Shown here: positions 1 through 64,000 of the stretch, piece after piece
Layout: the number at the start of each line of letters is the position of its first letter
Position numbering within the stretch: position 1 is the stretch's first letter
Assembly (NCBI GenBank): GCA_035541435.1
Contig: DATKNL010000009.1
Location: forward strand, 14,687-78,686
From: Minisyncoccota bacterium
GTDB lineage: Bacteria > Patescibacteriota > Minisyncoccia > UBA6257 > 2-01-FULL-56-20
Reading direction: 5' to 3'
Length of the DNA stretch: 64,000 bases
Notes under the pieces: model-generated
Database searches by the model: none
The model's input: the letters and a program-made list of their open reading frames with translations, nothing else
Told to the model about the DNA's origin: nothing
Program-made: the position numbers and the translations under genes

Positions 1-704
1 TCGGCGCGGAGCGGATTCACCCGCAGGCTCGAGGCGAGCGCCTGCGTGAGCGAGAACGATGCAAAATCGCTCTGGGAGTTCCAGGTGAGGCTCCCTTTCT
101 CCATGAAGATGATGTTCGTCGAGCGGCTGCCGATGTCGATGATCATCGTCGGCGTCGGATCGTCCTCGAAGAGCCGCACGAGGCTCAGGCTTTCCATCTC
201 GAGCGTGCGGAGCGAGAGTCCTGCCGACGCGAAGATGTGCTGATAACGCCTGATCTCGGACCGCGGCACCGAAATGAGAAGTACCTTCTGATGTTCGTAC
301 CCCTTGTCGTCCTGATAGTGGCTCACTTTGAGCCAGTCGAGCGCGACCTCGTCGAGCGGCAGCGGTACGTACTGCCGCGCCTGATAGATGAGCGCCTTCT
401 CGATCTCTTTCGGCTCCATCTGCGGAAAGTCGAGCACCGTCGTGAAGACCGAAAAGAGCGGCAACGACGCATAGACGTCCTTCGCGTTCGTCCCCATCTC
501 CTTCACGAGCGTCTTCACGAGCGTGATGACGTCGGACTCGAAGATCTTAAGGCTGCTCGTCTGCAGCGCCTGGTTCGCGCGCGCGAGATAGCCGCTCGAT
601 TCGAGGATGCCGTAATTCAGGATCTTGGGACGTTCGCCAGGAAGGATTTCAGCCGCTTTGATGGAGGTCGTTCCGATGTCGACGGTGAGATAGGGCTTCG
701 CCAT
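1..704 (-). CDS. pilM: Type IV pilus assembly ATPase-like protein PilM (partial, C-terminus beyond window start)
   Basis: Minus-strand translation from ATG (~702-704) gives MAKPYLTVDIGTTSIKAAEILPGERPKILNYGILES..., an actin-like ATPase fold N-terminus typical of PilM. ORF runs off the window edge so is absent from the ORF track. Confidence 0.65.
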   Translation of the reverse strand, partial: MAKPYLTVDIGTTSIKAAEILPGERPKILNYGILESSGYLARANQALQTSSLKIFESDVITLVKTLVKEMGTNAKDVYASLPLFSVFTTVLDFPQMEPKEIEKALIYQARQYVPLPLDEVALDWLKVSHYQDDKGYEHQKVLLISVPRSEIRRYQHIFASAGLSLRTLEMESLSLVRLFEDDPTPTMIIDIGSRSTNIIFMEKGSLTWNSQSDFASFSLTQALASSLRVNPLRA

Positions 705-752
705 GCCGTGAAATTTAAGGGGGTTTTAATGTCCCTTCCCTATCATGATAGC

Positions 753-1478
753 ATGGATTTTTCGCTCTTATTGGAGGTTTTGTTCCCGCGCCGATGCCTC
801 GTCTGCGGGTATCGCGCCCCGAAACCGCCCGAATCGTGGGCCTGCTGCCCCGCGTGCCGCGCGGGCATCGGCGCCCGCCCCATCCGTTCGACGCTCATCG
901 TTCCCCTGCCGCACGGCCCGCCGCGCGCAGTTCCCGTCATGGCCGCCTGCCGCTATGAGTATCATGCGGTCCGCAGTCTCGTGCGCGCGCTGAAGTTCGA
1001 CGGGATCCGCGCCGCCGCGATCCCGCTCGGCGACCTTGCCGCCGAAACGCTCGGGCCTCTTATTAAAGATGGTGCCGCCGCGCTGGTCCCGATGCCGCTC
1101 GCAAAACGGCGCGAGCGCGCTCGCGGGTTCAACCAGGCCGACCTCATCGCTCGCCGGTTCGCGCTTCGCACGAACCTCACCGTCGCGAGCGGCACGCTTG
1201 CGCGGACGCGGTTCAGCAAGCCGCACAGCGCGACCGAAAGCGCCGCGGAACGGGCACGAACGGTGCGCGGGAGTTTTAGTGTTGCCGCTGCCGCGCCGCC
1301 GCGGCGCGTCATCCTCTTCGACGACGTCGTGACGACCGGCGCGACGCTCGGCGAGGCCGCGCGGACGCTGTTCGCCGCCGGCGTGCGCGAAATCGCCGCG
1401 ATCACGGTCGCGGCGACTACGAAGTGGATTCCGGCTGCGCCCGAGGACGGCAGCCTTATTGCGGCAGCAGGGCCTTGA
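753..1478 (+). CDS. comF: ComF family protein (ComFC-like phosphoribosyltransferase, competence)
   Basis: MDFSLLLEVLFPRRCLVCG... with a CxxC zinc-finger-like N-terminus and a C-terminal PRTase motif VILFDDVVTTGATL. In frame with track ORF 237..1478. The upstream 237-752 part is Arg-rich antisense of pilM and was rejected. Confidence 0.75.
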   Translation: MDFSLLLEVLFPRRCLVCGYRAPKPPESWACCPACRAGIGARPIRSTLIVPLPHGPPRAVPVMAACRYEYHAVRSLVRALKFDGIRAAAIPLGDLAAETLGPLIKDGAAALVPMPLAKRRERARGFNQADLIARRFALRTNLTVASGTLARTRFSKPHSATESAAERARTVRGSFSVAAAAPPRRVILFDDVVTTGATLGEAARTLFAAGVREIAAITVAATTKWIPAAPEDGSLIAAAGP

Positions 1479-2358
1479 TGGCGTTGCTCACGGCGAGGAA
1501 CTGTTGATAGGTGTCAGACAGGGACGACAGGGACTGCTGGATGAGCGGGAGCGTCTCGTCGGGCGGGAGCGACTGCACGAGCGCCTGGCGCGCCGACTGG
1601 TTCTCGCTCATCGCGTCGGCAAGCGACGCGCGTGCGGCGACGAAGGCGTTCTCAAGGTCGGCGTTCGGCGCGGCGCTCTCGAGGAACGACACGGCCCGCG
1701 ACGTCTGGTCCATGCGCACCTGCGCCATCGCGAAGAGGTCCTGGCTCTTCGACCACAGGATGAAGTTGTTGACGGCGCCGACGAGCGGCTCATAGGAACC
1801 GGTCCTCCATGCGAGGACCTCCTTCGCGACCGCCTGGCTTCCCGAAATGCCGACGTCGTTCAGCTTGTCGAGCTCGATCGCATAGAAGTTGAGCGCGTCA
1901 TCGAGGCGGCCCGAGAGCTCGGACTGCACGGCCGCGACATCGCCGGTCGACGTCACGTTCTTCAACGACTGCTGCAGCGCCTGAGCCTCGGCCGACGCGC
2001 ACTCGATCGTCTGCCCGAGCAGCTGCTTGCGCAGCGCGAGTTCCTGGCGCAACTCGTCCGCATAGCTCAATGTCGGATCGTTCTGAATCGCGGCGAGCTT
2101 CTTCAGGTCGGCGGCACTCGGCGCGCACGTGTCGACAGGCTGCGGCGGAGGCGTGGGCGTTGCCGGCGCGGTCGAAGTCGAAGATCCGGCGGCGGCGCCT
2201 GCGCCCGTCGTGGACGACGAAATGGCCGGTGTCCCCGTCGCGGCAGGCGACGCCGCGGGCGCATCGGCGGCATGTGCGCGGGCGAAAGGAAGCACGGCAC
2301 CCGCAAGGAGTGCCGCACCGATGACGAACGCCGTTCCGATCCGCCGTGGGATGTTCAT
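1456..2358 (-). CDS. Hypothetical secreted alpha-helical protein (signal peptide plus Ala/Thr/Pro-rich linker)
   Basis: N-terminus MNIPRRIGTAFVIGAALLAGAVLPFARAHA is a signal peptide. Balanced composition, unlike the Arg-rich antisense ORF 1459..2361. Last gene of the sigma / anti-sigma operon. Confidence 0.6.
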   Translation of the reverse strand: MNIPRRIGTAFVIGAALLAGAVLPFARAHAADAPAASPAATGTPAISSSTTGAGAAAGSSTSTAPATPTPPPQPVDTCAPSAADLKKLAAIQNDPTLSYADELRQELALRKQLLGQTIECASAEAQALQQSLKNVTSTGDVAAVQSELSGRLDDALNFYAIELDKLNDVGISGSQAVAKEVLAWRTGSYEPLVGAVNNFILWSKSQDLFAMAQVRMDQTSRAVSFLESAAPNADLENAFVAARASLADAMSENQSARQALVQSLPPDETLPLIQQSLSSLSDTYQQFLAVSNAIKALLPQ

Positions 2359-2383
2359 TAAAAAATCCTTAAACGATGCTTGC

Positions 2384-2878
2384 TTATTGCGAAAGGGCCC
2401 CGAGCGCCTGGTCGACGGACACCGTCGTGGTCGCCGCGGTCGACGATGCGCCAGCCGTTCCCGCCGGCCCCACGGCCTGCGGACTCACGGCGGCCATCGA
2501 CGAACGGAGCGCAGTCGACGTGCTGCGAGACGCGAAGGCGGCGGGCGACGTCGCGATGCCGTCGGGATAGCTCAGGTGCGAAAGCTCGATCTGCATGTCG
2601 ATCGCCTGCGCCTCGGCATGGATGCCGGCGGCGTCGATCACGGAATATTGCACGGGCGTGATGTAGCCCGAATTCGAAAACGCGCCCGTGATGAGCAGGA
2701 TGAAGAATCCGGCGAGGGCCACGGCGGCGCCGGTCTCGATGAACTGCAGGATGCCGCGGAACGGGCTCATCGGCACGGGATTCTGCGCGGTAGCCAAAAT
2801 CGCCCGCTTCGAATGGTCGGCATACGATGCGTCGGGCCTGATCCGCTTAAATTGTCTGAGGGTTTCGAAAAGGTTCAT
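2384..2878 (-). CDS. Putative membrane-anchored anti-sigma factor (single TM, Ser/Thr/Ala-rich extracytoplasmic tail)
   Basis: Immediately downstream of, and overlapping, the ECF sigma gene. ~40-aa cytoplasmic N-terminus, one TM (VALAGFFILLITGAF), then a low-complexity tail. No zinc-finger HxxxCxxC motif, so the function is inferred from topology and gene context only. Confidence 0.4.
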   Translation of the reverse strand: MNLFETLRQFKRIRPDASYADHSKRAILATAQNPVPMSPFRGILQFIETGAAVALAGFFILLITGAFSNSGYITPVQYSVIDAAGIHAEAQAIDMQIELSHLSYPDGIATSPAAFASRSTSTALRSSMAAVSPQAVGPAGTAGASSTAATTTVSVDQALGALSQ

Positions 2879-3422
2879 TTGCTTCGTGGACTCCCAATAT
2901 CTTCTGGAGTTCCTTCATCGCGCGGTGCTGCATGAGCTTCACGGCTCCTTCGGTCTTGCCGATGGCGGCCGCCGTCTCTTTGAGGGAAACGTCTTCGATG
3001 AAGCGCAGGATGATCACGTCCTGATAGTCCGGCTTCAGCTGCTCGATGGCGCGCCGCACTTTCTCGATCTCGAGCTTCGCCGCGAGGTCCGCGCTCACGG
3101 TCGTCGGCACCGCGAAATATTCGGGGTCGAGCGCGTCGAGGGCGATGTCGCTCTTCTTCGCGCGATAGAAGTCGATGACCTGGTTGCGCGCGATCTGATA
3201 GAGCCAGCTCGAGAAGGGGTGGCCCCGGTGCTTATAGGTCCTCACGTTCTGCCAGGCCGAGAGAAAGACCTGGTGGGTGATGTCTTCGGCTTCTTCCCGG
3301 CTTCCGGTCTTTACGAGCACGAACCGATAGATCATCGGCTGATAGCTGTCATAAAGCGCCCCAAAAGCCGAGGAATTGCCCCGGATGGCGTCTTTTATTA
3401 ACTTTTCCTCGCCATCTATCAT
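2847..3422 (-). CDS. RNA polymerase sigma-70 factor, ECF subfamily
   Basis: Region 2 (YRFVLVKTGSREEAEDITHQVFLSAWQN) and region 4 (VIILRFIEDVSLKETAAAIGKTEGAVKLMQHRAMKEL) motifs. 191 aa. Confidence 0.85.
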   Translation of the reverse strand: MIDGEEKLIKDAIRGNSSAFGALYDSYQPMIYRFVLVKTGSREEAEDITHQVFLSAWQNVRTYKHRGHPFSSWLYQIARNQVIDFYRAKKSDIALDALDPEYFAVPTTVSADLAAKLEIEKVRRAIEQLKPDYQDVIILRFIEDVSLKETAAAIGKTEGAVKLMQHRAMKELQKILGVHEANEPFRNPQTI

Positions 3423-3556
3423 ATAAAACGATGGTTTATAGGCCTGGGTTACTCATCAAAAAAGCCCCCTTGGGCCTTAGTGTTTCCTATGCGTATTATA
3501 CGCATCATACCCCCTTTGCGTGCCCGGGTCAAAAGCGGTATATTTGAGCTACTTCC

Positions 3557-4153
3557 ATGGCATCGGTAACACCGGCGTCGATCCTCGAGAACAAGACCCA
3601 TTTTGAGGACCGATTCATTCCCGATCACGCCAAGCTCCTCGCCGTCGTCGAAGGGCTGAAAAAGGACGGCCGGCGCATCGTCCTCACCCAGGGCGTCTAT
3701 GACCTCATCCACGAAGGTCACGCCCTCTATCTTGAGAAGGCGAAATCCTATGGCGACATCCTCGTCGTGGGCGTCGACTCGGACCAGCTCACGAAGCTGC
3801 GCAAGGGACCGAACCGCCCGATCGTCCCCCAGGACGAGCGCGTGAAGATGCTGATCCACCTGCGCCACGTCGACATCGTGACGATGCGCGAGGCGGGCAG
3901 CGACATCGGCGACCTGATCCGGCTCCTGAAGCCCGACGTGCTCGTCACGTCAGAGACGACCGCGGACTTCAAGGATGACATCGAGCGCGGCACCTACACG
4001 AAGTTCTGCCGCGAGATCGTCGTGCTCCCCGCCCAGGCCGCGACGACGACGACCGCGCGCATCCGCAACCTCACGATCGAAGGCGCCGAGAAGCTGGCGC
4101 GCGAAGTGAACAAGCTCACCGAGGACTTCCTGAACGGCATTCGCAACGGATGA
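3557..4153 (+). CDS. Cytidylyl/adenylyltransferase-like nucleotidyltransferase (RfaE domain II / TagD family)
   Basis: GVYDLIHEGHALYLEKAKSYGDILVVGVDSD carries the H-x-G-H nucleotidyltransferase motif and resembles the HldE C-terminal domain. Stop overlaps the next gene's start (ATGA at 4150-4153). Confidence 0.75.
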   Translation: MASVTPASILENKTHFEDRFIPDHAKLLAVVEGLKKDGRRIVLTQGVYDLIHEGHALYLEKAKSYGDILVVGVDSDQLTKLRKGPNRPIVPQDERVKMLIHLRHVDIVTMREAGSDIGDLIRLLKPDVLVTSETTADFKDDIERGTYTKFCREIVVLPAQAATTTTARIRNLTIEGAEKLAREVNKLTEDFLNGIRNG

Positions 4154-4989
4154 ACGGCCCCGTCATCGCCTCATACGTCCCCGCCCTCCACCGGGGCTAT
4201 GTCGACTTCTTCAAGCGTCACGGCGCCGGCGGTTCGCTCTTCGTCGTCGGCAGCGCGTTCCTCAAGGACGTGCCCCGCCTTGAGCGCGACATCCGCGCGC
4301 TTACGCCCGACGAGGTGCGCGAAGCCGTCGGCGCGCTCGGCATTTTTGAAAAAACATTAATTCTTGATGAAAGGAACCTTGACGAACTGCGCGGAGCCGC
4401 CGAAATCGTGATGCCCGACGACGAGGCGAACCGCAATTTCGCCGGCGCGCATCTTGCCGGCGCGCGCGTGACGTTCGTCCCCGTCTTCCTGCGCTGGGAC
4501 CGGCAGATCTCGACGAAGGAGTTCGAAGTGGCGCCCGACCGCATCGTTTCCGAAGACGCATTCGACCGCGACGTGATCGCGGGAGCGCTCGACGAGGCGA
4601 AGAAGAGCCCCGACTGGTGGCGGCAGGTGGGCGCCGTCCTCGTGCGCGACCGCAAGCCGGTCCTGATCGCCCACAACAGCCCGCTGCCGTCGGACTATAC
4701 GCCGAACATCTTCGGCGACCCGCGCAGCAACTTCGATGCGGGCGAGGCGCAGTACAAGGACCTCGGCAAATTCATCCACGCCGAGGCGCAGCTCATCGCC
4801 ATTGCCGCGAAAAAGGGCATCCCGCTCGACGGCGCGTCGCTCTATGTCTCGACCTTCCCCTGTCCCGCCTGCGCGAAATCCGTCGCCGTCGCCGGCATCA
4901 AGGAAGTCTTTTACGCAAAGGGATATTCCCTGCTCGATGCCGAGGACATCCTGAAGATGTTCGGCGTGAGGATCGTGATGGTGAAATAG
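4150..4989 (+). CDS. Two-domain protein: unknown ~150-aa N-terminal domain fused to a dCMP/cytidine deaminase zinc-binding domain (ComEB/dCMP deaminase-like)
   Basis: C-terminal half contains HAEAQLIAIAAKKG...STFPCPACAKSVAVAGIKEVFY, the H-A-E ... P-C-x-x-C deaminase zinc motif. The N-terminal domain (ASYVPALHRGYVDFFKRHGAGGSLFVVGSAF...) is not recognised. Confidence 0.7.
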   Translation: MNGPVIASYVPALHRGYVDFFKRHGAGGSLFVVGSAFLKDVPRLERDIRALTPDEVREAVGALGIFEKTLILDERNLDELRGAAEIVMPDDEANRNFAGAHLAGARVTFVPVFLRWDRQISTKEFEVAPDRIVSEDAFDRDVIAGALDEAKKSPDWWRQVGAVLVRDRKPVLIAHNSPLPSDYTPNIFGDPRSNFDAGEAQYKDLGKFIHAEAQLIAIAAKKGIPLDGASLYVSTFPCPACAKSVAVAGIKEVFYAKGYSLLDAEDILKMFGVRIVMVK

Positions 4990-5010
4990 GAAAGCCGCTC
5001 GGCACGTCAA

Positions 5011-5457
5011 TCACCCGACCCGCGCAAGGATCGGCTTGCGGCCATCGTCCCCACTCGAAGAGACGACGTTCGCGTGCAGATGGCTCACCGACGCGCCCGT
5101 ATAGCGCGTGTCGCCGAACCGCATGATGAGCGTCCCGCCGGGAATGTGCCGCTCGTCCGCCAGATCGGCGACGAACCGATGCAGCTCGTCCCATGCGCCG
5201 GGTTCGAGTTCGCGCAGATCGCCGATGTGCCTCTTATGGATGAGCAACGCATGATGCTTCGCCCCTTCGTATGGGTACATGTTGTCGGTCAGGAGCCAGA
5301 ACGCGCCTTCGCGAAGGATGGGATTTTTGTGATAGCGCACGAGGTTTTCGGGGCAGAACGGGCAGACCCCGTCCTTGCTGATCGCCCTGATCACCTCGCC
5401 GTACGCGCCGCCGTCGGGACGCTCGCCCGTATTCTCGCTGTTCACGAAGCCGCTCAT
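5011..5457 (-). CDS. HIT-superfamily-like nucleotide hydrolase/transferase (GalT/Apa2-like branch?)
   Basis: CPFCP motif and a degenerate histidine triad VSHLHANVV. Last gene of the folA-thyA operon, 4 nt after the thyA stop. Confidence 0.45.
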   Translation of the reverse strand: MSGFVNSENTGERPDGGAYGEVIRAISKDGVCPFCPENLVRYHKNPILREGAFWLLTDNMYPYEGAKHHALLIHKRHIGDLRELEPGAWDELHRFVADLADERHIPGGTLIMRFGDTRYTGASVSHLHANVVSSSGDDGRKPILARVG

Positions 5458-5460
5458 GGC

Positions 5461-6348
5461 CTAGACCGGAGTCGGAATCAGCATCTTCGGGTGCGGATCG
5501 TAATCGGTAAGCATGAAATGGTCCGGCCGGAAATCGAAGATGTCCTTGACCGACGGATCGAGCGCCACGGTGCCGAGGCGGCGCGGCTCGCGCTCGAGAA
5601 GCTCCTTCACCTTGTCGTACTGGCTTTCATAAATGTGCACGTCCGAGAACGTATAGACGACTTCGCGAAGCGAATAGCCGATCACCTGGCCGAGCATGAG
5701 GCCGAACGCCGCATACTGGATGATGTTGAAGGGAACGCCGACCGGAAAATCCGCGCTGCGCTGGAAGTGGTGGATGACGAGCTCCTTCGTCTCGGGGAAG
5801 CACAGCACGTGGATCCATCCGTGGCACGGCGCGACGACCACTTTGCGCGTCAGGCCTTCGTGCTGCAGCGTGTACTGCGGGATCCACGGCGACAGGAAGT
5901 GCGTTCGCAGGTAGGGACGCTCCTTTATCTGCTGTACGAGATGCTTGATCTGATTGAACGGCTCCCCTTCCTTGGTCGGGAAGCTCGCCCACGCCGCCCC
6001 ATACGAACCGTCGCCGAGGTCGCCTTCGGGCAGGCCGAAGATGGCGCACTTCTCTTTGGTCACCCACTTGCTCCACCACTTGCAGCCGAACGCCTCGAGC
6101 TCGGCCTGCGTGCGGGCGCCGTGCAGGAACGCGATGTGCTCTGCGAGCGCTCCCTTGAGGAATGGCCCCGAAAGGTCGCGCTCGGTGATGACGGGGAAGC
6201 CGTTGTCCATCTTGTAGCGCAGCTGCTGCCCGACCAGCATGCGCGCCTTCTCGCCGTGGATCGGCGTCACTTCGACCCCTTCCTCGAAGATCTTGCGGAG
6301 GAGGTTCTGATATTGCGGGTCGGGAGTCCGTTCGGCGTAAGGTTTCAT
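5461..6348 (-). CDS. thyA: Thymidylate synthase (ThyA family)
   Basis: Catalytic motif VAPCHGWIHV (P-C-H) and QRSADFPVGVPFNIIQYAAFGLMLGQV, matching the ThyA QRSCD..G.PFNI signature. Likely start at M7 (MKPYAERTPDPQYQNLLRKIFEEG). Adjacent folA supports a DHF-producing TS. Confidence 0.8.
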   Translation of the reverse strand: MKPYAERTPDPQYQNLLRKIFEEGVEVTPIHGEKARMLVGQQLRYKMDNGFPVITERDLSGPFLKGALAEHIAFLHGARTQAELEAFGCKWWSKWVTKEKCAIFGLPEGDLGDGSYGAAWASFPTKEGEPFNQIKHLVQQIKERPYLRTHFLSPWIPQYTLQHEGLTRKVVVAPCHGWIHVLCFPETKELVIHHFQRSADFPVGVPFNIIQYAAFGLMLGQVIGYSLREVVYTFSDVHIYESQYDKVKELLEREPRRLGTVALDPSVKDIFDFRPDHFMLTDYDPHPKMLIPTPV

Positions 6349-6371
6349 GGGAATATGATGCCTCAATTGTA

Positions 6372-6887
6372 CTATACGGTCCGCACGTAGGTAAGGAAGG
6401 TCATGTCGTAGGGGTTCTTCTCGTCCTTAGCCCGATCCCGCGAATCGGCGAGTCGCCATTCGGCTTCGTTCCATTCCGGAAACCGCACGTCGCCGTCGAA
6501 CGTCCCGTGCACGCGCGTTATATATAGAGTACCGGCGAGCGGCAGGGCTTCGCCATAGATCTCGCCGCCACCCACCACGAAGACCGTGTCGCCGCCTTCG
6601 GAAGCACGGCCCCGCTCGAGCGCCTCGCCCAGCGAATGGGCGACGACGACGCCCTCGGGCGCGAACGAGGGGTCGCGCGTGATCGCGATGTTGGTCCGGC
6701 CCGGCAGCGGCTTGCCGATCGAGGCGAACGTCTTGCGGCCCATCACGATCGGATGCCCCATCGTCGTTGCCTTGAAGAAGGCGAAGTCGGCGGGCAGGTG
6801 CCACGGCACGGCTCCTTTGGAACCGATGACCCGGTGCTCGTCCATGGCCGCGATGAGGCAGATGTTCGGACGCGATGATTCGCTCAT
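6372..6887 (-). CDS. folA: Dihydrofolate reductase
   Basis: ICLIAAMDEHRVIGSKGAVPWHLPADFAFFKATTMGHPIVMGRKTFASIG is a classic DHFR N-terminus. Likely start at M11 of the track ORF. Confidence 0.85.
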   Translation of the reverse strand: MSESSRPNICLIAAMDEHRVIGSKGAVPWHLPADFAFFKATTMGHPIVMGRKTFASIGKPLPGRTNIAITRDPSFAPEGVVVAHSLGEALERGRASEGGDTVFVVGGGEIYGEALPLAGTLYITRVHGTFDGDVRFPEWNEAEWRLADSRDRAKDEKNPYDMTFLTYVRTV

Positions 6888-6952
6888 GAAGCCATTATTG
6901 CACACTGCGCCCGGCATTCAAATGGAATCATTAAAAAATGATTAAACGATCT

Positions 6953-6980
6953 TTGACTTCGGTTGTGCTAAACCTAAAAT
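6953..6980 (+). promoter_or_regulatory. Putative sigma-70 promoter (TTGACT-N16-TAAAAT) giving a near-leaderless transcript for the 6987 gene. A 7-bp inverted repeat AATCATT-N4-AATGATT lies just upstream at ~6926-6943
   Basis: Sequence ttgacttcggttgtgctaaacctaaaatgtttgcATG. The -10 box ends 6 nt before the ATG. Confidence 0.4.
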
Positions 6981-6986
6981 GTTTGC

Positions 6987-7298
6987 ATGACCATCGAAGA
7001 TTTCAACAAACGGTTCGACGAGACGGACCGCCGCATCGACTCCCTGGCGCTCGCGTGCCAAGAGGAATTCGCCGCCATACATCAGGAGTTCGCTGGAATC
7101 CATGAGGAGTTTGATGGAATCCACAAAGAAATCGCTGGAATCCACGGGGAAATAGCCTCCATCAGGCAGGAGATGGCGACGAAGCAGGACCTCTTCCAGA
7201 TGGAGGCCCGCATCACGGGTGCGATCCACGACATCCTCGCCGAAATCAAGAATCACGATCTTCGGCTGCTGCGCCTCGAACGGATCGTGAAACCCTGA
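6987..7298 (+). CDS. Small coiled-coil protein with five 7-aa (21-bp) tandem repeats (EFAAIHQ / EFAGIHE / EFDGIHK / EIAGIHG / EIASIRQ)
   Basis: Regular heptad periodicity and balanced composition. Preferred over the overlapping minus ORF 6942..7370. Repeats visible at DNA level, ~7060-7165. Confidence 0.5.
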   Translation: MTIEDFNKRFDETDRRIDSLALACQEEFAAIHQEFAGIHEEFDGIHKEIAGIHGEIASIRQEMATKQDLFQMEARITGAIHDILAEIKNHDLRLLRLERIVKP

Positions 7299-7326
7299 TG
7301 CGGTAACCTTCCCTTTGTTTCCTTTC

Positions 7327-7401
7327 TGGAGCGGGTAACGGGAGTCGAACCCGTATCTCGACCTTGGCAAGGTCGCATAATAGCCGCTATACGATACCCG
7401 C
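7327..7401 (-). tRNA. tRNA-Gly (anticodon GCC), CCA encoded
   Basis: Reverse complement GCGGGTATCGTATAGCGGCTATTATGCGACCTTGCCAAGGTCGAGATACGGGTTCGACTCCCGTTACCCGCTCCA. 7-bp acceptor stem, anticodon stem CGACC/GGTCG with loop TTGCCAA, T-arm ACGGG-TTCGACT-CCCGT. Confidence 0.85.
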
Positions 7402-7469
7402 TTTATTGGATTATTGTATAGATTCCCGCAAAAATAGCAACCCGAAGAAAGCGGGTGTCGGCGGACGGA

Positions 7470-8924
7470 TCAGAAGCCGCTCGGAACCCATTTCTGCATC
7501 GTGCCGTTCTTCTGATTGTACACATAGAGATTTCCCGCGGCGTCGAACGAAAGCTGGGCCGGCAAGAACTGCGTCGCTCCCCCGTTGTTCGCGAACGACG
7601 CCCCGAAGACGAACGTGCCGCCGCTCGGGACCCATTTGTCCACGCGATGGTTCTGGTTGTCGGCGATGTACAGGTTGCCGGCGGCATCGAAGGCGATGTC
7701 GTTCGGAAAGTTGATCTGCCCGATTCCCGATCCCGTCGAACCGAAGACGGACGAATAGCTGAACGAATTGCCGTTCGGCACCCACTTTTCGATCTCGTCC
7801 TTGCCGTTCTCCATCATGTAAAGATTGCCGGATGCGTCGAATTTTATGGACTCGGGAAGGCCGTACAGCGGATCGTTGTAAGTGTCGTTATAGACATACG
7901 TTCCGCCGTTCGGGACCCATTTCTCGACGCGGTTGTTGTGCGGATCGGCGATATAGAGGTTGCCGCTGCCGTCGAACAGCAGGTCGGTCGGCAGATAGAG
8001 CTGCCCCACCCCCGATCCCGACGTTCCGAACGCCGTCGCATAGACATACGTCGTGCCGCTCGGCGTCCACTTTTCGACGCGGCTGTTGAATTGGTCTATC
8101 ACCAAAAGATTGCCGCTGCCATCGAAGGCCATCGCCCCCACGTTGCTGAACTGGCCGTTGCCGGACCCGCCGCTGCCGAACGCCGTGCCATAGGCGAACG
8201 AATTGCCGCTCGGGACCCATTTCTGCACGGTGTTGTTATAGCCGAGATACAGGTTTCCCGCTGCGTCGAACTCCGCCCCGGTCCTCGTGGTCGAGAACGT
8301 CAGGCTGTACGAGAACGGAACGCGGTTCGCGCAGGCGATCTGGGTGCTGCCGCTCTCGATCGCGGCCGGGTCGCTCCCGCCGTCGCCCGTCGCGAGCGGC
8401 GCATATTTCTGGGATTCGGGATAGGCCTCGAGCTTCGCGGCGCTCCCGTTCGTCACATAGACGTAATATTCCCCGGACGAAGAGGTGTTTACGGGATCGA
8501 CGGGCAGCTTCGAGAACGGCGCTCCGCCGCTCATCTGCGAGAAGTTGACCGGGATCCAACCGGTGCCGTCCACGTTATAGACGGACGACGATGCGGCGCA
8601 GTGATAGGTCCCATCCGCCGGGAATCCGAGCGACGAGCAGTCCCCGCCGGCGCTCGACGTCGCCGCCGGGTCGATCAGCGAAAGGTACTCGACGCCGGGC
8701 GTACCCAGCACGCACTGCTGATTGTCGCGGGCATACAGGTTGAGGGACGTTTCAATCGTCTTGAGGTCCGAGACGCGGATGGCATCACGGCTTTGCGCGA
8801 TCTCCTGCTGGGGATTGAGGACGGAGAACACGACGACCATGATCACCGCGATGAGTCCCACGACGAGCAGCAGTTCGACGAGCGTGAATCCCCGCCGATG
8901 CGACGCTTGGTTCGTTCCGTTCAT
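7470..8924 (-). CDS. Type IV pilin-like (prepilin N-terminus) protein with C-terminal NHL-repeat beta-propeller
   Basis: N-terminus RRGFTLVELLLVVGLIAVIMVVVF carries the G/FTLVE prepilin peptidase cleavage/methylation motif. Followed by ~6 repeats of the type GSGNGQF..P..IAFDxxGNLYVAD..NxRVxKW (NHL). Confidence 0.8.
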   Translation of the reverse strand: MNGTNQASHRRGFTLVELLLVVGLIAVIMVVVFSVLNPQQEIAQSRDAIRVSDLKTIETSLNLYARDNQQCVLGTPGVEYLSLIDPAATSSAGGDCSSLGFPADGTYHCAASSSVYNVDGTGWIPVNFSQMSGGAPFSKLPVDPVNTSSSGEYYVYVTNGSAAKLEAYPESQKYAPLATGDGGSDPAAIESGSTQIACANRVPFSYSLTFSTTRTGAEFDAAGNLYLGYNNTVQKWVPSGNSFAYGTAFGSGGSGNGQFSNVGAMAFDGSGNLLVIDQFNSRVEKWTPSGTTYVYATAFGTSGSGVGQLYLPTDLLFDGSGNLYIADPHNNRVEKWVPNGGTYVYNDTYNDPLYGLPESIKFDASGNLYMMENGKDEIEKWVPNGNSFSYSSVFGSTGSGIGQINFPNDIAFDAAGNLYIADNQNHRVDKWVPSGGTFVFGASFANNGGATQFLPAQLSFDAAGNLYVYNQKNGTMQKWVPSGF

Positions 8925-9092
8925 GATGAAGTTTTACGGTTGGTTGCTATCGTTCGGCCGGACCGCTTGCAGGCAGTCGTACGTGCAGTTCAATCGCTTC
9001 CGGGCAACCTTCTCTCGTACTTTAAGCGTATATCCGGGAGGCCAGGTGTCAAATGGACTTATGCACTCGCACTCCCTGTCACTTCCTCGTCC

Positions 9093-10094
9093 CTACCGGC
9101 CGCCCTCGACCGCCTGATAGACGGCCGACGAGATGTCGGCGATGGACCGCTCCTGGCTGCCGAGGCTCGCCGTGCCGCGGGTCATAACGCAGAGCAGATA
9201 GGCGTCGCCCGGCGCATAGACGATGCCGCAGTCGTGCAGCTCGCGCTTCGTCACGGTCACGCCGTCGTAGAACGACACGATCCCGAACTTGTGCGCGACG
9301 GCGGTGCCGCTCGGCACGCCGGCCACGATCCCCTCGGTGAAGTCGGTCGTCGCAAGCAGCGCCAGCGCGTCGTTCGAGTCGGCGCGCGGCAGGTAGGTCG
9401 CGTTATAGAGCGTGCGGAACAGGATGCCGTACTGCTGCGGCGTCATGAAGTCGAGCGTCGACGATGTCACGTGGTCGTTCACCGGCAGCTGCAGGTCGCG
9501 ATAGATCTCGTTCAGGTCGCCCGGGTCGACGAGGTCATAGAGCAGCGCGGCGGCGTTGTTGTCGGAATAGCGGATCATGTCGTCGAGCAGCTCGCGGACG
9601 GCATACGTCCCGCCCGGCTTGACCGCCTGTTCTGGCCGGATCTCCTGCTCGGCGTTGAGGTCGGGACTGCCGGCGGGAAACGTCACCCTGCGGTCCATGA
9701 GCGTGCTCGACTGCTCCGCGAGCTCCTCATAGGCGATGAGGATCGGCACCTTGCCGAGGCTCGAGGGATAATAGGTATCGGCGCCGTTCACCGAGGCCCA
9801 CTGGCCGCTCGCGAAGTCGGCGAAATAGACCGATGCGTTCGCGATGTCCCCTTGCGAGACGTGTCGCGCGATGGCCGTCTGGGCGGCGCTTATGATGGGC
9901 GCATCCTGCGGGAAGGCCTTCGCCGAATTGCACGCGAGGAGCGGGCTGATGTACCTGAACTGGTCGTCGGTGAGGCGCAGCGGCGGGGGCACCGAAGGAG
10001 CGTGCGTGGTCACGCTGCGGGCGACCCATCCCCCGCCGAAACAGGCGGCGGCGAGCAGCACGGCGGCGGCCCACAGCGCTCGCGGGGACTTCAT
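9093..10094 (-). CDS. Serine hydrolase, class A beta-lactamase/PBP-like family, secreted
   Basis: Signal peptide MKSPRALWAAAVLLAAACFGG. SDN-like motif RYSDNNAA and KTG-like motif HKFG. Confidence 0.6.
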   Translation of the reverse strand: MKSPRALWAAAVLLAAACFGGGWVARSVTTHAPSVPPPLRLTDDQFRYISPLLACNSAKAFPQDAPIISAAQTAIARHVSQGDIANASVYFADFASGQWASVNGADTYYPSSLGKVPILIAYEELAEQSSTLMDRRVTFPAGSPDLNAEQEIRPEQAVKPGGTYAVRELLDDMIRYSDNNAAALLYDLVDPGDLNEIYRDLQLPVNDHVTSSTLDFMTPQQYGILFRTLYNATYLPRADSNDALALLATTDFTEGIVAGVPSGTAVAHKFGIVSFYDGVTVTKRELHDCGIVYAPGDAYLLCVMTRGTASLGSQERSIADISSAVYQAVEGGR

Positions 10095-10138
10095 ATGTTC
10101 CCTATACGACCGGCGGCCGGCGTTCGGGTGCTCCGGCT

Positions 10139-10735
10139 TCATGGCCTTCTGTTCTTCTTATAGGCGACCGCGGTCGGGATGAGCGACAGCAGGACGACGA
10201 GCAGGACGACCGGCAGCAGGTAGGTGTCGATGTTCGGCACGGCCGCGCCGAGGAAGTAGCCGAGCAGGGTGATGCCCGCGCTCCACAGGACGCATCCGAC
10301 GATGTCGAAGATCAGGAACGTGCGATAGGTCATGCGCGCGACGCCACCGAGGAGCGGCGCGAAGATGCGGATCACCGGGATGAACCGCTGCACGACGAAC
10401 GTCCACTTGCCGTTCCGCTCGAAGAAGGCCTCGGTCTTGTGCAGGTTGTCCTGGTTGAAGACGAGCGTGTTCCGCTCGAAGACGCGCCGGCCGAGCTTGC
10501 GACCGATGAGATAGCCGACGTTGTCGCCGAGGACCGCGGTGAGGAAGATGACGGCCACGAGGGCGCAGATGTTGAAATAGCCCTGCGAGGCGAGCAGGCC
10601 CGCAAGGAAGAGCAGGCTGTCACCGGGCAGGATGAACCCGAGCAGCAGCCCCGTCTCGGCGAACACGATGGCGCCGATGCCGAGATAGCCGAACGTCTTC
10701 ACGACATAGGTGACGAAGGCGGTGATGGCGGTCAT
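10139..10735 (-). CDS. DedA family membrane protein (VTT/SNARE-associated domain)
   Basis: GYLGIGAIVFAETGLLLGFILPGDSLLFLAGLL. Real start at internal ATG 10735 (MTAITAF...); the upstream Arg-rich extension was rejected. Confidence 0.8.
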   Translation of the reverse strand: MTAITAFVTYVVKTFGYLGIGAIVFAETGLLLGFILPGDSLLFLAGLLASQGYFNICALVAVIFLTAVLGDNVGYLIGRKLGRRVFERNTLVFNQDNLHKTEAFFERNGKWTFVVQRFIPVIRIFAPLLGGVARMTYRTFLIFDIVGCVLWSAGITLLGYFLGAAVPNIDTYLLPVVLLVVLLSLIPTAVAYKKNRRP

Positions 10736-11364
10736 GCGGTCGTCGAGGTTGTCCGCGGCGCGGATTTGTCGGCGTTGAACACAAAGAGGCGGTAGCCCGC
10801 GAAGTTCCAGGCGAGGTTGAGGACGGTCGCCGCCGCGGCCGCGACGTTGTCCCACCTGACCTGCGAGAGCCCGAAGAGCGGATGGACGGCGTTCGACAGG
10901 ACGGACGTCGTCCCGACGTTCAGCAGGAATCCGACGACGGTGACGGCGAAGAAGCGGGCGAATTCGGCCTTGGTGCGCCGCGCGGACGATTCGCCCGCGA
11001 ACGCCCACAGGCGGTTGAGCTCATAGCTGTTCACCATCGCGCACAGGAACGAGACCGACTTGAACGCGGTGATCGACCAGCCCCGGTCGGTCCCGGTCGC
11101 CGCGATCAGGAGGTCGAAGATGAAGAAGTCGATGCCGGTGTTCAGCACCCCTACCATGAGGAACTTGATGAGCCGCGCCGCGATCCCCTCGCGGAAGATC
11201 AGCCGCGCGAGCACGGCGCCCGCGACGAAGAGGAACGGCATCGCGACGGCGAGCGCGACGAGCTCCCATCCGGCAAGCACGGCAAGCCGCTGCAGCACGA
11301 AGAACCAGAGCGCGCCCGAGGCGGCCCCGACAAGGAAGGCGATGGCGTATTCGCGCGGTTTCAT
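10732..11364 (-). CDS. GtrA family membrane protein (polysaccharide-synthesis associated)
   Basis: Four-TM protein with FLMVGVLNTGIDFFIFDLL, a GtrA-like motif. 4-nt overlap with dedA. Confidence 0.65.
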   Translation of the reverse strand: MKPREYAIAFLVGAASGALWFFVLQRLAVLAGWELVALAVAMPFLFVAGAVLARLIFREGIAARLIKFLMVGVLNTGIDFFIFDLLIAATGTDRGWSITAFKSVSFLCAMVNSYELNRLWAFAGESSARRTKAEFARFFAVTVVGFLLNVGTTSVLSNAVHPLFGLSQVRWDNVAAAAATVLNLAWNFAGYRLFVFNADKSAPRTTSTTA

Positions 11365-11481
11365 GGCGTCGTGCTGCGTTCCCTCTATGGTACCACCGAA
11401 CCGGCGCGGCGACGATCAAGGGCTTTCACGGGCATCCGATTCATCAAAAGGATGACAAAAACGGCGGACCCGGGACCGCCT

Positions 11482-11976
11482 TCAATTTCCCCTTGGAGCA
11501 TCTCGATCTTGCGCTAACGTTATGAACTCGGAATTTTCAGCGATCTCGGAAGGGTCATCATAGAAGAAAACCGATTTCACTATCCCCTCGATCGTCTCTG
11601 ATATTTCGGAACCTGTTTTCGCGATCACGAATATGGGGATGTTTTTTGCATGGGCGTATCCAGCCTCTATGCCTAAGCCGACACCCTTTTCCGAGCATTC
11701 CACAATCAAAAGATCCGATGCGTCGATCTCCGAGAAGCTCTTTCGCATCAGTTCCCGCGGCGTAAATTTCACCTCGCCCCATCTTTCGACGTCACGAACC
11801 ATGACTACGGTATCAATGCCAACCTTTTCAAGTGCATTCGAAATGTCCTCGATAAGTTGTCTATTGCCGAAGTCCCCGTAAAACTTTATGGCCAGATATG
11901 CCTTCATGTTTTCATAATGCGAGCATTGGCGTTGCGCTGACTCATCAAGCATCTCGACCGTTCGATTATATCTCAA
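11482..11976 (-). CDS. Nucleoside 2-deoxyribosyltransferase-like (Rcl/PF05014-like) protein in a low-GC islet
   Basis: MKAYLAIKFYGD...SDLLIVECSEKGVGLGIEAGYAHAKNIPIFVIAK resembles the deoxyribosyltransferase / flavodoxin-like nucleotide-binding fold. Local GC is clearly lower than flanks. Confidence 0.45.
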   Translation of the reverse strand: MRYNRTVEMLDESAQRQCSHYENMKAYLAIKFYGDFGNRQLIEDISNALEKVGIDTVVMVRDVERWGEVKFTPRELMRKSFSEIDASDLLIVECSEKGVGLGIEAGYAHAKNIPIFVIAKTGSEISETIEGIVKSVFFYDDPSEIAENSEFITLAQDRDAPRGN

Positions 11977-12130
11977 AGAAGAGCATCCTCGCGAGGAATC
12001 TCACTGCTCGCCCGGCTCCGCCTCGCTGCGCTTTCGGAACCCTCGGTTCCGAAGGGCCTCCGACACGGGAGGGGCAGGCTGCCCCTCCCGACCCCTCCCC
12101 TCGTTCGATTCCTCCCCCCAAGAGCATCCT

Positions 12131-12233
12131 CATAAAGGTATGGAAAGGGAGTCTCGGAGGCGCGAAGGCGCCGAGAGCCTAGGCGGCCGGTCAGCAGACC
12201 GGAACGCCGTCCCTTTCCATACCTTTATGAGGA
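12131..12233. repeat. 103-bp element with perfect 23-bp terminal inverted repeats (cctcataaaggtatggaaaggga ... tccctttccatacctttatgagg) around a GC-rich 57-bp core, abutting the 3' end of tRNA-Arg
   Basis: Read directly from the sequence. The AT-rich arms and GC-rich palindromic core (ggcgcgaaggcgcc, ccggtcagcagaccgg) are unusual in a 65%-GC background. Confidence 0.7.
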
Positions 12234-12235
12234 TG

Positions 12236-12307
12236 TGCCCTCGCGAGGAATCGAACCTCGATTACAAGATCCGCAATCTTGCGTCCTATCCGTTGAACGA
12301 CGAGGGC
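12236..12307 (-). tRNA. tRNA-Arg (anticodon GCG), no encoded CCA
   Basis: Reverse complement GCCCTCGTCGTTCAACGGATAGGACGCAAGATTGCGGATCTTGTAATCGAGGTTCGATTCCTCGCGAGGGCA. Canonical cloverleaf: anticodon stem CAAGA/TCTTG, loop TTGCGGA (G34 C35 G36, G37), T-arm CGAGG-TTCGATT-CCTCG. Confidence 0.7.
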
Positions 12308-12329
12308 GAATCGCCGCGCTCTAAGCGTA

Positions 12330-12797
12330 CTAGAACCGCAGGATTTTTTCAATCGCGTCGAGGAGCGACGGCTCGTGCTCGACTTCCTTCAGGACGCCCT
12401 TCAGGTCGGCGCGCAGCTCGTCGACGCGGTCGCCGGGCAGGAGTACCTTGAGCGCCGGGCGCACGCGCGAGCGGAAGTTCAGATAGAGGTCGGCGAACGG
12501 GTCGCCCGCGGGCGCGGTGCTCCAGCTCTCGAACTCGCGCAGCTCGTGGTAGCGGCGGCCGTCGACCATGATCCCCTGGTCGTCGAGCGTGAACGGGATC
12601 TCGCGCGGCGTGCGGTTGCCCCAGACGATGAGCAGGATGCCCGCGACCGTGATGAAGAAGCCGAAGAGGAAGTTGCGGGTGACGACCGAGAACGCGACGA
12701 TGGCCGCGGCCGCGATCACGAGGATCCAGTACCATGAGACGTCCTTCTCGCGGTACTCGAATTCGGGAGCCTCCCACTGCATGAGGAACTTCGCCAT
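12330..12797 (-). CDS. Hypothetical membrane protein (2 TM)
   Basis: WYWILVIAAAAIVAFSVVTRNFLFGFFITVAGILLIVWG. Upstream of hup in the same orientation. Confidence 0.55.
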   Translation of the reverse strand: MAKFLMQWEAPEFEYREKDVSWYWILVIAAAAIVAFSVVTRNFLFGFFITVAGILLIVWGNRTPREIPFTLDDQGIMVDGRRYHELREFESWSTAPAGDPFADLYLNFRSRVRPALKVLLPGDRVDELRADLKGVLKEVEHEPSLLDAIEKILRF

Positions 12798-12929
12798 ATG
12801 GCTATTTTAGCACGGTTCCCATTCGCACATTCGTAAGAATCCGTACGTTCGCACCACCACAAACGAAAACCGCCCCTCGCGTGAGCGGTGGGCGGCTCCG
12901 TTTCTTAGAAAAGGATCCTTTTCCAATCG

Positions 12930-13205
12930 CTAGAGGACGGCTTCCTTGAGAAGCTTGCCTGCGCGGAACTTCGGCTTGACCGACGCCTTGATCTGGATCT
13001 TCTCGCCGGTCTTCGGGTTGCGGCCCTCGCGCGCGGCGCGCTTCGCCACGCGGAACGTTCCGAATCCCGCGATCGCCACCTCTTCGCCGTGGCTCATCGT
13101 CTTCACGATGGTGTCGAACACGGCGTCGACGGCGCGCTCCGATTCGGCCTTGGTCTGCATGCCTGCAGCCTTCATGACCGCTTCCACTAATCCCTTTTTG
13201 TTCAT
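12930..13205 (-). CDS. hup: HU family DNA-binding protein
   Basis: MNKKGLVEAVMKAAGMQTKAESERAVDAVFDTIVKTMSHGEEVAIAGFGTFRVAKRAAREGRNPKTGEKIQIKASVKPKF, a classic HU beta-arm signature. Confidence 0.85.
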   Translation of the reverse strand: MNKKGLVEAVMKAAGMQTKAESERAVDAVFDTIVKTMSHGEEVAIAGFGTFRVAKRAAREGRNPKTGEKIQIKASVKPKFRAGKLLKEAVL

Positions 13206-13310
13206 GGTTAGGTGTTGGGTGTTCCGACCTTTAGGGTTCCCCATTATTATAGCAAAACCAAGGGTTTTCTGCGCAAGAGGGGCGGATTCCGAAACGACCG
13301 GCGGGTTATG

Positions 13311-14081
13311 TCAACTCTCGTCCTGCCGCTTAGCCCCCTCCTCTTTCAAAAAGTTCTGGATGTCGGTCACGGTCCCCATGAGCTGCGCCGGGAAGATGAT
13401 CGTCGAGTTCTTCTCGGTTGCGATCTCGGCGAGCGTCTGCAGATTGCGCAGCTGGAGCGCGATCGGGTGGGCCATCATGATGTCGGCCGTGTCGGCGAGC
13501 TTCTGCGCCGAGAGGTATTCCCCTTCCGCCGAGATGATCTTGGCCCGCTTCTCGCGCTCGGCCTCGGCCTGTTTGGCGATCGCCCGCTGCATGTCGTCGG
13601 GCAGCTGGATGTCCTTGATCTCGACCGCGCTCACGACGACGCCCCACTGCTCGGTGTAGCCGTCGAGGATCTTCGTGATCTCGGCGTTGATGACGTCCCG
13701 CTCGGACAGGATCTCGTCGAGCTGGAACTTGCCGACCACGTTCCTGAGCGACGTCTGCGCGATCTGGTCGATCGCGTCACGGACGTTCTGGATGGCGACG
13801 ATGCTCTTCACGGGGTCGACGATGCGGTAGTACGAGACGGCCGAGACGTCGACCGACACGTTGTCCTTCGTGATGATCTTCTGCGCGGGCACCGGCAGGG
13901 TGATCGTGCGCAGGTCGACGGTGCGGAGCGATTCGAAGACCGGGATGACCCACGTGAGCCCCGGCGCGCGTTCGGCCACGATCCGTCCGAAGCGGAAGAC
14001 GACGCCCTTCTGGTACTGCTGCACGACCCTGAGGCCCGCGAGGATGACGACGACGAGCGCGACAATGATATAGGTGGTCAT
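13311..14081 (-). CDS. SPFH/band-7 (stomatin/HflC-like) membrane protein
   Basis: N-terminal TM plus QQYQKGVVFRFGRIVAERAPGLTWVIPVFESLRTVDLRTITL; C-terminal coiled coil AKQAEAEREKRAKIISAEGE. Confidence 0.85.
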   Translation of the reverse strand: MTTYIIVALVVVILAGLRVVQQYQKGVVFRFGRIVAERAPGLTWVIPVFESLRTVDLRTITLPVPAQKIITKDNVSVDVSAVSYYRIVDPVKSIVAIQNVRDAIDQIAQTSLRNVVGKFQLDEILSERDVINAEITKILDGYTEQWGVVVSAVEIKDIQLPDDMQRAIAKQAEAEREKRAKIISAEGEYLSAQKLADTADIMMAHPIALQLRNLQTLAEIATEKNSTIIFPAQLMGTVTDIQNFLKEEGAKRQDES

Positions 14082-14127
14082 GCTTGAACGATAGCACCGG
14101 GCGGGCGGGCGTCAAGAACGGCCGGCC

Positions 14128-14160
14128 GAAAACAAAACCAGCCCCTTGCGGGGCTGGTTT
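14128..14160 (-). terminator. Rho-independent terminator after the large surface-protein gene
   Basis: Hairpin CCAGCCCC-TTGC-GGGGCTGG followed, on the minus strand, by TTTTGTTTT. Confidence 0.6.
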
Positions 14161-14211
14161 GCCGATCGCGGTGTCACAAGTACCGCGAAGCGAAGCCTTT
14201 CGTCGGGTTCG

Positions 14212-17200
14212 TTACGAACCCGACGGGAAGACGATCGACGCAGAGAGCGGAAGTGCGACGTTGCCAGGAAGGATCTGCGGGATGCTCGTGATGAGCAGGC
14301 CCTGCGAATCCAAGCTGTCGACATACTGCATGTCCGTCGTGTTCTGCAGGTTGACCGTCAACCCGGGCGAGATACCGTTGGCCGGGGTCGCCGTGCCGGC
14401 GTTGTCGTTCACGCGAACCGTGAAGGTGACGTTGCCGCCATTGCTGATCTGGGCGAACGGAGAGCTCGTGGCGAAAACCCATGTCTTCGAGGCTCCGCCG
14501 GCAACACCGGCAGTTGAGCTCGTGGAAAGGATTCCATCGGTCGTGATCGACTGACCGTTCTGGTCAATGAGATCGACGCCCTGCATGAAGGTCGAAGTCG
14601 CGCTCGTAGTAGCGATAAGCGTACCTGTGAAGGTAAGCGTAAGCTGCTTCACGGCCGCGGCGCCAGCGCTGTTCGCGCTAAACGTCACCGTCGCCATGTT
14701 GTCGTTCGTCACGCGCGAGTTGTGCGTGCCGACCGACGCGAGCTGCGGGACAAGGGTCGTCCGGAGCACCGTCTGGTTGTTGCCAGAAGCGCTCTGGAGC
14801 GTCACGTTGGCCGTGTGGTTCGAAGTCGCGCCGCGGGCCACAACGGCGAGGGCCGTCGTGTTGTTGATCGAATCCGTCGTCGTCATGATGCCGAAGCTTG
14901 ACGTCGAATTGTCGGTGATCGAACCGCCCGTGAACGAACCCGCATCACCCTTGAGCGAGACCGAGAGCGAACCGCCAGCCGGAACGACCAACGGGTTGCT
15001 CAGGCTCGTGAACTGGTAGATGTAACCGGTTCCCGAAGCATCGATCGTCGGGCTGCCAGCCGTGCCGAGAAGCGTCGAGCCGTTATAGAGGCTCAGGTTG
15101 CTGAAGGCAGCCTTGACGCTTGTACTCACAACGGAATCAACGACATTGAGCTGCGTGATCTTCACGTTCTCGACGTTCGACGTTTCCGTAACGCGGAAGA
15201 CGGCGAGCGTGTTGCCAGGCGAGTTCTGGACGATCTGGCCAGCCGGAGGATTCGTGGAATCCGCGCTGATGGTGATCGACGGGGTTCCGTTGAATGCCAG
15301 GTTCTGACCAGGCGTCGAGTTGCAGGAAACCGAGCTAAACGAGGTAGCGCCGGATCCCGTGCAGCCTGCGAGGGACGTGATGTTCGAGACCGTACCCGTC
15401 GCGTTCGACAAGGTGTCGGCATAGACGTCGACAGTCGCCGTACCGCCGACCGGAACGCTGAATTGCGCACCCGAGAAGGTGTAGGTCTGACCGCCGGCCA
15501 CCGAACCGATCGTCGAACCGAACTGGGTGCCGTTCACGAGCACATGGAGGTTCTGCAGGTAGTTGCTCGCCCCGCTGGGGAGAGACACCTGGACGTTGTT
15601 CACGTTCACGCCTTCAGCCGACGAGGCCTGGAAAACGTACGAACCGATGCGCTGGTTGGTGACACCAGCCGAGACGTTCTGCTGACCCAAGGCGTTGTTC
15701 GCGCTCACCGAAAGGCTGTTGGCAGCCATCGAGAGGGCGACACCGTTCGCGCCAGCGATATTGGTCGTCTGGCTCGAAATGACACCCTGAAGAGGCGCGT
15801 TGGTCTCAGGAAGCAAATTCGCGGTGACCGTCGAGAAGTTCGCGGTCGTCTGGATATCTGCCTTGAGCGAGAGGACGCGGTTGGTGTTCGCAGGGATCTG
15901 ATAGTTGATCTGCGAACCCGACGTGCCGAAGCAGTCGTAGTAGGTCAGCGTCTGAAGCGTGGTCGTAGCAGCCGGCCACGAACCACCAGACGTGTATCCA
16001 CCACCAACAGTGGCATCACAGCCGGTATTCCCGGACGGAGGCGTGTTGATCGTGGAACCGACCTGGTTACCGGCATCATCCGTGAGCGAAATGTTCTTCA
16101 CGACCATCCCCAATGAGGTGTCGGAAGCGACATTCAATCCTGTGAATGCCAGGTCGAAGCCAGCCCAGCGAAGACGGACAGGCTCACCGGACGCATAGAC
16201 GTCATATTTCGCGAGCGTGACCTGCGAGGTTCCCCGCGCAATGTTGCCCGTCGGAGTATTAGCATCCTGCGTAACAGTGATCTGACCCTGCTGAATGCTG
16301 ACCTGCGTGCCGATACCGCTCGTGTTAACGACGGTAACCGGCACGTTGTACTGGCTGTCAATAGCCAGCACGTCGTAACCGTTCAAAACTTCGAACTGGA
16401 AGTTCATGAAAGGCGACCCCATCACATCCGCAAAGACCTGGATGCTGTTGTTGCCCGTCGAGAGCTTCACCGGCGAAGCCGAAAGGTCGAAATAGGCCAT
16501 GCCGTTCTGCGAAATGGACGACAAGGTCTTACCCGCCTGGGTTCCATTGATCGTCAGCTTCACGTTCTGAAGGTTGGCGAGGTTCGCCGAACCGATAACG
16601 TGGAAGTTGACGCCCTGGAGCCAGACCGGGTTGTTGTTGGCGTTGAACTGCCAGGCGCCCACGAGGTTTGCCTGCGTTCCGGCCGTCACCTGCGTGCCGA
16701 TCGAAGACGAGGTAATCGTGAGCGAGGCGAGGTTCGGATTCGAAACAGTCGTCACCGTGAAGGAGCCGCTGTTCACCGGGAACACACCCGTCGCCGTCAC
16801 CGCCGTGTTGCTGCCGGTCCACGCCGAAACATCAGACGCGCTCTGAAGCGAGAACGCCGTGGTGTTGCCAGCCGCGAGACCGCCAGCGACATCAATCGCG
16901 AGCGTCACATTCGCGGTCTGACCGGCTCCGATGGAGAGGTTGAGACCTGCGAAATCGATGACACCCTGGTTGATGGAATTGTACTGCGCGATGACCTGAC
17001 CGTTCTGGGTAAGGTATGCGCCCGAAATCGAGTTATCCGCCAAGACACCCGTCTTGTGGAACTTCAATTCCGAAACCGTCACCGCGCCGGAGTTGCCGGC
17101 CGTGAGGTTGACCGAGAGGACCGGGACGCGAGCCGCACCGTAGCAAGTGCCCGTGCACGTGCTGGGGGTCGAGATCAGCGAGCCCGAAACCGGGTTGTTT

Positions 17201-17730
17201 GCCGCCACGCTCACCGCAAGACCGGTGGCCGGAGCAACAACGACGCCGCCACCCGTGCCCGTGCCGGTGCCCGTACCTGTTCCGGTACCGGTGCCCGTGC
17301 CCGTGCTGGCCATGGCGTTAACGAATGCCCTGGTCTTAGGACCAAAGTATCCGGCTGCAGGGGAAATCGAGTTCGCCGCCTGGAAAGCCGCCAACGCCTT
17401 CTGAGTGAGGGCGCCGAAATAGGCCGTCGGAGCGGAAACCTTGAGATAACCCTTTGCGATCAGCATCTGCTGCAGCGAGGTGACGTCCGCGCCAGTCGAA
17501 CCCACGGTGAGGTCGTGAGTGAAACTGTAGGACATCATCGAGCCTGAGCTCGAACCTCCTGCATTGAGCTGACCCTGCAGCTGTGCGATCTGCTGCTGCA
17601 ACTGCGTAATCATCGCCTGAAGATCAGTCGCTGATTGAGCGTTTGCGAGCGGCATCGCAGCAACTCCCAGCATCGACAAAACTGTCGTTGCCGTGAGCGC
17701 CGCACCTAAAACTTTCTTAGTAATGCTCAT
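14212..17730 (-). CDS. Large secreted cell-surface protein (1172 aa): signal peptide, coiled coil, peptidoglycan-binding domain, (TG)n linker, then many Ig-like/beta-sandwich repeats. S-layer or adhesin-like
   Basis: Signal peptide MSITKKVLGAALTATTVLSMLGVAAMPLANA. PG_binding_1-like segment LTVGSTGADVTSLQQMLIAKGYL...YFGALTQKALAAFQAANSI. TGTGTGTGTGTGTGTGTG linker. Ser/Thr/Asn/Gly/Val-rich body. Confidence 0.8.
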   Translation of the reverse strand: MSITKKVLGAALTATTVLSMLGVAAMPLANAQSATDLQAMITQLQQQIAQLQGQLNAGGSSSGSMMSYSFTHDLTVGSTGADVTSLQQMLIAKGYLKVSAPTAYFGALTQKALAAFQAANSISPAAGYFGPKTRAFVNAMASTGTGTGTGTGTGTGTGTGGGVVVAPATGLAVSVAANNPVSGSLISTPSTCTGTCYGAARVPVLSVNLTAGNSGAVTVSELKFHKTGVLADNSISGAYLTQNGQVIAQYNSINQGVIDFAGLNLSIGAGQTANVTLAIDVAGGLAAGNTTAFSLQSASDVSAWTGSNTAVTATGVFPVNSGSFTVTTVSNPNLASLTITSSSIGTQVTAGTQANLVGAWQFNANNNPVWLQGVNFHVIGSANLANLQNVKLTINGTQAGKTLSSISQNGMAYFDLSASPVKLSTGNNSIQVFADVMGSPFMNFQFEVLNGYDVLAIDSQYNVPVTVVNTSGIGTQVSIQQGQITVTQDANTPTGNIARGTSQVTLAKYDVYASGEPVRLRWAGFDLAFTGLNVASDTSLGMVVKNISLTDDAGNQVGSTINTPPSGNTGCDATVGGGYTSGGSWPAATTTLQTLTYYDCFGTSGSQINYQIPANTNRVLSLKADIQTTANFSTVTANLLPETNAPLQGVISSQTTNIAGANGVALSMAANSLSVSANNALGQQNVSAGVTNQRIGSYVFQASSAEGVNVNNVQVSLPSGASNYLQNLHVLVNGTQFGSTIGSVAGGQTYTFSGAQFSVPVGGTATVDVYADTLSNATGTVSNITSLAGCTGSGATSFSSVSCNSTPGQNLAFNGTPSITISADSTNPPAGQIVQNSPGNTLAVFRVTETSNVENVKITQLNVVDSVVSTSVKAAFSNLSLYNGSTLLGTAGSPTIDASGTGYIYQFTSLSNPLVVPAGGSLSVSLKGDAGSFTGGSITDNSTSSFGIMTTTDSINNTTALAVVARGATSNHTANVTLQSASGNNQTVLRTTLVPQLASVGTHNSRVTNDNMATVTFSANSAGAAAVKQLTLTFTGTLIATTSATSTFMQGVDLIDQNGQSITTDGILSTSSTAGVAGGASKTWVFATSSPFAQISNGGNVTFTVRVNDNAGTATPANGISPGLTVNLQNTTDMQYVDSLDSQGLLITSIPQILPGNVALPLSASIVFPSGS
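17255..17312. repeat. Hexanucleotide tandem repeat (GGCACN/GGTACC-like) x ~9, encoding the (Thr-Gly)n linker of the surface protein
   Basis: Sequence gtgcccgtgccggtgcccgtacctgttccggtaccggtgcccgtgcccgt. Potentially length-variable (slipped-strand). Confidence 0.7.
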
Positions 17731-18179
17731 TTTAATTTATTGTTTGCGACATTTGATTTGATTATCGACCATGCGATCCCTTGCGGAATCGAATGACGTC
17801 GACCTTTTCCGTATGTCCAGCCGTACTTTTGCAGCGTGACTGAGGGCCACTCGGCAAAAGCACGGCTGGGCTCCGTTTCTTAATTGATTTCTGGATCGCT
17901 CGCCATCTTCATTCGCGATCACATCCGCAGTGAGGTTAGGACGGATCGTCGAAATCGGATGACGAACGAGATCTGTATCTTATAAAAGAAAAAGTCCGCT
18001 CTCTCATGAGGCAGACTCAAAATGCATGCATACTCCAGACCCAGGCCAATCCTTAATTGTCTTGCGGATCGACCGTTCCCTTCGCATTTTGATACCGCCT
18101 CACACGGTACCTTTACGTTAGATTATAACGTGGGCTCTTTGGAAAAGGTTACCCCCGTTATCCACTGTTTTCAAGGGTT

Positions 18180-18932
18180 TTACACAACCGGCATCGGTCC
18201 CGGCAGCGTCTGCCTGATCCGATAGAAAACCGCCGGGCCGCCCGTCCCCACCCGATCGATCAGGCCCTGCTCGACGAGCGTCTGCAGGTCATAGCGCAGG
18301 GTGCGCTCGCTCGCATTCGGCAGGATCTCTTGGATGTCCTTCATCCGGCAATTTCCCATTTGCCGGATTCGATCCAAAATTGCCGATTGCCGGATTGCCG
18401 ATTTCAGGATGCCGTTGATCTCGCTTTCCTGACCCTGCTTTTCGATGGGATCATTTTTTGGCTCCGAGGCTGCCTCCTCAACCATATTGCCGGATTCCTT
18501 TTCTTGCCGGATTGCCGGATTGGCATTGCCGGATTTCTCGCCCGTGTCGAAATTGCCGGATGAAAAGATTGATGCCAAATCGGGTTCCGGCCGGGACAAA
18601 ATTGCCGGATCATGGGATACCCCGTCGGCAACGCTCATGACGACGCTCAAAGCCCTGCCGAACGCCTGGATCTCCCCCAGCATGACGTCGCCGTTTGCCT
18701 GGTTCATCAGGCTGACATCCGAGGCGAACCGGGTGAAATATTCGAGTGTCGAGACGTTCTTCAGGGCACCCGCAAAATCGGTGCCGGCGACCGCTCCCAA
18801 AAGGGATACGGCAGCCGCTCTATAATATCCGGCAAAACCGGCATCGGTCATGACGCCGGAAATCCTGAAAACCGCATAAGCGATCTCATAGGCCTTCTTG
18901 AGCAGCCATGAGCTATTGCCGGATTCTTGCAT
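18180..18932 (-). CDS. Putative transcriptional regulator: N-terminal globular domain, low-complexity linker, C-terminal winged helix-turn-helix
   Basis: C-terminus ILPNASERTLRYDLQTLVEQGLIDRVGTGGPAVFYRI is wHTH-like. The track ORF begins with TTG; the first ATG is M8 (18932). The gene body and its promoter carry the TTGCCGGAT motif array. Confidence 0.5.
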   Translation of the reverse strand: MQESGNSSWLLKKAYEIAYAVFRISGVMTDAGFAGYYRAAAVSLLGAVAGTDFAGALKNVSTLEYFTRFASDVSLMNQANGDVMLGEIQAFGRALSVVMSVADGVSHDPAILSRPEPDLASIFSSGNFDTGEKSGNANPAIRQEKESGNMVEEAASEPKNDPIEKQGQESEINGILKSAIRQSAILDRIRQMGNCRMKDIQEILPNASERTLRYDLQTLVEQGLIDRVGTGGPAVFYRIRQTLPGPMPVV

Positions 18933-19497
18933 GCCGCAAGTATAATCCGGCAATTCTCGAAAATCAAGCTATTTTATGGGAACGACCCAGTCGCCCACGA
19001 AACGCATGAAATCGTCGCGCCGGTCCTCCATCTGGTATTCCTGAAGATGCCACTTGGGGTGGCATTCGGGAGTCCATTCGTAATGGCCGCGGACCTCGCG
19101 GTCCTTGAAAACCCTGAGGTGATACTGCTTTTCGAAGCCGTCGAGGCGGCGGACGCTGATGATCTGCTCGTCGTCAATCCAGGCGACGAAGTGGTTGCCG
19201 AACTGCTGGCCCTCGAGATATTTCACGAAATCCGCGACTTTGACGTCGGGTGCGAGCTTGCCGATCACGAACTCCTGGCGGCTGACGCCGTGGCGGATGA
19301 AACCGGTCTTCAAAAGGAAGTCCCTCCCCCATTCGAAACCATCCGAGATGATGTATTTCCAAAGGAAATACTTGATTTTCCTTGTCAGCCCTTCCGGATA
19401 GGGCAAAACCGAATCGGCGATTCGGCTCGTAAGGGTCTCGTCCATAAGTACCCCTCCACCCTACCATAAATAACCGGCAATTTCCAGGTCTTGCCGG
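18343..19497. promoter_or_regulatory. Array of >=14 copies of motif (A)ATTGCCGGAT(T) in both orientations, including three palindromic operators: ATCCGGCAA-N8-TTGCCGGAT (18343-18367), ATTGCCGGATT-N18-AATCCGGCAAT (18915-18954, over the wHTH gene start/-10), and CCGGCAA-N10-TTGCCGG (19474-19497, just upstream of the 158-aa gene)
   Basis: Copies at ~18343, 18359, 18379-18404 (three tandem), 18486, 18503, 18511, 18525, 18551, 18601, 18827 (reverse), 18915, 18944 (reverse), 19474 (reverse), 19491. Spacing is irregular and not a multiple of 3, so the repeats are DNA-level rather than protein repeats. Confidence 0.6.
18969..19445 (-). CDS. Hypothetical cytoplasmic protein (158 aa) with the palindromic TTGCCGG operator in its promoter
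   Basis: Balanced composition (MDETLTSRIADSVLPYPEGLTRKIKYFLWKYIISDGFEWGRDFLLK...). RBS GGAGGGG 7 nt upstream of the ATG. Confidence 0.55.
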   Translation of the reverse strand: MDETLTSRIADSVLPYPEGLTRKIKYFLWKYIISDGFEWGRDFLLKTGFIRHGVSRQEFVIGKLAPDVKVADFVKYLEGQQFGNHFVAWIDDEQIISVRRLDGFEKQYHLRVFKDREVRGHYEWTPECHPKWHLQEYQMEDRRDDFMRFVGDWVVPIK

Positions 19498-19509
19498 GTG
19501 CCGGAAAGG

Positions 19510-20838
19510 CTACTGATATTGGATATAGCTCGGCTCCGGCGTGAGCTTGAGGAGCTGTGCCGGGCCGAGAAGATAGCTCCCGGGGACCTTCACGTCGTTC
19601 TTATAGAAGATCTTGAACCCGGTGAACTGCACCGGCTCGGGCTCGATGAAGTCCTGATAGGTGCCGATCTTCTGGGACGGCGGCCCGAACCCGTCCATGT
19701 CCATCACGACCTGCACCTCGGGCAGCGGGGTGATGTCCTTATAGTTCGTGACCATGGCCTGGGTGAACCGGTGGACGACCAGGATCTTCGGGGGCAGGTT
19801 GTTGTCGTGGACGATGGTCGCGAGGTATCGGGCGGCGAAGTCGATGTTCGAGGCGTCGAGCGTCCCGATGACCGTCCCCGGCTGCCGGCCGTTGTGCATG
19901 GCGAATTCGGGATCGATCGAGAGCTCCACGTTCGGCAGCTTGAGGTACTGGGCAAGGAGCGGGACCTCGGTTTCGACGCTGCTCAAGCCGACCTGCACGT
20001 CGAGGAACACGATGCCGTGCAGGGCGTTCGCCATGTCGATCGCCTTCTGGACCTGGTCTGGCGGCATGCGCAGCCGGTATTTGCCGTCGGGGCCGGGACT
20101 CCCCTGCGCCGAGACCACGATGTAGTCGAGGGCGGGAATGACCGGCGTCGAGGGGTCGGCGGCGGCCCACATGGCCGAGGTCGAGGCGAGCTTCGCCATG
20201 ACGACGTCGGGGGCGAATTCGCCCAAGATGCCCATCTGGGTCGAATAGAAGTTGCCGTAATAGGCGACGATGCGGTTGAAGGGCAGGAGCGCTCCGGGCA
20301 GCGGATAGGGGGCGCCCGCCACCGGCCAGCCGCTCACGAGCTTCTTATAGGTGGTCGTCGTCATGACGATGGTCGACGTTCCGAACTGCACGGTCGAGGT
20401 CACCGTCACCTTCTTCACCGGAACATCGGCGATCGTGGTCATCTTCGCGTCATAGGCGGCGGTATCGAGCGCGGTCCCGGCGGGTTCGGTGCCGAAGGGC
20501 GCCTGGCTCGTCCCGTCGGCCATCATGGCCAGGATCTCGGAACTGGTCGGCGTGAATGTGAGCGGTTTGCCGGCTCCAGTCGGCGTCGCCCCCTGGTGAG
20601 ACCCCGTTTGGGCGGTTGTTGTTGTCGTCGTGGTGGTGGTCGTGGCCGTTGTTCCCGTCGCTAGGGCCGTCGTCCCGGTCGCGCCGCCGGCCTGCGCGGT
20701 CGTTGTCGCGGCATCCGAAACCGCTTTACCGCTCGTGAGGGTAAGCGTCTTTGAGGTACTGCCGGCATACCAAACGACCCCGACGATGCAGAGGGCGATC
20801 ACGACGATGCCGATCAATTGTTTCGAGCCACCGCTCAT
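19510..20838 (-). CDS. Membrane-anchored extracytoplasmic protein: N-terminal TM, poly-Thr linker, C-terminal globular domain (possible glycoside-hydrolase-like/DUF4015-like)
   Basis: IGIVVIALCIVGVVWYA TM helix, then TTATTTTTTTTTT, then a ~300-aa domain (IVFLDVQVG, IDPEF). Confidence 0.6.
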   Translation of the reverse strand: MSGGSKQLIGIVVIALCIVGVVWYAGSTSKTLTLTSGKAVSDAATTTAQAGGATGTTALATGTTATTTTTTTTTTAQTGSHQGATPTGAGKPLTFTPTSSEILAMMADGTSQAPFGTEPAGTALDTAAYDAKMTTIADVPVKKVTVTSTVQFGTSTIVMTTTTYKKLVSGWPVAGAPYPLPGALLPFNRIVAYYGNFYSTQMGILGEFAPDVVMAKLASTSAMWAAADPSTPVIPALDYIVVSAQGSPGPDGKYRLRMPPDQVQKAIDMANALHGIVFLDVQVGLSSVETEVPLLAQYLKLPNVELSIDPEFAMHNGRQPGTVIGTLDASNIDFAARYLATIVHDNNLPPKILVVHRFTQAMVTNYKDITPLPEVQVVMDMDGFGPPSQKIGTYQDFIEPEPVQFTGFKIFYKNDVKVPGSYLLGPAQLLKLTPEPSYIQYQ

Positions 20839-20912
20839 TCCTCATATCTTATGCGAAAGCGGTTTTGGTGGATAGGGTGCAAAACCGTCGCGACGCCAGA
20901 TTCGCGCGTGTG

Positions 20913-20944
20913 AAAAATCGAAAGGACCCGTTGCCGGGTCCTTT
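20913..20944 (-). terminator. Rho-independent terminator downstream of the ABC permease gene
   Basis: Hairpin AAAGGACCCG-TTGC-CGGGTCCTTT, with a T-tract on the minus strand. Confidence 0.55.
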
Positions 20945-21074
20945 CGTCCAAACGAGGCTGGCCTGGTCACCACCAAAGCTCATTCAGTATGAGTTCGGCA
21001 ACAACCGAAGTCAATCATGATTTAAGGATTTTTTAACAATTCCTTTTCGCGGTGGAGGTGCGGGGATGCCTTCC

Positions 21075-22790
21075 CTACCCGATATCCTCGACGAACGGAT
21101 TGAACGTGCCGAGATCCTGCGAGAGCGTCGCGGCGGCGGCAATGATGAAAAGCGCCGAGAGCGCGACGAAGGCGGCGAGAGGCGCGAGCGCGCCGACGAG
21201 CAGCGCCTGATAGAAGATCCACGTCCCGAGCGCGCCATACCCGAGCGACAGGAACGTGAACCCGAGGCCGGGCAGCGACGTGCTCACGATCTCGGGATCA
21301 TCCGACTCGGTGTTCGGGAACCGCGCACCGAGCGCGAGGCCGAACGTCGTGATGGCGAGCACCATCACCGCGATCGTCGCGAGGAAAAGCCCGACCTGCA
21401 CGATCGGCACGCCGAGGATCGACGCGTTCGCGATGCCGAGTCCGAGGCCGAAGACCAGGAAGACCGCGCTATAGAACGCGAGCTTCGAGAAGAAGACCGC
21501 GCGCGGCGAGATCGGCGCCGTCCCGAGGATCCACCGCATCCGCCGGTCGACGCTGAACGAGGGCAGGGCGAACCGCAGCGAGAACGTGCTCGTGAAGAAC
21601 ACCGTGGTCGCGACCTGCAGCGACTGGATGGCGGCGACGATGGTCGCGGTGCTCACGCCGTATTCCGCGGAGTTGCGGTGCAGAAAGAGGTTGAGGGCGC
21701 TCTGGATGATCCAGAGGCCGAGCATGAAAAGAATCCACAGAAGGTCGCGCAGGCTGCGGAAGGTGGTGACCGCCTCCTTTTCGAAAATCGCGCCGATCGG
21801 CGACCTGAAATAGCGCGGGAACGCCCGGGGCGGCTCGTTCGCGGCCGTCCGCGCGGCGGCATCCGCGTCGTCACCGAGGGCGGTCCGCGCCTCGAAGTCC
21901 TGCTCCTGCAGCCGCTGCCACACCGGCAGATAGGCGAACGACAGGAGCCAGATGAGGACGCCGACGACCGCGACGGCGAGCGCAAGGGCGGCAAGATAGC
22001 TCCACGCGAGGAGCCAGGCGTGGTCCTGGAGCGCGAGCATGATGAGCGCCATGCCGTGCGTCGGAACGTACCAGAACGCCGCCGTGATCCCCGAGACGTC
22101 CGCCTGCGCCGCGGCGAGCGGGCCCGAGACGAAGAGCCGGACGATGTCCATGTCCGCGATCCTGCGCGCCATGAAATAGGTCGCGCCGCCGACGAGCGCG
22201 GCTGCGGCGAGCGCAAGCCACTTCATCTGAAGGAGGCCTGCCTTCGCTCCCTGCGCGACATAGAAGAGCGCGGCAAGCGCCATGATGAAGACGATCGCCG
22301 AACCCGACGCCCCCGCCGCGAGGAGCACGAGCCCGACGAGCGCCGAAAGGACAGCGGCCGCTCCCCCGCCGTACACCCCGGCGAGCGCGATGACGGCCGG
22401 CAGGCCGATCACGAGAAGCGGCCAGAGCGACGACTCGAAGATGCGCAGGATCGAACCGACGAGGAGAATCTTATAGTTCGGCGTCGCCGCGACCCACTCG
22501 TTCGCGCCGGCGCGGAAGAGCGTGAAGAGCGCAGAGATCACCGCGCTCACGAACATGAGATAACCGAGCACGAGGAAGAAGACCTCGTAGGTATAGAGCG
22601 GGAGCGTCTCGCGGCCATAGGCTTCGTGCTGCATGAGCGTGAAGCCGGCGCGGACGAAGAAGAAGATCCCGACCGCGATCGCGACGACGAGCAGCATGAA
22701 GAGCGCGATCGTGATCGCCTTCGCGACGGTCCGGGTGCCCATATAGCGCCTGAACCCGAGTCCGGAATATTTGAAGAGGAGCAAAAGCAT
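21075..22790 (-). CDS. ABC transporter permease (multi-TM, ~12 TM)
   Basis: Highly hydrophobic 571-aa protein immediately downstream of the ABC ATPase gene, same strand. Confidence 0.65.
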   Translation of the reverse strand: MLLLLFKYSGLGFRRYMGTRTVAKAITIALFMLLVVAIAVGIFFFVRAGFTLMQHEAYGRETLPLYTYEVFFLVLGYLMFVSAVISALFTLFRAGANEWVAATPNYKILLVGSILRIFESSLWPLLVIGLPAVIALAGVYGGGAAAVLSALVGLVLLAAGASGSAIVFIMALAALFYVAQGAKAGLLQMKWLALAAAALVGGATYFMARRIADMDIVRLFVSGPLAAAQADVSGITAAFWYVPTHGMALIMLALQDHAWLLAWSYLAALALAVAVVGVLIWLLSFAYLPVWQRLQEQDFEARTALGDDADAAARTAANEPPRAFPRYFRSPIGAIFEKEAVTTFRSLRDLLWILFMLGLWIIQSALNLFLHRNSAEYGVSTATIVAAIQSLQVATTVFFTSTFSLRFALPSFSVDRRMRWILGTAPISPRAVFFSKLAFYSAVFLVFGLGLGIANASILGVPIVQVGLFLATIAVMVLAITTFGLALGARFPNTESDDPEIVSTSLPGLGFTFLSLGYGALGTWIFYQALLVGALAPLAAFVALSALFIIAAAATLSQDLGTFNPFVEDIG

Positions 22791-22800
22791 GGGGCGGCGC

Positions 22801-23532
22801 TTAGGAACGTTCCGCGATCGCGACGTAGACGTCCTCGAGGCTCGCGTCGTGCGCGCAGTGCGCCTGCGCGCGGAGCTCGTCCATCGTTCCGACCGCGGCG
22901 AGGCGGCCGCGGCTCATGATGCCGATGCGGGTCGCGATCTCCTGCGCGAAGGAAAGGGTGTGCGTCGCGATGAGCGCCGCGTGGCCGCCCTCCCCCGCGA
23001 ACTTCGTGAACAGCCCCTTCGCCGTGCGGGCGCTCAGGGGGTCGAGGCCGACGATCGGCTCGTCGACGAGGAGCAGCTTCGGCTTGTGGAGCAGTGCGGC
23101 GAGGATGGAGAACTTCTGCTTGTTGCCGCGCGAATAGGTTTCGAAATAATGCTTCTCGATGCCTTCGAGCCTGAACGTGCCGAGCAGGTCGCGCACGGCC
23201 TCCATGCGTTCCGCTTCGGGAACGTCGAACAGCGATCCGACGAAGTGCAGGAACTGCTCCCCCGTCATGCCGGGCCAGGCCGAGGGATCGTCGGGGATGT
23301 ACCCGATCATCGCCTTCGTCTCGCGCGGCGACGTCACGACATCCTTCCCGCCCACGGTGACCGTGCCGCCGTCGGGCCGCAGAAGGCCGGCGATCGACTT
23401 GATGATCGTCGTCTTTCCCGCGCCGTTCGGACCGATGAGGCAGAAGACCTCCCCGTCCTTCACCTCGAACGAGACGCCCTTCACGGCATCGAGGTCGCCA
23501 AATGACTTCGAAAGCGATTGTACGTTCAGCAT
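22801..23532 (-). CDS. ABC transporter ATP-binding protein
   Basis: Walker A GPNGAGKTT, signature YSRGNKQKF, Walker B LLLVDEP. Confidence 0.9.
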   Translation of the reverse strand: MLNVQSLSKSFGDLDAVKGVSFEVKDGEVFCLIGPNGAGKTTIIKSIAGLLRPDGGTVTVGGKDVVTSPRETKAMIGYIPDDPSAWPGMTGEQFLHFVGSLFDVPEAERMEAVRDLLGTFRLEGIEKHYFETYSRGNKQKFSILAALLHKPKLLLVDEPIVGLDPLSARTAKGLFTKFAGEGGHAALIATHTLSFAQEIATRIGIMSRGRLAAVGTMDELRAQAHCAHDASLEDVYVAIAERS

Positions 23533-23628
23533 GATTCTCTCGTGGCTCTTGCCTTCATTGTAGCAGGCCGGGGCGGGACTGCATATAAAAGAGGACCCCG
23601 AAGGGTCCTCGCTGTTTTTTTTCGAACG

Positions 23629-23919
23629 TCATCCAGCCGCTTGAGCGGCGAGCATGGCCGGAACATCGCAGAATGCCGCCTTGTCCGCGGGAACGCCGAA
23701 ATCATCGAGGACCTCCTCGATGACGCGCCGGTCAAGCGCGACGATGGTGAACTGACGACCCTGCCTCGTGACGACGATGCTGTCGGGCAGGACATAGGTC
23801 GCGCCATGACGCGACTGGACAATTTCATATTTGGCATCCTGACGGAGCCGTTCAAGGATCTTCTTCCGCCGGTCCCCCGACGGCTTGATCATGCCGACCG
23901 ACAAATACAATCTGATCAT
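23629..23919 (-). CDS. Hypothetical small protein (96 aa)
   Basis: Balanced composition. The opposite-strand ORF 23518..24693 is Arg-rich. Confidence 0.4.
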   Translation of the reverse strand: MIRLYLSVGMIKPSGDRRKKILERLRQDAKYEIVQSRHGATYVLPDSIVVTRQGRQFTIVALDRRVIEEVLDDFGVPADKAAFCDVPAMLAAQAAG

Positions 23920-23964
23920 CCGCGCATTCCTCCTGAGGGAATCATGACAACGAGCACGCTTATC

Positions 23965-24636
23965 CTAAGCGTCTCGCTGCGGATTGTCCAGCAGGCCGGT
24001 CTCTTCAACCGTCGTGACGATGCGATCGGCGGCGGCAAGGTCGGCCTTCGGATGGGTGTTCGCGACGCCGATCGCCATCATGCCCGCCGATTTCGCGGAC
24101 TGGATGCCCGCCGGCGTGTCCTCGATCACGACGCACGCGGCGGGTGCGACGCCGAGCTTTTGCGCGGCGAGCAGATAGGGCTCGGGATGCGGCTTGCCGT
24201 GCGCCACGTCCTCGGCCGCGACGATCACCGCGAAGCGGTCCGCGACGCCGAATTCGGCGAGGGTCTCGCGGACTTCCGACGCAAGCGCGCTCGAGACGAG
24301 GGCAAGTTTGTAATGTTCCGCGCAGCGCTTGATGAAATCGATCACGCCGGGATAGGCGTGATGGCGGCCCTCGCCCGCGACAAGCGACGCATAGATCGCC
24401 GCCTTCTCGCGGATCAGCCGCGGGACGTCGAGCGCCGCGCTGAACACGGCGCCGAGATTCGCGAAACCTTCCTCGTCGGTGCGTCCCATGCAGTTCGCGA
24501 CGAAATAGTCCTGCGTGAGCTCGAACCCGTGCCGGCGCATGACCTCGACGAACGCCCGCGCGTGCAGCGCCTCGTCGTCGACGATCACGCCGTTCATGTC
24601 GAAGATGACGGCGGCGGGCTTCCGCGGATCGTCCAT
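23965..24636 (-). CDS. HAD-superfamily hydrolase (beta-phosphoglucomutase-like subfamily IA)
   Basis: AVIFDMNGVIVDD (DxD motif), with VIEDTPAGIQSAKSAGMMAIGV as C-terminal motif III/IV. Confidence 0.8.
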   Translation of the reverse strand: MDDPRKPAAVIFDMNGVIVDDEALHARAFVEVMRRHGFELTQDYFVANCMGRTDEEGFANLGAVFSAALDVPRLIREKAAIYASLVAGEGRHHAYPGVIDFIKRCAEHYKLALVSSALASEVRETLAEFGVADRFAVIVAAEDVAHGKPHPEPYLLAAQKLGVAPAACVVIEDTPAGIQSAKSAGMMAIGVANTHPKADLAAADRIVTTVEETGLLDNPQRDA

Positions 24637-24637
24637 G

Positions 24638-25159
24638 TCAGCCTTTCGGAAGGTTCAGCTTCGAGAAGGCCAGGAGGAACGCGGGGATCATGAGGTCCTT
24701 GCGCGTGAGCGTCTTCGACGAGAAATAGATGACGGGATCGTCCTCGCCGGCGAGGCGCTGCGTGAGCGCATCGACCTTCACGTGCATATCCTGCACTTCC
24801 TTCACCATCCATTCGGGAACGTTGATGCTCGACGTGAAGCCCGCGGCGGTCTGCCCGTCCTTCATGTGCAGCGCGACGCAGATCACGTAATACCATTCGG
24901 CGGCGCTATAGACATAGGTGAGGCAGTTCTCGACGCCAACGCCGACGTCGACGGCCGGATGCGTGAGCGCCTGTTCGGCATAGCCGCCGGCGCGCTTGAA
25001 AAGCTCCTCGAACCCGAACGCCTGCTCGGTCGACGACGGCCGCTCGAGCGATTCGTCGTGCACGATCGACGCCTCGATGTTCAGGCGCTTCAGGGCCTCC
25101 GCGAGGGCCTGCTGCTTCGGTTCGATGTAGCGCTTGGAGGTGTAAAAGCCGATGTTCAT
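24638..25159 (-). CDS. Non-canonical purine NTP phosphatase-like (DUF84 / YjjX family)
   Basis: TEQAFGFEELFKRAGGYAE...WYYVICVALHMKDGQ...VIYFSSKTLTRKDLMIPAFLLAFSKL parallels YjjX (EQPFGSEETRAGA...DFWVAIEAGI...[25 protein letters not shown]). Confidence 0.55.
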   Translation of the reverse strand: MNIGFYTSKRYIEPKQQALAEALKRLNIEASIVHDESLERPSSTEQAFGFEELFKRAGGYAEQALTHPAVDVGVGVENCLTYVYSAAEWYYVICVALHMKDGQTAAGFTSSINVPEWMVKEVQDMHVKVDALTQRLAGEDDPVIYFSSKTLTRKDLMIPAFLLAFSKLNLPKG

Positions 25160-25283
25160 GGTCGGGATGGGTTCGCTTTCAGTATAGCAGGACGGGGTAG
25201 GCGGGTCGCTTTTCGTTGTAAAACCTTGCCCGTTCTGCTATAAGGAAAGAAGAACGTTAATCCGCTACGAAGGGAGCGAATCC

Positions 25284-25832
25284 ATGAACGACCTGCAACG
25301 CACGACCGACCCGGACGTCCTGCTTCACCATGCGATCCAAGGAGATTCCGACGCCTTGGGGACGCTTCTCATGCTGCACCGCTCGCAGGTCCTCAGGATT
25401 TGCAGCAAGCGCCACCCTAACCCGAGCATCGCCGAGGAACTCACGCAGGAGACGTTCGTCAACGCCATCCGCGGCTTCAACAATTATCGCGAAACGGGAA
25501 CCTTCTCGCACTGGCTTTCCCGGATCGCGAAGAACCTTGCGAACAACAAGCTCCGCGACGACAGGATGCTGAAGCGTGCGGGCGGCCGGGAACCGGCGGA
25601 GCTCGACGACGCCGCGACCATCACCGACAGCATGCTTGAGCACGTCCCGTTCCGGCTCAGCTTGATAAAGGCCTTGGGCATGCTGCCCCCGTTCCAGCGG
25701 GACTGCTTCATGCTCGTCCATCTTCACGGCCACAGCTATGCAGCGGTCGCCAAAGAGCTCGGCCGAACTGTCTCGTCCATAAGGAGCGGGGTTCATATGA
25801 GCCGCAAGCGGCTGCGCGAACACCTGAGCTGA
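25284..25832 (+). CDS. RNA polymerase sigma-70 factor, ECF subfamily
   Basis: Region 2 ELTQETFVNAIRGFNNYRETGTFSHWLSRIAKN and region 4 CFMLVHLHGHSYAAVAKELGRTVSSIRSGVHMSRKRL. Confidence 0.8.
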   Translation: MNDLQRTTDPDVLLHHAIQGDSDALGTLLMLHRSQVLRICSKRHPNPSIAEELTQETFVNAIRGFNNYRETGTFSHWLSRIAKNLANNKLRDDRMLKRAGGREPAELDDAATITDSMLEHVPFRLSLIKALGMLPPFQRDCFMLVHLHGHSYAAVAKELGRTVSSIRSGVHMSRKRLREHLS

Positions 25833-26032
25833 ACGACCACCTTTCCCCTTGGAACGCCTTTCCCCGAAGGCGTTCTTTTTTTTAAAAAAACGCGCCGTGG
25901 GCAATGACCCCAGCATGCCAGGCGGACGGAGCGATTGACACGCATCGCACCGAGGGTGTTAGATGGAACTGCCGCCTCAAGCGGCGATCTTTGACAACGA
26001 CGTATGCCCCTCAAGGGCAGAAAGGAAGCATC

Positions 26033-27136
26033 ATGGCAACATCGCCCGAAGCAGCAGCCGCAACCACCTTCTTCCCGAACCCGATCATCACGCTCGAACA
26101 GGTAAAAAGAATTGCCGACTACGGAACCCTGGAGCATCTCGAGACGCTGATCATCAAAGAGGCTTGGCACGCGTTCATCGGCAGCCTCTTCGACCGTGGC
26201 GCGAACGTCAGGCCCAAGCACATACCTTGGCTTGAAAGCCGCATTCCGGAGCTCTTCTTCAAGGTGAACAACGGCAGCCGGAACTGCGCCGACCTTGCCG
26301 AGCGGCTCCTCGACTGGTATCTCTTCAACTCCCACGACGACGTCGCAACCCGCGCCCTCGCATTCGCGATCGCATTCTGCGAAAAAGGCGGCTATGACCA
26401 GAAGAAGGTCTTCCGCCGCATTCGCGATATCGGCTACTGGTCGATTCCCTCCATCGAGCCTTTCATCGTCAGGCACCTTCGGAAGATCAATCCGGAATCG
26501 TTTACCGACCGCTATTTCGAGAGCGACTGGATCGATGCCGAACGGGCCTTGGATCTTGTCATGCGTTTTGAAGACGTGACGATGATTCCGATCCTCGAAT
26601 CCATCCTGCAGAATCATGATTCGGGAAAGGTCTCACTGGAAGATGGACACCGCGCCCGCTCGTTTCTGCAATTGAAAATCACCGCGATCCTTCGGGGGGC
26701 CGTTCTGCGGCTCAAGCAGATCCAGAAAGAGCAGCAGCCGTCGCTCAGCTATGTGGTCGGGAAACCGCTCGCGGAAGCTGCAAACCTTTCGGGCGCCGTC
26801 CTCCTTAAGGTGCGACATGACGAGACGTTTCCAGTCGCGCGGCGCGAAGAGGGCATCCTGATCACGGTCACGCTGGAATGCGAGCGCCAAGACGACATTC
26901 CCCGGCTGCGGGACTGTCTCGCGGGCGGAACATTCAGCATCGGTCTTGCTGAATGGCGCCGTTTCGTGTGTCCGCAGCAATTCGACGCTGTCGTGAATCC
27001 GGAAACGTTCGTCTCGAGAAACATCCTTGTCCCGCAGGGAAACGCAACGGCACGGTTCTGCCTGGCGTTCAAAATCGAGGATAAAACCATCACAAACTAT
27101 TTCGGCTACACGCAGCCTGAGCCCCCATCGGCTTGA
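26033..27136 (+). CDS. Hypothetical soluble protein (368 aa) immediately downstream of the ECF sigma factor
   Basis: Starts MATSPEAAAATTFF. No TM or recognisable motif. Followed by a terminator. Confidence 0.5.
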   Translation: MATSPEAAAATTFFPNPIITLEQVKRIADYGTLEHLETLIIKEAWHAFIGSLFDRGANVRPKHIPWLESRIPELFFKVNNGSRNCADLAERLLDWYLFNSHDDVATRALAFAIAFCEKGGYDQKKVFRRIRDIGYWSIPSIEPFIVRHLRKINPESFTDRYFESDWIDAERALDLVMRFEDVTMIPILESILQNHDSGKVSLEDGHRARSFLQLKITAILRGAVLRLKQIQKEQQPSLSYVVGKPLAEAANLSGAVLLKVRHDETFPVARREEGILITVTLECERQDDIPRLRDCLAGGTFSIGLAEWRRFVCPQQFDAVVNPETFVSRNILVPQGNATARFCLAFKIEDKTITNYFGYTQPEPPSA

Positions 27137-27147
27137 GGTGAAATCCC

Positions 27148-27178
27148 AGCCGCTCGCATCATGCGGGCGGCTTTTTCA
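27148..27178 (+). terminator. Rho-independent terminator
   Basis: Hairpin AGCCGCTCGCAT-C-ATGCGGGCGGCT followed by TTTTTC. Confidence 0.6.
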
Positions 27179-27206
27179 TTGCCGCACGCAAGCGCTGCGC
27201 CGCGTA

Positions 27207-27758
27207 TTACCGCCGCGGAGCGTACCGAAGCAGGATGTTCCCGTTTTTGAACATCCGGGAATCGAGCAGGCGCAGGCCCACGGGCTTCTTGAGCCCCGCG
27301 AAGAGCGGCGTGCCCTTTCCTATCGCCACGGGGGCGTACATGAGCCTGAACTCATCCACGAGGTCCGCCTCCATCAGGCTCACCGCGAGCGTGTTGCTGC
27401 CGAGGATCGCGATGTCCGTGCCGGGCTCGTTCTTTATTTTCGTAATCGCCTCGACGAGATTGCCGCTCACCACTTCGGTGTTTTCCCATGTCGGCTCGAA
27501 CGGTCGCCCCACGACGACCTTGCGGACCCGGGTCATCCAGTCCGCCGTCGGACGGTCCTCGTTCCCCTGGGGCGTCGGCCAGTAGCCCGCCATCAGGTCA
27601 TAGGTCCGCCGCCCGAAGAGCACGGTGTCGAGATGGTTGTTCTGGGCGTGCGCGAACTCGTTGAACTCCTCGTCGACGTTGTGCCAGGAAAGGTCGTGAT
27701 GTTCGCCTTCGACGTAGCCGTCGAGGCTCACCATCATGAAGAGGAATGTCTTTCTCAT
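27207..27758 (-). CDS. Dihydrofolate reductase family protein (RibD C-terminal domain-like)
   Basis: MRKTFLFMMVSLDGYVEGEHHDLSWHNVDEEFNEF...DTVLFGRRTYDLM...IAILGSNTLAVSLMEADLVDEFRLMYAPVAIGKGTPLF is a typical RibD_C/DHFR-like fold. Start at internal ATG 27758. Confidence 0.75.
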   Translation of the reverse strand: MRKTFLFMMVSLDGYVEGEHHDLSWHNVDEEFNEFAHAQNNHLDTVLFGRRTYDLMAGYWPTPQGNEDRPTADWMTRVRKVVVGRPFEPTWENTEVVSGNLVEAITKIKNEPGTDIAILGSNTLAVSLMEADLVDEFRLMYAPVAIGKGTPLFAGLKKPVGLRLLDSRMFKNGNILLRYAPRR

Positions 27759-27766
27759 GGATTGCG

Positions 27767-28180
27767 TTAACGCCAGGCGCCGAGGATGGCGCCCATGGCC
27801 GCGATCGAGACGAGGAACGAGACCGAATCGAAGAGCCACAGCTTCCACGGCTTCTTCATCCAGATCACGTCGATCGCCGTCCACGTCGCCGCGAATCCCA
27901 GCCAGAGCCACGCGCCGATGATCATCCCCTTGTACCAGGTCATCGGGCCCATGATGACCGAGTACGAGGCGATCCAGATGATCATCGAGAGCACCGACGC
28001 GCACACGATGTTGGTGACGAGGTTCCAGAACATCGGCTTCAGCATCATCCTGAAGTCGGGATTCTCGGGCATCGTCACGTTGGCGAGCCGCATCCACGTC
28101 TTTCCGAACAGGGGTCCGTGGAAGAGGAACCCGATGATGAAGCACGCGACCGCGGAAACGAGGATGGATAGTATGTTCAT
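27767..28180 (-). CDS. DUF1761-like small membrane protein (4 TM)
   Basis: MNILSILVSAVACFIIGFLFHGPLFGKTWMRLANV... Confidence 0.55.
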   Translation of the reverse strand: MNILSILVSAVACFIIGFLFHGPLFGKTWMRLANVTMPENPDFRMMLKPMFWNLVTNIVCASVLSMIIWIASYSVIMGPMTWYKGMIIGAWLWLGFAATWTAIDVIWMKKPWKLWLFDSVSFLVSIAAMGAILGAWR

Positions 28181-28249
28181 GACTTCATTGTAGCAGAATG
28201 GCGCGGGCGCTGGGCGAGGGTGCTGCTCGGATTCGAACCGCTGGAAAAA

Positions 28250-28573
28250 TCAACTCCCGCCCTTGTTCCCTTCTAACAGCCTAGGGCTAAGTTCGGCGTC
28301 TATGATACCTCCGGCTTTTTCGATCTCGATAACCAATTGATGCAACAATGCTAATTGTTCCTTCACGTTACCCAGCGAATCCGTGTTTACTTCAGCGTGT
28401 TCGCCCGGCTCGCGCGCCGTTTCGTCTGAGTCGACGATCTTGATAACACGGAATGATTCGCCATTCAGCTTGTTCGTCACTGCGCTGAACTTATAGGCGA
28501 GCTCGTTCAACATCCGATCTTTTTCAGTAAGCTCCGATCCTCGCTTTGGCCCGAATTCAGGATTCTTGGGCAT
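28250..28573 (-). CDS. Hypothetical protein (107 aa), islet cargo
   Basis: Balanced composition in a low-GC region. Confidence 0.4.
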   Translation of the reverse strand: MPKNPEFGPKRGSELTEKDRMLNELAYKFSAVTNKLNGESFRVIKIVDSDETAREPGEHAEVNTDSLGNVKEQLALLHQLVIEIEKAGGIIDAELSPRLLEGNKGGS

Positions 28574-28613
28574 AATTGGATTGTACTACGAAATATGTCA
28601 TAGAGAAATTCCA

Positions 28614-29186
28614 TCAACCTTGAGAAACGGATCCGACAATCTCTGAAAGTAATTCCGGGAATTCTCCGGTTTTCATGTCTTCTTCGGTATAATGCCCCCT
28701 CCCTTTCAGTTCAATAATCTTGCCGCCCAAAAAATCGTGAAATATCTTCAAGCTTCTTTTTCCGGCTTCCTCTTCGTTGTCGGCGGTAAATGTGACAATT
28801 CTATTCACGCGCGACTTAATCGTTTTATCTATTTGATAGTCATAAAATTTCTTTTTCGCCTCGCTGCTCGTGCCAATCTTCCAAGGAGCTATCAAAAACA
28901 GCGAATCAATCTTTTGTTTTGAGTCGCCAAGCCAGCGGACTAAAAATGCCGATCCGCAGCTGTGTCCAATTAAAATGCTTTGCTCGGTTATTGCTTCCTT
29001 TTCCAAGACCTTCCTCCAGGCATCATAATCCGGAGCCCACGATTCCGGCATACGAAGAATTTTCGCAGGTATGTTGCGCGCCATCAATTCATCTCGCACC
29101 CACGGCATCCAATGTTTCGCTGGATCGCATTCGATTTCCTCGTGAGGAGATGAGGAGCATCCGTGGATGATAATTGCATTCTTCAT
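28614..29186 (-). CDS. Alpha/beta serine hydrolase (YdeN/RBBP9-like)
   Basis: Nucleophile elbow IGHSCGS (GxSxG); ~190 aa, matching the RBBP9/YdeN family size. Confidence 0.65.
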   Translation of the reverse strand: MKNAIIIHGCSSSPHEEIECDPAKHWMPWVRDELMARNIPAKILRMPESWAPDYDAWRKVLEKEAITEQSILIGHSCGSAFLVRWLGDSKQKIDSLFLIAPWKIGTSSEAKKKFYDYQIDKTIKSRVNRIVTFTADNEEEAGKRSLKIFHDFLGGKIIELKGRGHYTEEDMKTGEFPELLSEIVGSVSQG

Positions 29187-29293
29187 ACCCCTATCTTACC
29201 TCAAAAGTATCGGCGGGCGGCATGGGGCGATGTTCGAACCGCCGCAAATAAAACAAATGACGCAGCTTTGACAGCTGCGTCTTAAATTCCGAA

Positions 29294-29911
29294 TTATATC
29301 CCATGCAATTTCCGGGAATCGAGAATGCTTGGGCCTCGGTGAATATAATCAGCGAGTCCTTGTTGATATTTACGTTCGCGCTCCTTGCGTTCCCTACCGT
29401 CCTCTTCGTACGCGGCCTGCCTGATAATGTCATACGCCACGCTCACGAGCGTAGCGATGGCGAGATCCCTGATGGTCTGCAGTCCGTTCCTGGGCCGTTG
29501 TCCGTAATTACGGACGCTCTCTTCCGGCGGCACGACTTCTTCGATGCCGGTTTTTTGGATGAAGAACCCGCACCAGTCTTCCAGTGGCTCACTGAAATCC
29601 TTGGTATGCCCGCAGGAGCAAATTCTCCCCAGCGTCTCTGCGTTCATCCTGTCCAACTTCGACTTGAGCACTGGCTGCAGGGTCCGGTATAGAATGTGCG
29701 GCGTGAGCCTCTGATCGCTTTTCAAGCCTTCGAGGACGTTTTTGCCGACCAATTGTTGCGCGAGATTTACAATGTACTCCTGATTTTCCTGTCTCATTTT
29801 TCTCTCCTTGTGAGAGTTCTCGTCACCACCATGGATCGCACGATCGGACTCTTCCGAAAGCGGCGATACGAACCCGAGACGGTTCATTAACGATCCGACA
29901 AGCATTCGCAA
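29294..29911 (-). CDS. Hypothetical protein (205 aa), islet cargo
   Basis: Charged and helical; no recognisable motif. Confidence 0.4.
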   Translation of the reverse strand: MRMLVGSLMNRLGFVSPLSEESDRAIHGGDENSHKERKMRQENQEYIVNLAQQLVGKNVLEGLKSDQRLTPHILYRTLQPVLKSKLDRMNAETLGRICSCGHTKDFSEPLEDWCGFFIQKTGIEEVVPPEESVRNYGQRPRNGLQTIRDLAIATLVSVAYDIIRQAAYEEDGRERKERERKYQQGLADYIHRGPSILDSRKLHGI

Positions 29912-30130
29912 TGTCGATGGGGGAATAATATCATATAATTATATAAATGTCAATATTTGCAGGGCCCGTCGTACGGGCCTCCCAGGACCGTCAACCAGGT
30001 CGACGCGGAGAGGGAGGGATTCCGTCGCTCGCTTCGTTCGCTCCTGGAACCCTACGCAGCACCCCGACCCCCTCTCTGGGAAACCCTCGGTTTCCCAGAC
30101 CTTCCGACACGGGGTGCTGCTCGGGTTCGA

Positions 30131-30170
30131 ATCCCTCCGCATGCAAAAAGGAATGTCCAGACGGACATTC
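30131..30170. terminator. Perfect 40-nt palindrome ATGCAAAAAGGAATGTCC-AGAC-GGACATTCCTTTTTGCAT; bidirectional intrinsic terminator directly 3' of tRNA-Ser. Its arms extend into inverted copies of the tRNA 3' end
   Basis: 18-bp stem, 4-nt loop, U-tract on both strands. The flanking sequence cgggttcgaatccctccgc (30110-30129) is the inverted complement of the tRNA-Ser 3' end, with a 6-nt deletion. Confidence 0.6.
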
Positions 30171-30171
30171 C

Positions 30172-30258
30172 TTTTTGCATGCGGAGAGGGAGGGATTCGA
30201 ACCCTCGATGCCGTTTCCGGCATACAGTCTTTCCAGGACTGCCGTTTCAACCGCTCAC
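30172..30258 (-). tRNA. tRNA-Ser (anticodon GGA), long variable arm
   Basis: Reverse complement GGAGAGGTGCGTGAGCGGTTGAAACGGCAGTCCTGGAAAGACTGTATGCCGGAAACGGCATCGAGGGTTCGAATCCCTCCCTCTCCG. Anticodon stem CAGTC/GACTG with loop CTGGAAA; T-arm GAGGG-TTCGAAT-CCCTC. Confidence 0.85.
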
Positions 30259-30330
30259 GCACCTCTCCTTGAAAGCGCCGCGCGGCCCGCGGCATGGCCG
30301 CGCCGCATCGCGAGCTCCCTTATTCTGCCC

Positions 30331-31248
30331 TTACATCGCAAGCTTTTCAAGCGCGGCGATGCGGTCCTCGATCGGCGGATGCGTCATCCAGATGCGGTGC
30401 CACCATGAGACGTGCTCGCCCTTGAACGGCGAATCGAGCCAGAGGTGCGCGGTCGAGTCGCGCGCGGTGCTCATGGGAACGGTGTCCTCGGCGATCTTCT
30501 CGAGCGCCGAGATGAGGCCGGCCGGATAGCGCGTGAGGAGCACGCCCGACGCGTCGGCCAGCGCCTCGCGGCGGCGCGAGATGGCAAGCTGGATGAGCAT
30601 CGTGCCGATCGGGGCGAGGATCGAAAGGGCGATCGCGAAGAGGAAGATCAGTCCCCCGGCCTCGCTGTTGCGCCCGCGGCCGCCCATGCCGCCCCGGAAC
30701 CCGCCCCACACAAGCGAGCGCAGGAAGACGTCGGCAACGAGCGCGATCACGCCCGCAAGCACGGCGGCGACGGTCGAAACGAGGATGTCGCGGTTCTTCA
30801 CGTGCGACATCTCGTGCGCGATCACGCCTTCGAGCTCCGTCTTATCGAGCCGCGCGAGTGCGCCCTGGGTGACCGCGACCGCGGCATGCTGGGCGTCGCG
30901 TCCCGTCGCGAACGCGTTGATCTGCATTTCGGGCGTGATATACACCTTGGGCATCGGGAGCCCGTCGGCGATCGAGAGGTTCTCGACGGTGTTCCACAAA
31001 AGCGGATTGTCGGCCCGCGTGATCTCCTGCGCGCGCGCAAGCGAGAGCGCGATGCTCGCCGAGGAATAATAGCTTATGAACGAATAGACGACGCTGAAGA
31101 TGAGCGCGAAGACGAAGAAGCTCGGGTCGCCGTAATAAGCGGAGATCGCATAGCCGAGCGCCCCGACGACGACGAAAAACACGAGGAACATGAGCCATGT
31201 CTTGCGGACATTCGAACCCTGCAATGAATAGACGTTGGTGGAGGCCAT
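30331..31248 (-). CDS. htpX: M48 family zinc metalloprotease HtpX
   Basis: HEMSH zinc-binding motif (GVIAHEMSHVKNRD), 4 TM, C-terminal WMTHPPIEDRIAAL. Confidence 0.85.
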   Translation of the reverse strand: MASTNVYSLQGSNVRKTWLMFLVFFVVVGALGYAISAYYGDPSFFVFALIFSVVYSFISYYSSASIALSLARAQEITRADNPLLWNTVENLSIADGLPMPKVYITPEMQINAFATGRDAQHAAVAVTQGALARLDKTELEGVIAHEMSHVKNRDILVSTVAAVLAGVIALVADVFLRSLVWGGFRGGMGGRGRNSEAGGLIFLFAIALSILAPIGTMLIQLAISRRREALADASGVLLTRYPAGLISALEKIAEDTVPMSTARDSTAHLWLDSPFKGEHVSWWHRIWMTHPPIEDRIAALEKLAM

Positions 31249-31815
31249 CTAGAACTTCACCGCGACCGGCTGCCGCTCCGCCGCGGTCAGGTCGTCGCCG
31301 AAGAACTGCATCGGCTTGAAGTTGAACACGCTCGCGACGAGGTTGGACGGGAACGTCTGGATCTTCGTGTTGAGGTCGCGCACCATGCCGTTATAGAAGC
31401 GGCGGGCGGCCTGGATCTTGTCTTCGGTGTCGGTGAGCTCGTTCTGCAAGTTCAAAAAATTCTGGTTCGCCTTGAGGTCGGGATAGTTCTCGGCGACGGC
31501 GAAAAGCGACTTGAGCGTCTGCGAAAGCTGGTTCTCGGCGTCGGCCCTCGCGGGACCGCTCGCCCGCATCGCCATCGAACGGGCCTTCGTGACGTCCTCG
31601 AAGACGCCCTTCTCGTGGGCCGCATAGCCCTTCACGGTCTCGATGAGGTTCGGGATCAGGTCATAGCGGCGCTTGAGCTGCACGTCGATGTCGGACCACG
31701 CCTCCTGCGTGCGGTTGCGGAGCGTGACGAGGCCGTTATAGATCGCGATGAGCACGATCACGACGAGGGCGATGACGCCTAAGATGATCCAGGTAATCAT
31801 GTCGCTATTATACAA
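31249..31815 (-). CDS. lemA: LemA family protein
   Basis: N-terminal TM plus [53 protein letters not shown], a classic LemA signature. Contiguous with htpX. Confidence 0.85.
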
Positions 31816-31854
31816 CCGACCGCACGACCAGGCAAGATGCGGCGGGGCGCCTGC

Positions 31855-31885
31855 GAAAGAAAAAAGGGAGATGTTGCCATCTCCC
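31855..31885 (-). terminator. Rho-independent terminator after folB
   Basis: Hairpin GGGAGATG-TTGC-CATCTCCC, then TTTTTTCTTT on the minus strand. Confidence 0.55.
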
Positions 31886-32248
31886 TCATATACGAGGCCC
31901 GCCGCGGTTTCGGGTCACACGGACGCCCGGAATCGCCTTGCGCCAGCGGTCCATCTTCGCCACCGCGACCGTCGCGGTCTCGACGTTCGCGTAGCCGAGC
32001 AGCCGCTCCGCCAGACGGACGGCGAGCTCCTCGAGGAACCGGAACTCGCCCGTCTCGGCGACGCAGATCATCGCCTTGCGCACGTCCGCATAGTCGACGC
32101 CGTCCGCAAGGTCCATCGAGCGCAGCATCGGACCGAAGTCCGTGCCGAATTCGAGGTCGATGCGGATGCGCTGCGGGACCGCGCGCTCCTCGTCGCCCGC
32201 GCCGATGCGGACCGACACCACCAGGTTCTCAATGAAGATCGTGTCCAT
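31886..32248 (-). CDS. folB: Dihydroneopterin aldolase
   Basis: [37 protein letters not shown]...[32 protein letters not shown], 120 aa. Start at internal ATG 32248; the upstream Arg-rich extension was rejected. Confidence 0.8.
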
Positions 32249-32858
32249 GACGGCCTCCCAGATGCCGGAATCCCGCGGCGATCCGCGGTCCGCACCCCGA
32301 CGCGCCGTGGACGCGGTGGAACGGACGGCTCTCGTCGTCGCCCGCGCCGCCGAGCAGCCCCGGCGCGCGGAGCAGCATGAGGTCGCCCGCCGCGAGGTTG
32401 CACGAGAGCACCGGCTGCCCGATGCGCTCGTCGCCCAGCACTTCGACCGTCCCCGATCCGCAGACCGTGACGACCGCGATGATGAGCCGGTTGCGCGCAT
32501 GGTCGCGATGGCTCGTGATGCCGTCGTCCGGTCCGTACTTCTGCACCGATATGTCGTCGGGCGTCCATGCGGCAAGCGACGGGAATTCGCCAGCCACCGA
32601 CGAGAGCACGCGCTCGACGGCGGCCTTCAGCATCGAGAGATGGAACAGCTCCGTCGAACGGGACGGGAACATCAGGCGTTCGAACGCCTGCGTCACCGGC
32701 CCGATCGTCTCGTTGACGCGCTCGAACGGCTCCTGCTTCAGTTCCTGTCCGAGCCCGGCGAGGAAGATCCTGTCGACCGCCCGCGGGATGTGGGCGGCAC
32801 CGATGATGCTCGCCGTCCGCACGGCTGCGGCGGCGTTCCACTGCGTGAATACGTTCAT
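32229..32858 (-). CDS. Fe(II)/2-oxoglutarate-dependent dioxygenase, AlkB-like
   Basis: H-x-D...H facial triad (SHRDHA ... PFHRV). DISVQKYGPDDGITSHRDH...LLRAPGLLGG...SRPFHRV parallels AlkB (CLINRYAPGAKLSLHQDKDE ... SRLFYHGI). Start at ATG 32858 with an AGGAGG RBS. Confidence 0.6.
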   Translation of the reverse strand: MNVFTQWNAAAAVRTASIIGAAHIPRAVDRIFLAGLGQELKQEPFERVNETIGPVTQAFERLMFPSRSTELFHLSMLKAAVERVLSSVAGEFPSLAAWTPDDISVQKYGPDDGITSHRDHARNRLIIAVVTVCGSGTVEVLGDERIGQPVLSCNLAAGDLMLLRAPGLLGGAGDDESRPFHRVHGASGCGPRIAAGFRHLGGRHGHDLH

Positions 32859-33045
32859 GCGTCCTCCTTTTATTGGATCGTGAATACGAATGTAAAAGAA
32901 CAAAAACTGCCCGGGAAGGGCAGGTCTCGAAAGACGGTGGAAAATCTCGAAGCCTCCCCTTCGGTCAGGAATCCGAACGGGACGAGGCGAAGCCGGACCA
33001 GGTTGCGATCGTCTTCGTATGAAGCATGCATTCAGTATAGCACGG

Positions 33046-33076
33046 ACAAAAAAACCGGCCGCACTGCGGCCGGTTT
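33046..33076 (-). terminator. Strong bidirectional Rho-independent terminator after groEL
   Basis: AAAAAAA-ACCGGCCGCA-CTGC-GGCCGGT-TTCG. Reads as a hairpin plus U7 on the minus strand. Confidence 0.7.
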
Positions 33077-33102
33077 CGCGCCAAACGGGCGTGCGATCCT
33101 GT

Positions 33103-34800
<1,698 letters not shown>

Positions 34801-34840
34801 TTACGAATTTTTACGAACGTGCGGATGGAATTTGCGGACG

Positions 34841-35134
34841 TTATTCCTCGATGACGGCGAGGATGTCGTCCTCGTCGCCGACCAGATACTTCTTGTCGCC
34901 GAGCTCGATCTCGTCCGGTCCGTACTTCTTGAACAGGACCATGTCGCCGACCTTCACCGACATGGGCTGCACCGATCCGTCATCCTTCATCTTGCCCGGG
35001 CCGACCGCGATCACCTTGCCCCTCACGGGCTTCTCGCGCTCCGCCGTATCGGGCAGCACGATGCCGCTCACCGTCTTCTTCTCCTGCTCGAGCGCCTCGA
35101 GGAACAGGTGGTTTGATAATGGTTTGAAGTTCAT
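34841..35134 (-). CDS. groS: Co-chaperonin GroES (10 kDa)
   Basis: MNFKPLSNHLFLEALEQEKKTVSGIVLPDTAEREKPVRGKVIAVGPG..., 97 aa, directly upstream of groL. Confidence 0.95.
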   Translation of the reverse strand: MNFKPLSNHLFLEALEQEKKTVSGIVLPDTAEREKPVRGKVIAVGPGKMKDDGSVQPMSVKVGDMVLFKKYGPDEIELGDKKYLVGDEDDILAVIEE

Positions 35135-35155
35135 TTTTTGTTAATGAAAATGCGT

Positions 35156-35182
35156 TTGGCACTCCCGACAAAAGAGTGCCAA
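35156..35182. promoter_or_regulatory. CIRCE element (HrcA operator) upstream of groES: TTGGCACTC-N9-GAGTGCCAA
   Basis: Matches the CIRCE consensus TTAGCACTC-N9-GAGTGCTAA with one substitution per arm. Lies 22 nt upstream of the groES start codon. Confidence 0.75.
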
Positions 35183-35223
35183 TAAGAATTATAGCCGCCG
35201 ACCCTCGTTCGTCAAGGCCGGTT

Positions 35224-36159
35224 TTAGGACTTTTTAACCTGGTCGTAGATGTTGAGGACCGCCTTGATGGCGTCCCCCACCGAGATGTTGTTCTGCTGAT
35301 AGAGCCCGTCCGAAACGTCGCCCGCCGCCCAGATGCCCGGGCAGGACGTCGTCTGCGTCTTCGGGTCGATCACGATGTGGCCGTGGTCGCCCATCGCGAC
35401 GAGGCCCGTGAGGAATTCGGAGTTCGGCAGGAGGCCGACCTCGACGAAGACGCCGTCGAGGGCGATCTGCTGCGTCTCGCCCGATTTCGCGTTCTTCACG
35501 CGGATGCCGTTCACGAACTTGTCGCCGAGGACCTCTTCGACGACGGTGTTCCAGAGGACCTGCACCTGGGGATGCGACTTCACCTTTTCCTGCGAGACCG
35601 GATCGCCGCGCAGCACGTCGGAACGCACGATGAGATGGATCTTCGGCGAATAGGGAATGAGGTCGAGCACGCTCTCGAGCGCGGAATTGCCGCCGCCCAC
35701 GACCGCCGTGGTCTTGCCCTCGAAGAGCGGCGCGTCGCACGTCGTGCAGAAGACCACGCCCTTGCCGTCGAAGGCGTCCTCGCCCGGAACGCCGAGCCGC
35801 TTGCGCCGGCTCCCGGCGGTGACGAGCACGTATTTCGTCTCGAACATCCTGCCGGACTTCGCCGTCACGGCGAACCCGCCGCCCGGAACGCCGAGGTCCT
35901 TCTTTTCGATCTTCGTGACGAGGTCGTCGTCGATGATGTCGATCGCCGGCTGCGCGCGCAGGTGGTCCTCGAGGCTCTTCGCGAAATCGAAGCCCGAGAT
36001 CGCCTTCGTGCCGATCCAGTTCTCGATGCTCGCCGAGTTGACCGCCTGCCCGCCGAAGCTGTCGGTCACGAGCAGCGTCTTCATCTTCTTGCGCGCAGCA
36101 TAAATCCCCGCGGCAACGCCGCCGGGACCGCCGCCGATGATGATGAGGTCATAGGTCAT
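35224..36159 (-). CDS. trxB: Thioredoxin-disulfide reductase
   Basis: FAD motif DLIIIGGGPGGVAAGIYAARK, redox-active CTTCD (VVFCTTCDAPLF), NADPH motif GGGNSALE. Confidence 0.9.
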   Translation of the reverse strand: MTYDLIIIGGGPGGVAAGIYAARKKMKTLLVTDSFGGQAVNSASIENWIGTKAISGFDFAKSLEDHLRAQPAIDIIDDDLVTKIEKKDLGVPGGGFAVTAKSGRMFETKYVLVTAGSRRKRLGVPGEDAFDGKGVVFCTTCDAPLFEGKTTAVVGGGNSALESVLDLIPYSPKIHLIVRSDVLRGDPVSQEKVKSHPQVQVLWNTVVEEVLGDKFVNGIRVKNAKSGETQQIALDGVFVEVGLLPNSEFLTGLVAMGDHGHIVIDPKTQTTSCPGIWAAGDVSDGLYQQNNISVGDAIKAVLNIYDQVKKS

Positions 36160-36214
36160 GGGCTTGAGATCGGAAACCGGAGCGGGGGCGCTCCGGCCGG
36201 ATGGCTGCGAACGG

Positions 36215-36463
36215 TTACTTCTTGAGGTCGAGCACCTGCTCGAGGGTCCGCTGGTCGAAGCCGATGATGATGTTGTCGTCGACCTGGATCACGGGCACGC
36301 CGAGCTGCTGGGTCTTCTCGATCATGTCCTCGCGCGCCTTCGCGTCCGAGGCGACGTTGAGCTCTTCATATGAAACGCCGTTCTTCGCGAAGAATTCCTT
36401 CGCCATCTTGCAGTACACGCACGAGGGCGTGCTATAGATCGTCACTTTATGCGCTGTCGTCAT
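36215..36463 (-). CDS. Glutaredoxin-family protein (NrdH/Grx-like)
   Basis: CVYC active site (VTIYSTPSCVYCKMAKEFF), 82 aa. Confidence 0.8.
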   Translation of the reverse strand: MTTAHKVTIYSTPSCVYCKMAKEFFAKNGVSYEELNVASDAKAREDMIEKTQQLGVPVIQVDDNIIIGFDQRTLEQVLDLKK

Positions 36464-36481
36464 GGGATTGGTTGGTTGGAA

Positions 36482-36670
36482 TTATTGTTCTGAGCCGTGG
36501 GAGGGATGAGGCGACCGTTCCCCGAAGATCTCCCAGGCGTTCATGAGGATGATGGCCGTCCCGGCCGCGAGGTTGCTCCATTTCATGAGCGAGATGTCCG
36601 CGAACCCGAGGAGCCAGGGCGAGGCAAGGATCCAGACGCCGATGAGGAGTGCTACCCACTGCTTGGTCAC
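36482..36670 (-). CDS. Small membrane protein with SPW motif (SPW-repeat family-like)
   Basis: WVALLIGVWILASPWLLGF, 62 aa, 2 TM. Confidence 0.4.
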   Translation of the reverse strand: MTKQWVALLIGVWILASPWLLGFADISLMKWSNLAAGTAIILMNAWEIFGERSPHPSHGSEQ

Positions 36671-36700
36671 GTCTTCATTTTAGAACGCCGTGGGTCGAAG

Positions 36701-37327
36701 TCAACGAGCGGCGCCGGCGGCCATGGGCTTGGCGGGTACGGCGGCGGCCATGCGGGCCGTCTTGAGCGCATTCGCCCACCACATGAGCTGCTCGAGCATG
36801 CCGTTTTTCATGCCTTCGACAGGCGCGAAGAGCTCTGGCGTCACCTTGTCGGCCTCGGCGATCGCGGCATAGACCGGCCACTGGATGTGCACGGCATTCC
36901 GGATCGGAGCCATCTGCAGCTCGATCACGACCGTGCGCAGCTGTTCGACCGAACGGGCACCCCCGACGCCGCCGTAGCTCACGAAGGCGACCGGCTTGCG
37001 GTTCCACTCGCGAGAGACATAGTCGAGCGCATTCTTGAGGACCGCCGGATAGCCGTGGCTGTACTCGGCCGTCACGATGATGAAGGCGTCGCCGTCGGCG
37101 ATCTTCCTCGTCCAGGCCTGGACGACGGGATTCGCGTAGGGCTCCTTGATCATGCTCGGCGAGACCGGCTCGTTGAAGAACGGCAGCTTGTAGTCGCGAA
37201 GGTCGAGCAGTTCCACCTCGACGCCAGGCAGCTTGGCTGCCTCGTCGGCGATCCAGCGCGCCGGCTTGTCGCCGAAGCGGCCTTCGCGGGTCGTTCCCGA
37301 AATTACCTTGATGCGGATTGGTTCCAT
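36701..37327 (-). CDS. NAD(P)H-dependent FMN reductase
   Basis: IKVISGTTREGRFGDKPARWIADEA...DAFIIVTAEYSHGYPAVLKNALDYV, flavodoxin-like FMN_red family. Confidence 0.8.
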   Translation of the reverse strand: MEPIRIKVISGTTREGRFGDKPARWIADEAAKLPGVEVELLDLRDYKLPFFNEPVSPSMIKEPYANPVVQAWTRKIADGDAFIIVTAEYSHGYPAVLKNALDYVSREWNRKPVAFVSYGGVGGARSVEQLRTVVIELQMAPIRNAVHIQWPVYAAIAEADKVTPELFAPVEGMKNGMLEQLMWWANALKTARMAAAVPAKPMAAGAAR

Positions 37328-37353
37328 GTGAGTTGTTAACTATTTATTAATGA

Positions 37354-37662
37354 TTATTTGACCTTTGAGGATTTTACCGGACGGGCGTCCCGGCTCAGTT
37401 TCGCGAGAAGCTCGAGCAGGTATTCGGCGTTCATGGCATAGAAGACCTCCTTGCCCCGCCGTTCGTCGACGACCAGATTGCATGACTTGAGCGTCTTCAG
37501 GTGCTGCGAAACCGCCGGCTGGCTGAGCTTCGTGATTATGACGAGCTCGCCCACGGTCTTGCGCCCCTTGAGGAGCGCCTGGATGAGGCGGTAGCGGGAG
37601 GCGTTGCCGATCCCCTTCCCGAACCGCTCGATTTCCTTGCAGTTGTCGGCCATATAAATCAT
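37354..37662 (-). CDS. ArsR/SmtB family transcriptional regulator
   Basis: RYRLIQALLKGRKTVGELVIITKLSQPAVSQHLKTLKSCNLV, a winged HTH. Confidence 0.8.
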   Translation of the reverse strand: MIYMADNCKEIERFGKGIGNASRYRLIQALLKGRKTVGELVIITKLSQPAVSQHLKTLKSCNLVVDERRGKEVFYAMNAEYLLELLAKLSRDARPVKSSKVK

Positions 37663-37705
37663 TATATTCGCATATCCTTATATGTCAAGAGGGGGCCGAT
37701 CGCGA

Positions 37706-37733
37706 CGAAAAAGCCCGCCTAGGCAGGCGGGCG
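37706..37733 (-). terminator. Rho-independent terminator
   Basis: GCCCGCC-TAGGCA-GGCGGGC hairpin followed by TTTTT on the minus strand. Confidence 0.5.
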
Positions 37734-37748
37734 GGCGGGCCGATAACG

Positions 37749-37910
37749 TCAGTATCTTCGACGAGGTCCGGACATGCGAATCGCGTCAAGCAGGACTCGG
37801 CGAACTTCTTGGGCTTCCGCTTCGATATTGATCCCTTCTTCTTTGGCTTCCGTAAGAATTTCCTCGTCAGTGGCACGGAGGACGTCTTCCGGGGTCTGAA
37901 ACCGTTTCAT
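37749..37910 (-). CDS. Possible small protein (53 aa) MKRFQTPEDVLRATDEEILTEAKEEGINIEAEAQEVRRVLLDAIRMSGPRRRY
   Basis: Alternative frame to the track's 63-aa ORF. Has a GAGGTG RBS 5 nt upstream of the ATG and ends right at the terminator hairpin. Confidence 0.3.
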   Translation of the reverse strand: MKRFQTPEDVLRATDEEILTEAKEEGINIEAEAQEVRRVLLDAIRMSGPRRRY

Positions 37911-37987
37911 GATGCACCTCGCTAAGGGTCATGGTACGACTTCGACCGCGAAGCCGCAAGCGGGCGGCGGATATCCAAGAGGACGCG

Positions 37988-38803
37988 TTATTTCGCCGTG
38001 AGCGCCGCATCGATCGCCTGCTTGTAAGTCGCATAGGGTTCCGCGCCGAGGATCTGCGTGCCGTTGATGAAGAACGTCGGGGTCGAGTTCACGCCGGCGG
38101 CGCCTGCCTGGGACATTTCGGCGGTCACGGTGCTCGATTCGGAATCATTCGCAACGCACTTCGTGAATGTCGGAACGTCAAGGCCGACCTTCTGCGCGAG
38201 CGAGACAAGCTTGGCCTGCGAGAAGAATCCGTCGTCCTCCCGTCCGCCCGCCTGGGCGTCGGCGACCTTCGCGGCATAGAGGGCGTCATGATAGGGCCAG
38301 AGCTTGCCCTGGTCGTTCGCACATTCGGCGGCCTCGGCGGCGAGGGTCGATTCGGGACCGAGGAACGCGAAGTTCCTGAAGACCATGCGCACCTTGCCGT
38401 TGTTCACGTAATCCTTGATGATCTGCTGCTCGGTCTGCGCATAGAAGAGGCCGCAGTATGGGCACTGGTAGTCGCCGTATTCGACGAGCGTGACCGGCGC
38501 GTTCTTGTCGCCGAGGACCGCGTCGCGCGGACCAAGCTTCATGACGTCGGCCGGCGTGAGCGTCCCGGCCTGGACGCCGGCACCGGTACCGCCGCCGTTC
38601 TGCGCGCCCGCTCCCCCGTCGGAAGGACGGTAGAGGGTCGAGAAGACGATCGAGCCGCCGATCACGGCTGCGGCGATGAGGATGCTGAACGGCAGGAACC
38701 TGTCGTTCCGCGCCGATGTCGAGGCGGGAACTTCGGTTCGCACCTCTTCGATTTCGATCATGGCGCCGTCGCGGCCCGAATCGTCATGCTGCATGACACC
38801 CAT
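37988..38803 (-). CDS. DsbA-family thiol:disulfide oxidoreductase (membrane-anchored/secreted)
   Basis: CPYC active site (YGDYQCPYCGLFYAQ); N-terminal TM FLPFSILIAAAVIGGSIVF. Start codon uncertain (ATG at ~38803, 38794 or 38761). Confidence 0.75.
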   Translation of the reverse strand: MGVMQHDDSGRDGAMIEIEEVRTEVPASTSARNDRFLPFSILIAAAVIGGSIVFSTLYRPSDGGAGAQNGGGTGAGVQAGTLTPADVMKLGPRDAVLGDKNAPVTLVEYGDYQCPYCGLFYAQTEQQIIKDYVNNGKVRMVFRNFAFLGPESTLAAEAAECANDQGKLWPYHDALYAAKVADAQAGGREDDGFFSQAKLVSLAQKVGLDVPTFTKCVANDSESSTVTAEMSQAGAAGVNSTPTFFINGTQILGAEPYATYKQAIDAALTAK

Positions 38804-38878
38804 TATACCGCCCGCGGGCGGGTGCCGCAATCCCGCCGCGCATGCAACGCATCCGTCCCCCTGCGGTATAATGGAAGG

Positions 38879-39478
38879 ATGTCGCAAGCATCATCGATTT
38901 TCGCGTGGCTCATCGCCTATCGCTACATCGTCGCCTATCCGCTCGCGATCATAGAGGGCCCGATCGTCATGATGGTGTCCGGATTCCTCGTCCGGCTCAA
39001 CTTCTTCGACTTCTGGCCGATCTATCTCACGCTCATCGCCGGCGACCTCACAGGCGACGTCATCTGGTACATGGTCGGCCGCCATGGCGGACGGCCGCTC
39101 ATCGAGAAGTACGGCAAGTGGATCAACATCTCGCAGGAGAACGTCGAGCGCGCCGAGGAGTTCTTCAACGAGCACCAGACGAAGATCCTTTTCATCTCCA
39201 AGCTCACGACCGGATTCGGGTTCGCCATCGCGACGCTCATCGCCGCCGGGGCGACCAAGGTCCCGTTCAGGAAATACATCACGATCAACTTCTTCGGCGA
39301 ATTCATCTGGGCGGGATTCCTCTTCGCGATCGGCTATTTCTTCGGCAACCTCTACACGTGGGTCGACAAGAGCCTGCGCTGGGGCTTCATCACGGGCCTC
39401 GTCGTCGTCGCGGTCCTCGCCGTGTGGGGCTTCGGCAAAGTGATGCGCCGCCGGTTCGGCGCCCCGCCGAGATTCTGA
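38879..39478 (+). CDS. DedA family membrane protein (second paralogue)
   Basis: YRYIVAYPLAIIEGPIVMMVSGFL...LTLIAGDLTGDVIWYMVGRHGGRPLIEKYGKW. TATAAT -10 and GGAAGG RBS directly upstream. Divergent from dsbA. Confidence 0.8.
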   Translation: MSQASSIFAWLIAYRYIVAYPLAIIEGPIVMMVSGFLVRLNFFDFWPIYLTLIAGDLTGDVIWYMVGRHGGRPLIEKYGKWINISQENVERAEEFFNEHQTKILFISKLTTGFGFAIATLIAAGATKVPFRKYITINFFGEFIWAGFLFAIGYFFGNLYTWVDKSLRWGFITGLVVVAVLAVWGFGKVMRRRFGAPPRF

Positions 39479-39493
39479 TCGTTCGCTACGACA

Positions 39494-40219
39494 ATGGATC
39501 CCCTCATATCGATCATCATCCCGACCTTCAACGAGGAGAAGACCATCGAGAAGACCGTCAGGCAGTTCGAGCGGCTGAGGACGCCGCACGAGACGATCGT
39601 TTCGGATTCCATGAGCACCGACCGCACGGTCGAGATCGCGAAGTCGTGTGCCGACACGGTCGCGCTCCTTCCGGCCTCGAAGAAGCCGGGCGTCTCGCCG
39701 GCCCGCAATGACGGCGTGGCCGTCTCGCACGGCCGCTATCTCGTCTTCATCGATTCGGACACGTTCGTCCCCGATCCCGACGCGTTCTTCGCCAAGCTCC
39801 TCGCGCGCTTCGAGCGCGAGCCGCGCCTCGTGGGCATCTCGGTGAAGATCATGATCGTGAGGGAGCTCGCGACCCGCAGCGACCGCGCGGTCTCGTTCCT
39901 CATGAACTTCTGGTTCTGGTTCTCGAACAAGTATTTCAACGCCGGCCTCGCGTCGGGCAAGTTCATCATGGTGAAGGCCGATGCCTTCAGGAAGGCCGGC
40001 GGGTTCGACGAGCGCCTCAAGACCGCCGAGGACGTGGACCTGTTCAGCAAGCTCTCGAAAATCGGTGACGTGCGGACGGCATGGGACCTCGCGGTCTATC
40101 ACGAAGGGCGGCGCTTTCACCACATGGGCGCCTGGATGACGCTGTTCAAATGGATCCACAACGGCATCTCGTACTGGCTCTTCAAGAAGCCGTCGGACAC
40201 CTGGGAACCGGTCCGCTGA
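39494..40219 (+). CDS. Glycosyltransferase family 2
   Basis: ISIIIPTFNEEKTIEKTV..., VFIDSDTFV (DxD), AEDVDLF. Confidence 0.85.
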   Translation: MDPLISIIIPTFNEEKTIEKTVRQFERLRTPHETIVSDSMSTDRTVEIAKSCADTVALLPASKKPGVSPARNDGVAVSHGRYLVFIDSDTFVPDPDAFFAKLLARFEREPRLVGISVKIMIVRELATRSDRAVSFLMNFWFWFSNKYFNAGLASGKFIMVKADAFRKAGGFDERLKTAEDVDLFSKLSKIGDVRTAWDLAVYHEGRRFHHMGAWMTLFKWIHNGISYWLFKKPSDTWEPVR

Positions 40220-40264
40220 GGCGGCCCCGTCCGGCGAGGCGGGGCGACCTGCTACACTAAGGGT

Positions 40265-41221
40265 ATGCGCGCCAAACTGAGTTTCGTCATTCCCGCCTAT
40301 AACGAGGAGCACTACCTGGGCGACTGCCTCGACACGATCATCAAGGAGGTCTCGGGGCGCGACGACGTCGAGATCGTCGTGGCGGACAACAATTCGAGCG
40401 ACCGCACGATCGCCGTCGCCGAGGAGCGCAAGGCGAAGTTCCCGAACCTCGTCGTCGTCAAGGAGACGCGGCGCGGCGCGAACCGCACCCGGCAGACCGG
40501 CTTCGAGTCCTCGCACGGCGAGATCATCGCCTTCATCGACGCCGACACGAAGATGCCGGCGGGATGGGTCGCGACCGTCGAACGCGAGTTCGCGCTCCAT
40601 CCGAAGGTCGTCTGCGTGAGCGGACCGTTCATCTATTACGACCTCTCGCCCGGCATCCGCGCGCTCGTCAAGATGTTCTATGTCTGGGGTTACGTCATCT
40701 ATCTCATCGGGCGCGGGATCTTCCATCGCACGACGATCATCCAGGGCGGCAACTATGCCGTCCGCCGCCAGGCGCTCGAGAAGATCGGCGGGCAGGACGT
40801 GAGCATCGTCTTCTATGGCGACGATACCGACCTTGCCGTGCGCCTGAGCCGCATCGGCATCGTGAAATTCTCGTTCGCCATGCCGATCCTCACCTCGGGC
40901 CGCCGGCTCGCGAAGGAAGGCACGTTCACCATGGGCTTCCGCTATGCGCTCAACAACTTCTGGATGACGGTCTTCCGCCGGCCGTTCACGATGGACGCGA
41001 AGACGGTCCGGTTCGAGAACGGCACCGTATACCAGCCCGAGAACAAAAACCGCGAGCGGCTCATCGCCGTCGTCTTCACCTCGATCGTCGTGCTGTTCTT
41101 CGTGGCCCTCGTGCTGGTCGCCTATTACGTCCTGAAGGCCGGGGCCTTCGGAACGGTCTCGCTCGCGCACCTCTTTTCGGGCGCCCGCGAGTCCGCCGCG
41201 CCGATTTCCAGTTCGCCCTGA
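40265..41221 (+). CDS. Glycosyltransferase family 2 with C-terminal TM
   Basis: LSFVIPAYNEEHYLGDCLDTI, AFIDADTKM (DxD), C-terminal TM IAVVFTSIVVLFFVALVLVAYYVL. Confidence 0.85.
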   Translation: MRAKLSFVIPAYNEEHYLGDCLDTIIKEVSGRDDVEIVVADNNSSDRTIAVAEERKAKFPNLVVVKETRRGANRTRQTGFESSHGEIIAFIDADTKMPAGWVATVEREFALHPKVVCVSGPFIYYDLSPGIRALVKMFYVWGYVIYLIGRGIFHRTTIIQGGNYAVRRQALEKIGGQDVSIVFYGDDTDLAVRLSRIGIVKFSFAMPILTSGRRLAKEGTFTMGFRYALNNFWMTVFRRPFTMDAKTVRFENGTVYQPENKNRERLIAVVFTSIVVLFFVALVLVAYYVLKAGAFGTVSLAHLFSGARESAAPISSSP

Positions 41222-41267
41222 AATGTGATAAAAGGATTGTGCGGCCGCGAAGCCGGCCCGCAGCCCC

Positions 41268-42599
41268 ATGGGTAACCGATTCAAGATATTCCTGTTCGTC
41301 GTCGGGGATGCCGTGGCCCTGTACCTCGGCCTTTTTCTTACGCTCTTCATCCGCTATGGCGCGGATTTTTATGGCGAGTTCCTCGACGCGCACGCGCTCC
41401 CGTTCACCGTCGTCTTCGCGCTCTGGCTCGTCCTGTTCTATGTGTCGGGCCTTTATGACCTGCGCCGGCTGCGCAACAACCTTGATTTCATAAAGACGCT
41501 CTTCCTCGCGGTCGCCGTGAACGCGGTGATCGCCGTGCTGCTCTTCTATCTCGTGCCCGCGTTCGGCATCGCGCCGAAAACCAACCTGCTGATCTTCATC
41601 GCCGTCTTCGCCGTGGTCGAGATCGCCTGGCGGCGCCTGGCGAACCGGCTCATGACGTTCGGCGAGTCCCCGAACCGCGTCCTCGTCATCGGCGACGGCC
41701 CGGCGGTGGACGACGTCACGCGGACGATCCGCGAGAACCCGCAGCTCGGCTATGAGATCAGGGCCGAGCTCGGGGAGGGCGAGGCCTATCGCGCGCCCGA
41801 GGCGCTGAAGGACATCGCCCGGCGCGAACGGGTCACGATGATCGTCGTGCCGCACGCGCTGAAGCGCGACGCCCGGCTCACCCGCACGCTCTATGAGCTG
41901 TTCGGCAGCGGCCTTGCCGTCGTCGACCTCGTCGCGTTCTACGAGACCATCATGCGCAAGGTGCCGCTCCCGGACCTCGAGGAGGCGTGGCTCATCGAGA
42001 ACATCGCCGCGGAAGTCCGGTTCTATGACCAGCTGAAGCGGGCGGCGGAATTCCTAGGCGCCCTCGTCCTCGGCATCGTGCTCCTGCCGCTCGAGCTCCT
42101 GATCGCGCTCCTCGTCCGGCTCACCTCGCGCGGGCCCGTCATCTATAAGCAGGTGCGCGTCGGCGAGAAGGAGCGCCCGTTCACGCTCTATAAGTTCCGG
42201 ACCATGCGCGTCGACGCCGAAAAGGACGGGGCCGTCTGGGCCTCGGTGCGCGATCCGCGCGCGACGCCCATCGGACATTTCCTGAGGCTCTCTCATTTCG
42301 ACGAGCTCCCGCAGCTCTGGAACATCGTGAAGGGCGACATCTCGTTCGTGGGCCCTCGCCCCGAGCGCCCCGAGTTCGTCGAGAAGCTCAAGCGGCAGAT
42401 CCCCTATTACGAGGTGCGCCTGCTCATCAAGCCGGGCGTCACCGGATGGGCGCAGATCAACTATCACAAAGACGCGACGGCCGAAGACGTCATGCAGAAG
42501 CTCGAATACGACATCTATTACCTGAAGAACCGCTCGATCGTGCTCGATTGGGCGATCATCCTGAAGACGCTGAAGGCGATCGTCTCGAATCCCGAATAG
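41268..42599 (+). CDS. Polyprenyl-phosphate sugar phosphotransferase (WbaP/exopolysaccharide priming glycosyltransferase family)
   Basis: Bacterial sugar transferase C-domain: VIYKQVRVGEKERPFTLYKFRTMRVDAE...LRLSHFDELPQLWNIVKGDISFVGPRPERPEFV...GVTGWAQINY. 4-5 N-terminal TM. Confidence 0.85.
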   Translation: MGNRFKIFLFVVGDAVALYLGLFLTLFIRYGADFYGEFLDAHALPFTVVFALWLVLFYVSGLYDLRRLRNNLDFIKTLFLAVAVNAVIAVLLFYLVPAFGIAPKTNLLIFIAVFAVVEIAWRRLANRLMTFGESPNRVLVIGDGPAVDDVTRTIRENPQLGYEIRAELGEGEAYRAPEALKDIARRERVTMIVVPHALKRDARLTRTLYELFGSGLAVVDLVAFYETIMRKVPLPDLEEAWLIENIAAEVRFYDQLKRAAEFLGALVLGIVLLPLELLIALLVRLTSRGPVIYKQVRVGEKERPFTLYKFRTMRVDAEKDGAVWASVRDPRATPIGHFLRLSHFDELPQLWNIVKGDISFVGPRPERPEFVEKLKRQIPYYEVRLLIKPGVTGWAQINYHKDATAEDVMQKLEYDIYYLKNRSIVLDWAIILKTLKAIVSNPE

Positions 42600-42637
42600 G
42601 GCCGCGCGCGGCCCGAAGCCGAACGCAAGCGCGGGCG

Positions 42638-43150
42638 CTATGCAAGCTGCGCGCCGTTCTTGCGCGCCTTGTCGAGAAGCCAGGAGCTTGACTGCACCTT
42701 GCCGCCGCGGCCGAGGTTGAAGATCATCTCGATGCCCAGTTCGCGGCAGGCGTTGATGTCCTTATAGAGCGACGATGCCGGATCGGCGGCGTTCTTCTCG
42801 TCCCGGTCGCCGCCGTTCGCGAAGATCGTCGGCCTGATCTCAGCGAGCATATGGACCACGCTCATGTCCTTCGGATCGGACTCGTGCTTCGTGAGCACCA
42901 CGCGGTCGACGGCGCGGAGCCCCTCGATGACCTCTTTGCGCTCCTGTTCGGACATGAAGGCATAGCCCTTCTTCTTCTTGATCCAGTTGTCGTTGTTCAG
43001 GATGACGACCAGCTCGTCGCCGAGCGCCTTTGCGGCCTCGAACATCCGGACGTGCCCGATATGGATCGGATCGAACCCGCCGCTCACCGCGACGACGACC
43101 TTCTTGCGACCGTCACTGCTGACGCTTCCCTCTTCTTTATTGCTGTGCAT
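42638..43150 (-). CDS. Cytidylyltransferase (TagD / glycerol-3-phosphate cytidylyltransferase-like, RfaE-II family)
   Basis: VVVAVSGGFDPIHIGHVRMFEAAKALGDELVVILNND matches TagD ([33 protein letters not shown]). Confidence 0.75.
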   Translation of the reverse strand: MHSNKEEGSVSSDGRKKVVVAVSGGFDPIHIGHVRMFEAAKALGDELVVILNNDNWIKKKKGYAFMSEQERKEVIEGLRAVDRVVLTKHESDPKDMSVVHMLAEIRPTIFANGGDRDEKNAADPASSLYKDINACRELGIEMIFNLGRGGKVQSSSWLLDKARKNGAQLA

Positions 43151-43340
43151 GGTTGTTATCGGGCGAATCCGCCCAGATGGATCGCATGCGCGAGCGCATA
43201 CCAGACGGCGGCAATCACAATGATGATCGCGGCCGCGGTGGCGCCTGCGCGTGCCTTCGACATGCCTTCATTATAAATCACCTTCTGCGGCGGCGGTCCA
43301 GCCCGGCACCGCCGCGCGATTTTATCGATAATTGCATTCA

Positions 43341-45530
43341 TTATGGCGGGCATCCGGACGGGATATGCACAGGAGCGGTTCCGGTCCCGTCGGGTTCGAC
43401 CGTGACGCCGTCGACCGCGAGGACGGGCACGGCCTGCAGCGAAAGGACGGCGGTCGACGTGGGATCCGCGAGCGCCACGTCGCTCCAGGTGCTCGTCGCG
43501 ACCGCGACCGCGCGGCTGTCATAGGTCTTCACCGCAACCTTCCGCTTCGCGGAGGATTTCGCCGTGGACGATCCGGCGCTCCCCGTCCCGATGACGACCC
43601 GCAGCGTCCCCGACGCCGGCGCCGTAACGACCGTCGTCGAGCCGAACGCCTCATATGAGCTGCCAGGAATGCCGTTCTCGATATCGCCCGCGGCGTTCGG
43701 TCCCGTGTGGTTGCCGTTCCCGTCGTACAGGTCGGCCGACGCGCCGCCCGTCACGGTGACCTCGGTCATGACCGGCCGCGGTGCGCCCCGCCCCTCGAGG
43801 CAGTCCTCGCTTGAAACCGACAAGCCGAGCGGCGGGAGCGCAAGCGAGGGAAAAGATCCGTCCACGATCGCCTGGAAAAGCATGATTGTCCGCGCATCGC
43901 GGATCAGCCCGTCGTGATCGATGCCGTTCTCGCCATAGAGGGTGAAAATGTTCGTGTAGCCGTCCGCATGGTCCATCGCCGAAAGGACCGGCACCGTCCC
44001 GTCACCGTTCGCGCGGCCGACGTCGACCGAGCCGTCGTCGTGAACGACGTATTGGTCGACGGTCGGATCCTGGCAGCCCACGAGGTTATAGACGCGCGGT
44101 CCGGATGGCAGCGGGCCGCCATCGATCGTCTCGTGTTCGCCGTCGGCGCGCGCGAGAAGGGCGGGGTTGCGCGCATCGATCGGATCGGCCGTGAGCAGCG
44201 CGTTCGTTTCGTCGAAATCGAGGGCGAGCGTCGTCTCGTTGCCGGCATCGTCTTCGCCTTCACGAACGACATAGGGACCATGCACGCCGACGAAGCGTCG
44301 TGAGGGCAGCAGATCATAGATGCCCGGCATGTTCTGCGTGATCGCTTTCACTTCTCGCGGATTGAGCAGGCTTACCGGGCCGATGCCGAACCCAAGGTCG
44401 TCACCATACTGCAGCGCCTTGAACGTCGCCGGCGCACCGAGCTGCGGAACGCCGACCAGGATGAGCGAATTAATGAGCGCGGCACCGGCGGATCCCGAAC
44501 GGACAAGAAAGTCCTTCACGGCGAGGCCGCCCATGCTGTGGGCGATGACGTTCACCTTGCCGTCGGGCGACTGCGCGGCGGCCCGTTCGATGACCGAGCC
44601 GACGACGGCCGACGAGCTCGCGACGCCCATGCGCCAGTCATAAGGAGCGACGAACAGGTCGCGCCCCTCGACGAAGCCTTCGTTTTCGAACGTATCGATG
44701 AGCGTCCCGTAAATCCGTTCGTCGAAGGGAATGGGAATCAGGAGCCGGTCGTACGTGCCGCTCACGGACCGAATGATGTCGCCCGCCGCAAGCTCGCGGC
44801 CCGGAACCTGCGTGCCGTCAGGCGCGAGCGCAAGCGCGTCGAGATAGTCGTCGTTCGGCGAATTCGCCATCTCGCTCGCCGCCGGCCAGAACTCCCGTCC
44901 CGCCGCAGCCGTGCCCGTCGCGCCGACAAGCGCGGACCCCATGACGCCGGGAACGATGACGAGCGGCTCGTCGAACGTCCCGCTCGCGATGATGAAGGGA
45001 TAGAACGGATAATAGCCCTCGCTCCGGCCGATGCCGGGAAGGAACGTGTTCGTCATCGCGATCCCCTGCCCGTTGACGCCCTGCAGGATGACGCTGCTGT
45101 TCTGATAGTCCTGCACCGTGACCAGCCGGTAATAATGGTCGGGATTCACGCGGATCGACAGATTTGAAAACGTGACCGTCTGTAAAATGTCGGTGAAGAC
45201 CGCGCCGTCGGCAACCGGGAACGTCCGCACGAGCTGCGCGTAACCGGCATCTGAAAATTCCTGAAGCGTCACCTGCGTCGCGGCATATTCAGGCGCGTTG
45301 ACCTTGCCTTCGAGCGTGATCGAACTGATGGTTCCCGCCGTTCCGCGCCCGAGATCGTACCAATTGTCGCCATACCAGCTGTCCTTCGACGCGGCCTGGT
45401 CGGCCGGCTGATTAAAGAGCAGCGCCGCGTGAGCGGGGCGCGCGGCCGCGAGCATGCAGAGCGCAAGCGCGATCAGGGCACCGGTCCGGATGCGCGAGTC
45501 GTATTTAAATCGAGCGATGGAAAAACGCAT
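43341..45530 (-). CDS. Secreted alpha/beta-hydrolase lipase-like protein (LCAT/PGAP1-like), 729 aa
   Basis: Signal peptide plus nucleophile elbow AHSMGGLA; C-terminal Ser/Thr/Ala-rich beta domain. Confidence 0.65.
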   Translation of the reverse strand: MRFSIARFKYDSRIRTGALIALALCMLAAARPAHAALLFNQPADQAASKDSWYGDNWYDLGRGTAGTISSITLEGKVNAPEYAATQVTLQEFSDAGYAQLVRTFPVADGAVFTDILQTVTFSNLSIRVNPDHYYRLVTVQDYQNSSVILQGVNGQGIAMTNTFLPGIGRSEGYYPFYPFIIASGTFDEPLVIVPGVMGSALVGATGTAAAGREFWPAASEMANSPNDDYLDALALAPDGTQVPGRELAAGDIIRSVSGTYDRLLIPIPFDERIYGTLIDTFENEGFVEGRDLFVAPYDWRMGVASSSAVVGSVIERAAAQSPDGKVNVIAHSMGGLAVKDFLVRSGSAGAALINSLILVGVPQLGAPATFKALQYGDDLGFGIGPVSLLNPREVKAITQNMPGIYDLLPSRRFVGVHGPYVVREGEDDAGNETTLALDFDETNALLTADPIDARNPALLARADGEHETIDGGPLPSGPRVYNLVGCQDPTVDQYVVHDDGSVDVGRANGDGTVPVLSAMDHADGYTNIFTLYGENGIDHDGLIRDARTIMLFQAIVDGSFPSLALPPLGLSVSSEDCLEGRGAPRPVMTEVTVTGGASADLYDGNGNHTGPNAAGDIENGIPGSSYEAFGSTTVVTAPASGTLRVVIGTGSAGSSTAKSSAKRKVAVKTYDSRAVAVATSTWSDVALADPTSTAVLSLQAVPVLAVDGVTVEPDGTGTAPVHIPSGCPP

Positions 45531-45592
45531 GGGTGCAGCCTAGCACCCCGTCGATTAAAAGAATCTAAAATTGCAGGTATAATGACGGATAT

Positions 45593-46513
45593 ATGAGAAT
45601 CATCGTAACCGGCGGGGCCGGATTCATCGGCTCGCACATCGTCGACGACTGCATCGCGAAGGGCCATTCGGTCGCCGTCATCGACAACCTGTCCACCGGA
45701 TCTCGCCGCAACCTCAACCGCAAAGCCCGGTTTCATAAGGCCGACATCAGGGACCGCGCCGCCATCGACCGCGTCTTCGCCAAGGAACGCCCCGAGGCCG
45801 TGAACCATCATGCGGCGCTCATCGAAGTGACGAAGTCGATGCGCGACCCGCACGGGACATTCGAGGCGAACGTCCTCGGAACGGCAAACGTGCTTGCCGC
45901 CTTCGCGGCGCACGGCCGCGGCGCCCGCCGCCGATTCGTTTTCGCGTCGACCGGTGGCGCGATCTATGGCGAACCGAAAAAGCTTCCCGCGAACGAAGCG
46001 ACGCCGATCGCGCCGCTCTCGCCCTACGGACTTTCGAAATACCTCGCCGAAGAGACGATCCGGTTCTATGCGCGCCTGCATGGGTTTTCCCATGTCATCC
46101 TCCGGTACACGAACGTCTATGGCCCGCGCCAGAACCCGAACGGCGAAGCGGGCGTCGTCGCGATCTTCACGCGTCTCATGAAAGCGGGACTACGGCCGAC
46201 CATCTTCGGCGACGGCAGCAAATCGCGCGACTACGTGCACGTGAGCGATGTCGTGCGCGCAAACGCCGCGGCGCTCCGCGCGGCATCGGACTTCACCGTG
46301 AACATCGGGACGGGTTCAGGCACGACCGACCGCATGATCTTCGACGCGATCGCCCGGGCAACCGGTTTCGCCAAGGAGCCGGTCTTCGCGCCCTATCGCA
46401 CGGGCGAGGTGTACCGCATCTCGCTCGACGCCCGCCTGGCGCGCCGCCGCCTCGGATGGAAGCCAACCGTCGCACTCGACCGCGGCATCAAAACCGTCGT
46501 CGACTCGCTCTGA
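45593..46513 (+). CDS. NAD-dependent epimerase/dehydratase (UDP-hexose 4-epimerase-like SDR)
   Basis: Rossmann motif IIVTGGAGFIGSH, catalytic YGLSK (YxxxK), RYTNVYGPRQ. Confidence 0.85.
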   Translation: MRIIVTGGAGFIGSHIVDDCIAKGHSVAVIDNLSTGSRRNLNRKARFHKADIRDRAAIDRVFAKERPEAVNHHAALIEVTKSMRDPHGTFEANVLGTANVLAAFAAHGRGARRRFVFASTGGAIYGEPKKLPANEATPIAPLSPYGLSKYLAEETIRFYARLHGFSHVILRYTNVYGPRQNPNGEAGVVAIFTRLMKAGLRPTIFGDGSKSRDYVHVSDVVRANAAALRAASDFTVNIGTGSGTTDRMIFDAIARATGFAKEPVFAPYRTGEVYRISLDARLARRRLGWKPTVALDRGIKTVVDSL

Positions 46514-46515
46514 TC

Positions 46516-48027
46516 ATGGACCAGCCGACACACGAACCGCCGCCGCCTGTTTCGAAAAAAGCAAGGATCCTTTCATTTCTTTTTAACAACAAAAACGCGA
46601 AGCAGACGATCGCCAAGAACACCTTCTGGCTTTCGGTCTCGAACTTCGGAGGCAAGGCGATCAGGGCCGTCATCATCATCTATGCCGCGCGCGTGCTTGG
46701 CGCGGCGGAATACGGCGTGTTCACCTATGCCATAACCCTTGCCGGATTCATTTCGCTTGTCATGGACCCCGGCATCAACTTCGTCTTCATGCGTGATGCC
46801 GCGCGCGCGTCCGACGAGGACCAACGGAGCATCTTCGGAACCGCCTTCGGCATCAAGCTCGTCCTGCTCGCAATCGGGGCGTCGATCATCCTGTTCGCCG
46901 GACCCCTGTTCTCGACGCTTCCCGGAGCGAAAATCCTGCTCCCCATCGCGGCGATCATCGCCGTCTTCGACACGCTGCGGGACTTCTTCCTCTCGCTCAT
47001 GCGCGCACGCGAGCAAATGGAGTGGGATGCGGGCATCACGCTCGTGACGAACCTCGCGATCGTCACGGTCGGCTTCGCGCTGCTTTTCCTCAGCCCGAGC
47101 GCGAAATCGCTCATCTGGGGATATGCGCTCGGCAGCGTCATCGGCACGACGATCGTCATGATCGCGCTCCGCAGCTACATCCGGACGGCGTTCGCGAAGT
47201 TCAGGCGGCGGCTCGCGAAACCGATGGTCGCGGCTGCGTGGCCCTTTGCCATCACGGGGGCGCTCGGCCTGCTGCTCACGAACGCCGACATCCTCATCAT
47301 CAGCTGGTTCCGCAGCGCGGAGGTGGTCGGCATCTATGCGGCGGGCATCCGGATCATCCAGGCCCTCTATCTTATTCCCGGCATCCTGCAGACGAGCACC
47401 CTGCCGCTCCTCGCGCGGCTGGCCAACAGCGACAACGAGAAGTTCCGCGGGACCCTCGAGCGGATCGTGAGCACGCTCTTCCTCGCCGCCATCCCGCTCG
47501 CGGCGGGAGGAATCGTCGTCGGCACCCAGCTCATCGGCACCATATTCGGCGCGGCATTCATCCCGGGCGCGCCGTCGTTCAAGATCCTCATGCTCACCAT
47601 GATGATCGACTTCCCCGGCTCCGTCATCGGCACGGCGGTATTCGCTTATGGCCATCAAAAGAGCCTGATCATCACGTCGGCGACCGCCGGCATCCTGAAT
47701 GTCGCGCTCGACCTCGCCCTCATCCCGCACTTCGGGATGGCGGGATCGGCCCTCGCAACGCTCATCGCCCAGGGGGCGAGCAACGCCTACCTCTGGGTCA
47801 TCATGAACCGCATCAATCCGTTTTCGGTCGCGAACCGCCTGAGGAACGTCCTCATCGCGACGGCGATCATGACGGTCCTCGCCGAAGCGCTCACGCTCCT
47901 GCACGTCGAGGTCTTCGTGACGATCGCCTGCTGCGTTGCCGCCTATTTCGCCATGCTTGCGACGTTCCGCGAACCGCTGCTCCGCGAGGTGACGAGCCGC
48001 TTTCAGACGAGGAATCCGCTCTCGTAA
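46516..48027 (+). CDS. Oligosaccharide/polysaccharide flippase (Wzx, MOP superfamily)
   Basis: ~14 TM, 503 aa, typical polysaccharide-biosynthesis-protein architecture. Start ATG at 46516, 3 nt after the epimerase stop. Confidence 0.8.
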   Translation: MDQPTHEPPPPVSKKARILSFLFNNKNAKQTIAKNTFWLSVSNFGGKAIRAVIIIYAARVLGAAEYGVFTYAITLAGFISLVMDPGINFVFMRDAARASDEDQRSIFGTAFGIKLVLLAIGASIILFAGPLFSTLPGAKILLPIAAIIAVFDTLRDFFLSLMRAREQMEWDAGITLVTNLAIVTVGFALLFLSPSAKSLIWGYALGSVIGTTIVMIALRSYIRTAFAKFRRRLAKPMVAAAWPFAITGALGLLLTNADILIISWFRSAEVVGIYAAGIRIIQALYLIPGILQTSTLPLLARLANSDNEKFRGTLERIVSTLFLAAIPLAAGGIVVGTQLIGTIFGAAFIPGAPSFKILMLTMMIDFPGSVIGTAVFAYGHQKSLIITSATAGILNVALDLALIPHFGMAGSALATLIAQGASNAYLWVIMNRINPFSVANRLRNVLIATAIMTVLAEALTLLHVEVFVTIACCVAAYFAMLATFREPLLREVTSRFQTRNPLS

Positions 48028-48902
48028 TAGTCCCTGATCCCGCTTTCGATCGAAAACGCCGGCACGAACCCCAGCTTTTCCTTGGCAAGCGACATGTCGC
48101 ACAGCGTGTAGTCCTGATAGCGCCCCTGGTACGGATTGTCGATATAGTCGGGCTTCCATTGCGTGCCAAGCACGCCGTTCAGGATCTCGATGATGCGGTT
48201 GAAGGTCGTCGCAACGCCTGAACCGCAGTTCACGATGCATGATTCCTTTGCCGCGAGCGCGAGCATGTTCGCCGTAACCACGTCCTTCACATAAATATAG
48301 TCGCGTTTCTGCTCGCCGTCCGTGAAGATCCGCGGCGCATGCTGCTTCATCTGGTGCGCCAGCTGATAGATCATCGTCGCGCGGCTCCCTTTGTGGCTCT
48401 CGCCCCGTCCATAGACGTTGCAATAACGGAGTCCCACGACCGTCACGTCGGGGTGGTCCTTCGCGACCTGCATGGCAAGCGCGTCGAGCGCCACTTTAGA
48501 TTCGGCATAGGGATTGAGCGGTTTCGGCGTCATCGTTTCTTGATAGGGCGGCGTGAGGTCGCCATAGATCGCGGTCGACGACGCATAGACGATGCGCTTG
48601 CAGCCGTTCTTCACGACATAGTCGAAGAGCGCCTTCGACGAGTCGGCGTTCGCCCGGAACATTTCGGCGCGGTCCATGTTCGTCGTGTCGTTGATCGCCG
48701 CCTCGTGGATCACTGCGTCGATATGCCCGATCGCATCCCAATCGATGCCGAGGAAGCTCGGCTGAAGGTATTTGCCGGTGAAACCCTTGAGCTTCTGCTC
48801 GGCATCGTGCCCGGTGATGAGCACGTCGTGTCCGTCCTCCATGAGCTTGCGGACGATGTTCGAGCCGATGAGGCCGGTGCCGCCGGTGACGAGGATTCTC
48901 AT
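48003..48902 (-). CDS. hldD: ADP-L-glycero-D-manno-heptose-6-epimerase
   Basis: ILVTGGTGLIGSNIV...RYCNVYGRGESHKGSRATMIYQLAHQ...IFTDGEQKRDYIYVKDV...GRYQDYTLCDMSLAKE aligns with E. coli HldD ([23 protein letters not shown]...LFEGSENFKRDFVYVGDV...GRYQAFTQADLTNLRA). Confidence 0.75.
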   Translation of the reverse strand: MRILVTGGTGLIGSNIVRKLMEDGHDVLITGHDAEQKLKGFTGKYLQPSFLGIDWDAIGHIDAVIHEAAINDTTNMDRAEMFRANADSSKALFDYVVKNGCKRIVYASSTAIYGDLTPPYQETMTPKPLNPYAESKVALDALAMQVAKDHPDVTVVGLRYCNVYGRGESHKGSRATMIYQLAHQMKQHAPRIFTDGEQKRDYIYVKDVVTANMLALAAKESCIVNCGSGVATTFNRIIEILNGVLGTQWKPDYIDNPYQGRYQDYTLCDMSLAKEKLGFVPAFSIESGIRDYYESGFLV

Positions 48903-48975
48903 AGGGATAGCGTACCATCCGTCCCCGGCCCGCGACAATACCGGACCGGACCAAGCCCGACCTCATCTGCCATTC

Positions 48976-49010
48976 CAAATAAAAGAGGGCGCGCCACGTG
49001 GCACGCCCTT
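48976..49010 (-). terminator. Rho-independent terminator after the NUDIX gene
   Basis: GGGCGTGCCAC/GTGGCGCGCCC hairpin followed by TCTTTTATTT on the minus strand. Confidence 0.5.
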
Positions 49011-49029
49011 GCTGCTGTCTGTCAGAACG

Positions 49030-49740
49030 TCAGAAGATCCGCTCGCCAAACCGCTCGAGATAGCGCTGCTGGAGCATGAGGAGCGCCGTCAGCGTCTTGA
49101 ACTCGGTGCAGGCCTCCATGCTCTCATGTTTCGCGAGCAGGCTGCCATACGCCATGGGCAACGGCACGACCTCGACCTTCTGGATCGGCTCATCGCTCGG
49201 AGGAGCGGGTTGCTCCCCGTCGAAGAACATGAGCGCATGGATGGAATACCCCTCGATCTGCGCACCGCCCGAACATGGGGTCGGAACCTTGAGGAGGCAC
49301 ATCTCGCCGACGACCGTCGGATCGATGCCGAACTCCTGTTTGAGTTCGCGCGTCGCGGCGCCAGGAAGCGTGATGTCCGATCCCTCGACGAGCCCTCCGG
49401 GAAGCTCCCGAAGCGTGTCGCCGGGATGATCTGTCACGAGCGCCGGATAGGGACGCACCTCGTGAACGAACATCGTTTTGCAGTTTTGGGGGCCGGCATT
49501 CCTGATCGTCTCGAGAAAATCTCCCGTGACGACCGCAGTGCTCGGGATGATGATCGGCAGCGCCTTCACGGCATAGATCTGCCCGGTGCTTACCACCATC
49601 ACCACCCACCGGAACGGGACTCCCGGCTCCTGGCAGGAAAACAGCACGTGATGGCTTGAGCCAAGAATTTTCACATCTTTGTCCTTGAGGTCGAGCGGCT
49701 TCTGCCACGGAAGAACTTCAGATGCTACCTCGGTAATCAT
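49030..49740 (-). CDS. NUDIX hydrolase (ADP-ribose/nucleotide-sugar pyrophosphatase-like)
   Basis: Nudix box PGGLVEGSDITLPGAATRELKQEFGI, i.e. GGx5Ex7REUxEExGU. Confidence 0.7.
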   Translation of the reverse strand: MITEVASEVLPWQKPLDLKDKDVKILGSSHHVLFSCQEPGVPFRWVVMVVSTGQIYAVKALPIIIPSTAVVTGDFLETIRNAGPQNCKTMFVHEVRPYPALVTDHPGDTLRELPGGLVEGSDITLPGAATRELKQEFGIDPTVVGEMCLLKVPTPCSGGAQIEGYSIHALMFFDGEQPAPPSDEPIQKVEVVPLPMAYGSLLAKHESMEACTEFKTLTALLMLQQRYLERFGERIF

Positions 49741-49852
49741 GCAGTCTTCTCCTTTTTTTTGGATCTTCGAAATTGCAATGGTCTGTTGCAGATAATACCG
49801 TAAATATTGAAAAATGTCAATATCATCCTTTCGCCATGCCGAAAAAAGTCAT

Positions 49853-49881
49853 TTGACAAATCTCTATAAATAATTTATACT
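49853..49881 (+). promoter_or_regulatory. Canonical sigma-70 promoter TTGACA-N17-TATACT in an AT-rich intergenic region
   Basis: Sequence catttgacaaatctctataaataatttatactatatttcag, ~55 nt upstream of the HAD gene start at 49938. Confidence 0.55.
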
Positions 49882-49937
49882 ATATTTCAGTATCCTTTCC
49901 TGATCTCCAGATCCGGGAAAGGCAGACAGGAGCACAT

Positions 49938-50663
49938 ATGGATTTGCAGGCTGTACGCGGCTGGCTTCTGCAGTTTGAAGCCATCTTCTTCGACTTCGAC
50001 GGCGTCATTGGCGATTCGGAACTCACGAAAGCCGAAATTTGGAAACGCCTCTTCAACGAATACGGCATTTCCGAACCGGGCGACACCTGGTACCAGGCGC
50101 ATATCGGCCGGACACGGATGGATCACTGCGTGGACATGGTGGACACGTTCCACCTTTCCGTCGCTCCGGCCGTCATTGCCGACCAGCAGAAGGCAATGGA
50201 GTTCGCGGCCTTCCACGACGAATTCGTTCCGCCGATCGAGCCGATGGTCCAGCTCGTAAAACGCCTGTACGAAGACAACGTCACCCTTGGCGTCGCCTCG
50301 TCGCAGCACCGGGCGATCGTCGAACGGCAGCTCGAGCACATGGGCATCAGGCACTGCTTTCGCGACGTCGTTTCATGCGAGGACGATTGTCCGACTCAGG
50401 GCAAACCGAACCCGCGAATCTATCAGCTTGCCGCCGAACGCCTCAATGTCGATCCGCATAAGTGCGCCGGCATCGAGGACACGGAATCGGGGCACGTTGC
50501 GGTCGCGGACGCCGGCATGTTCTGCATCGGATTCGAAAACCCGAACAGCGGCAGGCAGAACTTCCCGCGGGCCGATCTTGTTCTCGGATTCCCCGACGTC
50601 CAGGCACTCAACCCTCTTCTCGGCATCTACCGCGCGCTCTCAAGCGTGGGCGGCGACTATTAG
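49938..50663 (+). CDS. HAD-superfamily phosphatase (subfamily IA; candidate sugar-phosphate phosphatase)
   Basis: FFDFDGVIGDS (DxDG motif I), VASSQHRAIV (motif II), GKPNP...GIEDTESG (motif III/IV). Confidence 0.8.
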   Translation: MDLQAVRGWLLQFEAIFFDFDGVIGDSELTKAEIWKRLFNEYGISEPGDTWYQAHIGRTRMDHCVDMVDTFHLSVAPAVIADQQKAMEFAAFHDEFVPPIEPMVQLVKRLYEDNVTLGVASSQHRAIVERQLEHMGIRHCFRDVVSCEDDCPTQGKPNPRIYQLAAERLNVDPHKCAGIEDTESGHVAVADAGMFCIGFENPNSGRQNFPRADLVLGFPDVQALNPLLGIYRALSSVGGDY

Positions 50664-50680
50664 ACGAGAGATGATAGGCA

Positions 50681-50713
50681 GGGGCGCATCGTCATGATGC
50701 GCCTCTTTTTATT
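50681..50713 (+). terminator. Rho-independent terminator
   Basis: GGCGCATC-GTCAT-GATGCGCC followed by TCTTTTTATTT. Confidence 0.6.
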
Positions 50714-50739
50714 TCCCTGCGCTGTGCTACCCTGATCCT

Positions 50740-51246
50740 ATGATGACCGCCCGCGACAAGATCAAAACCATCGACGAGATCGCCCGCATCACGCGCGAGG
50801 CGCACGCCGCCGGCAAAAAAATCGTGACGACGAACGGAACGTTCGACCTCATCCACGTGGGCCATATCCGCAACCTCGAAGAGGCCCGCGCGATGGGCGA
50901 CCTCCTCATCGTCGGCGTGAATTCCGACGCATCGGTCAGGAACTACAAGGGACCGACCCGTCCGATCCTCGGCGAGGCCGACCGCGCGGAAATCATCGCG
51001 GGGCTCGAATCGGTGAGCCACGTCTTCATCTTCGACGAGCCCGATCCGCGCCCGTGGCTCGAGAAAATCCATACCGACATCCACGTGAAGGGCGGCGACT
51101 GGAAGAACGCCGACAAGTCGCGCGCAATCTCGACGATCGTCGAAGCGCCCCTTCTTGAAAGTAAGGGCGCGAAACTCGTACTCGTCGACCTCGTTCCCGG
51201 CAAATCGACGACCTCGATCATCGAGAAGATCCGGCAGCTTCCCTAA
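50740..51246 (+). CDS. RfaE domain-II-like nucleotidyltransferase (heptose 1-phosphate adenylyltransferase-like)
   Basis: KIVTTNGTFDLIHVGHIRNLEEARAMGDLLIVGVNSDASVRNYKGPTRPI..VSHVFIFDE..KGGDW, a near-canonical HldE C-domain. Confidence 0.75.
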   Translation: MMTARDKIKTIDEIARITREAHAAGKKIVTTNGTFDLIHVGHIRNLEEARAMGDLLIVGVNSDASVRNYKGPTRPILGEADRAEIIAGLESVSHVFIFDEPDPRPWLEKIHTDIHVKGGDWKNADKSRAISTIVEAPLLESKGAKLVLVDLVPGKSTTSIIEKIRQLP

Positions 51247-52235
51247 AGGTATTCCTTCAGCAGGCGCTCCCCGCCCGGGAACATCGGCACGAAACGGCGG
51301 CCGAACGCGTCCTTCGTCGCCGCACTCTTCGCGACCACGTACAGGTCCTTCTTGAGGAGCGACGCGACGTGTACGACATAGGCATCGAAGCTCACGACGC
51401 CGCGCACGGCGGGGTGCGCGAACAGCGAGAAGAGGTCAGTCGGCGAAAACCGGCCGCGGAGGTCGATATCGACGAAGGGATAGGCGCGCGGATCGTTCCG
51501 CTTGTCGCCGGCACTGCCGGTATGGATGATCCGATATCCTTCGTCCTTCATTTTTTGGACGAGCTCGACGAGCAAGTGCTCCCGCTGCTTCGCCTCGACG
51601 ATGCCCGACGCGACATAATTATTGAAAGCGAGATAGCGGCCGTCATGCGCGATGCTTGCGGCCCAGGGCGCCGATTCGCATCCGCGCGTGAGCGATGCCG
51701 GAACGGCCGGCTCGAAGTCGGGGCCCGAAAGCGCGGGAAGCGGCTGCAGGCCAAGTCCCTGCAAGGCTCGCGACACGAGGCCGATCATCGCGACCACGAC
51801 GCGGTCGCCGCCCTCGATCGCGGCATAATCGATGCCGATCGCGGCGGCCTGCGGGAAGCGCGACGTGATCGCGTGAAGCATGTCGTTCTTCGAAATGAAG
51901 ACGTGACCGCCCTGCCCCAGTTCGGCGAGCCGGATCGTATCATAGCCGAGGCCCTTGAAATAAGGCTCGAGGCGCGGATCGACGACGATCTTCACGGCGC
52001 CCACCCGCTTCAGGGCCCGAGCAAGCGGCTCATGAAAGAGCTGGTCGCCCAGATGGACGAGGATCGGATCCCAGAACGCCAGCACGAAGGTCCCCGAAAA
52101 CGAGAAGTCCGAAGGCGCTACGGCGCGCATGCCCGGCTCCCGATAGACGGTGCGCCGCAAAGCCACGAGCTCTGAAAGCCCGTGTGCCACGACCTTATGG
52201 ATGTAATAGCGGACAGCGGACCAAAATGACTTCAT
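51243..52235 (-). CDS. Putative glycosyltransferase family 9-like (heptosyltransferase-like) protein
   Basis: N-terminal ILVHLGDQLFHEPLARAL and C-terminal SFDAYVVHVASLLKKDLYVV loosely match GT9 motifs. Weak. Confidence 0.4.
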   Translation of the reverse strand: MKSFWSAVRYYIHKVVAHGLSELVALRRTVYREPGMRAVAPSDFSFSGTFVLAFWDPILVHLGDQLFHEPLARALKRVGAVKIVVDPRLEPYFKGLGYDTIRLAELGQGGHVFISKNDMLHAITSRFPQAAAIGIDYAAIEGGDRVVVAMIGLVSRALQGLGLQPLPALSGPDFEPAVPASLTRGCESAPWAASIAHDGRYLAFNNYVASGIVEAKQREHLLVELVQKMKDEGYRIIHTGSAGDKRNDPRAYPFVDIDLRGRFSPTDLFSLFAHPAVRGVVSFDAYVVHVASLLKKDLYVVAKSAATKDAFGRRFVPMFPGGERLLKEYL

Positions 52236-52292
52236 GATGTCAATTTACTATAATATCAAATATCGCTTCCTCAAAGCTCCCCGACCATAACC

Positions 52293-53480
52293 GTGAACCC
52301 GATCGAAGAAACCATCAAAAAGAACGGCGGCGTCATATTCGCCGAACCGGCGATCGTGCACCGCGTCGCCTATAGCGGCCGGAACATCGTCGGCCCGAAC
52401 GATTCCTTCACTGCGCCGCTCATGGACGGCCGCGGCTACCTGCCCGTCGAGTGGTGGGTCATGTCGATCACGCAGGCCGAGAACGACGCGCGCGTGGACG
52501 GCGAAGGCGTCTCGAACCTCGTCCTCGCCGACGGCAGCACGATGCGCCTCGACCATGCGGCCCGCGAATCCGAAACGCTCCTCTTCGGTCCGTACCGCTC
52601 GCGCTGGCCCCTCACGAAGATCCTCGACATCGGAGGCAAGCCAGTGAAGACGAGCTTCTCGAGCGAACCCGAGGTTCCGCCGATCCCCTGCCATCTGCAC
52701 TCGGGCGTTCCGGTGAACGGCGTCGCGAACATCGCGAGCGGCAAGCTCGAAGCCTATTTCCTGCCGCCGGTCGACGTCGCGCCGTACGAGCAGGACTTCG
52801 GCCGCGTGAAGACGCGCCTCGGCGTGAAGCCCTCGACGTCGCGCGGGGCGTTCCTGAACGGCATGAGGAAGTTCGGCATCGACGACGAGCTCTATGCGCT
52901 GCTCAACGAGTTCGAGGTCCGGCCGTTTGACGGATGGATCATCCCGCCGGGCGTCGTGCACGCGCCAGGACCGTGGACGACGTTCGAGATCCAGCTGCCG
53001 CAGGACGACTTCAACCTGCTCGCATGGCGCCTCGGCCAGAGGATTCCGGCGAACGAGCTCGCCTCGCAGCGGGAAGCGCAGCTCCTGCGCGGGCTGGGCA
53101 GCGAGGAAGAGGTCCTCGAAAAGCTCGTCGCGTGGGACGCGACCGCCCGCCCAGACTTCGAGCAGGCCTATCGCCGCCCGAGCCGCATCATCGAAGAGGG
53201 CGCCTGGGGCGCAAAACGGCAGATCTTCTTCGACCAGTTCTATGGCGAAAGCCTCGAGGTGAAGCCCGGCATGTCGTATGCCGTCACGGGCGACAAGCCG
53301 GTGGCAGCGGTCCTTTGGAGCGGGCATGGGACGGTGAACGGCCTCGCGCTCGACCACGGGAACGGCCGCGAACGCGAATTCCTCATAACCCCGAACGCCC
53401 GGGCGACGGTCGCGAACGCCGGCCCCTCGAACCTCATGCTGTTCCTCGTCCATCCGCTCACGATTGACAGAAAATATTAA
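52293..53480 (+). CDS. Cupin-superfamily sugar-phosphate isomerase-like protein (class I phosphomannose-isomerase-like, 395 aa)
   Basis: Size, predicted beta-rich composition and paired His-containing segments (PCHLHSGVP, GVVHAPGPW) resemble type I PMI. No confident motif match. Sits directly upstream of hldE. Confidence 0.35.
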   Translation: MNPIEETIKKNGGVIFAEPAIVHRVAYSGRNIVGPNDSFTAPLMDGRGYLPVEWWVMSITQAENDARVDGEGVSNLVLADGSTMRLDHAARESETLLFGPYRSRWPLTKILDIGGKPVKTSFSSEPEVPPIPCHLHSGVPVNGVANIASGKLEAYFLPPVDVAPYEQDFGRVKTRLGVKPSTSRGAFLNGMRKFGIDDELYALLNEFEVRPFDGWIIPPGVVHAPGPWTTFEIQLPQDDFNLLAWRLGQRIPANELASQREAQLLRGLGSEEEVLEKLVAWDATARPDFEQAYRRPSRIIEEGAWGAKRQIFFDQFYGESLEVKPGMSYAVTGDKPVAAVLWSGHGTVNGLALDHGNGREREFLITPNARATVANAGPSNLMLFLVHPLTIDRKY

Positions 53481-53501
53481 AAGTATTTTAATATTAGAAC
53501 T

Positions 53502-55016
53502 ATGGAGACAAAACGCGCCGCGGCAATCATTAAAAACGTTTCACGACTCAACGTCCTGGTCATCGGGGACTTCTTTCTCGACCGCTACAACATCACCGGC
53601 GAACCGACCATCTCCCCCGAGTTCCCCGTGCTCCGCTCGGCCGTAAGGGAACAGCTCGACTTCCCCGGCGCGGCGGCGAACATCGCGAGGAGCTTCGCAC
53701 GGCTGGGCGCGAAGGTTTCGATCGCCGGGTTCCTCGGCGAGAACGAGGCCGGCGCGACCCTAGCGCGGATCCTCGAACGCGACGGCATCGACACGGCCGG
53801 CGCGGTCCGCGGCGGCAAGACGGGCCTCTTCATGCGCATCGTTTCGCGGAACGGCAAGGATGTCGCCCACTTCCACCGCCTCGACGAGCCCCAGGAGCAT
53901 CCGGCCCACGCCCGCGAGCACGTCGCCGCCTTCGTGAAAAAGAACGTCGCGAAATTCGACCTCGTCTTCATCGCCGACTACGCGGAAAACGAAGATTCGG
54001 TCATCGACGCCAGCCTCGTCGCTTCGGTCACCCGCACCGCGAAGCACACGGCCGGCATGTCACGCAGCCGCATCGACCTTTTCAAGCAGATCACCTGGGT
54101 TTTCATGAACAAGCTCGAAGCCGCGAAGCTCATCGGCAAACCCGATGCCGACCGGCACGCAAAGACCATCAATCAGAAGATCGGCAGCCGGAACGTCGTC
54201 GTGACCCGCGGCCGCCACGGCGCGGTGACAAGCAACGGCACCGAAATCGCGGCGATCATGACGGACGTCGTCGACCCCTGCGGCGCCGGCGACACCTTCG
54301 CATCGACCTTCTGCGCTTCGCTGCTCGGGGGCGCCGACGAGAACGAGGCGGGCAACCTCGCCGCCCAGGCCGCGGCCATCGCCGTCGGACAGCACTTCAC
54401 CTATTGCCCGAGCGGCGAAGAAGTCATCGACGCCGTCGCGCGCGCGAACAGCGAATCGCAGGACCTCGACCGCCTCGCAAAGAAAATCGAGGACTATAAG
54501 TCGGCCGGCAAGGTCATCGTCTTCGCCAACGGCTTCTTCGACCTGATCCACAGCGGCCACGTGCTCATGCTTGAACGGGCGAAGCAGCTCGGCGACGTCC
54601 TCGTCGTCGGCATCAACTCGGACCGCTCGACCCGCGAGAACAAGGGGCCGGGTCGGCCGATCATGCCCGAAGCGAGCCGCATCAAGATCCTTTCGTCACT
54701 CCGGTTCGTCGACCACGTCTTCGTATTCGACGAGCTCACCCCCATCAAGGCAATCATGAAGCTGAAGCCCCACGTCATCGTGAAGGGCGGCAACTTCACG
54801 CCTGACGAGGTGATCGGCAAGAACATCGTCGAGGCCTACGGCGGCCGCGTCGAAGTCATCATCCCCGAGACGGGATTCATGACGGACGACCTCATCAGGC
54901 ATATCGCGGTCCCGCAGAAGGCCGCATCGCGGCCGAAAGCGAAACGGGGAGCGCCGGCGCGCGCGAGGAAATCCGCGAAGACGCACCGCCATGAAAACAA
55001 GCGATCGCGATCCTAA
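53502..55016 (+). CDS. hldE: Bifunctional D-beta-D-heptose 7-phosphate kinase / D-beta-D-heptose 1-phosphate adenylyltransferase
   Basis: N-terminal PfkB/ribokinase-like domain (VLVIGDFFLDRY ... DPCGAGDTFASTF). C-terminal RfaE-II domain (VIVFANGFFDLIHSGHVLMLERAKQLGDVLVVGINSD ... KGGNF). Confidence 0.85.
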   Translation: METKRAAAIIKNVSRLNVLVIGDFFLDRYNITGEPTISPEFPVLRSAVREQLDFPGAAANIARSFARLGAKVSIAGFLGENEAGATLARILERDGIDTAGAVRGGKTGLFMRIVSRNGKDVAHFHRLDEPQEHPAHAREHVAAFVKKNVAKFDLVFIADYAENEDSVIDASLVASVTRTAKHTAGMSRSRIDLFKQITWVFMNKLEAAKLIGKPDADRHAKTINQKIGSRNVVVTRGRHGAVTSNGTEIAAIMTDVVDPCGAGDTFASTFCASLLGGADENEAGNLAAQAAAIAVGQHFTYCPSGEEVIDAVARANSESQDLDRLAKKIEDYKSAGKVIVFANGFFDLIHSGHVLMLERAKQLGDVLVVGINSDRSTRENKGPGRPIMPEASRIKILSSLRFVDHVFVFDELTPIKAIMKLKPHVIVKGGNFTPDEVIGKNIVEAYGGRVEVIIPETGFMTDDLIRHIAVPQKAASRPKAKRGAPARARKSAKTHRHENKRSRS

Positions 55017-55899
55017 GACCTATATCGACATCGCGCACAGCTTCGTCAACCGCTCCGACCTGCCGGACGCCGAGAAGAAGCTCATCGCTTCGGAGCTTGA
55101 GCGCTACCTCAAGGTGCAGCTGACCCGCAACCAGTGGCTCGAGCCCGCGATCACGAAGTTCTGCACGGACTGGTACCGCGAGTTCTATCGCATGATCGAC
55201 CGCGCCGATCCGTATCGCGGCGTGAAGGACCTGTCGCGCCGGCACGCCGAGCGCCTGACCGCGCGCTTCAAGCCCGCGACGTTCGGCGAGATCCTCATGT
55301 TCTGCATCCTGGGGAACAAGATCGACTATGGCTCGCTCTCGGCGCATACGCCCGATTTCGCCGAGCTCGAACAGGACCTCCGCCATTCGGCCGCCGAGGC
55401 GCTCGACATCGACGACTCCGCCGGCCTCGATCGCGCCATCCGGAAGGCGCGCCAGGTCATGCTGCTCGTCGACAACGTCGGCGAAATCGAGTTCGACAAA
55501 TTCCTACTCGGCTACGTTAAAAAGAATGGCACGGCGAGGATCCTCATCGCGGGCAAGGAGGAGCCGATGCTGAACGATGCGACCGTCCACGACCTGCGCG
55601 AATCCGGCATGAGCCGTTTCGGCACAATCGTCTCGACGGGCAGCGACTGCTTCGGCCTGCACGAGGAATATGTCTCCCCCGCCTTCAAGAAGGAGTTCAA
55701 AACGAGCGACCTCGTGATCGCGAAGGGGCAGGCCTATCTGGAATTCTTCACCGAATATAATATTGCGAACGTATTCAACGTCCTTTATTCGAAATATCCG
55801 ATCGTCGGCAACGGCTTCAGGCTGCCGCCGCACAAGAAGGCCGTCATTTCGTCGAAGCGGTATGCGCACCCGAACAACCGGCGCTACGATTTCGGCTAG
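54991..55899 (+). CDS. DUF89 (ARMT1-like) metal-dependent sugar-phosphate phosphatase
   Basis: LLVDNVGEIEFD (DNxGxE motif) and IAKGQAYLEFF (KGxxNYE-like). Overlaps the hldE 3' end by 26 nt, so likely translationally coupled. Confidence 0.65.
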   Translation: MKTSDRDPKTYIDIAHSFVNRSDLPDAEKKLIASELERYLKVQLTRNQWLEPAITKFCTDWYREFYRMIDRADPYRGVKDLSRRHAERLTARFKPATFGEILMFCILGNKIDYGSLSAHTPDFAELEQDLRHSAAEALDIDDSAGLDRAIRKARQVMLLVDNVGEIEFDKFLLGYVKKNGTARILIAGKEEPMLNDATVHDLRESGMSRFGTIVSTGSDCFGLHEEYVSPAFKKEFKTSDLVIAKGQAYLEFFTEYNIANVFNVLYSKYPIVGNGFRLPPHKKAVISSKRYAHPNNRRYDFG

Positions 55900-56900
55900 G
55901 CGCCGGCCGGCTGGCCCTGTCTGCGCCTGAGCGCCTCGACAAGCTCCTCCGCCGCCTCGCGGCTCGCGGGATAATTCCGTTCGGCGCGCATGAGGCGCAG
56001 CGGCCAGGCGATGCCGTGCTGCAGCGCCCGCAGCGCCGATTCGAACGCGCGATACGGACCCCGGCCGGCATAGGTCGCCACGCGGAGCACGCCGGCGATC
56101 GCGGTGAACCGCACGTCGAGCGATTTTTTGAAATAGGCGCGGGCGTCGTCCAGGCGCCCTTCGAGCGCATAGAAGTTCGCGAGGCGCGAATAGACGTCGG
56201 GCGCGAAGCGGCTGAACGTGCGCGGCTTCGCGGGATCAAGGTCGCGAAGCACGGTCTCGAGCCGGCGCGAAAAGATTTCGGGATGCGCCTGCGGCGAGCT
56301 GGTCACCTGGGACGCGTGGTTGAAATAGACCGTGAGCGGTTCGGCCACCGTGCGCTCGATCGCCGGATCGTCCTGGGCGCCGATCGCGCGCACGCGGATC
56401 GCGAAATCCTCGACGCTGCGCTGTTCCGGACGGAACATCCCGCCACGCTCGAGGAACTCCCGGCGCACGAGCCAGTTCGTCGGGGCATATGACGCGCAGT
56501 CGGCGAACCGTCCCGTCGCGAAATCGACGACCCAGCTGGTGCCGTTCACGATAAGCACCCCGCGATCCGCTTCGAGGACGGCGAGTTTCGTTTCAAGATT
56601 GCGCGCCAGATAGGCGTCGTCGCTGTCGAGGAACGCGAGATAAGTGCCGCGCGTCATCGCGATGCCCGTATTGCGCGCCGCACCCTGGCCGGCATTCGGC
56701 TGATAGGCATAGCGGATGCGCGGATCCTTGGCTGCGAGCGCCGCGACGACGGCCTTCGTGTCGTCGGTCGAGCCATCGTCCACGACGACGAGCTCCCAAC
56801 CCCCGAAGGTCTGCCCCTGCACGCTCGCGACCGCGTTCCGCAGAAGGTCGGAACGGTTGTAGGTCGGAATGATGACGGAAACCTTGGGGGCGGTGGACAT
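55896..56900 (-). CDS. Glycosyltransferase family 2
   Basis: VSVIIPTYNRSDLLRNAVASVQGQTF...VVDDGSTDDT...AFLDSDD. Confidence 0.8.
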   Translation of the reverse strand: MSTAPKVSVIIPTYNRSDLLRNAVASVQGQTFGGWELVVVDDGSTDDTKAVVAALAAKDPRIRYAYQPNAGQGAARNTGIAMTRGTYLAFLDSDDAYLARNLETKLAVLEADRGVLIVNGTSWVVDFATGRFADCASYAPTNWLVRREFLERGGMFRPEQRSVEDFAIRVRAIGAQDDPAIERTVAEPLTVYFNHASQVTSSPQAHPEIFSRRLETVLRDLDPAKPRTFSRFAPDVYSRLANFYALEGRLDDARAYFKKSLDVRFTAIAGVLRVATYAGRGPYRAFESALRALQHGIAWPLRLMRAERNYPASREAAEELVEALRRRQGQPAGA

Positions 56901-56909
56901 GGGCTGATG

Positions 56910-57911
56910 TTAGGCCGCGCGGGCGACGCGGTCAACGGTCCGCGCCTCGTCGCGCAGCACGTATGCCTTCGCGCCGTAGCGCATCCTAAACCGCAGGAAG
57001 GCGAGCCTGAACCCGAGCCGTTCGCCGAACGCTCGAAGCGGCAGGATGACGTGCCTGAATGCCCACGAACCCGGCAGCGAGCAGATATAAAGGATGGCCG
57101 TCCCGAGCGATGGATGGACGGCGAACGACCGCGCGAGCGCCTGCCGGCCTTCGCTAACCTTGCCAGCAAGCACGAGATAGACGCCGCGGTTGCGCCACAG
57201 GCGGCCCATGTTGGCCCGTCCGGCAGCGGTCCGCGGCATGATCGGCTCCCATTTCGCGATCATCGCCGCCGCCTTCACGGCAAGCTTCTCGGCGGTCGCA
57301 AGGTTCGTCACCTGCCCGCTGTGGGAATAATAGATGGCCACCGGCATGTCGATATAGGGAACCTTGATCGTGCCGTCATGGATCAGCGGCTGCAGGCGAA
57401 AGACGTGGTCGACATCCTCGATGATGTTCCGGTCCTCGTCATAGGGGCCGTAGTCGACGAAGATCGCCCGGCTGAGCAACACCGAACTCGGCGTCGAGCC
57501 GCCGATGCCGTTCACCCGTCCGGTCTGCCACGACATGCGCCACGTATGCCCGCGCACGACGTCGGCCCGCGCGCGCACGGCCTCGGAACCCAGCAGGTCG
57601 AGCGCCTCGGGCATGAGCGCGTCGTCGGAATCAAGCGCAAGGATCCAATCCCCTTTGGCATAGGCGATGCCCGTATTGCGCGCCGCCGCAACGCCGGCGT
57701 TCTTCTGATGGAAATAGCGCACGGCAAGCTCGGGGTGCGCATCGGCGAACTGCCGCACGACCGTTGCGGTCTCGTCGGTCGAGCCGTCGTCGACGACGAT
57801 GAGTTCGAGCGGCAGGTTCGTCTGCGCGGCGACGCTCGGCAGCGATACGCGCTTCAGGAAGTCGGCGCGGTTATAGGTCGGGATGATGACGCTAATGCGC
57901 AGCGATTCCAT
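56910..57911 (-). CDS. Glycosyltransferase family 2
   Basis: ISVIIPTYNRADFLKRV...IVVDDGSTDET...LALDSDD. Start at internal ATG 57911. Confidence 0.8.
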   Translation of the reverse strand: MESLRISVIIPTYNRADFLKRVSLPSVAAQTNLPLELIVVDDGSTDETATVVRQFADAHPELAVRYFHQKNAGVAAARNTGIAYAKGDWILALDSDDALMPEALDLLGSEAVRARADVVRGHTWRMSWQTGRVNGIGGSTPSSVLLSRAIFVDYGPYDEDRNIIEDVDHVFRLQPLIHDGTIKVPYIDMPVAIYYSHSGQVTNLATAEKLAVKAAAMIAKWEPIMPRTAAGRANMGRLWRNRGVYLVLAGKVSEGRQALARSFAVHPSLGTAILYICSLPGSWAFRHVILPLRAFGERLGFRLAFLRFRMRYGAKAYVLRDEARTVDRVARAA

Positions 57912-59073
57912 GGTTGTTATAGCTCGTCCACGCCTCGGTGATTTCGCGGGCGACCCGTTCCCACGACAGGCCTTCGGCCGTCGCGCGGCCGTGCTTCGCG
58001 AGCTCGGCGCAGAGCTTCGGATCGTCGACCAGACGCCGCATCGCGCGCGCCATCGCGTGAACGTCCGTCGGATCGTCGAGCAGCAGCGAATCATATCCGT
58101 CCTTCATGCGTTCCGACGCGCCGGCGTAGCGGGGCCCCGAAGTGATCGTCGGCAGTCCGGCCGCGAGGGCCTCGGCGATCACGAGCCCGAACGGCTCGTC
58201 GAGCGTCGGGAAGAGGAATGCGTCGGCGGCGGCGCACCAGTCGGCGAAATCGCTCCGCGGACCGATGAAGAACACGCGGTCGCCCACGCCGCGCTCGTCC
58301 GCAAGGCGCCGGAACGCCCGGTTGTCGGCCTTGCCGGCGACGACGAGTTTCGCGTGCGGCGCTCCGAGTTCGGCGAGCGCCTCGATCGCAAAGTTCAGTC
58401 CCTTGCGCTTGAACTCGTTGCCTGAAAAGAGAAAGACGAAGTCGCCGTCCGCGAACTTCATCTCGCTGCGGATCCGCGCACGGACGGCGGGATTCGGCGC
58501 GAACTCATGCGCATTCACGCCGCTATGCACGACAACCACCCGTTCGTCGGAAACGCCGTAGAGGGCGACGATCTCACGCTTCACCTTGTTCGCGATCGCG
58601 ATCACGCGCCTCGCGCCGCGCCTCACCGCCCAGCCCTCGACGAGGATGATCGCGAGGTTGATCGGCCGCAGCTTGCGGGCAATGCGCCGCAGGTAGCCCT
58701 TCGCGGTCTTCGGCTCGCGCGCGTTCGTCACGATGACCGCCTGCCGGTGCACGCTCTGCGCAATCATGAAATCCGTATTAAAGGAATACAGGCCGTTCGA
58801 TATGAAAAGCCCGTCGGGATGTTCGCGCTTGAACGCGCGATAGATGCGCGACGCCTTCGCCGCCTTCGCGAGATGGGTGAGCGCGGGAACGCGCCAGTCC
58901 GTCCTGATCGGGATCACGCGCTCGAGGTTGTCGGTCGGATAGCCGACGCTTGAGGCGACGATCGAAACGCGGTGCCCCGCCGCCACAAGCGCCTGGGCGA
59001 GCTCGACGCTGTAGCGTTCGATGCCGCCGAGCTTGTCATAGGTTCCCGCCGCGATGCAGACGTCGTAGCCCAT
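57892..59073 (-). CDS. Glycosyltransferase family 1/4 (GT-B fold)
   Basis: C-terminal EPFGLVIAEALAAGLPTITS (E-x7-E motif region); 393 aa. Confidence 0.85.
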   Translation of the reverse strand: MGYDVCIAAGTYDKLGGIERYSVELAQALVAAGHRVSIVASSVGYPTDNLERVIPIRTDWRVPALTHLAKAAKASRIYRAFKREHPDGLFISNGLYSFNTDFMIAQSVHRQAVIVTNAREPKTAKGYLRRIARKLRPINLAIILVEGWAVRRGARRVIAIANKVKREIVALYGVSDERVVVVHSGVNAHEFAPNPAVRARIRSEMKFADGDFVFLFSGNEFKRKGLNFAIEALAELGAPHAKLVVAGKADNRAFRRLADERGVGDRVFFIGPRSDFADWCAAADAFLFPTLDEPFGLVIAEALAAGLPTITSGPRYAGASERMKDGYDSLLLDDPTDVHAMARAMRRLVDDPKLCAELAKHGRATAEGLSWERVAREITEAWTSYNNHGIAAH

Positions 59074-59090
59074 GGATTCCAGTTTAGCAT

Positions 59091-59975
59091 TTACGGGCGC
59101 ATGAAGACGAAGTTGTCATAGCCGAGATTGCCGGCCTGATCGGGGCGTTCAAGAAGCTCGGGATCGCCCTCCTTGTTGAGGCCGTACAGCCGGTAGCCTT
59201 CGCGCGCGAGCAGTCCGATCGTCCCGCCGTGGGCCTCCGCGCCGTCGTCGCTCTTCCAGAGTTCCATCAGAATGACCGGATGTGCCTGCGCGATCATCGC
59301 GCGGGCACCCGCGAGCACCTCCTCCTCGAAGCCCTCGACATCGATTTTCATGATCGTCGGCGGACGATGGCTCTTCGCGTAATCGTCCAGGGTCGTGGTC
59401 TTCGCAATAATTTTCTTAAAGCGGCTGTCGGGACGGAACCCGCTCATGCCTGACATCCGCGGATCGGCATAATAGTCGCGCTCCTCCCCCATCACATCCG
59501 CTACGGCGATCAGGTTCGCAGTCATGTTCGGACGATCGGCATTCTTAACGAGCACCTTAAAGGTGCACGGGTTCGCCTCGAAACTGTGAATCTCGCCTGC
59601 CGTGACGAATTCCTTCGCGAGCGCGGAATAGAATCCGATGTGTGCACCGACGTCATAGAACACGGAATCGTCCTTCAGATTCTTCACGAGGAATTTCGTA
59701 AGCGGCAGCTCGAATCCCGGCAGCGCGCCGAAGAACACGACCGCGATATCCTCGGGAAGGTCGATATAAATGTCCTTCCCCCAGAACGCCCGCGCCTTGG
59801 TCACCATCGGAAACAGCCAGGTTACATAATAGAGTCCCTTGAGGCCATAGCGGCGAAGCGCGTACCAGAGCCGCCGCGACCGAGCCGCAACGGTGCCGCC
59901 ACCCGGCAGATAGGCATCAAAGGCGGCGATCTCGGGCTCTTTTGCTTTAAGAAGATCGAGGCAGGCTTCCCTCAT
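59091..59975 (-). CDS. FkbM-family methyltransferase
   Basis: FYDVGAHIGFYSALA (SAM motif I) and IMKIDVEGFEEEVLAGA (FkbM signature). Start at internal ATG 59975. Confidence 0.75.
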   Translation of the reverse strand: MREACLDLLKAKEPEIAAFDAYLPGGGTVAARSRRLWYALRRYGLKGLYYVTWLFPMVTKARAFWGKDIYIDLPEDIAVVFFGALPGFELPLTKFLVKNLKDDSVFYDVGAHIGFYSALAKEFVTAGEIHSFEANPCTFKVLVKNADRPNMTANLIAVADVMGEERDYYADPRMSGMSGFRPDSRFKKIIAKTTTLDDYAKSHRPPTIMKIDVEGFEEEVLAGARAMIAQAHPVILMELWKSDDGAEAHGGTIGLLAREGYRLYGLNKEGDPELLERPDQAGNLGYDNFVFMRP

Positions 59976-61252
59976 AGGAATGTGGGCTCGAACGGTTCGT
60001 TGCGGACGGGGTGCCGCTTCAGATAATCGAGCAGGCCGTCGAACTCGCGGATTACGTCGTCCGCCTCGACGGCCGCGATGCACGGGGCGGGCTCGCCGAC
60101 GGGCACGGTCGCGGCGCAGCGCCAATCGTCATAGAGGCAGCCGACATCCTTATAGACCCAGCGGTTCACGCCGCGGCGGCCATAGAGGGAATTCATGCCG
60201 AGGTGCGCGCCCGCGGGAATGCAGACCGAAGGGACGCCGAGGGCGACCGCGACGTGAACCGGTCCCGTATCGTTCGTGATCACGCTGTGCGCGTTCGCGA
60301 CGACCACCGATGATTCCGCAAGCGAGAACGCGCCGCAGCCGTTCACGAGCGGCACCGAGGCCAGTTCGGCGATGCGCCGGCCGAGGACGGCTTCGTCGGG
60401 AGAGCCGATGGTCGCGAGGCCGAATCCGCGCGCATGCACGGCGGCGGCAACGGCGGCGAACTTCTCGACCTGCCAGCGCTTCATGGGATCGCTCGCGCCG
60501 GGAACCAGCACGACATAGCGGCCTTTCGCAAGCCCCATTTCGCGCATCTTGCGCGAGGCGCCGTCGACCGCCGCGGGATCGATATGGAAATTGAGCGAAA
60601 ACTCGCGGGCGGGCGCACCGCCCGTCACGGCCATGCGGATCGCGTCATGATGCAGGAGCGCGTTCGCAGGATGGCCGCCATGCCGGTCGAAATCCCGATC
60701 GATCGACGGCACCGTCACCGCATAGCGCGGAAAGACGTGCCGGCGGGCATATCGGTCGAAACGCGCCGATTCGGGGTTGCGCAGCTCGACCCACGGCCCC
60801 TCGTATCCCACCACGCGTTGCGCGCCGAGCGAAGCGGCCACGACCCTGCTCGTCTTCTCTTTGATGCCAAGGCACTGGTTGACGACTTCGCTGAAACCGA
60901 TTTCGCGCAGCATGTTGATCGAACGCAGCGCGTACAACGGGTTCGTGCCGAACTTCGACGAATCGATCTTGATCACCTCGTCAACCGTGTCGCCGAATGC
61001 CGCCGGCGAAAGTCCCGACTGGCGCGCGATGGCAAGATGGATTTTCTTCCCGCCGAAATGCCGCCGATACTGCGCAAGGACCGACGTCGCGATGATGACG
61101 TCGCCGATGCCGTGAAAGTCGACGATGAGCACCCGGTCCTCCCATCCTTCCTTGTTGACCTTCGACCCGAACAGCGCGAGCAGAACGCGCGCGGCCCATC
61201 CGGCGAGGGTCCACTTGATGAAAAATTTCATTTTCTCGGTTGTCGTATCCAT
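59972..61252 (-). CDS. Glycosyltransferase family 9 (heptosyltransferase)
   Basis: VLIVDFHGIGDVIIATSVLAQYRRHF and the C-terminal NDTGPVHVAVALGVPSVCI GT9 signature. Confidence 0.85.
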   Translation of the reverse strand: MDTTTEKMKFFIKWTLAGWAARVLLALFGSKVNKEGWEDRVLIVDFHGIGDVIIATSVLAQYRRHFGGKKIHLAIARQSGLSPAAFGDTVDEVIKIDSSKFGTNPLYALRSINMLREIGFSEVVNQCLGIKEKTSRVVAASLGAQRVVGYEGPWVELRNPESARFDRYARRHVFPRYAVTVPSIDRDFDRHGGHPANALLHHDAIRMAVTGGAPAREFSLNFHIDPAAVDGASRKMREMGLAKGRYVVLVPGASDPMKRWQVEKFAAVAAAVHARGFGLATIGSPDEAVLGRRIAELASVPLVNGCGAFSLAESSVVVANAHSVITNDTGPVHVAVALGVPSVCIPAGAHLGMNSLYGRRGVNRWVYKDVGCLYDDWRCAATVPVGEPAPCIAAVEADDVIREFDGLLDYLKRHPVRNEPFEPTFL

Positions 61253-61261
61253 GAAAGTTGC

Positions 61262-62623
61262 TTATGCGTCCATGTAAGCCGCAAGGAACGGCTCGGTGCG
61301 CTCAGGGTGCGTGTGGAGGTAGTCGTCGAGCCTATGATAGTCCGCGACGACCTCGGCGGCCGTTACGGCTTCGAGGCACGGCGCGGGCGATCCCTGCGGG
61401 ACCGTGAGGGCGCACCGGGCGTCGTCATAGAGGCATCCGATATCCTTATATATCCACCGGTTCACCGCCTTGCGGCCATAGAGCGAATTGAAGGCGATGT
61501 GCCCTGCCGTCGCGATGCAGATCGTCGGAACGCCGAGGGCCACCGCGATATGCACCGGCCCCGTGTCGTTCGTGATGAGCATGTGCGCGTGCCTGATGAC
61601 CGCGGCCGATTCCATCAGCGTAACCGCTCCCGCGGTATCGATCAACGGGAACGGCAGGTGCTTCCCAAACTCCCGGCTGTAGGGCTGCTGCGCAGGCGAG
61701 CCGATGACGAGGACATCGAAGCCCCGCGCGTGCACGGCCTTCGCGACCTCGGCGAACTTGCCGATGTTCCATTGCCGGGCGGGATCGACGCACGCGACGG
61801 CGAACGCGACATAGCGTCCGGGTTTCGTCCCCCATTGCCCGATCTTCTCGAGCACGGCCGCATCCGCTGCCGGGTCGATGCCGAACGCCGTCGACGGATC
61901 GCGCGGACCGCCGTGGCCGTGAAGGGCGTCGGCGAGCGCAAGATGGTGCTGGATCGCTGTCTTCGGATGCGTTCCCTGCTTCATGAAATCCTTGTCGATC
62001 GATTCGACGAGGCGGGTGTAGCGGCCGAAGATGCGCGAGCGCGAAAACCGCACGAAAGGCGCCGCTGTCAGGTCGAGCAGCTCGATGCCCGGGCCTTCGT
62101 AGCCGACAACCGTTTCCGCCTTGAGCGAAACGGCGATGAGCTTGCTCGTGAGGTCCTTGAGGCCGGCCGCATCGTTCACGACCGTGCGGAAGCCGATCCG
62201 GCGCAGCCGGTTGACCGTCGCGACCTGATATCCCGGGCTCGATTGGAACCGCACGCCGTCGAAGACCACGAGGTCGTCGACCAGGTCGCCGAACATGGCC
62301 TTCGTCATGCCGCCGTGCTTCGTGACGAGCAGGAATATTTTCTTCGATGCGAACTTCGCACGGTACTGCCGCAGGGCGGGCGTCGCCATGATCACGTCGC
62401 CGATGCCGCCTGCGCCGATGATCAGCACCCGGTCGTCCCAGCCGTCCCGGTTCACGGGGGCGCCGAAAAGGTTGAGGGCCGCACCTGCGATGCCGCTCAT
62501 CAGGTCCCAGCGGAGAAAGAATTTCACGCGCTCCTCGCGTTCGCGTCCCCGAGGACCCGATCCGAAACCAAGATCGAGGACTTTCTTGAGGGAGGACGTG
62601 ATCGGCATGGGTTCGAAATCCAT
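61262..62623 (-). CDS. Glycosyltransferase family 9 (heptosyltransferase), paralogue
   Basis: VLIIGAGGIGDVIMATPALRQYRAKF and NDTGPVHIAVALGVPTICI. Start codon uncertain (M13 chosen). Confidence 0.85.
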   Translation of the reverse strand: MDFEPMPITSSLKKVLDLGFGSGPRGREREERVKFFLRWDLMSGIAGAALNLFGAPVNRDGWDDRVLIIGAGGIGDVIMATPALRQYRAKFASKKIFLLVTKHGGMTKAMFGDLVDDLVVFDGVRFQSSPGYQVATVNRLRRIGFRTVVNDAAGLKDLTSKLIAVSLKAETVVGYEGPGIELLDLTAAPFVRFSRSRIFGRYTRLVESIDKDFMKQGTHPKTAIQHHLALADALHGHGGPRDPSTAFGIDPAADAAVLEKIGQWGTKPGRYVAFAVACVDPARQWNIGKFAEVAKAVHARGFDVLVIGSPAQQPYSREFGKHLPFPLIDTAGAVTLMESAAVIRHAHMLITNDTGPVHIAVALGVPTICIATAGHIAFNSLYGRKAVNRWIYKDIGCLYDDARCALTVPQGSPAPCLEAVTAAEVVADYHRLDDYLHTHPERTEPFLAAYMDA

Positions 62624-62705
62624 ACCATCGTACCACGGCCCCCGAGGCCCGGAAAGCAAGGAATTGCGGCTTGCCCCCGCCCTCCGAACGGCCTACAATG
62701 ACGCT

Positions 62706-63080
62706 ATGGAACGGGACCGCGGAAGCCGCGTGATCGGCACCGGCATCGACATCGTCGAAATGGAACGGGTGCGCCGCATCGGCGCCCCCGACCGCTTCGC
62801 GGAATTCTTCCTTACGCCTGCCGAGCTCGACACCTATCGCGTGTCGCCCGACCCGGTCGGCTTCATCGCCTCGCGATTCGCGCTGAAGGAAGCCGTCATC
62901 AAGGCGTTCCCGGGGCTCCTCAAGCCGCACGATTTCGAAATTGTGAAGGACGGCGCGAAGCCCGTGCTGCGGTTCCTCGCCGGCGAGCGCGCGGCGAAGT
63001 ATCGCGCGACGGTGAGCCTCGCCCACTCCGAACTCTTCGCCGCCGGCTGTGCCGTCATCATGTCGCGCCGGTCGGCCTAG
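62706..63080 (+). CDS. acpS: Holo-[acyl-carrier-protein] synthase (4'-phosphopantetheinyl transferase)
   Basis: VIGTGIDIVEMERVRRI...FALKEAVIKA, 124 aa. Start at internal ATG 62706 of track ORF 62295..63080. Confidence 0.85.
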   Translation: MERDRGSRVIGTGIDIVEMERVRRIGAPDRFAEFFLTPAELDTYRVSPDPVGFIASRFALKEAVIKAFPGLLKPHDFEIVKDGAKPVLRFLAGERAAKYRATVSLAHSELFAAGCAVIMSRRSA

Positions 63081-63088
63081 CGCCCATC

Positions 63089-64000
63089 ATGAATCCGCTC
63101 GACTATCTGAGATCGGCAGCGCGCTTCGCGGACCTCGAGCCCGCGTCTTTCGCGCGCGCGGTCCGCGTGAACCTTATCACGAACTTCACGGACGACATCC
63201 TGAAGAACATCTTCGTGGGCGTCCACCTGCAACACGACGTCTATCCCGACATCCGCAGGGCCCCGTACAAGCAGTATCATCTCGAGCTCAAAAACCCCGC
63301 GAGTGCGCTCTATACCGACAAGCCCGACTTCACGTTCGTCCTCTTCGACGCGAACCCGTTCAAGGAATCGGCCTTCGGCCTGTCGCCCGAGCACTTCGAC
63401 GACGTGCTGGCCGACATCGAGGCCTATGCCGCGCGGGCCGGCGGGACGGTCGTCGTGAGCCACTTCATCACGTCCTATCAGAGCTCCTATCAGAACCTCG
63501 TCCGCGAGAACCCGCTCTTCGCGCGCATCGAGGGCTATAACCACGCGATCGACGAACTCGCCGCGCGCGTGAAGAACGTGAAGGCGTTCGACACGAACCG
63601 CATCGTCCACGTCGTCGGCGAGCGGCACGTCTTCGACCTGCGCGGCCTCTATGCCTTCGACATCCCCTTCACGCACGAGTTCATGGCGATCCTTGCCGAG
63701 GAATGGTTCGCCTATGTGCGCGCGGCGACGGGCGGCCTTAAGAAGTGCATCGTGCTCGACCTCGACAACACGCTCTGGGGCGGCGTCGTGGGCGAGCTTG
63801 GCGCGACCGGCATCGCGCTCGGCCCCGACTATCCGGGCAACGCCTTCGTCGGATTCCAGCGCGCCCTGCTCGACTTCCACAACCGCGGCATGATCCTCGC
63901 CGTAAACAGCAAGAACAATCCCGAGGACGTTGCCGAAGTCTTTGCGAAGAACCCGCACATGGTGCTCAAGGAGAAGCACTTCGCCGACATCCGTACGAAC
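63089..64000 (+). CDS. HAD-superfamily IIIC / FkbH-like domain protein (partial; continues beyond window end)
   Basis: Frame-2 ORF open to the window edge, hence not in the track. Contains KKCIVLDLDNTLWGGVVGELG, the FkbH/HAD-IIIC DxDxT motif, and ...ILAVNSKNNPEDV. Confidence 0.6.
   Translation, partial: MNPLDYLRSAARFADLEPASFARAVRVNLITNFTDDILKNIFVGVHLQHDVYPDIRRAPYKQYHLELKNPASALYTDKPDFTFVLFDANPFKESAFGLSPEHFDDVLADIEAYAARAGGTVVVSHFITSYQSSYQNLVRENPLFARIEGYNHAIDELAARVKNVKAFDTNRIVHVVGERHVFDLRGLYAFDIPFTHEFMAILAEEWFAYVRAATGGLKKCIVLDLDNTLWGGVVGELGATGIALGPDYPGNAFVGFQRALLDFHNRGMILAVNSKNNPEDVAEVFAKNPHMVLKEKHFADIRTN

What the first reader, a model, noticed from the sequence alone, without database searches (positions are those of the whole stretch)
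52293..55899. ADP-heptose pathway whose GmhA/GmhB steps may be supplied by non-orthologous enzymes: a cupin isomerase and a DUF89 phosphatase
The locus encodes bifunctional HldE (kinase plus adenylyltransferase) and HldD epimerase, yet no SIS-domain GmhA and no HAD-IIIA GmhB are visible. Instead, hldE is immediately preceded by a 395-aa cupin/PMI-type isomerase-like gene and is overlapped at its 3' end by a DUF89 (ARMT1-like) gene. DUF89 proteins are metal-dependent phosphatases acting on phosphosugars. One can therefore infer a sedoheptulose-7-P to heptose-7-P isomerase and a heptose-1,7-bisphosphate 7-phosphatase that are analogous, not homologous, to GmhA/GmhB. Two IA-type HAD phosphatases nearby (49938..50663, 23965..24636) are alternative GmhB candidates.
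Basis: partly seen in the sequence, partly recalled or inferred. Interest (0 to 1): 0.6.

Follow-up and report, generated by a model that had tools for sequence, protein, structure and literature searches.

The report
Alternative heptose pathway: cupin isomerase, DUF89 phosphatase
A candidate-phyla-radiation bacterium carries a conserved gene cassette that appears to make nucleotide-activated heptose sugar using two enzymes unrelated to the textbook ones: an unnamed mannose-phosphate-isomerase-like cupin in place of GmhA, and a DUF89 phosphatase in place of GmhB. The same cassette, often fused into single proteins, recurs in archaea and other bacteria.

Summary
Positions 52293-55899 hold a three-gene operon: a 395-aa protein with no Pfam or NCBIfam match, a diverged HldE (PfkB kinase plus RfaE-type nucleotidyltransferase), and a DUF89/ARMT1 phosphatase overlapping the hldE 3' end by 26 nt. 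The 64-kb window has no GmhA- or GmhB-like ORF.

The 395-aa protein models confidently (pLDDT 95) as a bicupin. Its best structural matches are all phosphomannose isomerases, and it keeps an invariant H-x-H...E...H metal site.

- The cupin is fused, in different organisms, to the kinase, the nucleotidyltransferase and DUF89.
- 13 of 15 cupin loci that hold an HldE kinase also hold DUF89, against 0 of 80 ordinary HldE loci.
- GmhA or GmhB lies near 28 of 80 ordinary HldE loci and near 0 of 15 cupin loci.
- Cupin-linked HldEs form one clade.
- In four other CPR loci the cupin sits with transaldolase (the sedoheptulose-7-P enzyme), a heptose-kinase-like PfkB, an RfaE-type transferase and a HAD phosphatase. 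Two of these loci also carry a GT9 transferase.

No enzyme activity has been tested, and genome-wide absence of gmhA/gmhB could not be checked. I found no prior description. I call it a new variant of a known pathway, interest 0.7.

The parts
52293..53480 (+). 395-aa PMI-like bicupin from an unnamed family. Proposed metal-dependent sedoheptulose-7-P / D-glycero-D-manno-heptose-7-P isomerase (GmhA analogue). Invariant H134, H136, E153, H223, K109, K151, E232, D238, D239.
   Evidence: ORF. No Pfam or NCBIfam hit. 207 homologues, none above 52% identity. Invariant residues. AF2 pLDDT 95.4. Top PDB fold hits are all PMIs. Profile against PDB: 1zx5, E=5.7e-4. Fusions and synteny.
53502..55016 (+). 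Diverged bifunctional HldE. The PfkB kinase domain covers aa 18-299. The RfaE-domain-II nucleotidyltransferase covers aa 342-458; it keeps HSGH, but the C-terminal G-x-STT motif is degenerate (GFMTDD).
   Evidence: Pfam PfkB 2.4e-33 and CTP_transf_like 3.3e-18. NF008454 scores 272.5 bits against a cutoff of 521. Best homologues are 39-43% identical. Groups with the 13 other cupin-linked HldEs in one clade. Motifs.
54991..55899 (+). DUF89/ARMT1 subfamily-I metal-dependent phosphatase. Proposed heptose-1,7-bisphosphate 7-phosphatase (GmhB analogue). The DNVGE, NDAT and AKGQ motifs are kept.
   Evidence: PF01937 E=3.9e-39. PDB 2g8l E=8.7e-34 and 2ffj E=1.1e-16. Only 51 homologues with E below 1e-10, many on the same contigs as cupin genes and five fused to an NTase. 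DUF89 present in 16 of 29 cupin loci and 0 of 80 control loci.
52236..52292 (+). 57-nt AT-rich intergenic region upstream of the cupin gene, containing TATAAT. Probable promoter of the cupin-hldE-DUF89 operon, divergent from the 330-aa gene on the minus strand.
   Evidence: Sequence read directly. Inference only; no promoter scan was run.
50740..51246 (+). Standalone 168-aa RfaE-domain-II-type nucleotidyltransferase (HVGH and GKSTT motifs intact). This second NTase paralogue is conserved in the cassette. Elsewhere it is fused to the cupin or to DUF89.
   Evidence: TIGR02199 158.3 bits, cutoff 181.5. An NTase of this type is found in 14 of the 28 related loci (L001-L009, L015, L020, L024, L026), and the L020 orthologue passes the cutoff at 184.2 bits.
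49938..50663 (+). HAD-IA hydrolase (beta-phosphoglucomutase-family-like), co-directional with the standalone NTase. Possible alternative or redundant heptose phosphatase.
   Evidence: HAD_2 1.8e-27. TIGR02009 90.6 bits, cutoff 153. A HAD-IA sits between the NTase and the cupin in L024.
48003..48938 (-). HldD-like SDR, a probable ADP-heptose 6-epimerase.
   Evidence: TIGR02197 E=2.6e-71, 240.4 bits, cutoff 274.6. Orthologues lie next to the cassette in L005 and L008.
49030..49740 (-). NUDIX hydrolase, possibly an NDP-sugar pyrophosphatase. Not part of the conserved cassette.
   Evidence: PF00293 E=7.6e-7. Seen only in the window.
59972..62659 (-). Two GT9 (heptosyltransferase-family) glycosyltransferases, at 59972-61252 and 61262-62659. 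Likely users of the NDP-heptose.
   Evidence: PF01075 6e-20 and 1.3e-19. GT9 genes lie near the cassette in L001, L005, L006, L008, L015, L020 and L026.
39494..48027 (.). Upstream part of the same surface-glycan locus: two GT2, a Bac_transf initiating transferase (41268-42599), another cytidylyltransferase-like gene (42638-43150), an SDR epimerase/dehydratase (45593-46513) and a Wzx-type flippase (46456-48027).
   Evidence: Pfam scans.

Best explanation
The operon is a non-canonical route to nucleotide-activated glycero-manno-heptose for a surface glycan of a CPR bacterium (Candidatus Paceibacterota).

- Step 1 (inferred): the PMI-like bicupin uses a bound divalent metal (His134, His136, Glu153, His223). 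It isomerises sedoheptulose-7-P to D-glycero-D-manno-heptose-7-P, the one-carbon-longer analogue of the fructose-6-P to mannose-6-P reaction.
- Step 2 (by homology): the PfkB domain of the HldE-like protein phosphorylates O1.
- Step 3 (inferred): the DUF89 subfamily-I phosphatase removes the 7-phosphate.
- Step 4 (by homology): an RfaE-type nucleotidyltransferase makes NDP-heptose, probably ADP-heptose. This is either the HldE C-terminal domain or the standalone 168-aa enzyme.
- Downstream (by homology and context): the HldD-like epimerase and the GT9 transferases use the product. The glycan is built on a lipid carrier started by the Bac_transf enzyme and exported by the Wzx-type flippase.

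The cupin and DUF89 are analogues of GmhA and GmhB, not homologues.
For: Fold and active site:
- AF2 pLDDT is 95.4.
- The 17 best PDB fold matches are all phosphomannose isomerases.
- H-x-H, E and H are invariant in 38 sequences from three domains of life.
- The motifs are collinear with the E. coli ManA residues K86, Q97/H99, K132/E134, H255 and E264. These are the residues mutated in the Salmonella PMI structures listed.

Rosetta-stone fusions:
- PfkB-NTase-cupin, ARMT1-NTase-cupin, ARMT1-cupin, cupin-PfkB, NTase-cupin and cupin-NTase.
- DUF89-NTase fusions.

Synteny and mutual exclusion:
- DUF89: 13 of 15 cupin loci with an HldE kinase, against 0 of 80 controls (p=3e-14).
- GmhA: 0 of 15 against 25 of 80 (p=0.009).
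- GmhA or GmhB: 0 of 15 against 28 of 80 (p=0.004).
- A 26-sequence GmhA profile finds nothing in any cupin locus.

Other evidence:
- The 14 cupin-linked HldEs, from bacteria and archaea, are monophyletic among 90 HldEs.
- In CPR loci L018, L020, L024 and L026 the cupin lies beside a transaldolase (TIGR02134 351 bits, cutoff 282). Each locus also has a HAD phosphatase.
- L020, L024 and L026 add a PfkB kinase whose best family hit is rfaE_dom_I and an NTase (the L020 one passes the rfaE_dom_II cutoff). L020 and L026 add a GT9.
- By elimination, the cupin is the only candidate for the isomerase step.
- HldD-like and GT9 genes next to the cassette point to a heptose.
- DUF89 enzymes are established metal-dependent phosphatases that act on sugar phosphates (PMC9062747).
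Against: - No activity of any of these proteins has been measured. Every assignment rests on homology, fold and context.
- The window's HldE, HldD and NTase all score below the NCBIfam equivalog cutoffs. [quoted passage not shown]
- The cassette carries two NTase paralogues for one predicted NTase step. This is unexplained.
- The window also encodes a HAD-IA that could be the phosphatase.
- Some family members (L010, L013) sit with an FGGY kinase in an apparently catabolic context, with no HldE or DUF89.
- Eukaryotic members are not clustered with anything relevant.
- Only 64 kb of the genome, and 10 kb either side in other loci, could be inspected. A distant gmhA or gmhB cannot be excluded.
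- The neighbour-joining tree has no support values. The control loci are a capped sample.
Confidence: 0.65

Rival explanations
1. The enzyme logic is the same (isomerase, anomeric kinase, phosphatase, nucleotidyltransferase) but the sugar differs. The product could be another heptose stereoisomer (for example gluco- or altro-configured) or an NDP-beta-mannose made from fructose-6-P.
For: The cupin-linked HldEs are a separate clade, only 39-43% identical to their nearest relatives and far below the HldE equivalog cutoff. The NTase domain of HldE has a degenerate STT motif. The cupin fold is that of a hexose-phosphate isomerase.
Against: A transaldolase, which handles sedoheptulose-7-P, sits in the operon in four CPR loci. 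HldD-like 6-epimerases, which need a heptose C6 secondary alcohol, and GT9 heptosyltransferase-family genes flank the cassette. The best family hits for the kinase and NTases are the heptose-specific rfaE models, and one NTase passes its cutoff.
Confidence: 0.15
2. The four enzyme types and the product are the same, but the order differs. DUF89 might first dephosphorylate sedoheptulose-7-P, with the cupin acting on free sugars and the kinase making heptose-1-P directly. Alternatively, the NTase might adenylylate the bisphosphate and DUF89 then dephosphorylate ADP-heptose-7-P.
For: Family members next to FGGY kinases, DUF4432 and a sugar-binding protein could be acting on free sugars. The presence of two NTases leaves room for an extra nucleotidylated intermediate.
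Against: The kinase is homologous to heptose-7-P kinases. The FGGY context is equally well explained by kinase-then-isomerase, as in mannose catabolism. There is no direct evidence either way.
Confidence: 0.1
3. The cupin and DUF89 are accessory enzymes. Canonical gmhA and gmhB lie elsewhere in the genome, or the HAD-IA at 49938-50663 is the real phosphatase. DUF89 would be a damage-control enzyme clearing a toxic phosphosugar, and the cupin an epimerase or an ordinary mannose-6-P isomerase.
For: DUF89 enzymes are described as damage-control phosphatases. HAD phosphatases occupy the slot in some CPR loci, and one lies nearby in the window. The rest of the genome was not inspected.
Against: Covalent fusions of DUF89 and the cupin to the pathway enzymes. 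The strict co-occurrence and the exclusion of GmhA/GmhB. The DUF89 clade is small and almost confined to cupin contigs. The cupin matches no PMI family model. In the CPR operons no other isomerase candidate exists.
Confidence: 0.08

Closest known systems
Canonical ADP-L-glycero-beta-D-manno-heptose pathway (GmhA, HldE or HldA+HldC, GmhB, HldD) of Gram-negative bacteria
   Same: Four-step logic: isomerase, anomeric kinase, 7-phosphatase, nucleotidyltransferase. The kinase, NTase and epimerase are homologous, and GT9 transferases lie downstream.
   Different: The isomerase is a PMI-like bicupin rather than a SIS-domain protein, and the phosphatase is DUF89 rather than HAD-IIIA. There is a second NTase paralogue. 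The HldE belongs to a separate clade. The hosts are CPR bacteria, DPANN and Methanosarcinales archaea and others, many of which have no LPS.
Type I phosphomannose isomerase (ManA; PDB 3h1m, 1pmi, 1qwr, 1zx5)
   Same: Bicupin fold (Foldseek E down to 3e-16, TM up to 0.74 on the target). The order of active-site motifs is collinear, including a metal-binding H/Q-x-H, E, H set. The chemistry is a ketose-phosphate to manno-aldose-phosphate isomerisation.
   Different: Only 9-15% identity. No PMI Pfam or NCBIfam model matches, and hhalign against E. coli ManA is not significant. The first metal ligand is His, not Gln. The genomic partners are heptose genes, not mannose genes.
Bifunctional type II PMI / GDP-mannose pyrophosphorylase (for example AlgA, XanB); cited from general knowledge
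   Same: A cupin isomerase is fused to the nucleotidyltransferase of the same pathway, and the two catalyse non-consecutive steps. The NTase-cupin and cupin-NTase fusions seen here follow the same logic.
   Different: The NTase is of the cytidylyltransferase/RfaE-II type (PF01467), not the NTP_transferase type. The cupin is a two-barrel, PMI-type-I-like protein. Fusions also involve the kinase and the phosphatase.
DUF89 / ARMT1 damage-control phosphatases (PH1575 = PDB 2g8l, AF1104 = 2ffj, yeast YMR027W, human ARMT1, PANK4 C-terminal domain)
   Same: Clear family membership, with conserved motifs. The family is known to hydrolyse sugar phosphates such as fructose-1-P and fructose-6-P with a divalent metal.
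   Different: Here the enzyme appears to be a dedicated biosynthetic step, not a repair activity. It belongs to a small clade fused to or clustered with NDP-heptose enzymes. It scores 158.6 bits against the NCBIfam damage-control equivalog, whose cutoff is 440.
NDP-heptose biosynthetic enzymes across kingdoms (Tang et al., Science 2024; read only through digests PMC11461863 and PMC11573728)
   Same: HldE-type enzymes outside Gram-negative bacteria, including archaea and eukaryotes. Mono-, di- and tri-domain NTase architectures.
   Different: According to the digests, that survey searched by homology for the canonical isomerase and phosphatase types and reported the phosphatase missing in viruses and eukaryotes. 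The digests mention neither a cupin isomerase nor a DUF89 phosphatase.

Membership tests
GmhA (SIS-domain sedoheptulose-7-P isomerase) | SIS fold, or sequence similarity to GmhA | tested here: not met
   The cupin has no Pfam or NCBIfam hit and models as a bicupin. E. coli GmhA and a 26-sequence GmhA profile hit nothing in the window or in L001-L080. The cupin is therefore an analogue at most.
GmhA (SIS-domain sedoheptulose-7-P isomerase) | Catalyses sedoheptulose-7-P to D-glycero-D-manno-heptose-7-P | not testable with these tools
   Inferred from context only.
Type I phosphomannose isomerase | Match to PMI family models or significant sequence similarity | tested here: not met
   No Pfam or NCBIfam PMI hit. 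hhalign against E. coli ManA gives probability 0.3%. The only match is a marginal profile hit to the putative PMI 1zx5, E=5.7e-4.
Type I phosphomannose isomerase | PMI bicupin fold | tested here: met
   The Foldseek top 17 PDB hits are all PMIs, E=3e-16 to 2e-9, with target TM up to 0.74.
Type I phosphomannose isomerase | Metal-ligand set (Q/H-x-H, E, H) and catalytic Lys/Glu residues | tested here: inconclusive
   Invariant H134, H136, E153, H223, K109, K151 and E232 are collinear with ManA K86, Q97/H99, K132/E134, H255 and E264. Only the H223 segment is aligned by a program. No structural superposition of residues was available.
DUF89 / ARMT1-like phosphatase (PF01937) | Pfam model above the gathering score | tested here: met
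   135.1 bits against a cutoff of 25, E=3.9e-39.
DUF89 / ARMT1-like phosphatase (PF01937) | Subfamily I (short prokaryotic form) with conserved active-site motifs | tested here: met
   Aligns to PH1575 (2g8l) at E=8.7e-34 with DNVGE, NDAT and AKGQ conserved. JGI names relatives 'damage-control phosphatase, subfamily I'. It falls below the NCBIfam equivalog cutoff, 158.6 against 440.
GmhB (HAD-IIIA heptose-1,7-bisphosphate phosphatase) | HAD-IIIA sequence family | tested here: not met
   DUF89 is unrelated to HAD. The GmhB profile gives only weak generic-HAD hits in the window (best 2.1e-5, at 23968-24654), against 1e-22 to 1e-55 in the control loci.
HldE (bifunctional heptose-7-P kinase / heptose-1-P adenylyltransferase) | PfkB plus cytidylyltransferase-like two-domain architecture, with rfaE models as best hits | tested here: met
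   NF008454 E=5.8e-81 over residues 10-469. rfaE_dom_I and rfaE_dom_II are the best domain hits.
HldE (bifunctional heptose-7-P kinase / heptose-1-P adenylyltransferase) | Score above the NCBIfam equivalog cutoff | tested here: not met
   272.5 bits against 521; domain models 148.6 against 345 and 159.7 against 181.5. It lies in a separate clade from 76 ordinary HldEs.
HldE (bifunctional heptose-7-P kinase / heptose-1-P adenylyltransferase) | NTase signature motifs HxGH and G-x-STT | tested here: inconclusive
   HSGH is present, but STT is replaced by MTD (GFMTDD). The standalone NTase at 50740-51246 has both HVGH and GKSTT.
HldD (ADP-glyceromanno-heptose 6-epimerase) | TIGR02197 equivalog | tested here: inconclusive
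   It is the best hit, aligned end to end, E=2.6e-71, but 240.4 bits falls below the cutoff of 274.6.

The most novel reading that the evidence does not exclude
The unnamed bicupin family is a previously unrecognised heptose-7-P/sedoheptulose-7-P isomerase that works in all three domains of life.

- It acts anabolically in the HldE/DUF89 cassette of CPR bacteria, DPANN and Methanosarcinales archaea and others.
- It acts catabolically with FGGY kinases in Bacillota-type bacteria.
- It also works in sponges and amoebae, where it would be the isomerase of an animal or protist heptose pathway.
- DUF89 subfamily I would then have its first dedicated biosynthetic role.
- The second conserved nucleotidyltransferase would make a distinct NDP-heptose (for example CDP- or UDP-heptose).
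Probability: 0.3. Interest if true: 0.85.

Novelty: new variant of a known kind. Interest (0 to 1): 0.7.

Why it matters
ADP-heptose and related NDP-heptoses are building blocks of LPS and of surface glycans. They are also potent agonists of the vertebrate innate immune receptor ALPK1.

Surveys that ask which organisms can make them search for GmhA and GmhB homologues. They would miss every organism that uses this cassette.

If the inference holds, several things follow:
- It defines a new sugar-phosphate isomerase family. The family is about 45% identical between bacteria, archaea and sponges, yet has no name in Pfam or NCBIfam.
- It gives DUF89 subfamily I a concrete physiological substrate.
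- It shows that minimal-genome CPR and DPANN organisms invest in heptose glycans.
- It offers a clean example of double non-orthologous displacement within one four-step pathway.

The prediction can be tested directly by complementing E. coli gmhA and gmhB mutants.

Tried and rejected
- hhalign of the family alignment against E. coli ManA was not significant. Homology to PMI therefore rests on fold, plus a marginal profile hit.
- Looking up the contig beyond the window failed. The gene at 61262-62659 is not on record, and the cupin look-up returned only a 10-kb duplicate contig. Genome-wide absence of gmhA/gmhB could not be tested.
- The primary papers were not held: Tang et al. 2024 and Huang et al. 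2016. I used digests and secondary sources instead.
- No members were found in the viral collection.
- The 330-aa gene between the NTase and the cupin (51243-52235) remains unassigned. It has no Pfam hit even at E below 10 and no significant BLASTP similarity to the GT9 gene. A single-sequence AF2 model was unusable, pLDDT 36. It has no relatives in the other loci, so I do not count it as part of the cassette.
- I considered the HAD-IA at 23965-24636 as a GmhB candidate. It lies 28 kb away, next to a DUF84 NTPase and an ECF sigma factor, and nothing supports the idea.
- I considered the distant cupin clade (about 25% identity, L029-L080) as part of the system and rejected it. It never co-occurs with HldE, DUF89 or an NTase. 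It sits with glycoside-hydrolase-like genes and with GFO/IDH/MocA and LacI genes.
- Seven literature searches linking DUF89, ARMT1 or cupins with heptose, GmhA, GmhB or HldE found nothing relevant.

Full report
**Observation**

The three ORFs are as described.
- A 395-aa gene at 52293-53480.
- A 504-aa gene at 53502-55016, starting 21 nt downstream.
- A 302-aa gene at 54991-55899 that overlaps the previous stop by 26 nt.

All are on the plus strand. They follow a 57-nt AT-rich gap that contains TATAAT. GC3 is 0.85-0.87.

Family scans:
- The middle gene has PfkB plus a cytidylyltransferase-like domain. NCBIfam's best hit is bifunctional HldE, but at 272.5 bits against a cutoff of 521.
- The third gene is a clear DUF89/ARMT1 protein (PF01937, E=3.9e-39).
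- The first gene matches nothing in Pfam or NCBIfam.

An HldD-like SDR lies at 48003-48938 (TIGR02197, 240 bits against a cutoff of 274.6).

It is co-directional with the HAD-IA gene at 49938-50663.

The region from 39.5 to 62.7 kb is a surface-glycan locus. It contains:
- four GT2 genes, a GT4 and two GT9;
- a Bac_transf initiating transferase and a Wzx-type flippase;
- an FkbM methyltransferase.

The window's DUF89 protein is on record at NCBI as coming from a Candidatus Paceibacterota MAG, on a 114-kb contig. That phylum is the CPR phylum Minisyncoccota, in the kingdom Bacillati. LPS is therefore not the expected destination of the heptose.

**No GmhA or GmhB**

I took E. coli GmhA and GmhB from the MG1655 record.
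- Neither finds anything in the six-frame ORFs of the window, even at lax thresholds. The best E values are 0.015 and 0.2.
- Profiles built from 26 GmhA and 15 GmhB sequences give no GmhA hit at all, and only weak generic-HAD hits for GmhB.
- The same queries find GmhA in 25 and GmhB in 14 of 80 ordinary HldE loci, at E values of 1e-20 to 1e-64. Sensitivity is therefore not the problem.

**The 395-aa protein**

It has 207 detectable homologues, and the closest is only 52% identical. They come from bacteria, archaea and eukaryotes: the sponges Sycon, Halichondria and Oopsacas, the amoeba Pelomyxa, and protist transcriptomes.

The Sycon gene spans 12 kb with introns and lies between ordinary animal genes. 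At least some of the eukaryotic members are therefore genuine eukaryotic genes.

The family is rare. A profile search of 1.84 billion cluster representatives gives only 339 hits below 1e-10, many of them fragments.

An alignment of 38 members has 53% mean column identity. The invariant residues include H134, H136, E153, H223, K109, K151, R175, E232, Q234, D238 and D239.

With that alignment, AlphaFold gives pLDDT 95.4. The 17 best Foldseek PDB hits are all phosphomannose isomerases, from Archaeoglobus, Bacillus, Salmonella and Candida. Their E values run from 3e-16 to 2e-9 at 9-15% identity.

At sequence level the link to PMI is marginal.
- The family profile hits 1zx5 at E=5.7e-4.
- hhalign against E. 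coli ManA fails.

By inspection, the family's conserved motifs are collinear with ManA motifs:

| This family | E. coli ManA |
|---|---|
| WPLTK109 | LFK86 |
| H134-x-H136 | Q97-x-H99 |
| K151-x-E153 | K132-x-E134 |
| H223-A-P | H255-A-Y |
| E232...D238-D239 | E264...SDN |

Those ManA positions are the ones mutated in the Salmonella PMI structures listed.

I conclude that this is a metal-dependent sugar-phosphate aldose-ketose isomerase of the PMI fold. It is not a member of the PMI family as currently defined.

**Comparative genomics**

A scan of one genome per species returned 28 loci with close relatives (39-54% identity). It also returned a distant clade at about 25% identity.

I searched the six-frame ORFs of the 28 close loci with the window's own proteins. 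This revealed a recurrent cassette: an HldE-like gene, DUF89, a second RfaE-type NTase, and the cupin.

The hosts are:
- archaea: Methanosarcinales, Woesearchaeota and Aenigmatarchaeota;
- bacteria: Acidobacteriota, Planctomycetota, Krumholzibacteriota and Patescibacteria.

The parts are fused in many combinations, and DUF89-NTase fusions also occur:

| Architecture | Examples |
|---|---|
| DUF89-NTase-cupin | Methanosarcinales L001, L004, L006, L008; P0293 |
| PfkB-NTase-cupin | Woesearchaeota L003, L007; P0292 |
| DUF89-cupin | P0294, P0034 |
| cupin-PfkB | P0297, P0329 |
| NTase-cupin | P0008 |
| cupin-NTase | P0017 |

The DUF89 clade is small: only 51 hits below 1e-10. Most of it lies on the same contigs as cupin genes.

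**Control and statistics**

I fetched 80 metagenome loci that encode HldE relatives, 28-35% identical to the window's protein. None has the cupin or DUF89; 25 have GmhA and 14 have GmhB.

Among the 29 cupin loci:
- 15 hold an HldE kinase;
- 13 of those 15 hold DUF89, and the two exceptions are contigs of 6.2 and 4.8 kb;
- none holds GmhA or GmhB.

Fisher tests give:
- DUF89: p=3e-14;
- GmhA: p=0.009;
- GmhA or GmhB: p=0.004.

In a neighbour-joining tree of 90 HldE sequences, the 14 cupin-linked ones form a single clade with no ordinary HldE inside it.

**The CPR variant**

Four other CPR loci have no HldE fusion and no DUF89 (L018, L020, L024, L026). There the cupin is flanked by the following:
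- A transaldolase, in all four loci. The L020 protein scores 351 bits against the TIGR02134 cutoff of 282.
- A standalone PfkB kinase in L020, L024 and L026. Its best family hit is rfaE_dom_I, at 152-171 bits, against about 72 for ribokinase.
- An RfaE-type NTase in the same three loci. The L020 protein passes the equivalog cutoff (184.2 against 181.5).
- A HAD phosphatase. It is Cof-type in L018, L020 and L026, and HAD-IA in L024.
- A GT9 gene in L020 and L026.

Transaldolase is the enzyme that makes or consumes sedoheptulose-7-P. It occurs near only 1 of the 80 control loci.

In L020, L024 and L026 every step from sedoheptulose-7-P to NDP-heptose has a recognisable enzyme except the isomerase. 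The cupin is the only unassigned enzyme there.

The phosphatase slot is filled by unrelated families: DUF89, HAD-IIB or HAD-IA. That pattern is what one expects if DUF89 is the pathway phosphatase.

**Mechanism**

- Steps shown by homology: the anomeric kinase (PfkB domain), the nucleotidyl transfer (HxGH enzymes), and probably the 6-epimerisation (HldD-like) and the heptosyl transfer (GT9).
- Steps inferred from fold, fusion and context: isomerisation of sedoheptulose-7-P by the cupin, and removal of the 7-phosphate by DUF89.
- The chemistry is plausible. Sedoheptulose-7-P is the one-carbon-longer analogue of fructose-6-P, and heptose-7-P has the manno configuration that PMI produces.
- DUF89 enzymes are established metal-dependent phosphatases. 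They use an aspartyl-phosphate intermediate and act on fructose phosphates (PMC9062747; PMC8669784).

**Unexplained or uncertain**

- The cassette keeps two NTase paralogues. The one fused to the kinase has a degenerate STT motif. The standalone or cupin-fused one keeps it. One may have a different nucleotide specificity.
- The order of the steps is not established.
- The window has both DUF89 and a HAD-IA next to the second NTase, so the two may be redundant.
- Family members in Limnochordales and Bacillota sit in an apparently catabolic context with no HldE or DUF89: a DUF4432-FGGY kinase-cupin operon in L010 and cupin-FGGY in L013. In an uncultured Clostridia locus (L012) the cupin lies about 1 kb from a solute-binding protein. 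This fits a reversible heptose-7-P/sedoheptulose-7-P isomerase that follows a kinase, as PMI does in mannose catabolism. It could also mean that free sugars are the substrates.
- Eukaryotic members are not clustered with anything informative. No close DUF89 relatives from eukaryotes were found.
- All HldE, HldD and NTase scores in the window fall below the equivalog cutoffs, so a different heptose isomer cannot be excluded.

**Comparison with what is known**

The pathway logic is that of the canonical ADP-heptose route. The isomerase and the phosphatase are analogues, not homologues, of GmhA and GmhB.

The cupin-NTase fusions parallel the bifunctional type II PMI/GDP-mannose pyrophosphorylases (general knowledge, not checked here).

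The recent cross-kingdom survey of NDP-heptose enzymes could be read only through two digests (PMC11461863 and PMC11573728). It used the canonical enzyme types and reported the phosphatase missing in viruses and eukaryotes. The digests mention neither a cupin nor DUF89.

Seven full-text searches found no paper linking DUF89, ARMT1 or a cupin with heptose synthesis. The library does not hold most subscription journals.

**Caveats**

- Only 10 kb either side of each gene could be read.
- The control set is a capped sample.
- Taxon labels are those of the MAG records.
- The tree has no support values.
- The motif correspondence with ManA is by inspection.
- No experiment has been done.

**Verdict**

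- The finding is a new variant of a known pathway that involves an unnamed enzyme family.
- Confidence in the specific mechanism is 0.65.
- My own estimate that the cupin and DUF89 belong functionally to this NDP-sugar pathway is about 0.85.
- Interest is 0.7.

Noticed in passing
window 50740-51246, 53502-55016 (C-terminal domain), 3557-4153, 42638-43150: The 64-kb window holds four cytidylyltransferase-like (PF01467) genes or domains. Two of them belong to the heptose cassette as distinct paralogues: one keeps the G-x-STT motif and the other does not. Two nucleotidyltransferases for one predicted step is unexplained.
   Followed up: partly
window 49938-50663 with 50740-51246; L024 9239-9931: A HAD-IA protein of the beta-phosphoglucomutase family sits directly upstream of the standalone heptose-type NTase. 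In L024 one sits between the NTase and the cupin. It could be a phosphatase redundant with DUF89, or conceivably a beta-heptose phosphomutase.
   Followed up: partly
window 51243-52235 (-): A 330-aa gene lies between the NTase and the cupin. It has no family match, no relatives in the other loci and an unusable single-sequence structure model. A short C-terminal stretch weakly resembles the GT9 'DxGxxHxA' region.
   Followed up: partly
L010 3209-7222; L013 588-3441; L012 5624-9965: Close cupin homologues (about 46% identity) in Limnochordales and Bacillota sit in DUF4432-FGGY kinase-cupin (L010) or cupin-FGGY (L013) operons; in an uncultured Clostridia locus (L012) a solute-binding protein lies about 1 kb away. 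No HldE or DUF89 is present. This may be a heptose (or other sugar) catabolic route.
   Followed up: partly
L029-L080 (for example L032 9977-11221, L046 9914-11194, L061 9887-11119): A distant sister clade of the cupin (about 25% identity, also without a Pfam match) occurs in Planctomycetota, Hydrogenedentota, Armatimonadota and Spirochaetota. It lies next to GHL6-type glycoside-hydrolase-like genes, a GFO/IDH/MocA oxidoreductase and a LacI regulator. It looks like another uncharacterised sugar isomerase family.
   Followed up: partly
P0047 (Sycon ciliatum, L164 10001-22206), P0071, P0098, P0030 (Pelomyxa, L165): The cupin family is about 45% identical between bacteria and eukaryotes. It is present in sponges (an intron-containing gene between ordinary animal genes in Sycon) and in amoebozoans. 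Its role there is unknown.
   Followed up: partly
P0311 (681 aa): One family member is fused to a phosphoribulokinase/uridine-kinase-family (PF00485) domain instead of a PfkB kinase. This may be another kinase displacement within the same pathway.
   Followed up: no
window 28200-30270: A low-GC islet lies next to tRNA-Ser(GGA) at 30181-30268. GC is about 0.50 here, against 0.57-0.66 elsewhere in the window. It carries a Ser_hydrolase-family ORF (28614-29186) and two ORFs without matches. It may be a small horizontally acquired insertion at the tRNA.
   Followed up: partly
window 14212-17730 (-): A 1172-aa ORF whose only match is an N-terminal peptidoglycan-binding domain (PG_binding_1). It is probably a large cell-surface protein.
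   Followed up: no
L026 14339-15874; L018 6367-9837: The CPR heptose loci also carry a B12-binding radical-SAM enzyme, several methyltransferases (TylF, FkbM and class I) and a PhyH-family dioxygenase. This suggests that the heptose or the glycan is further modified.
   Followed up: no
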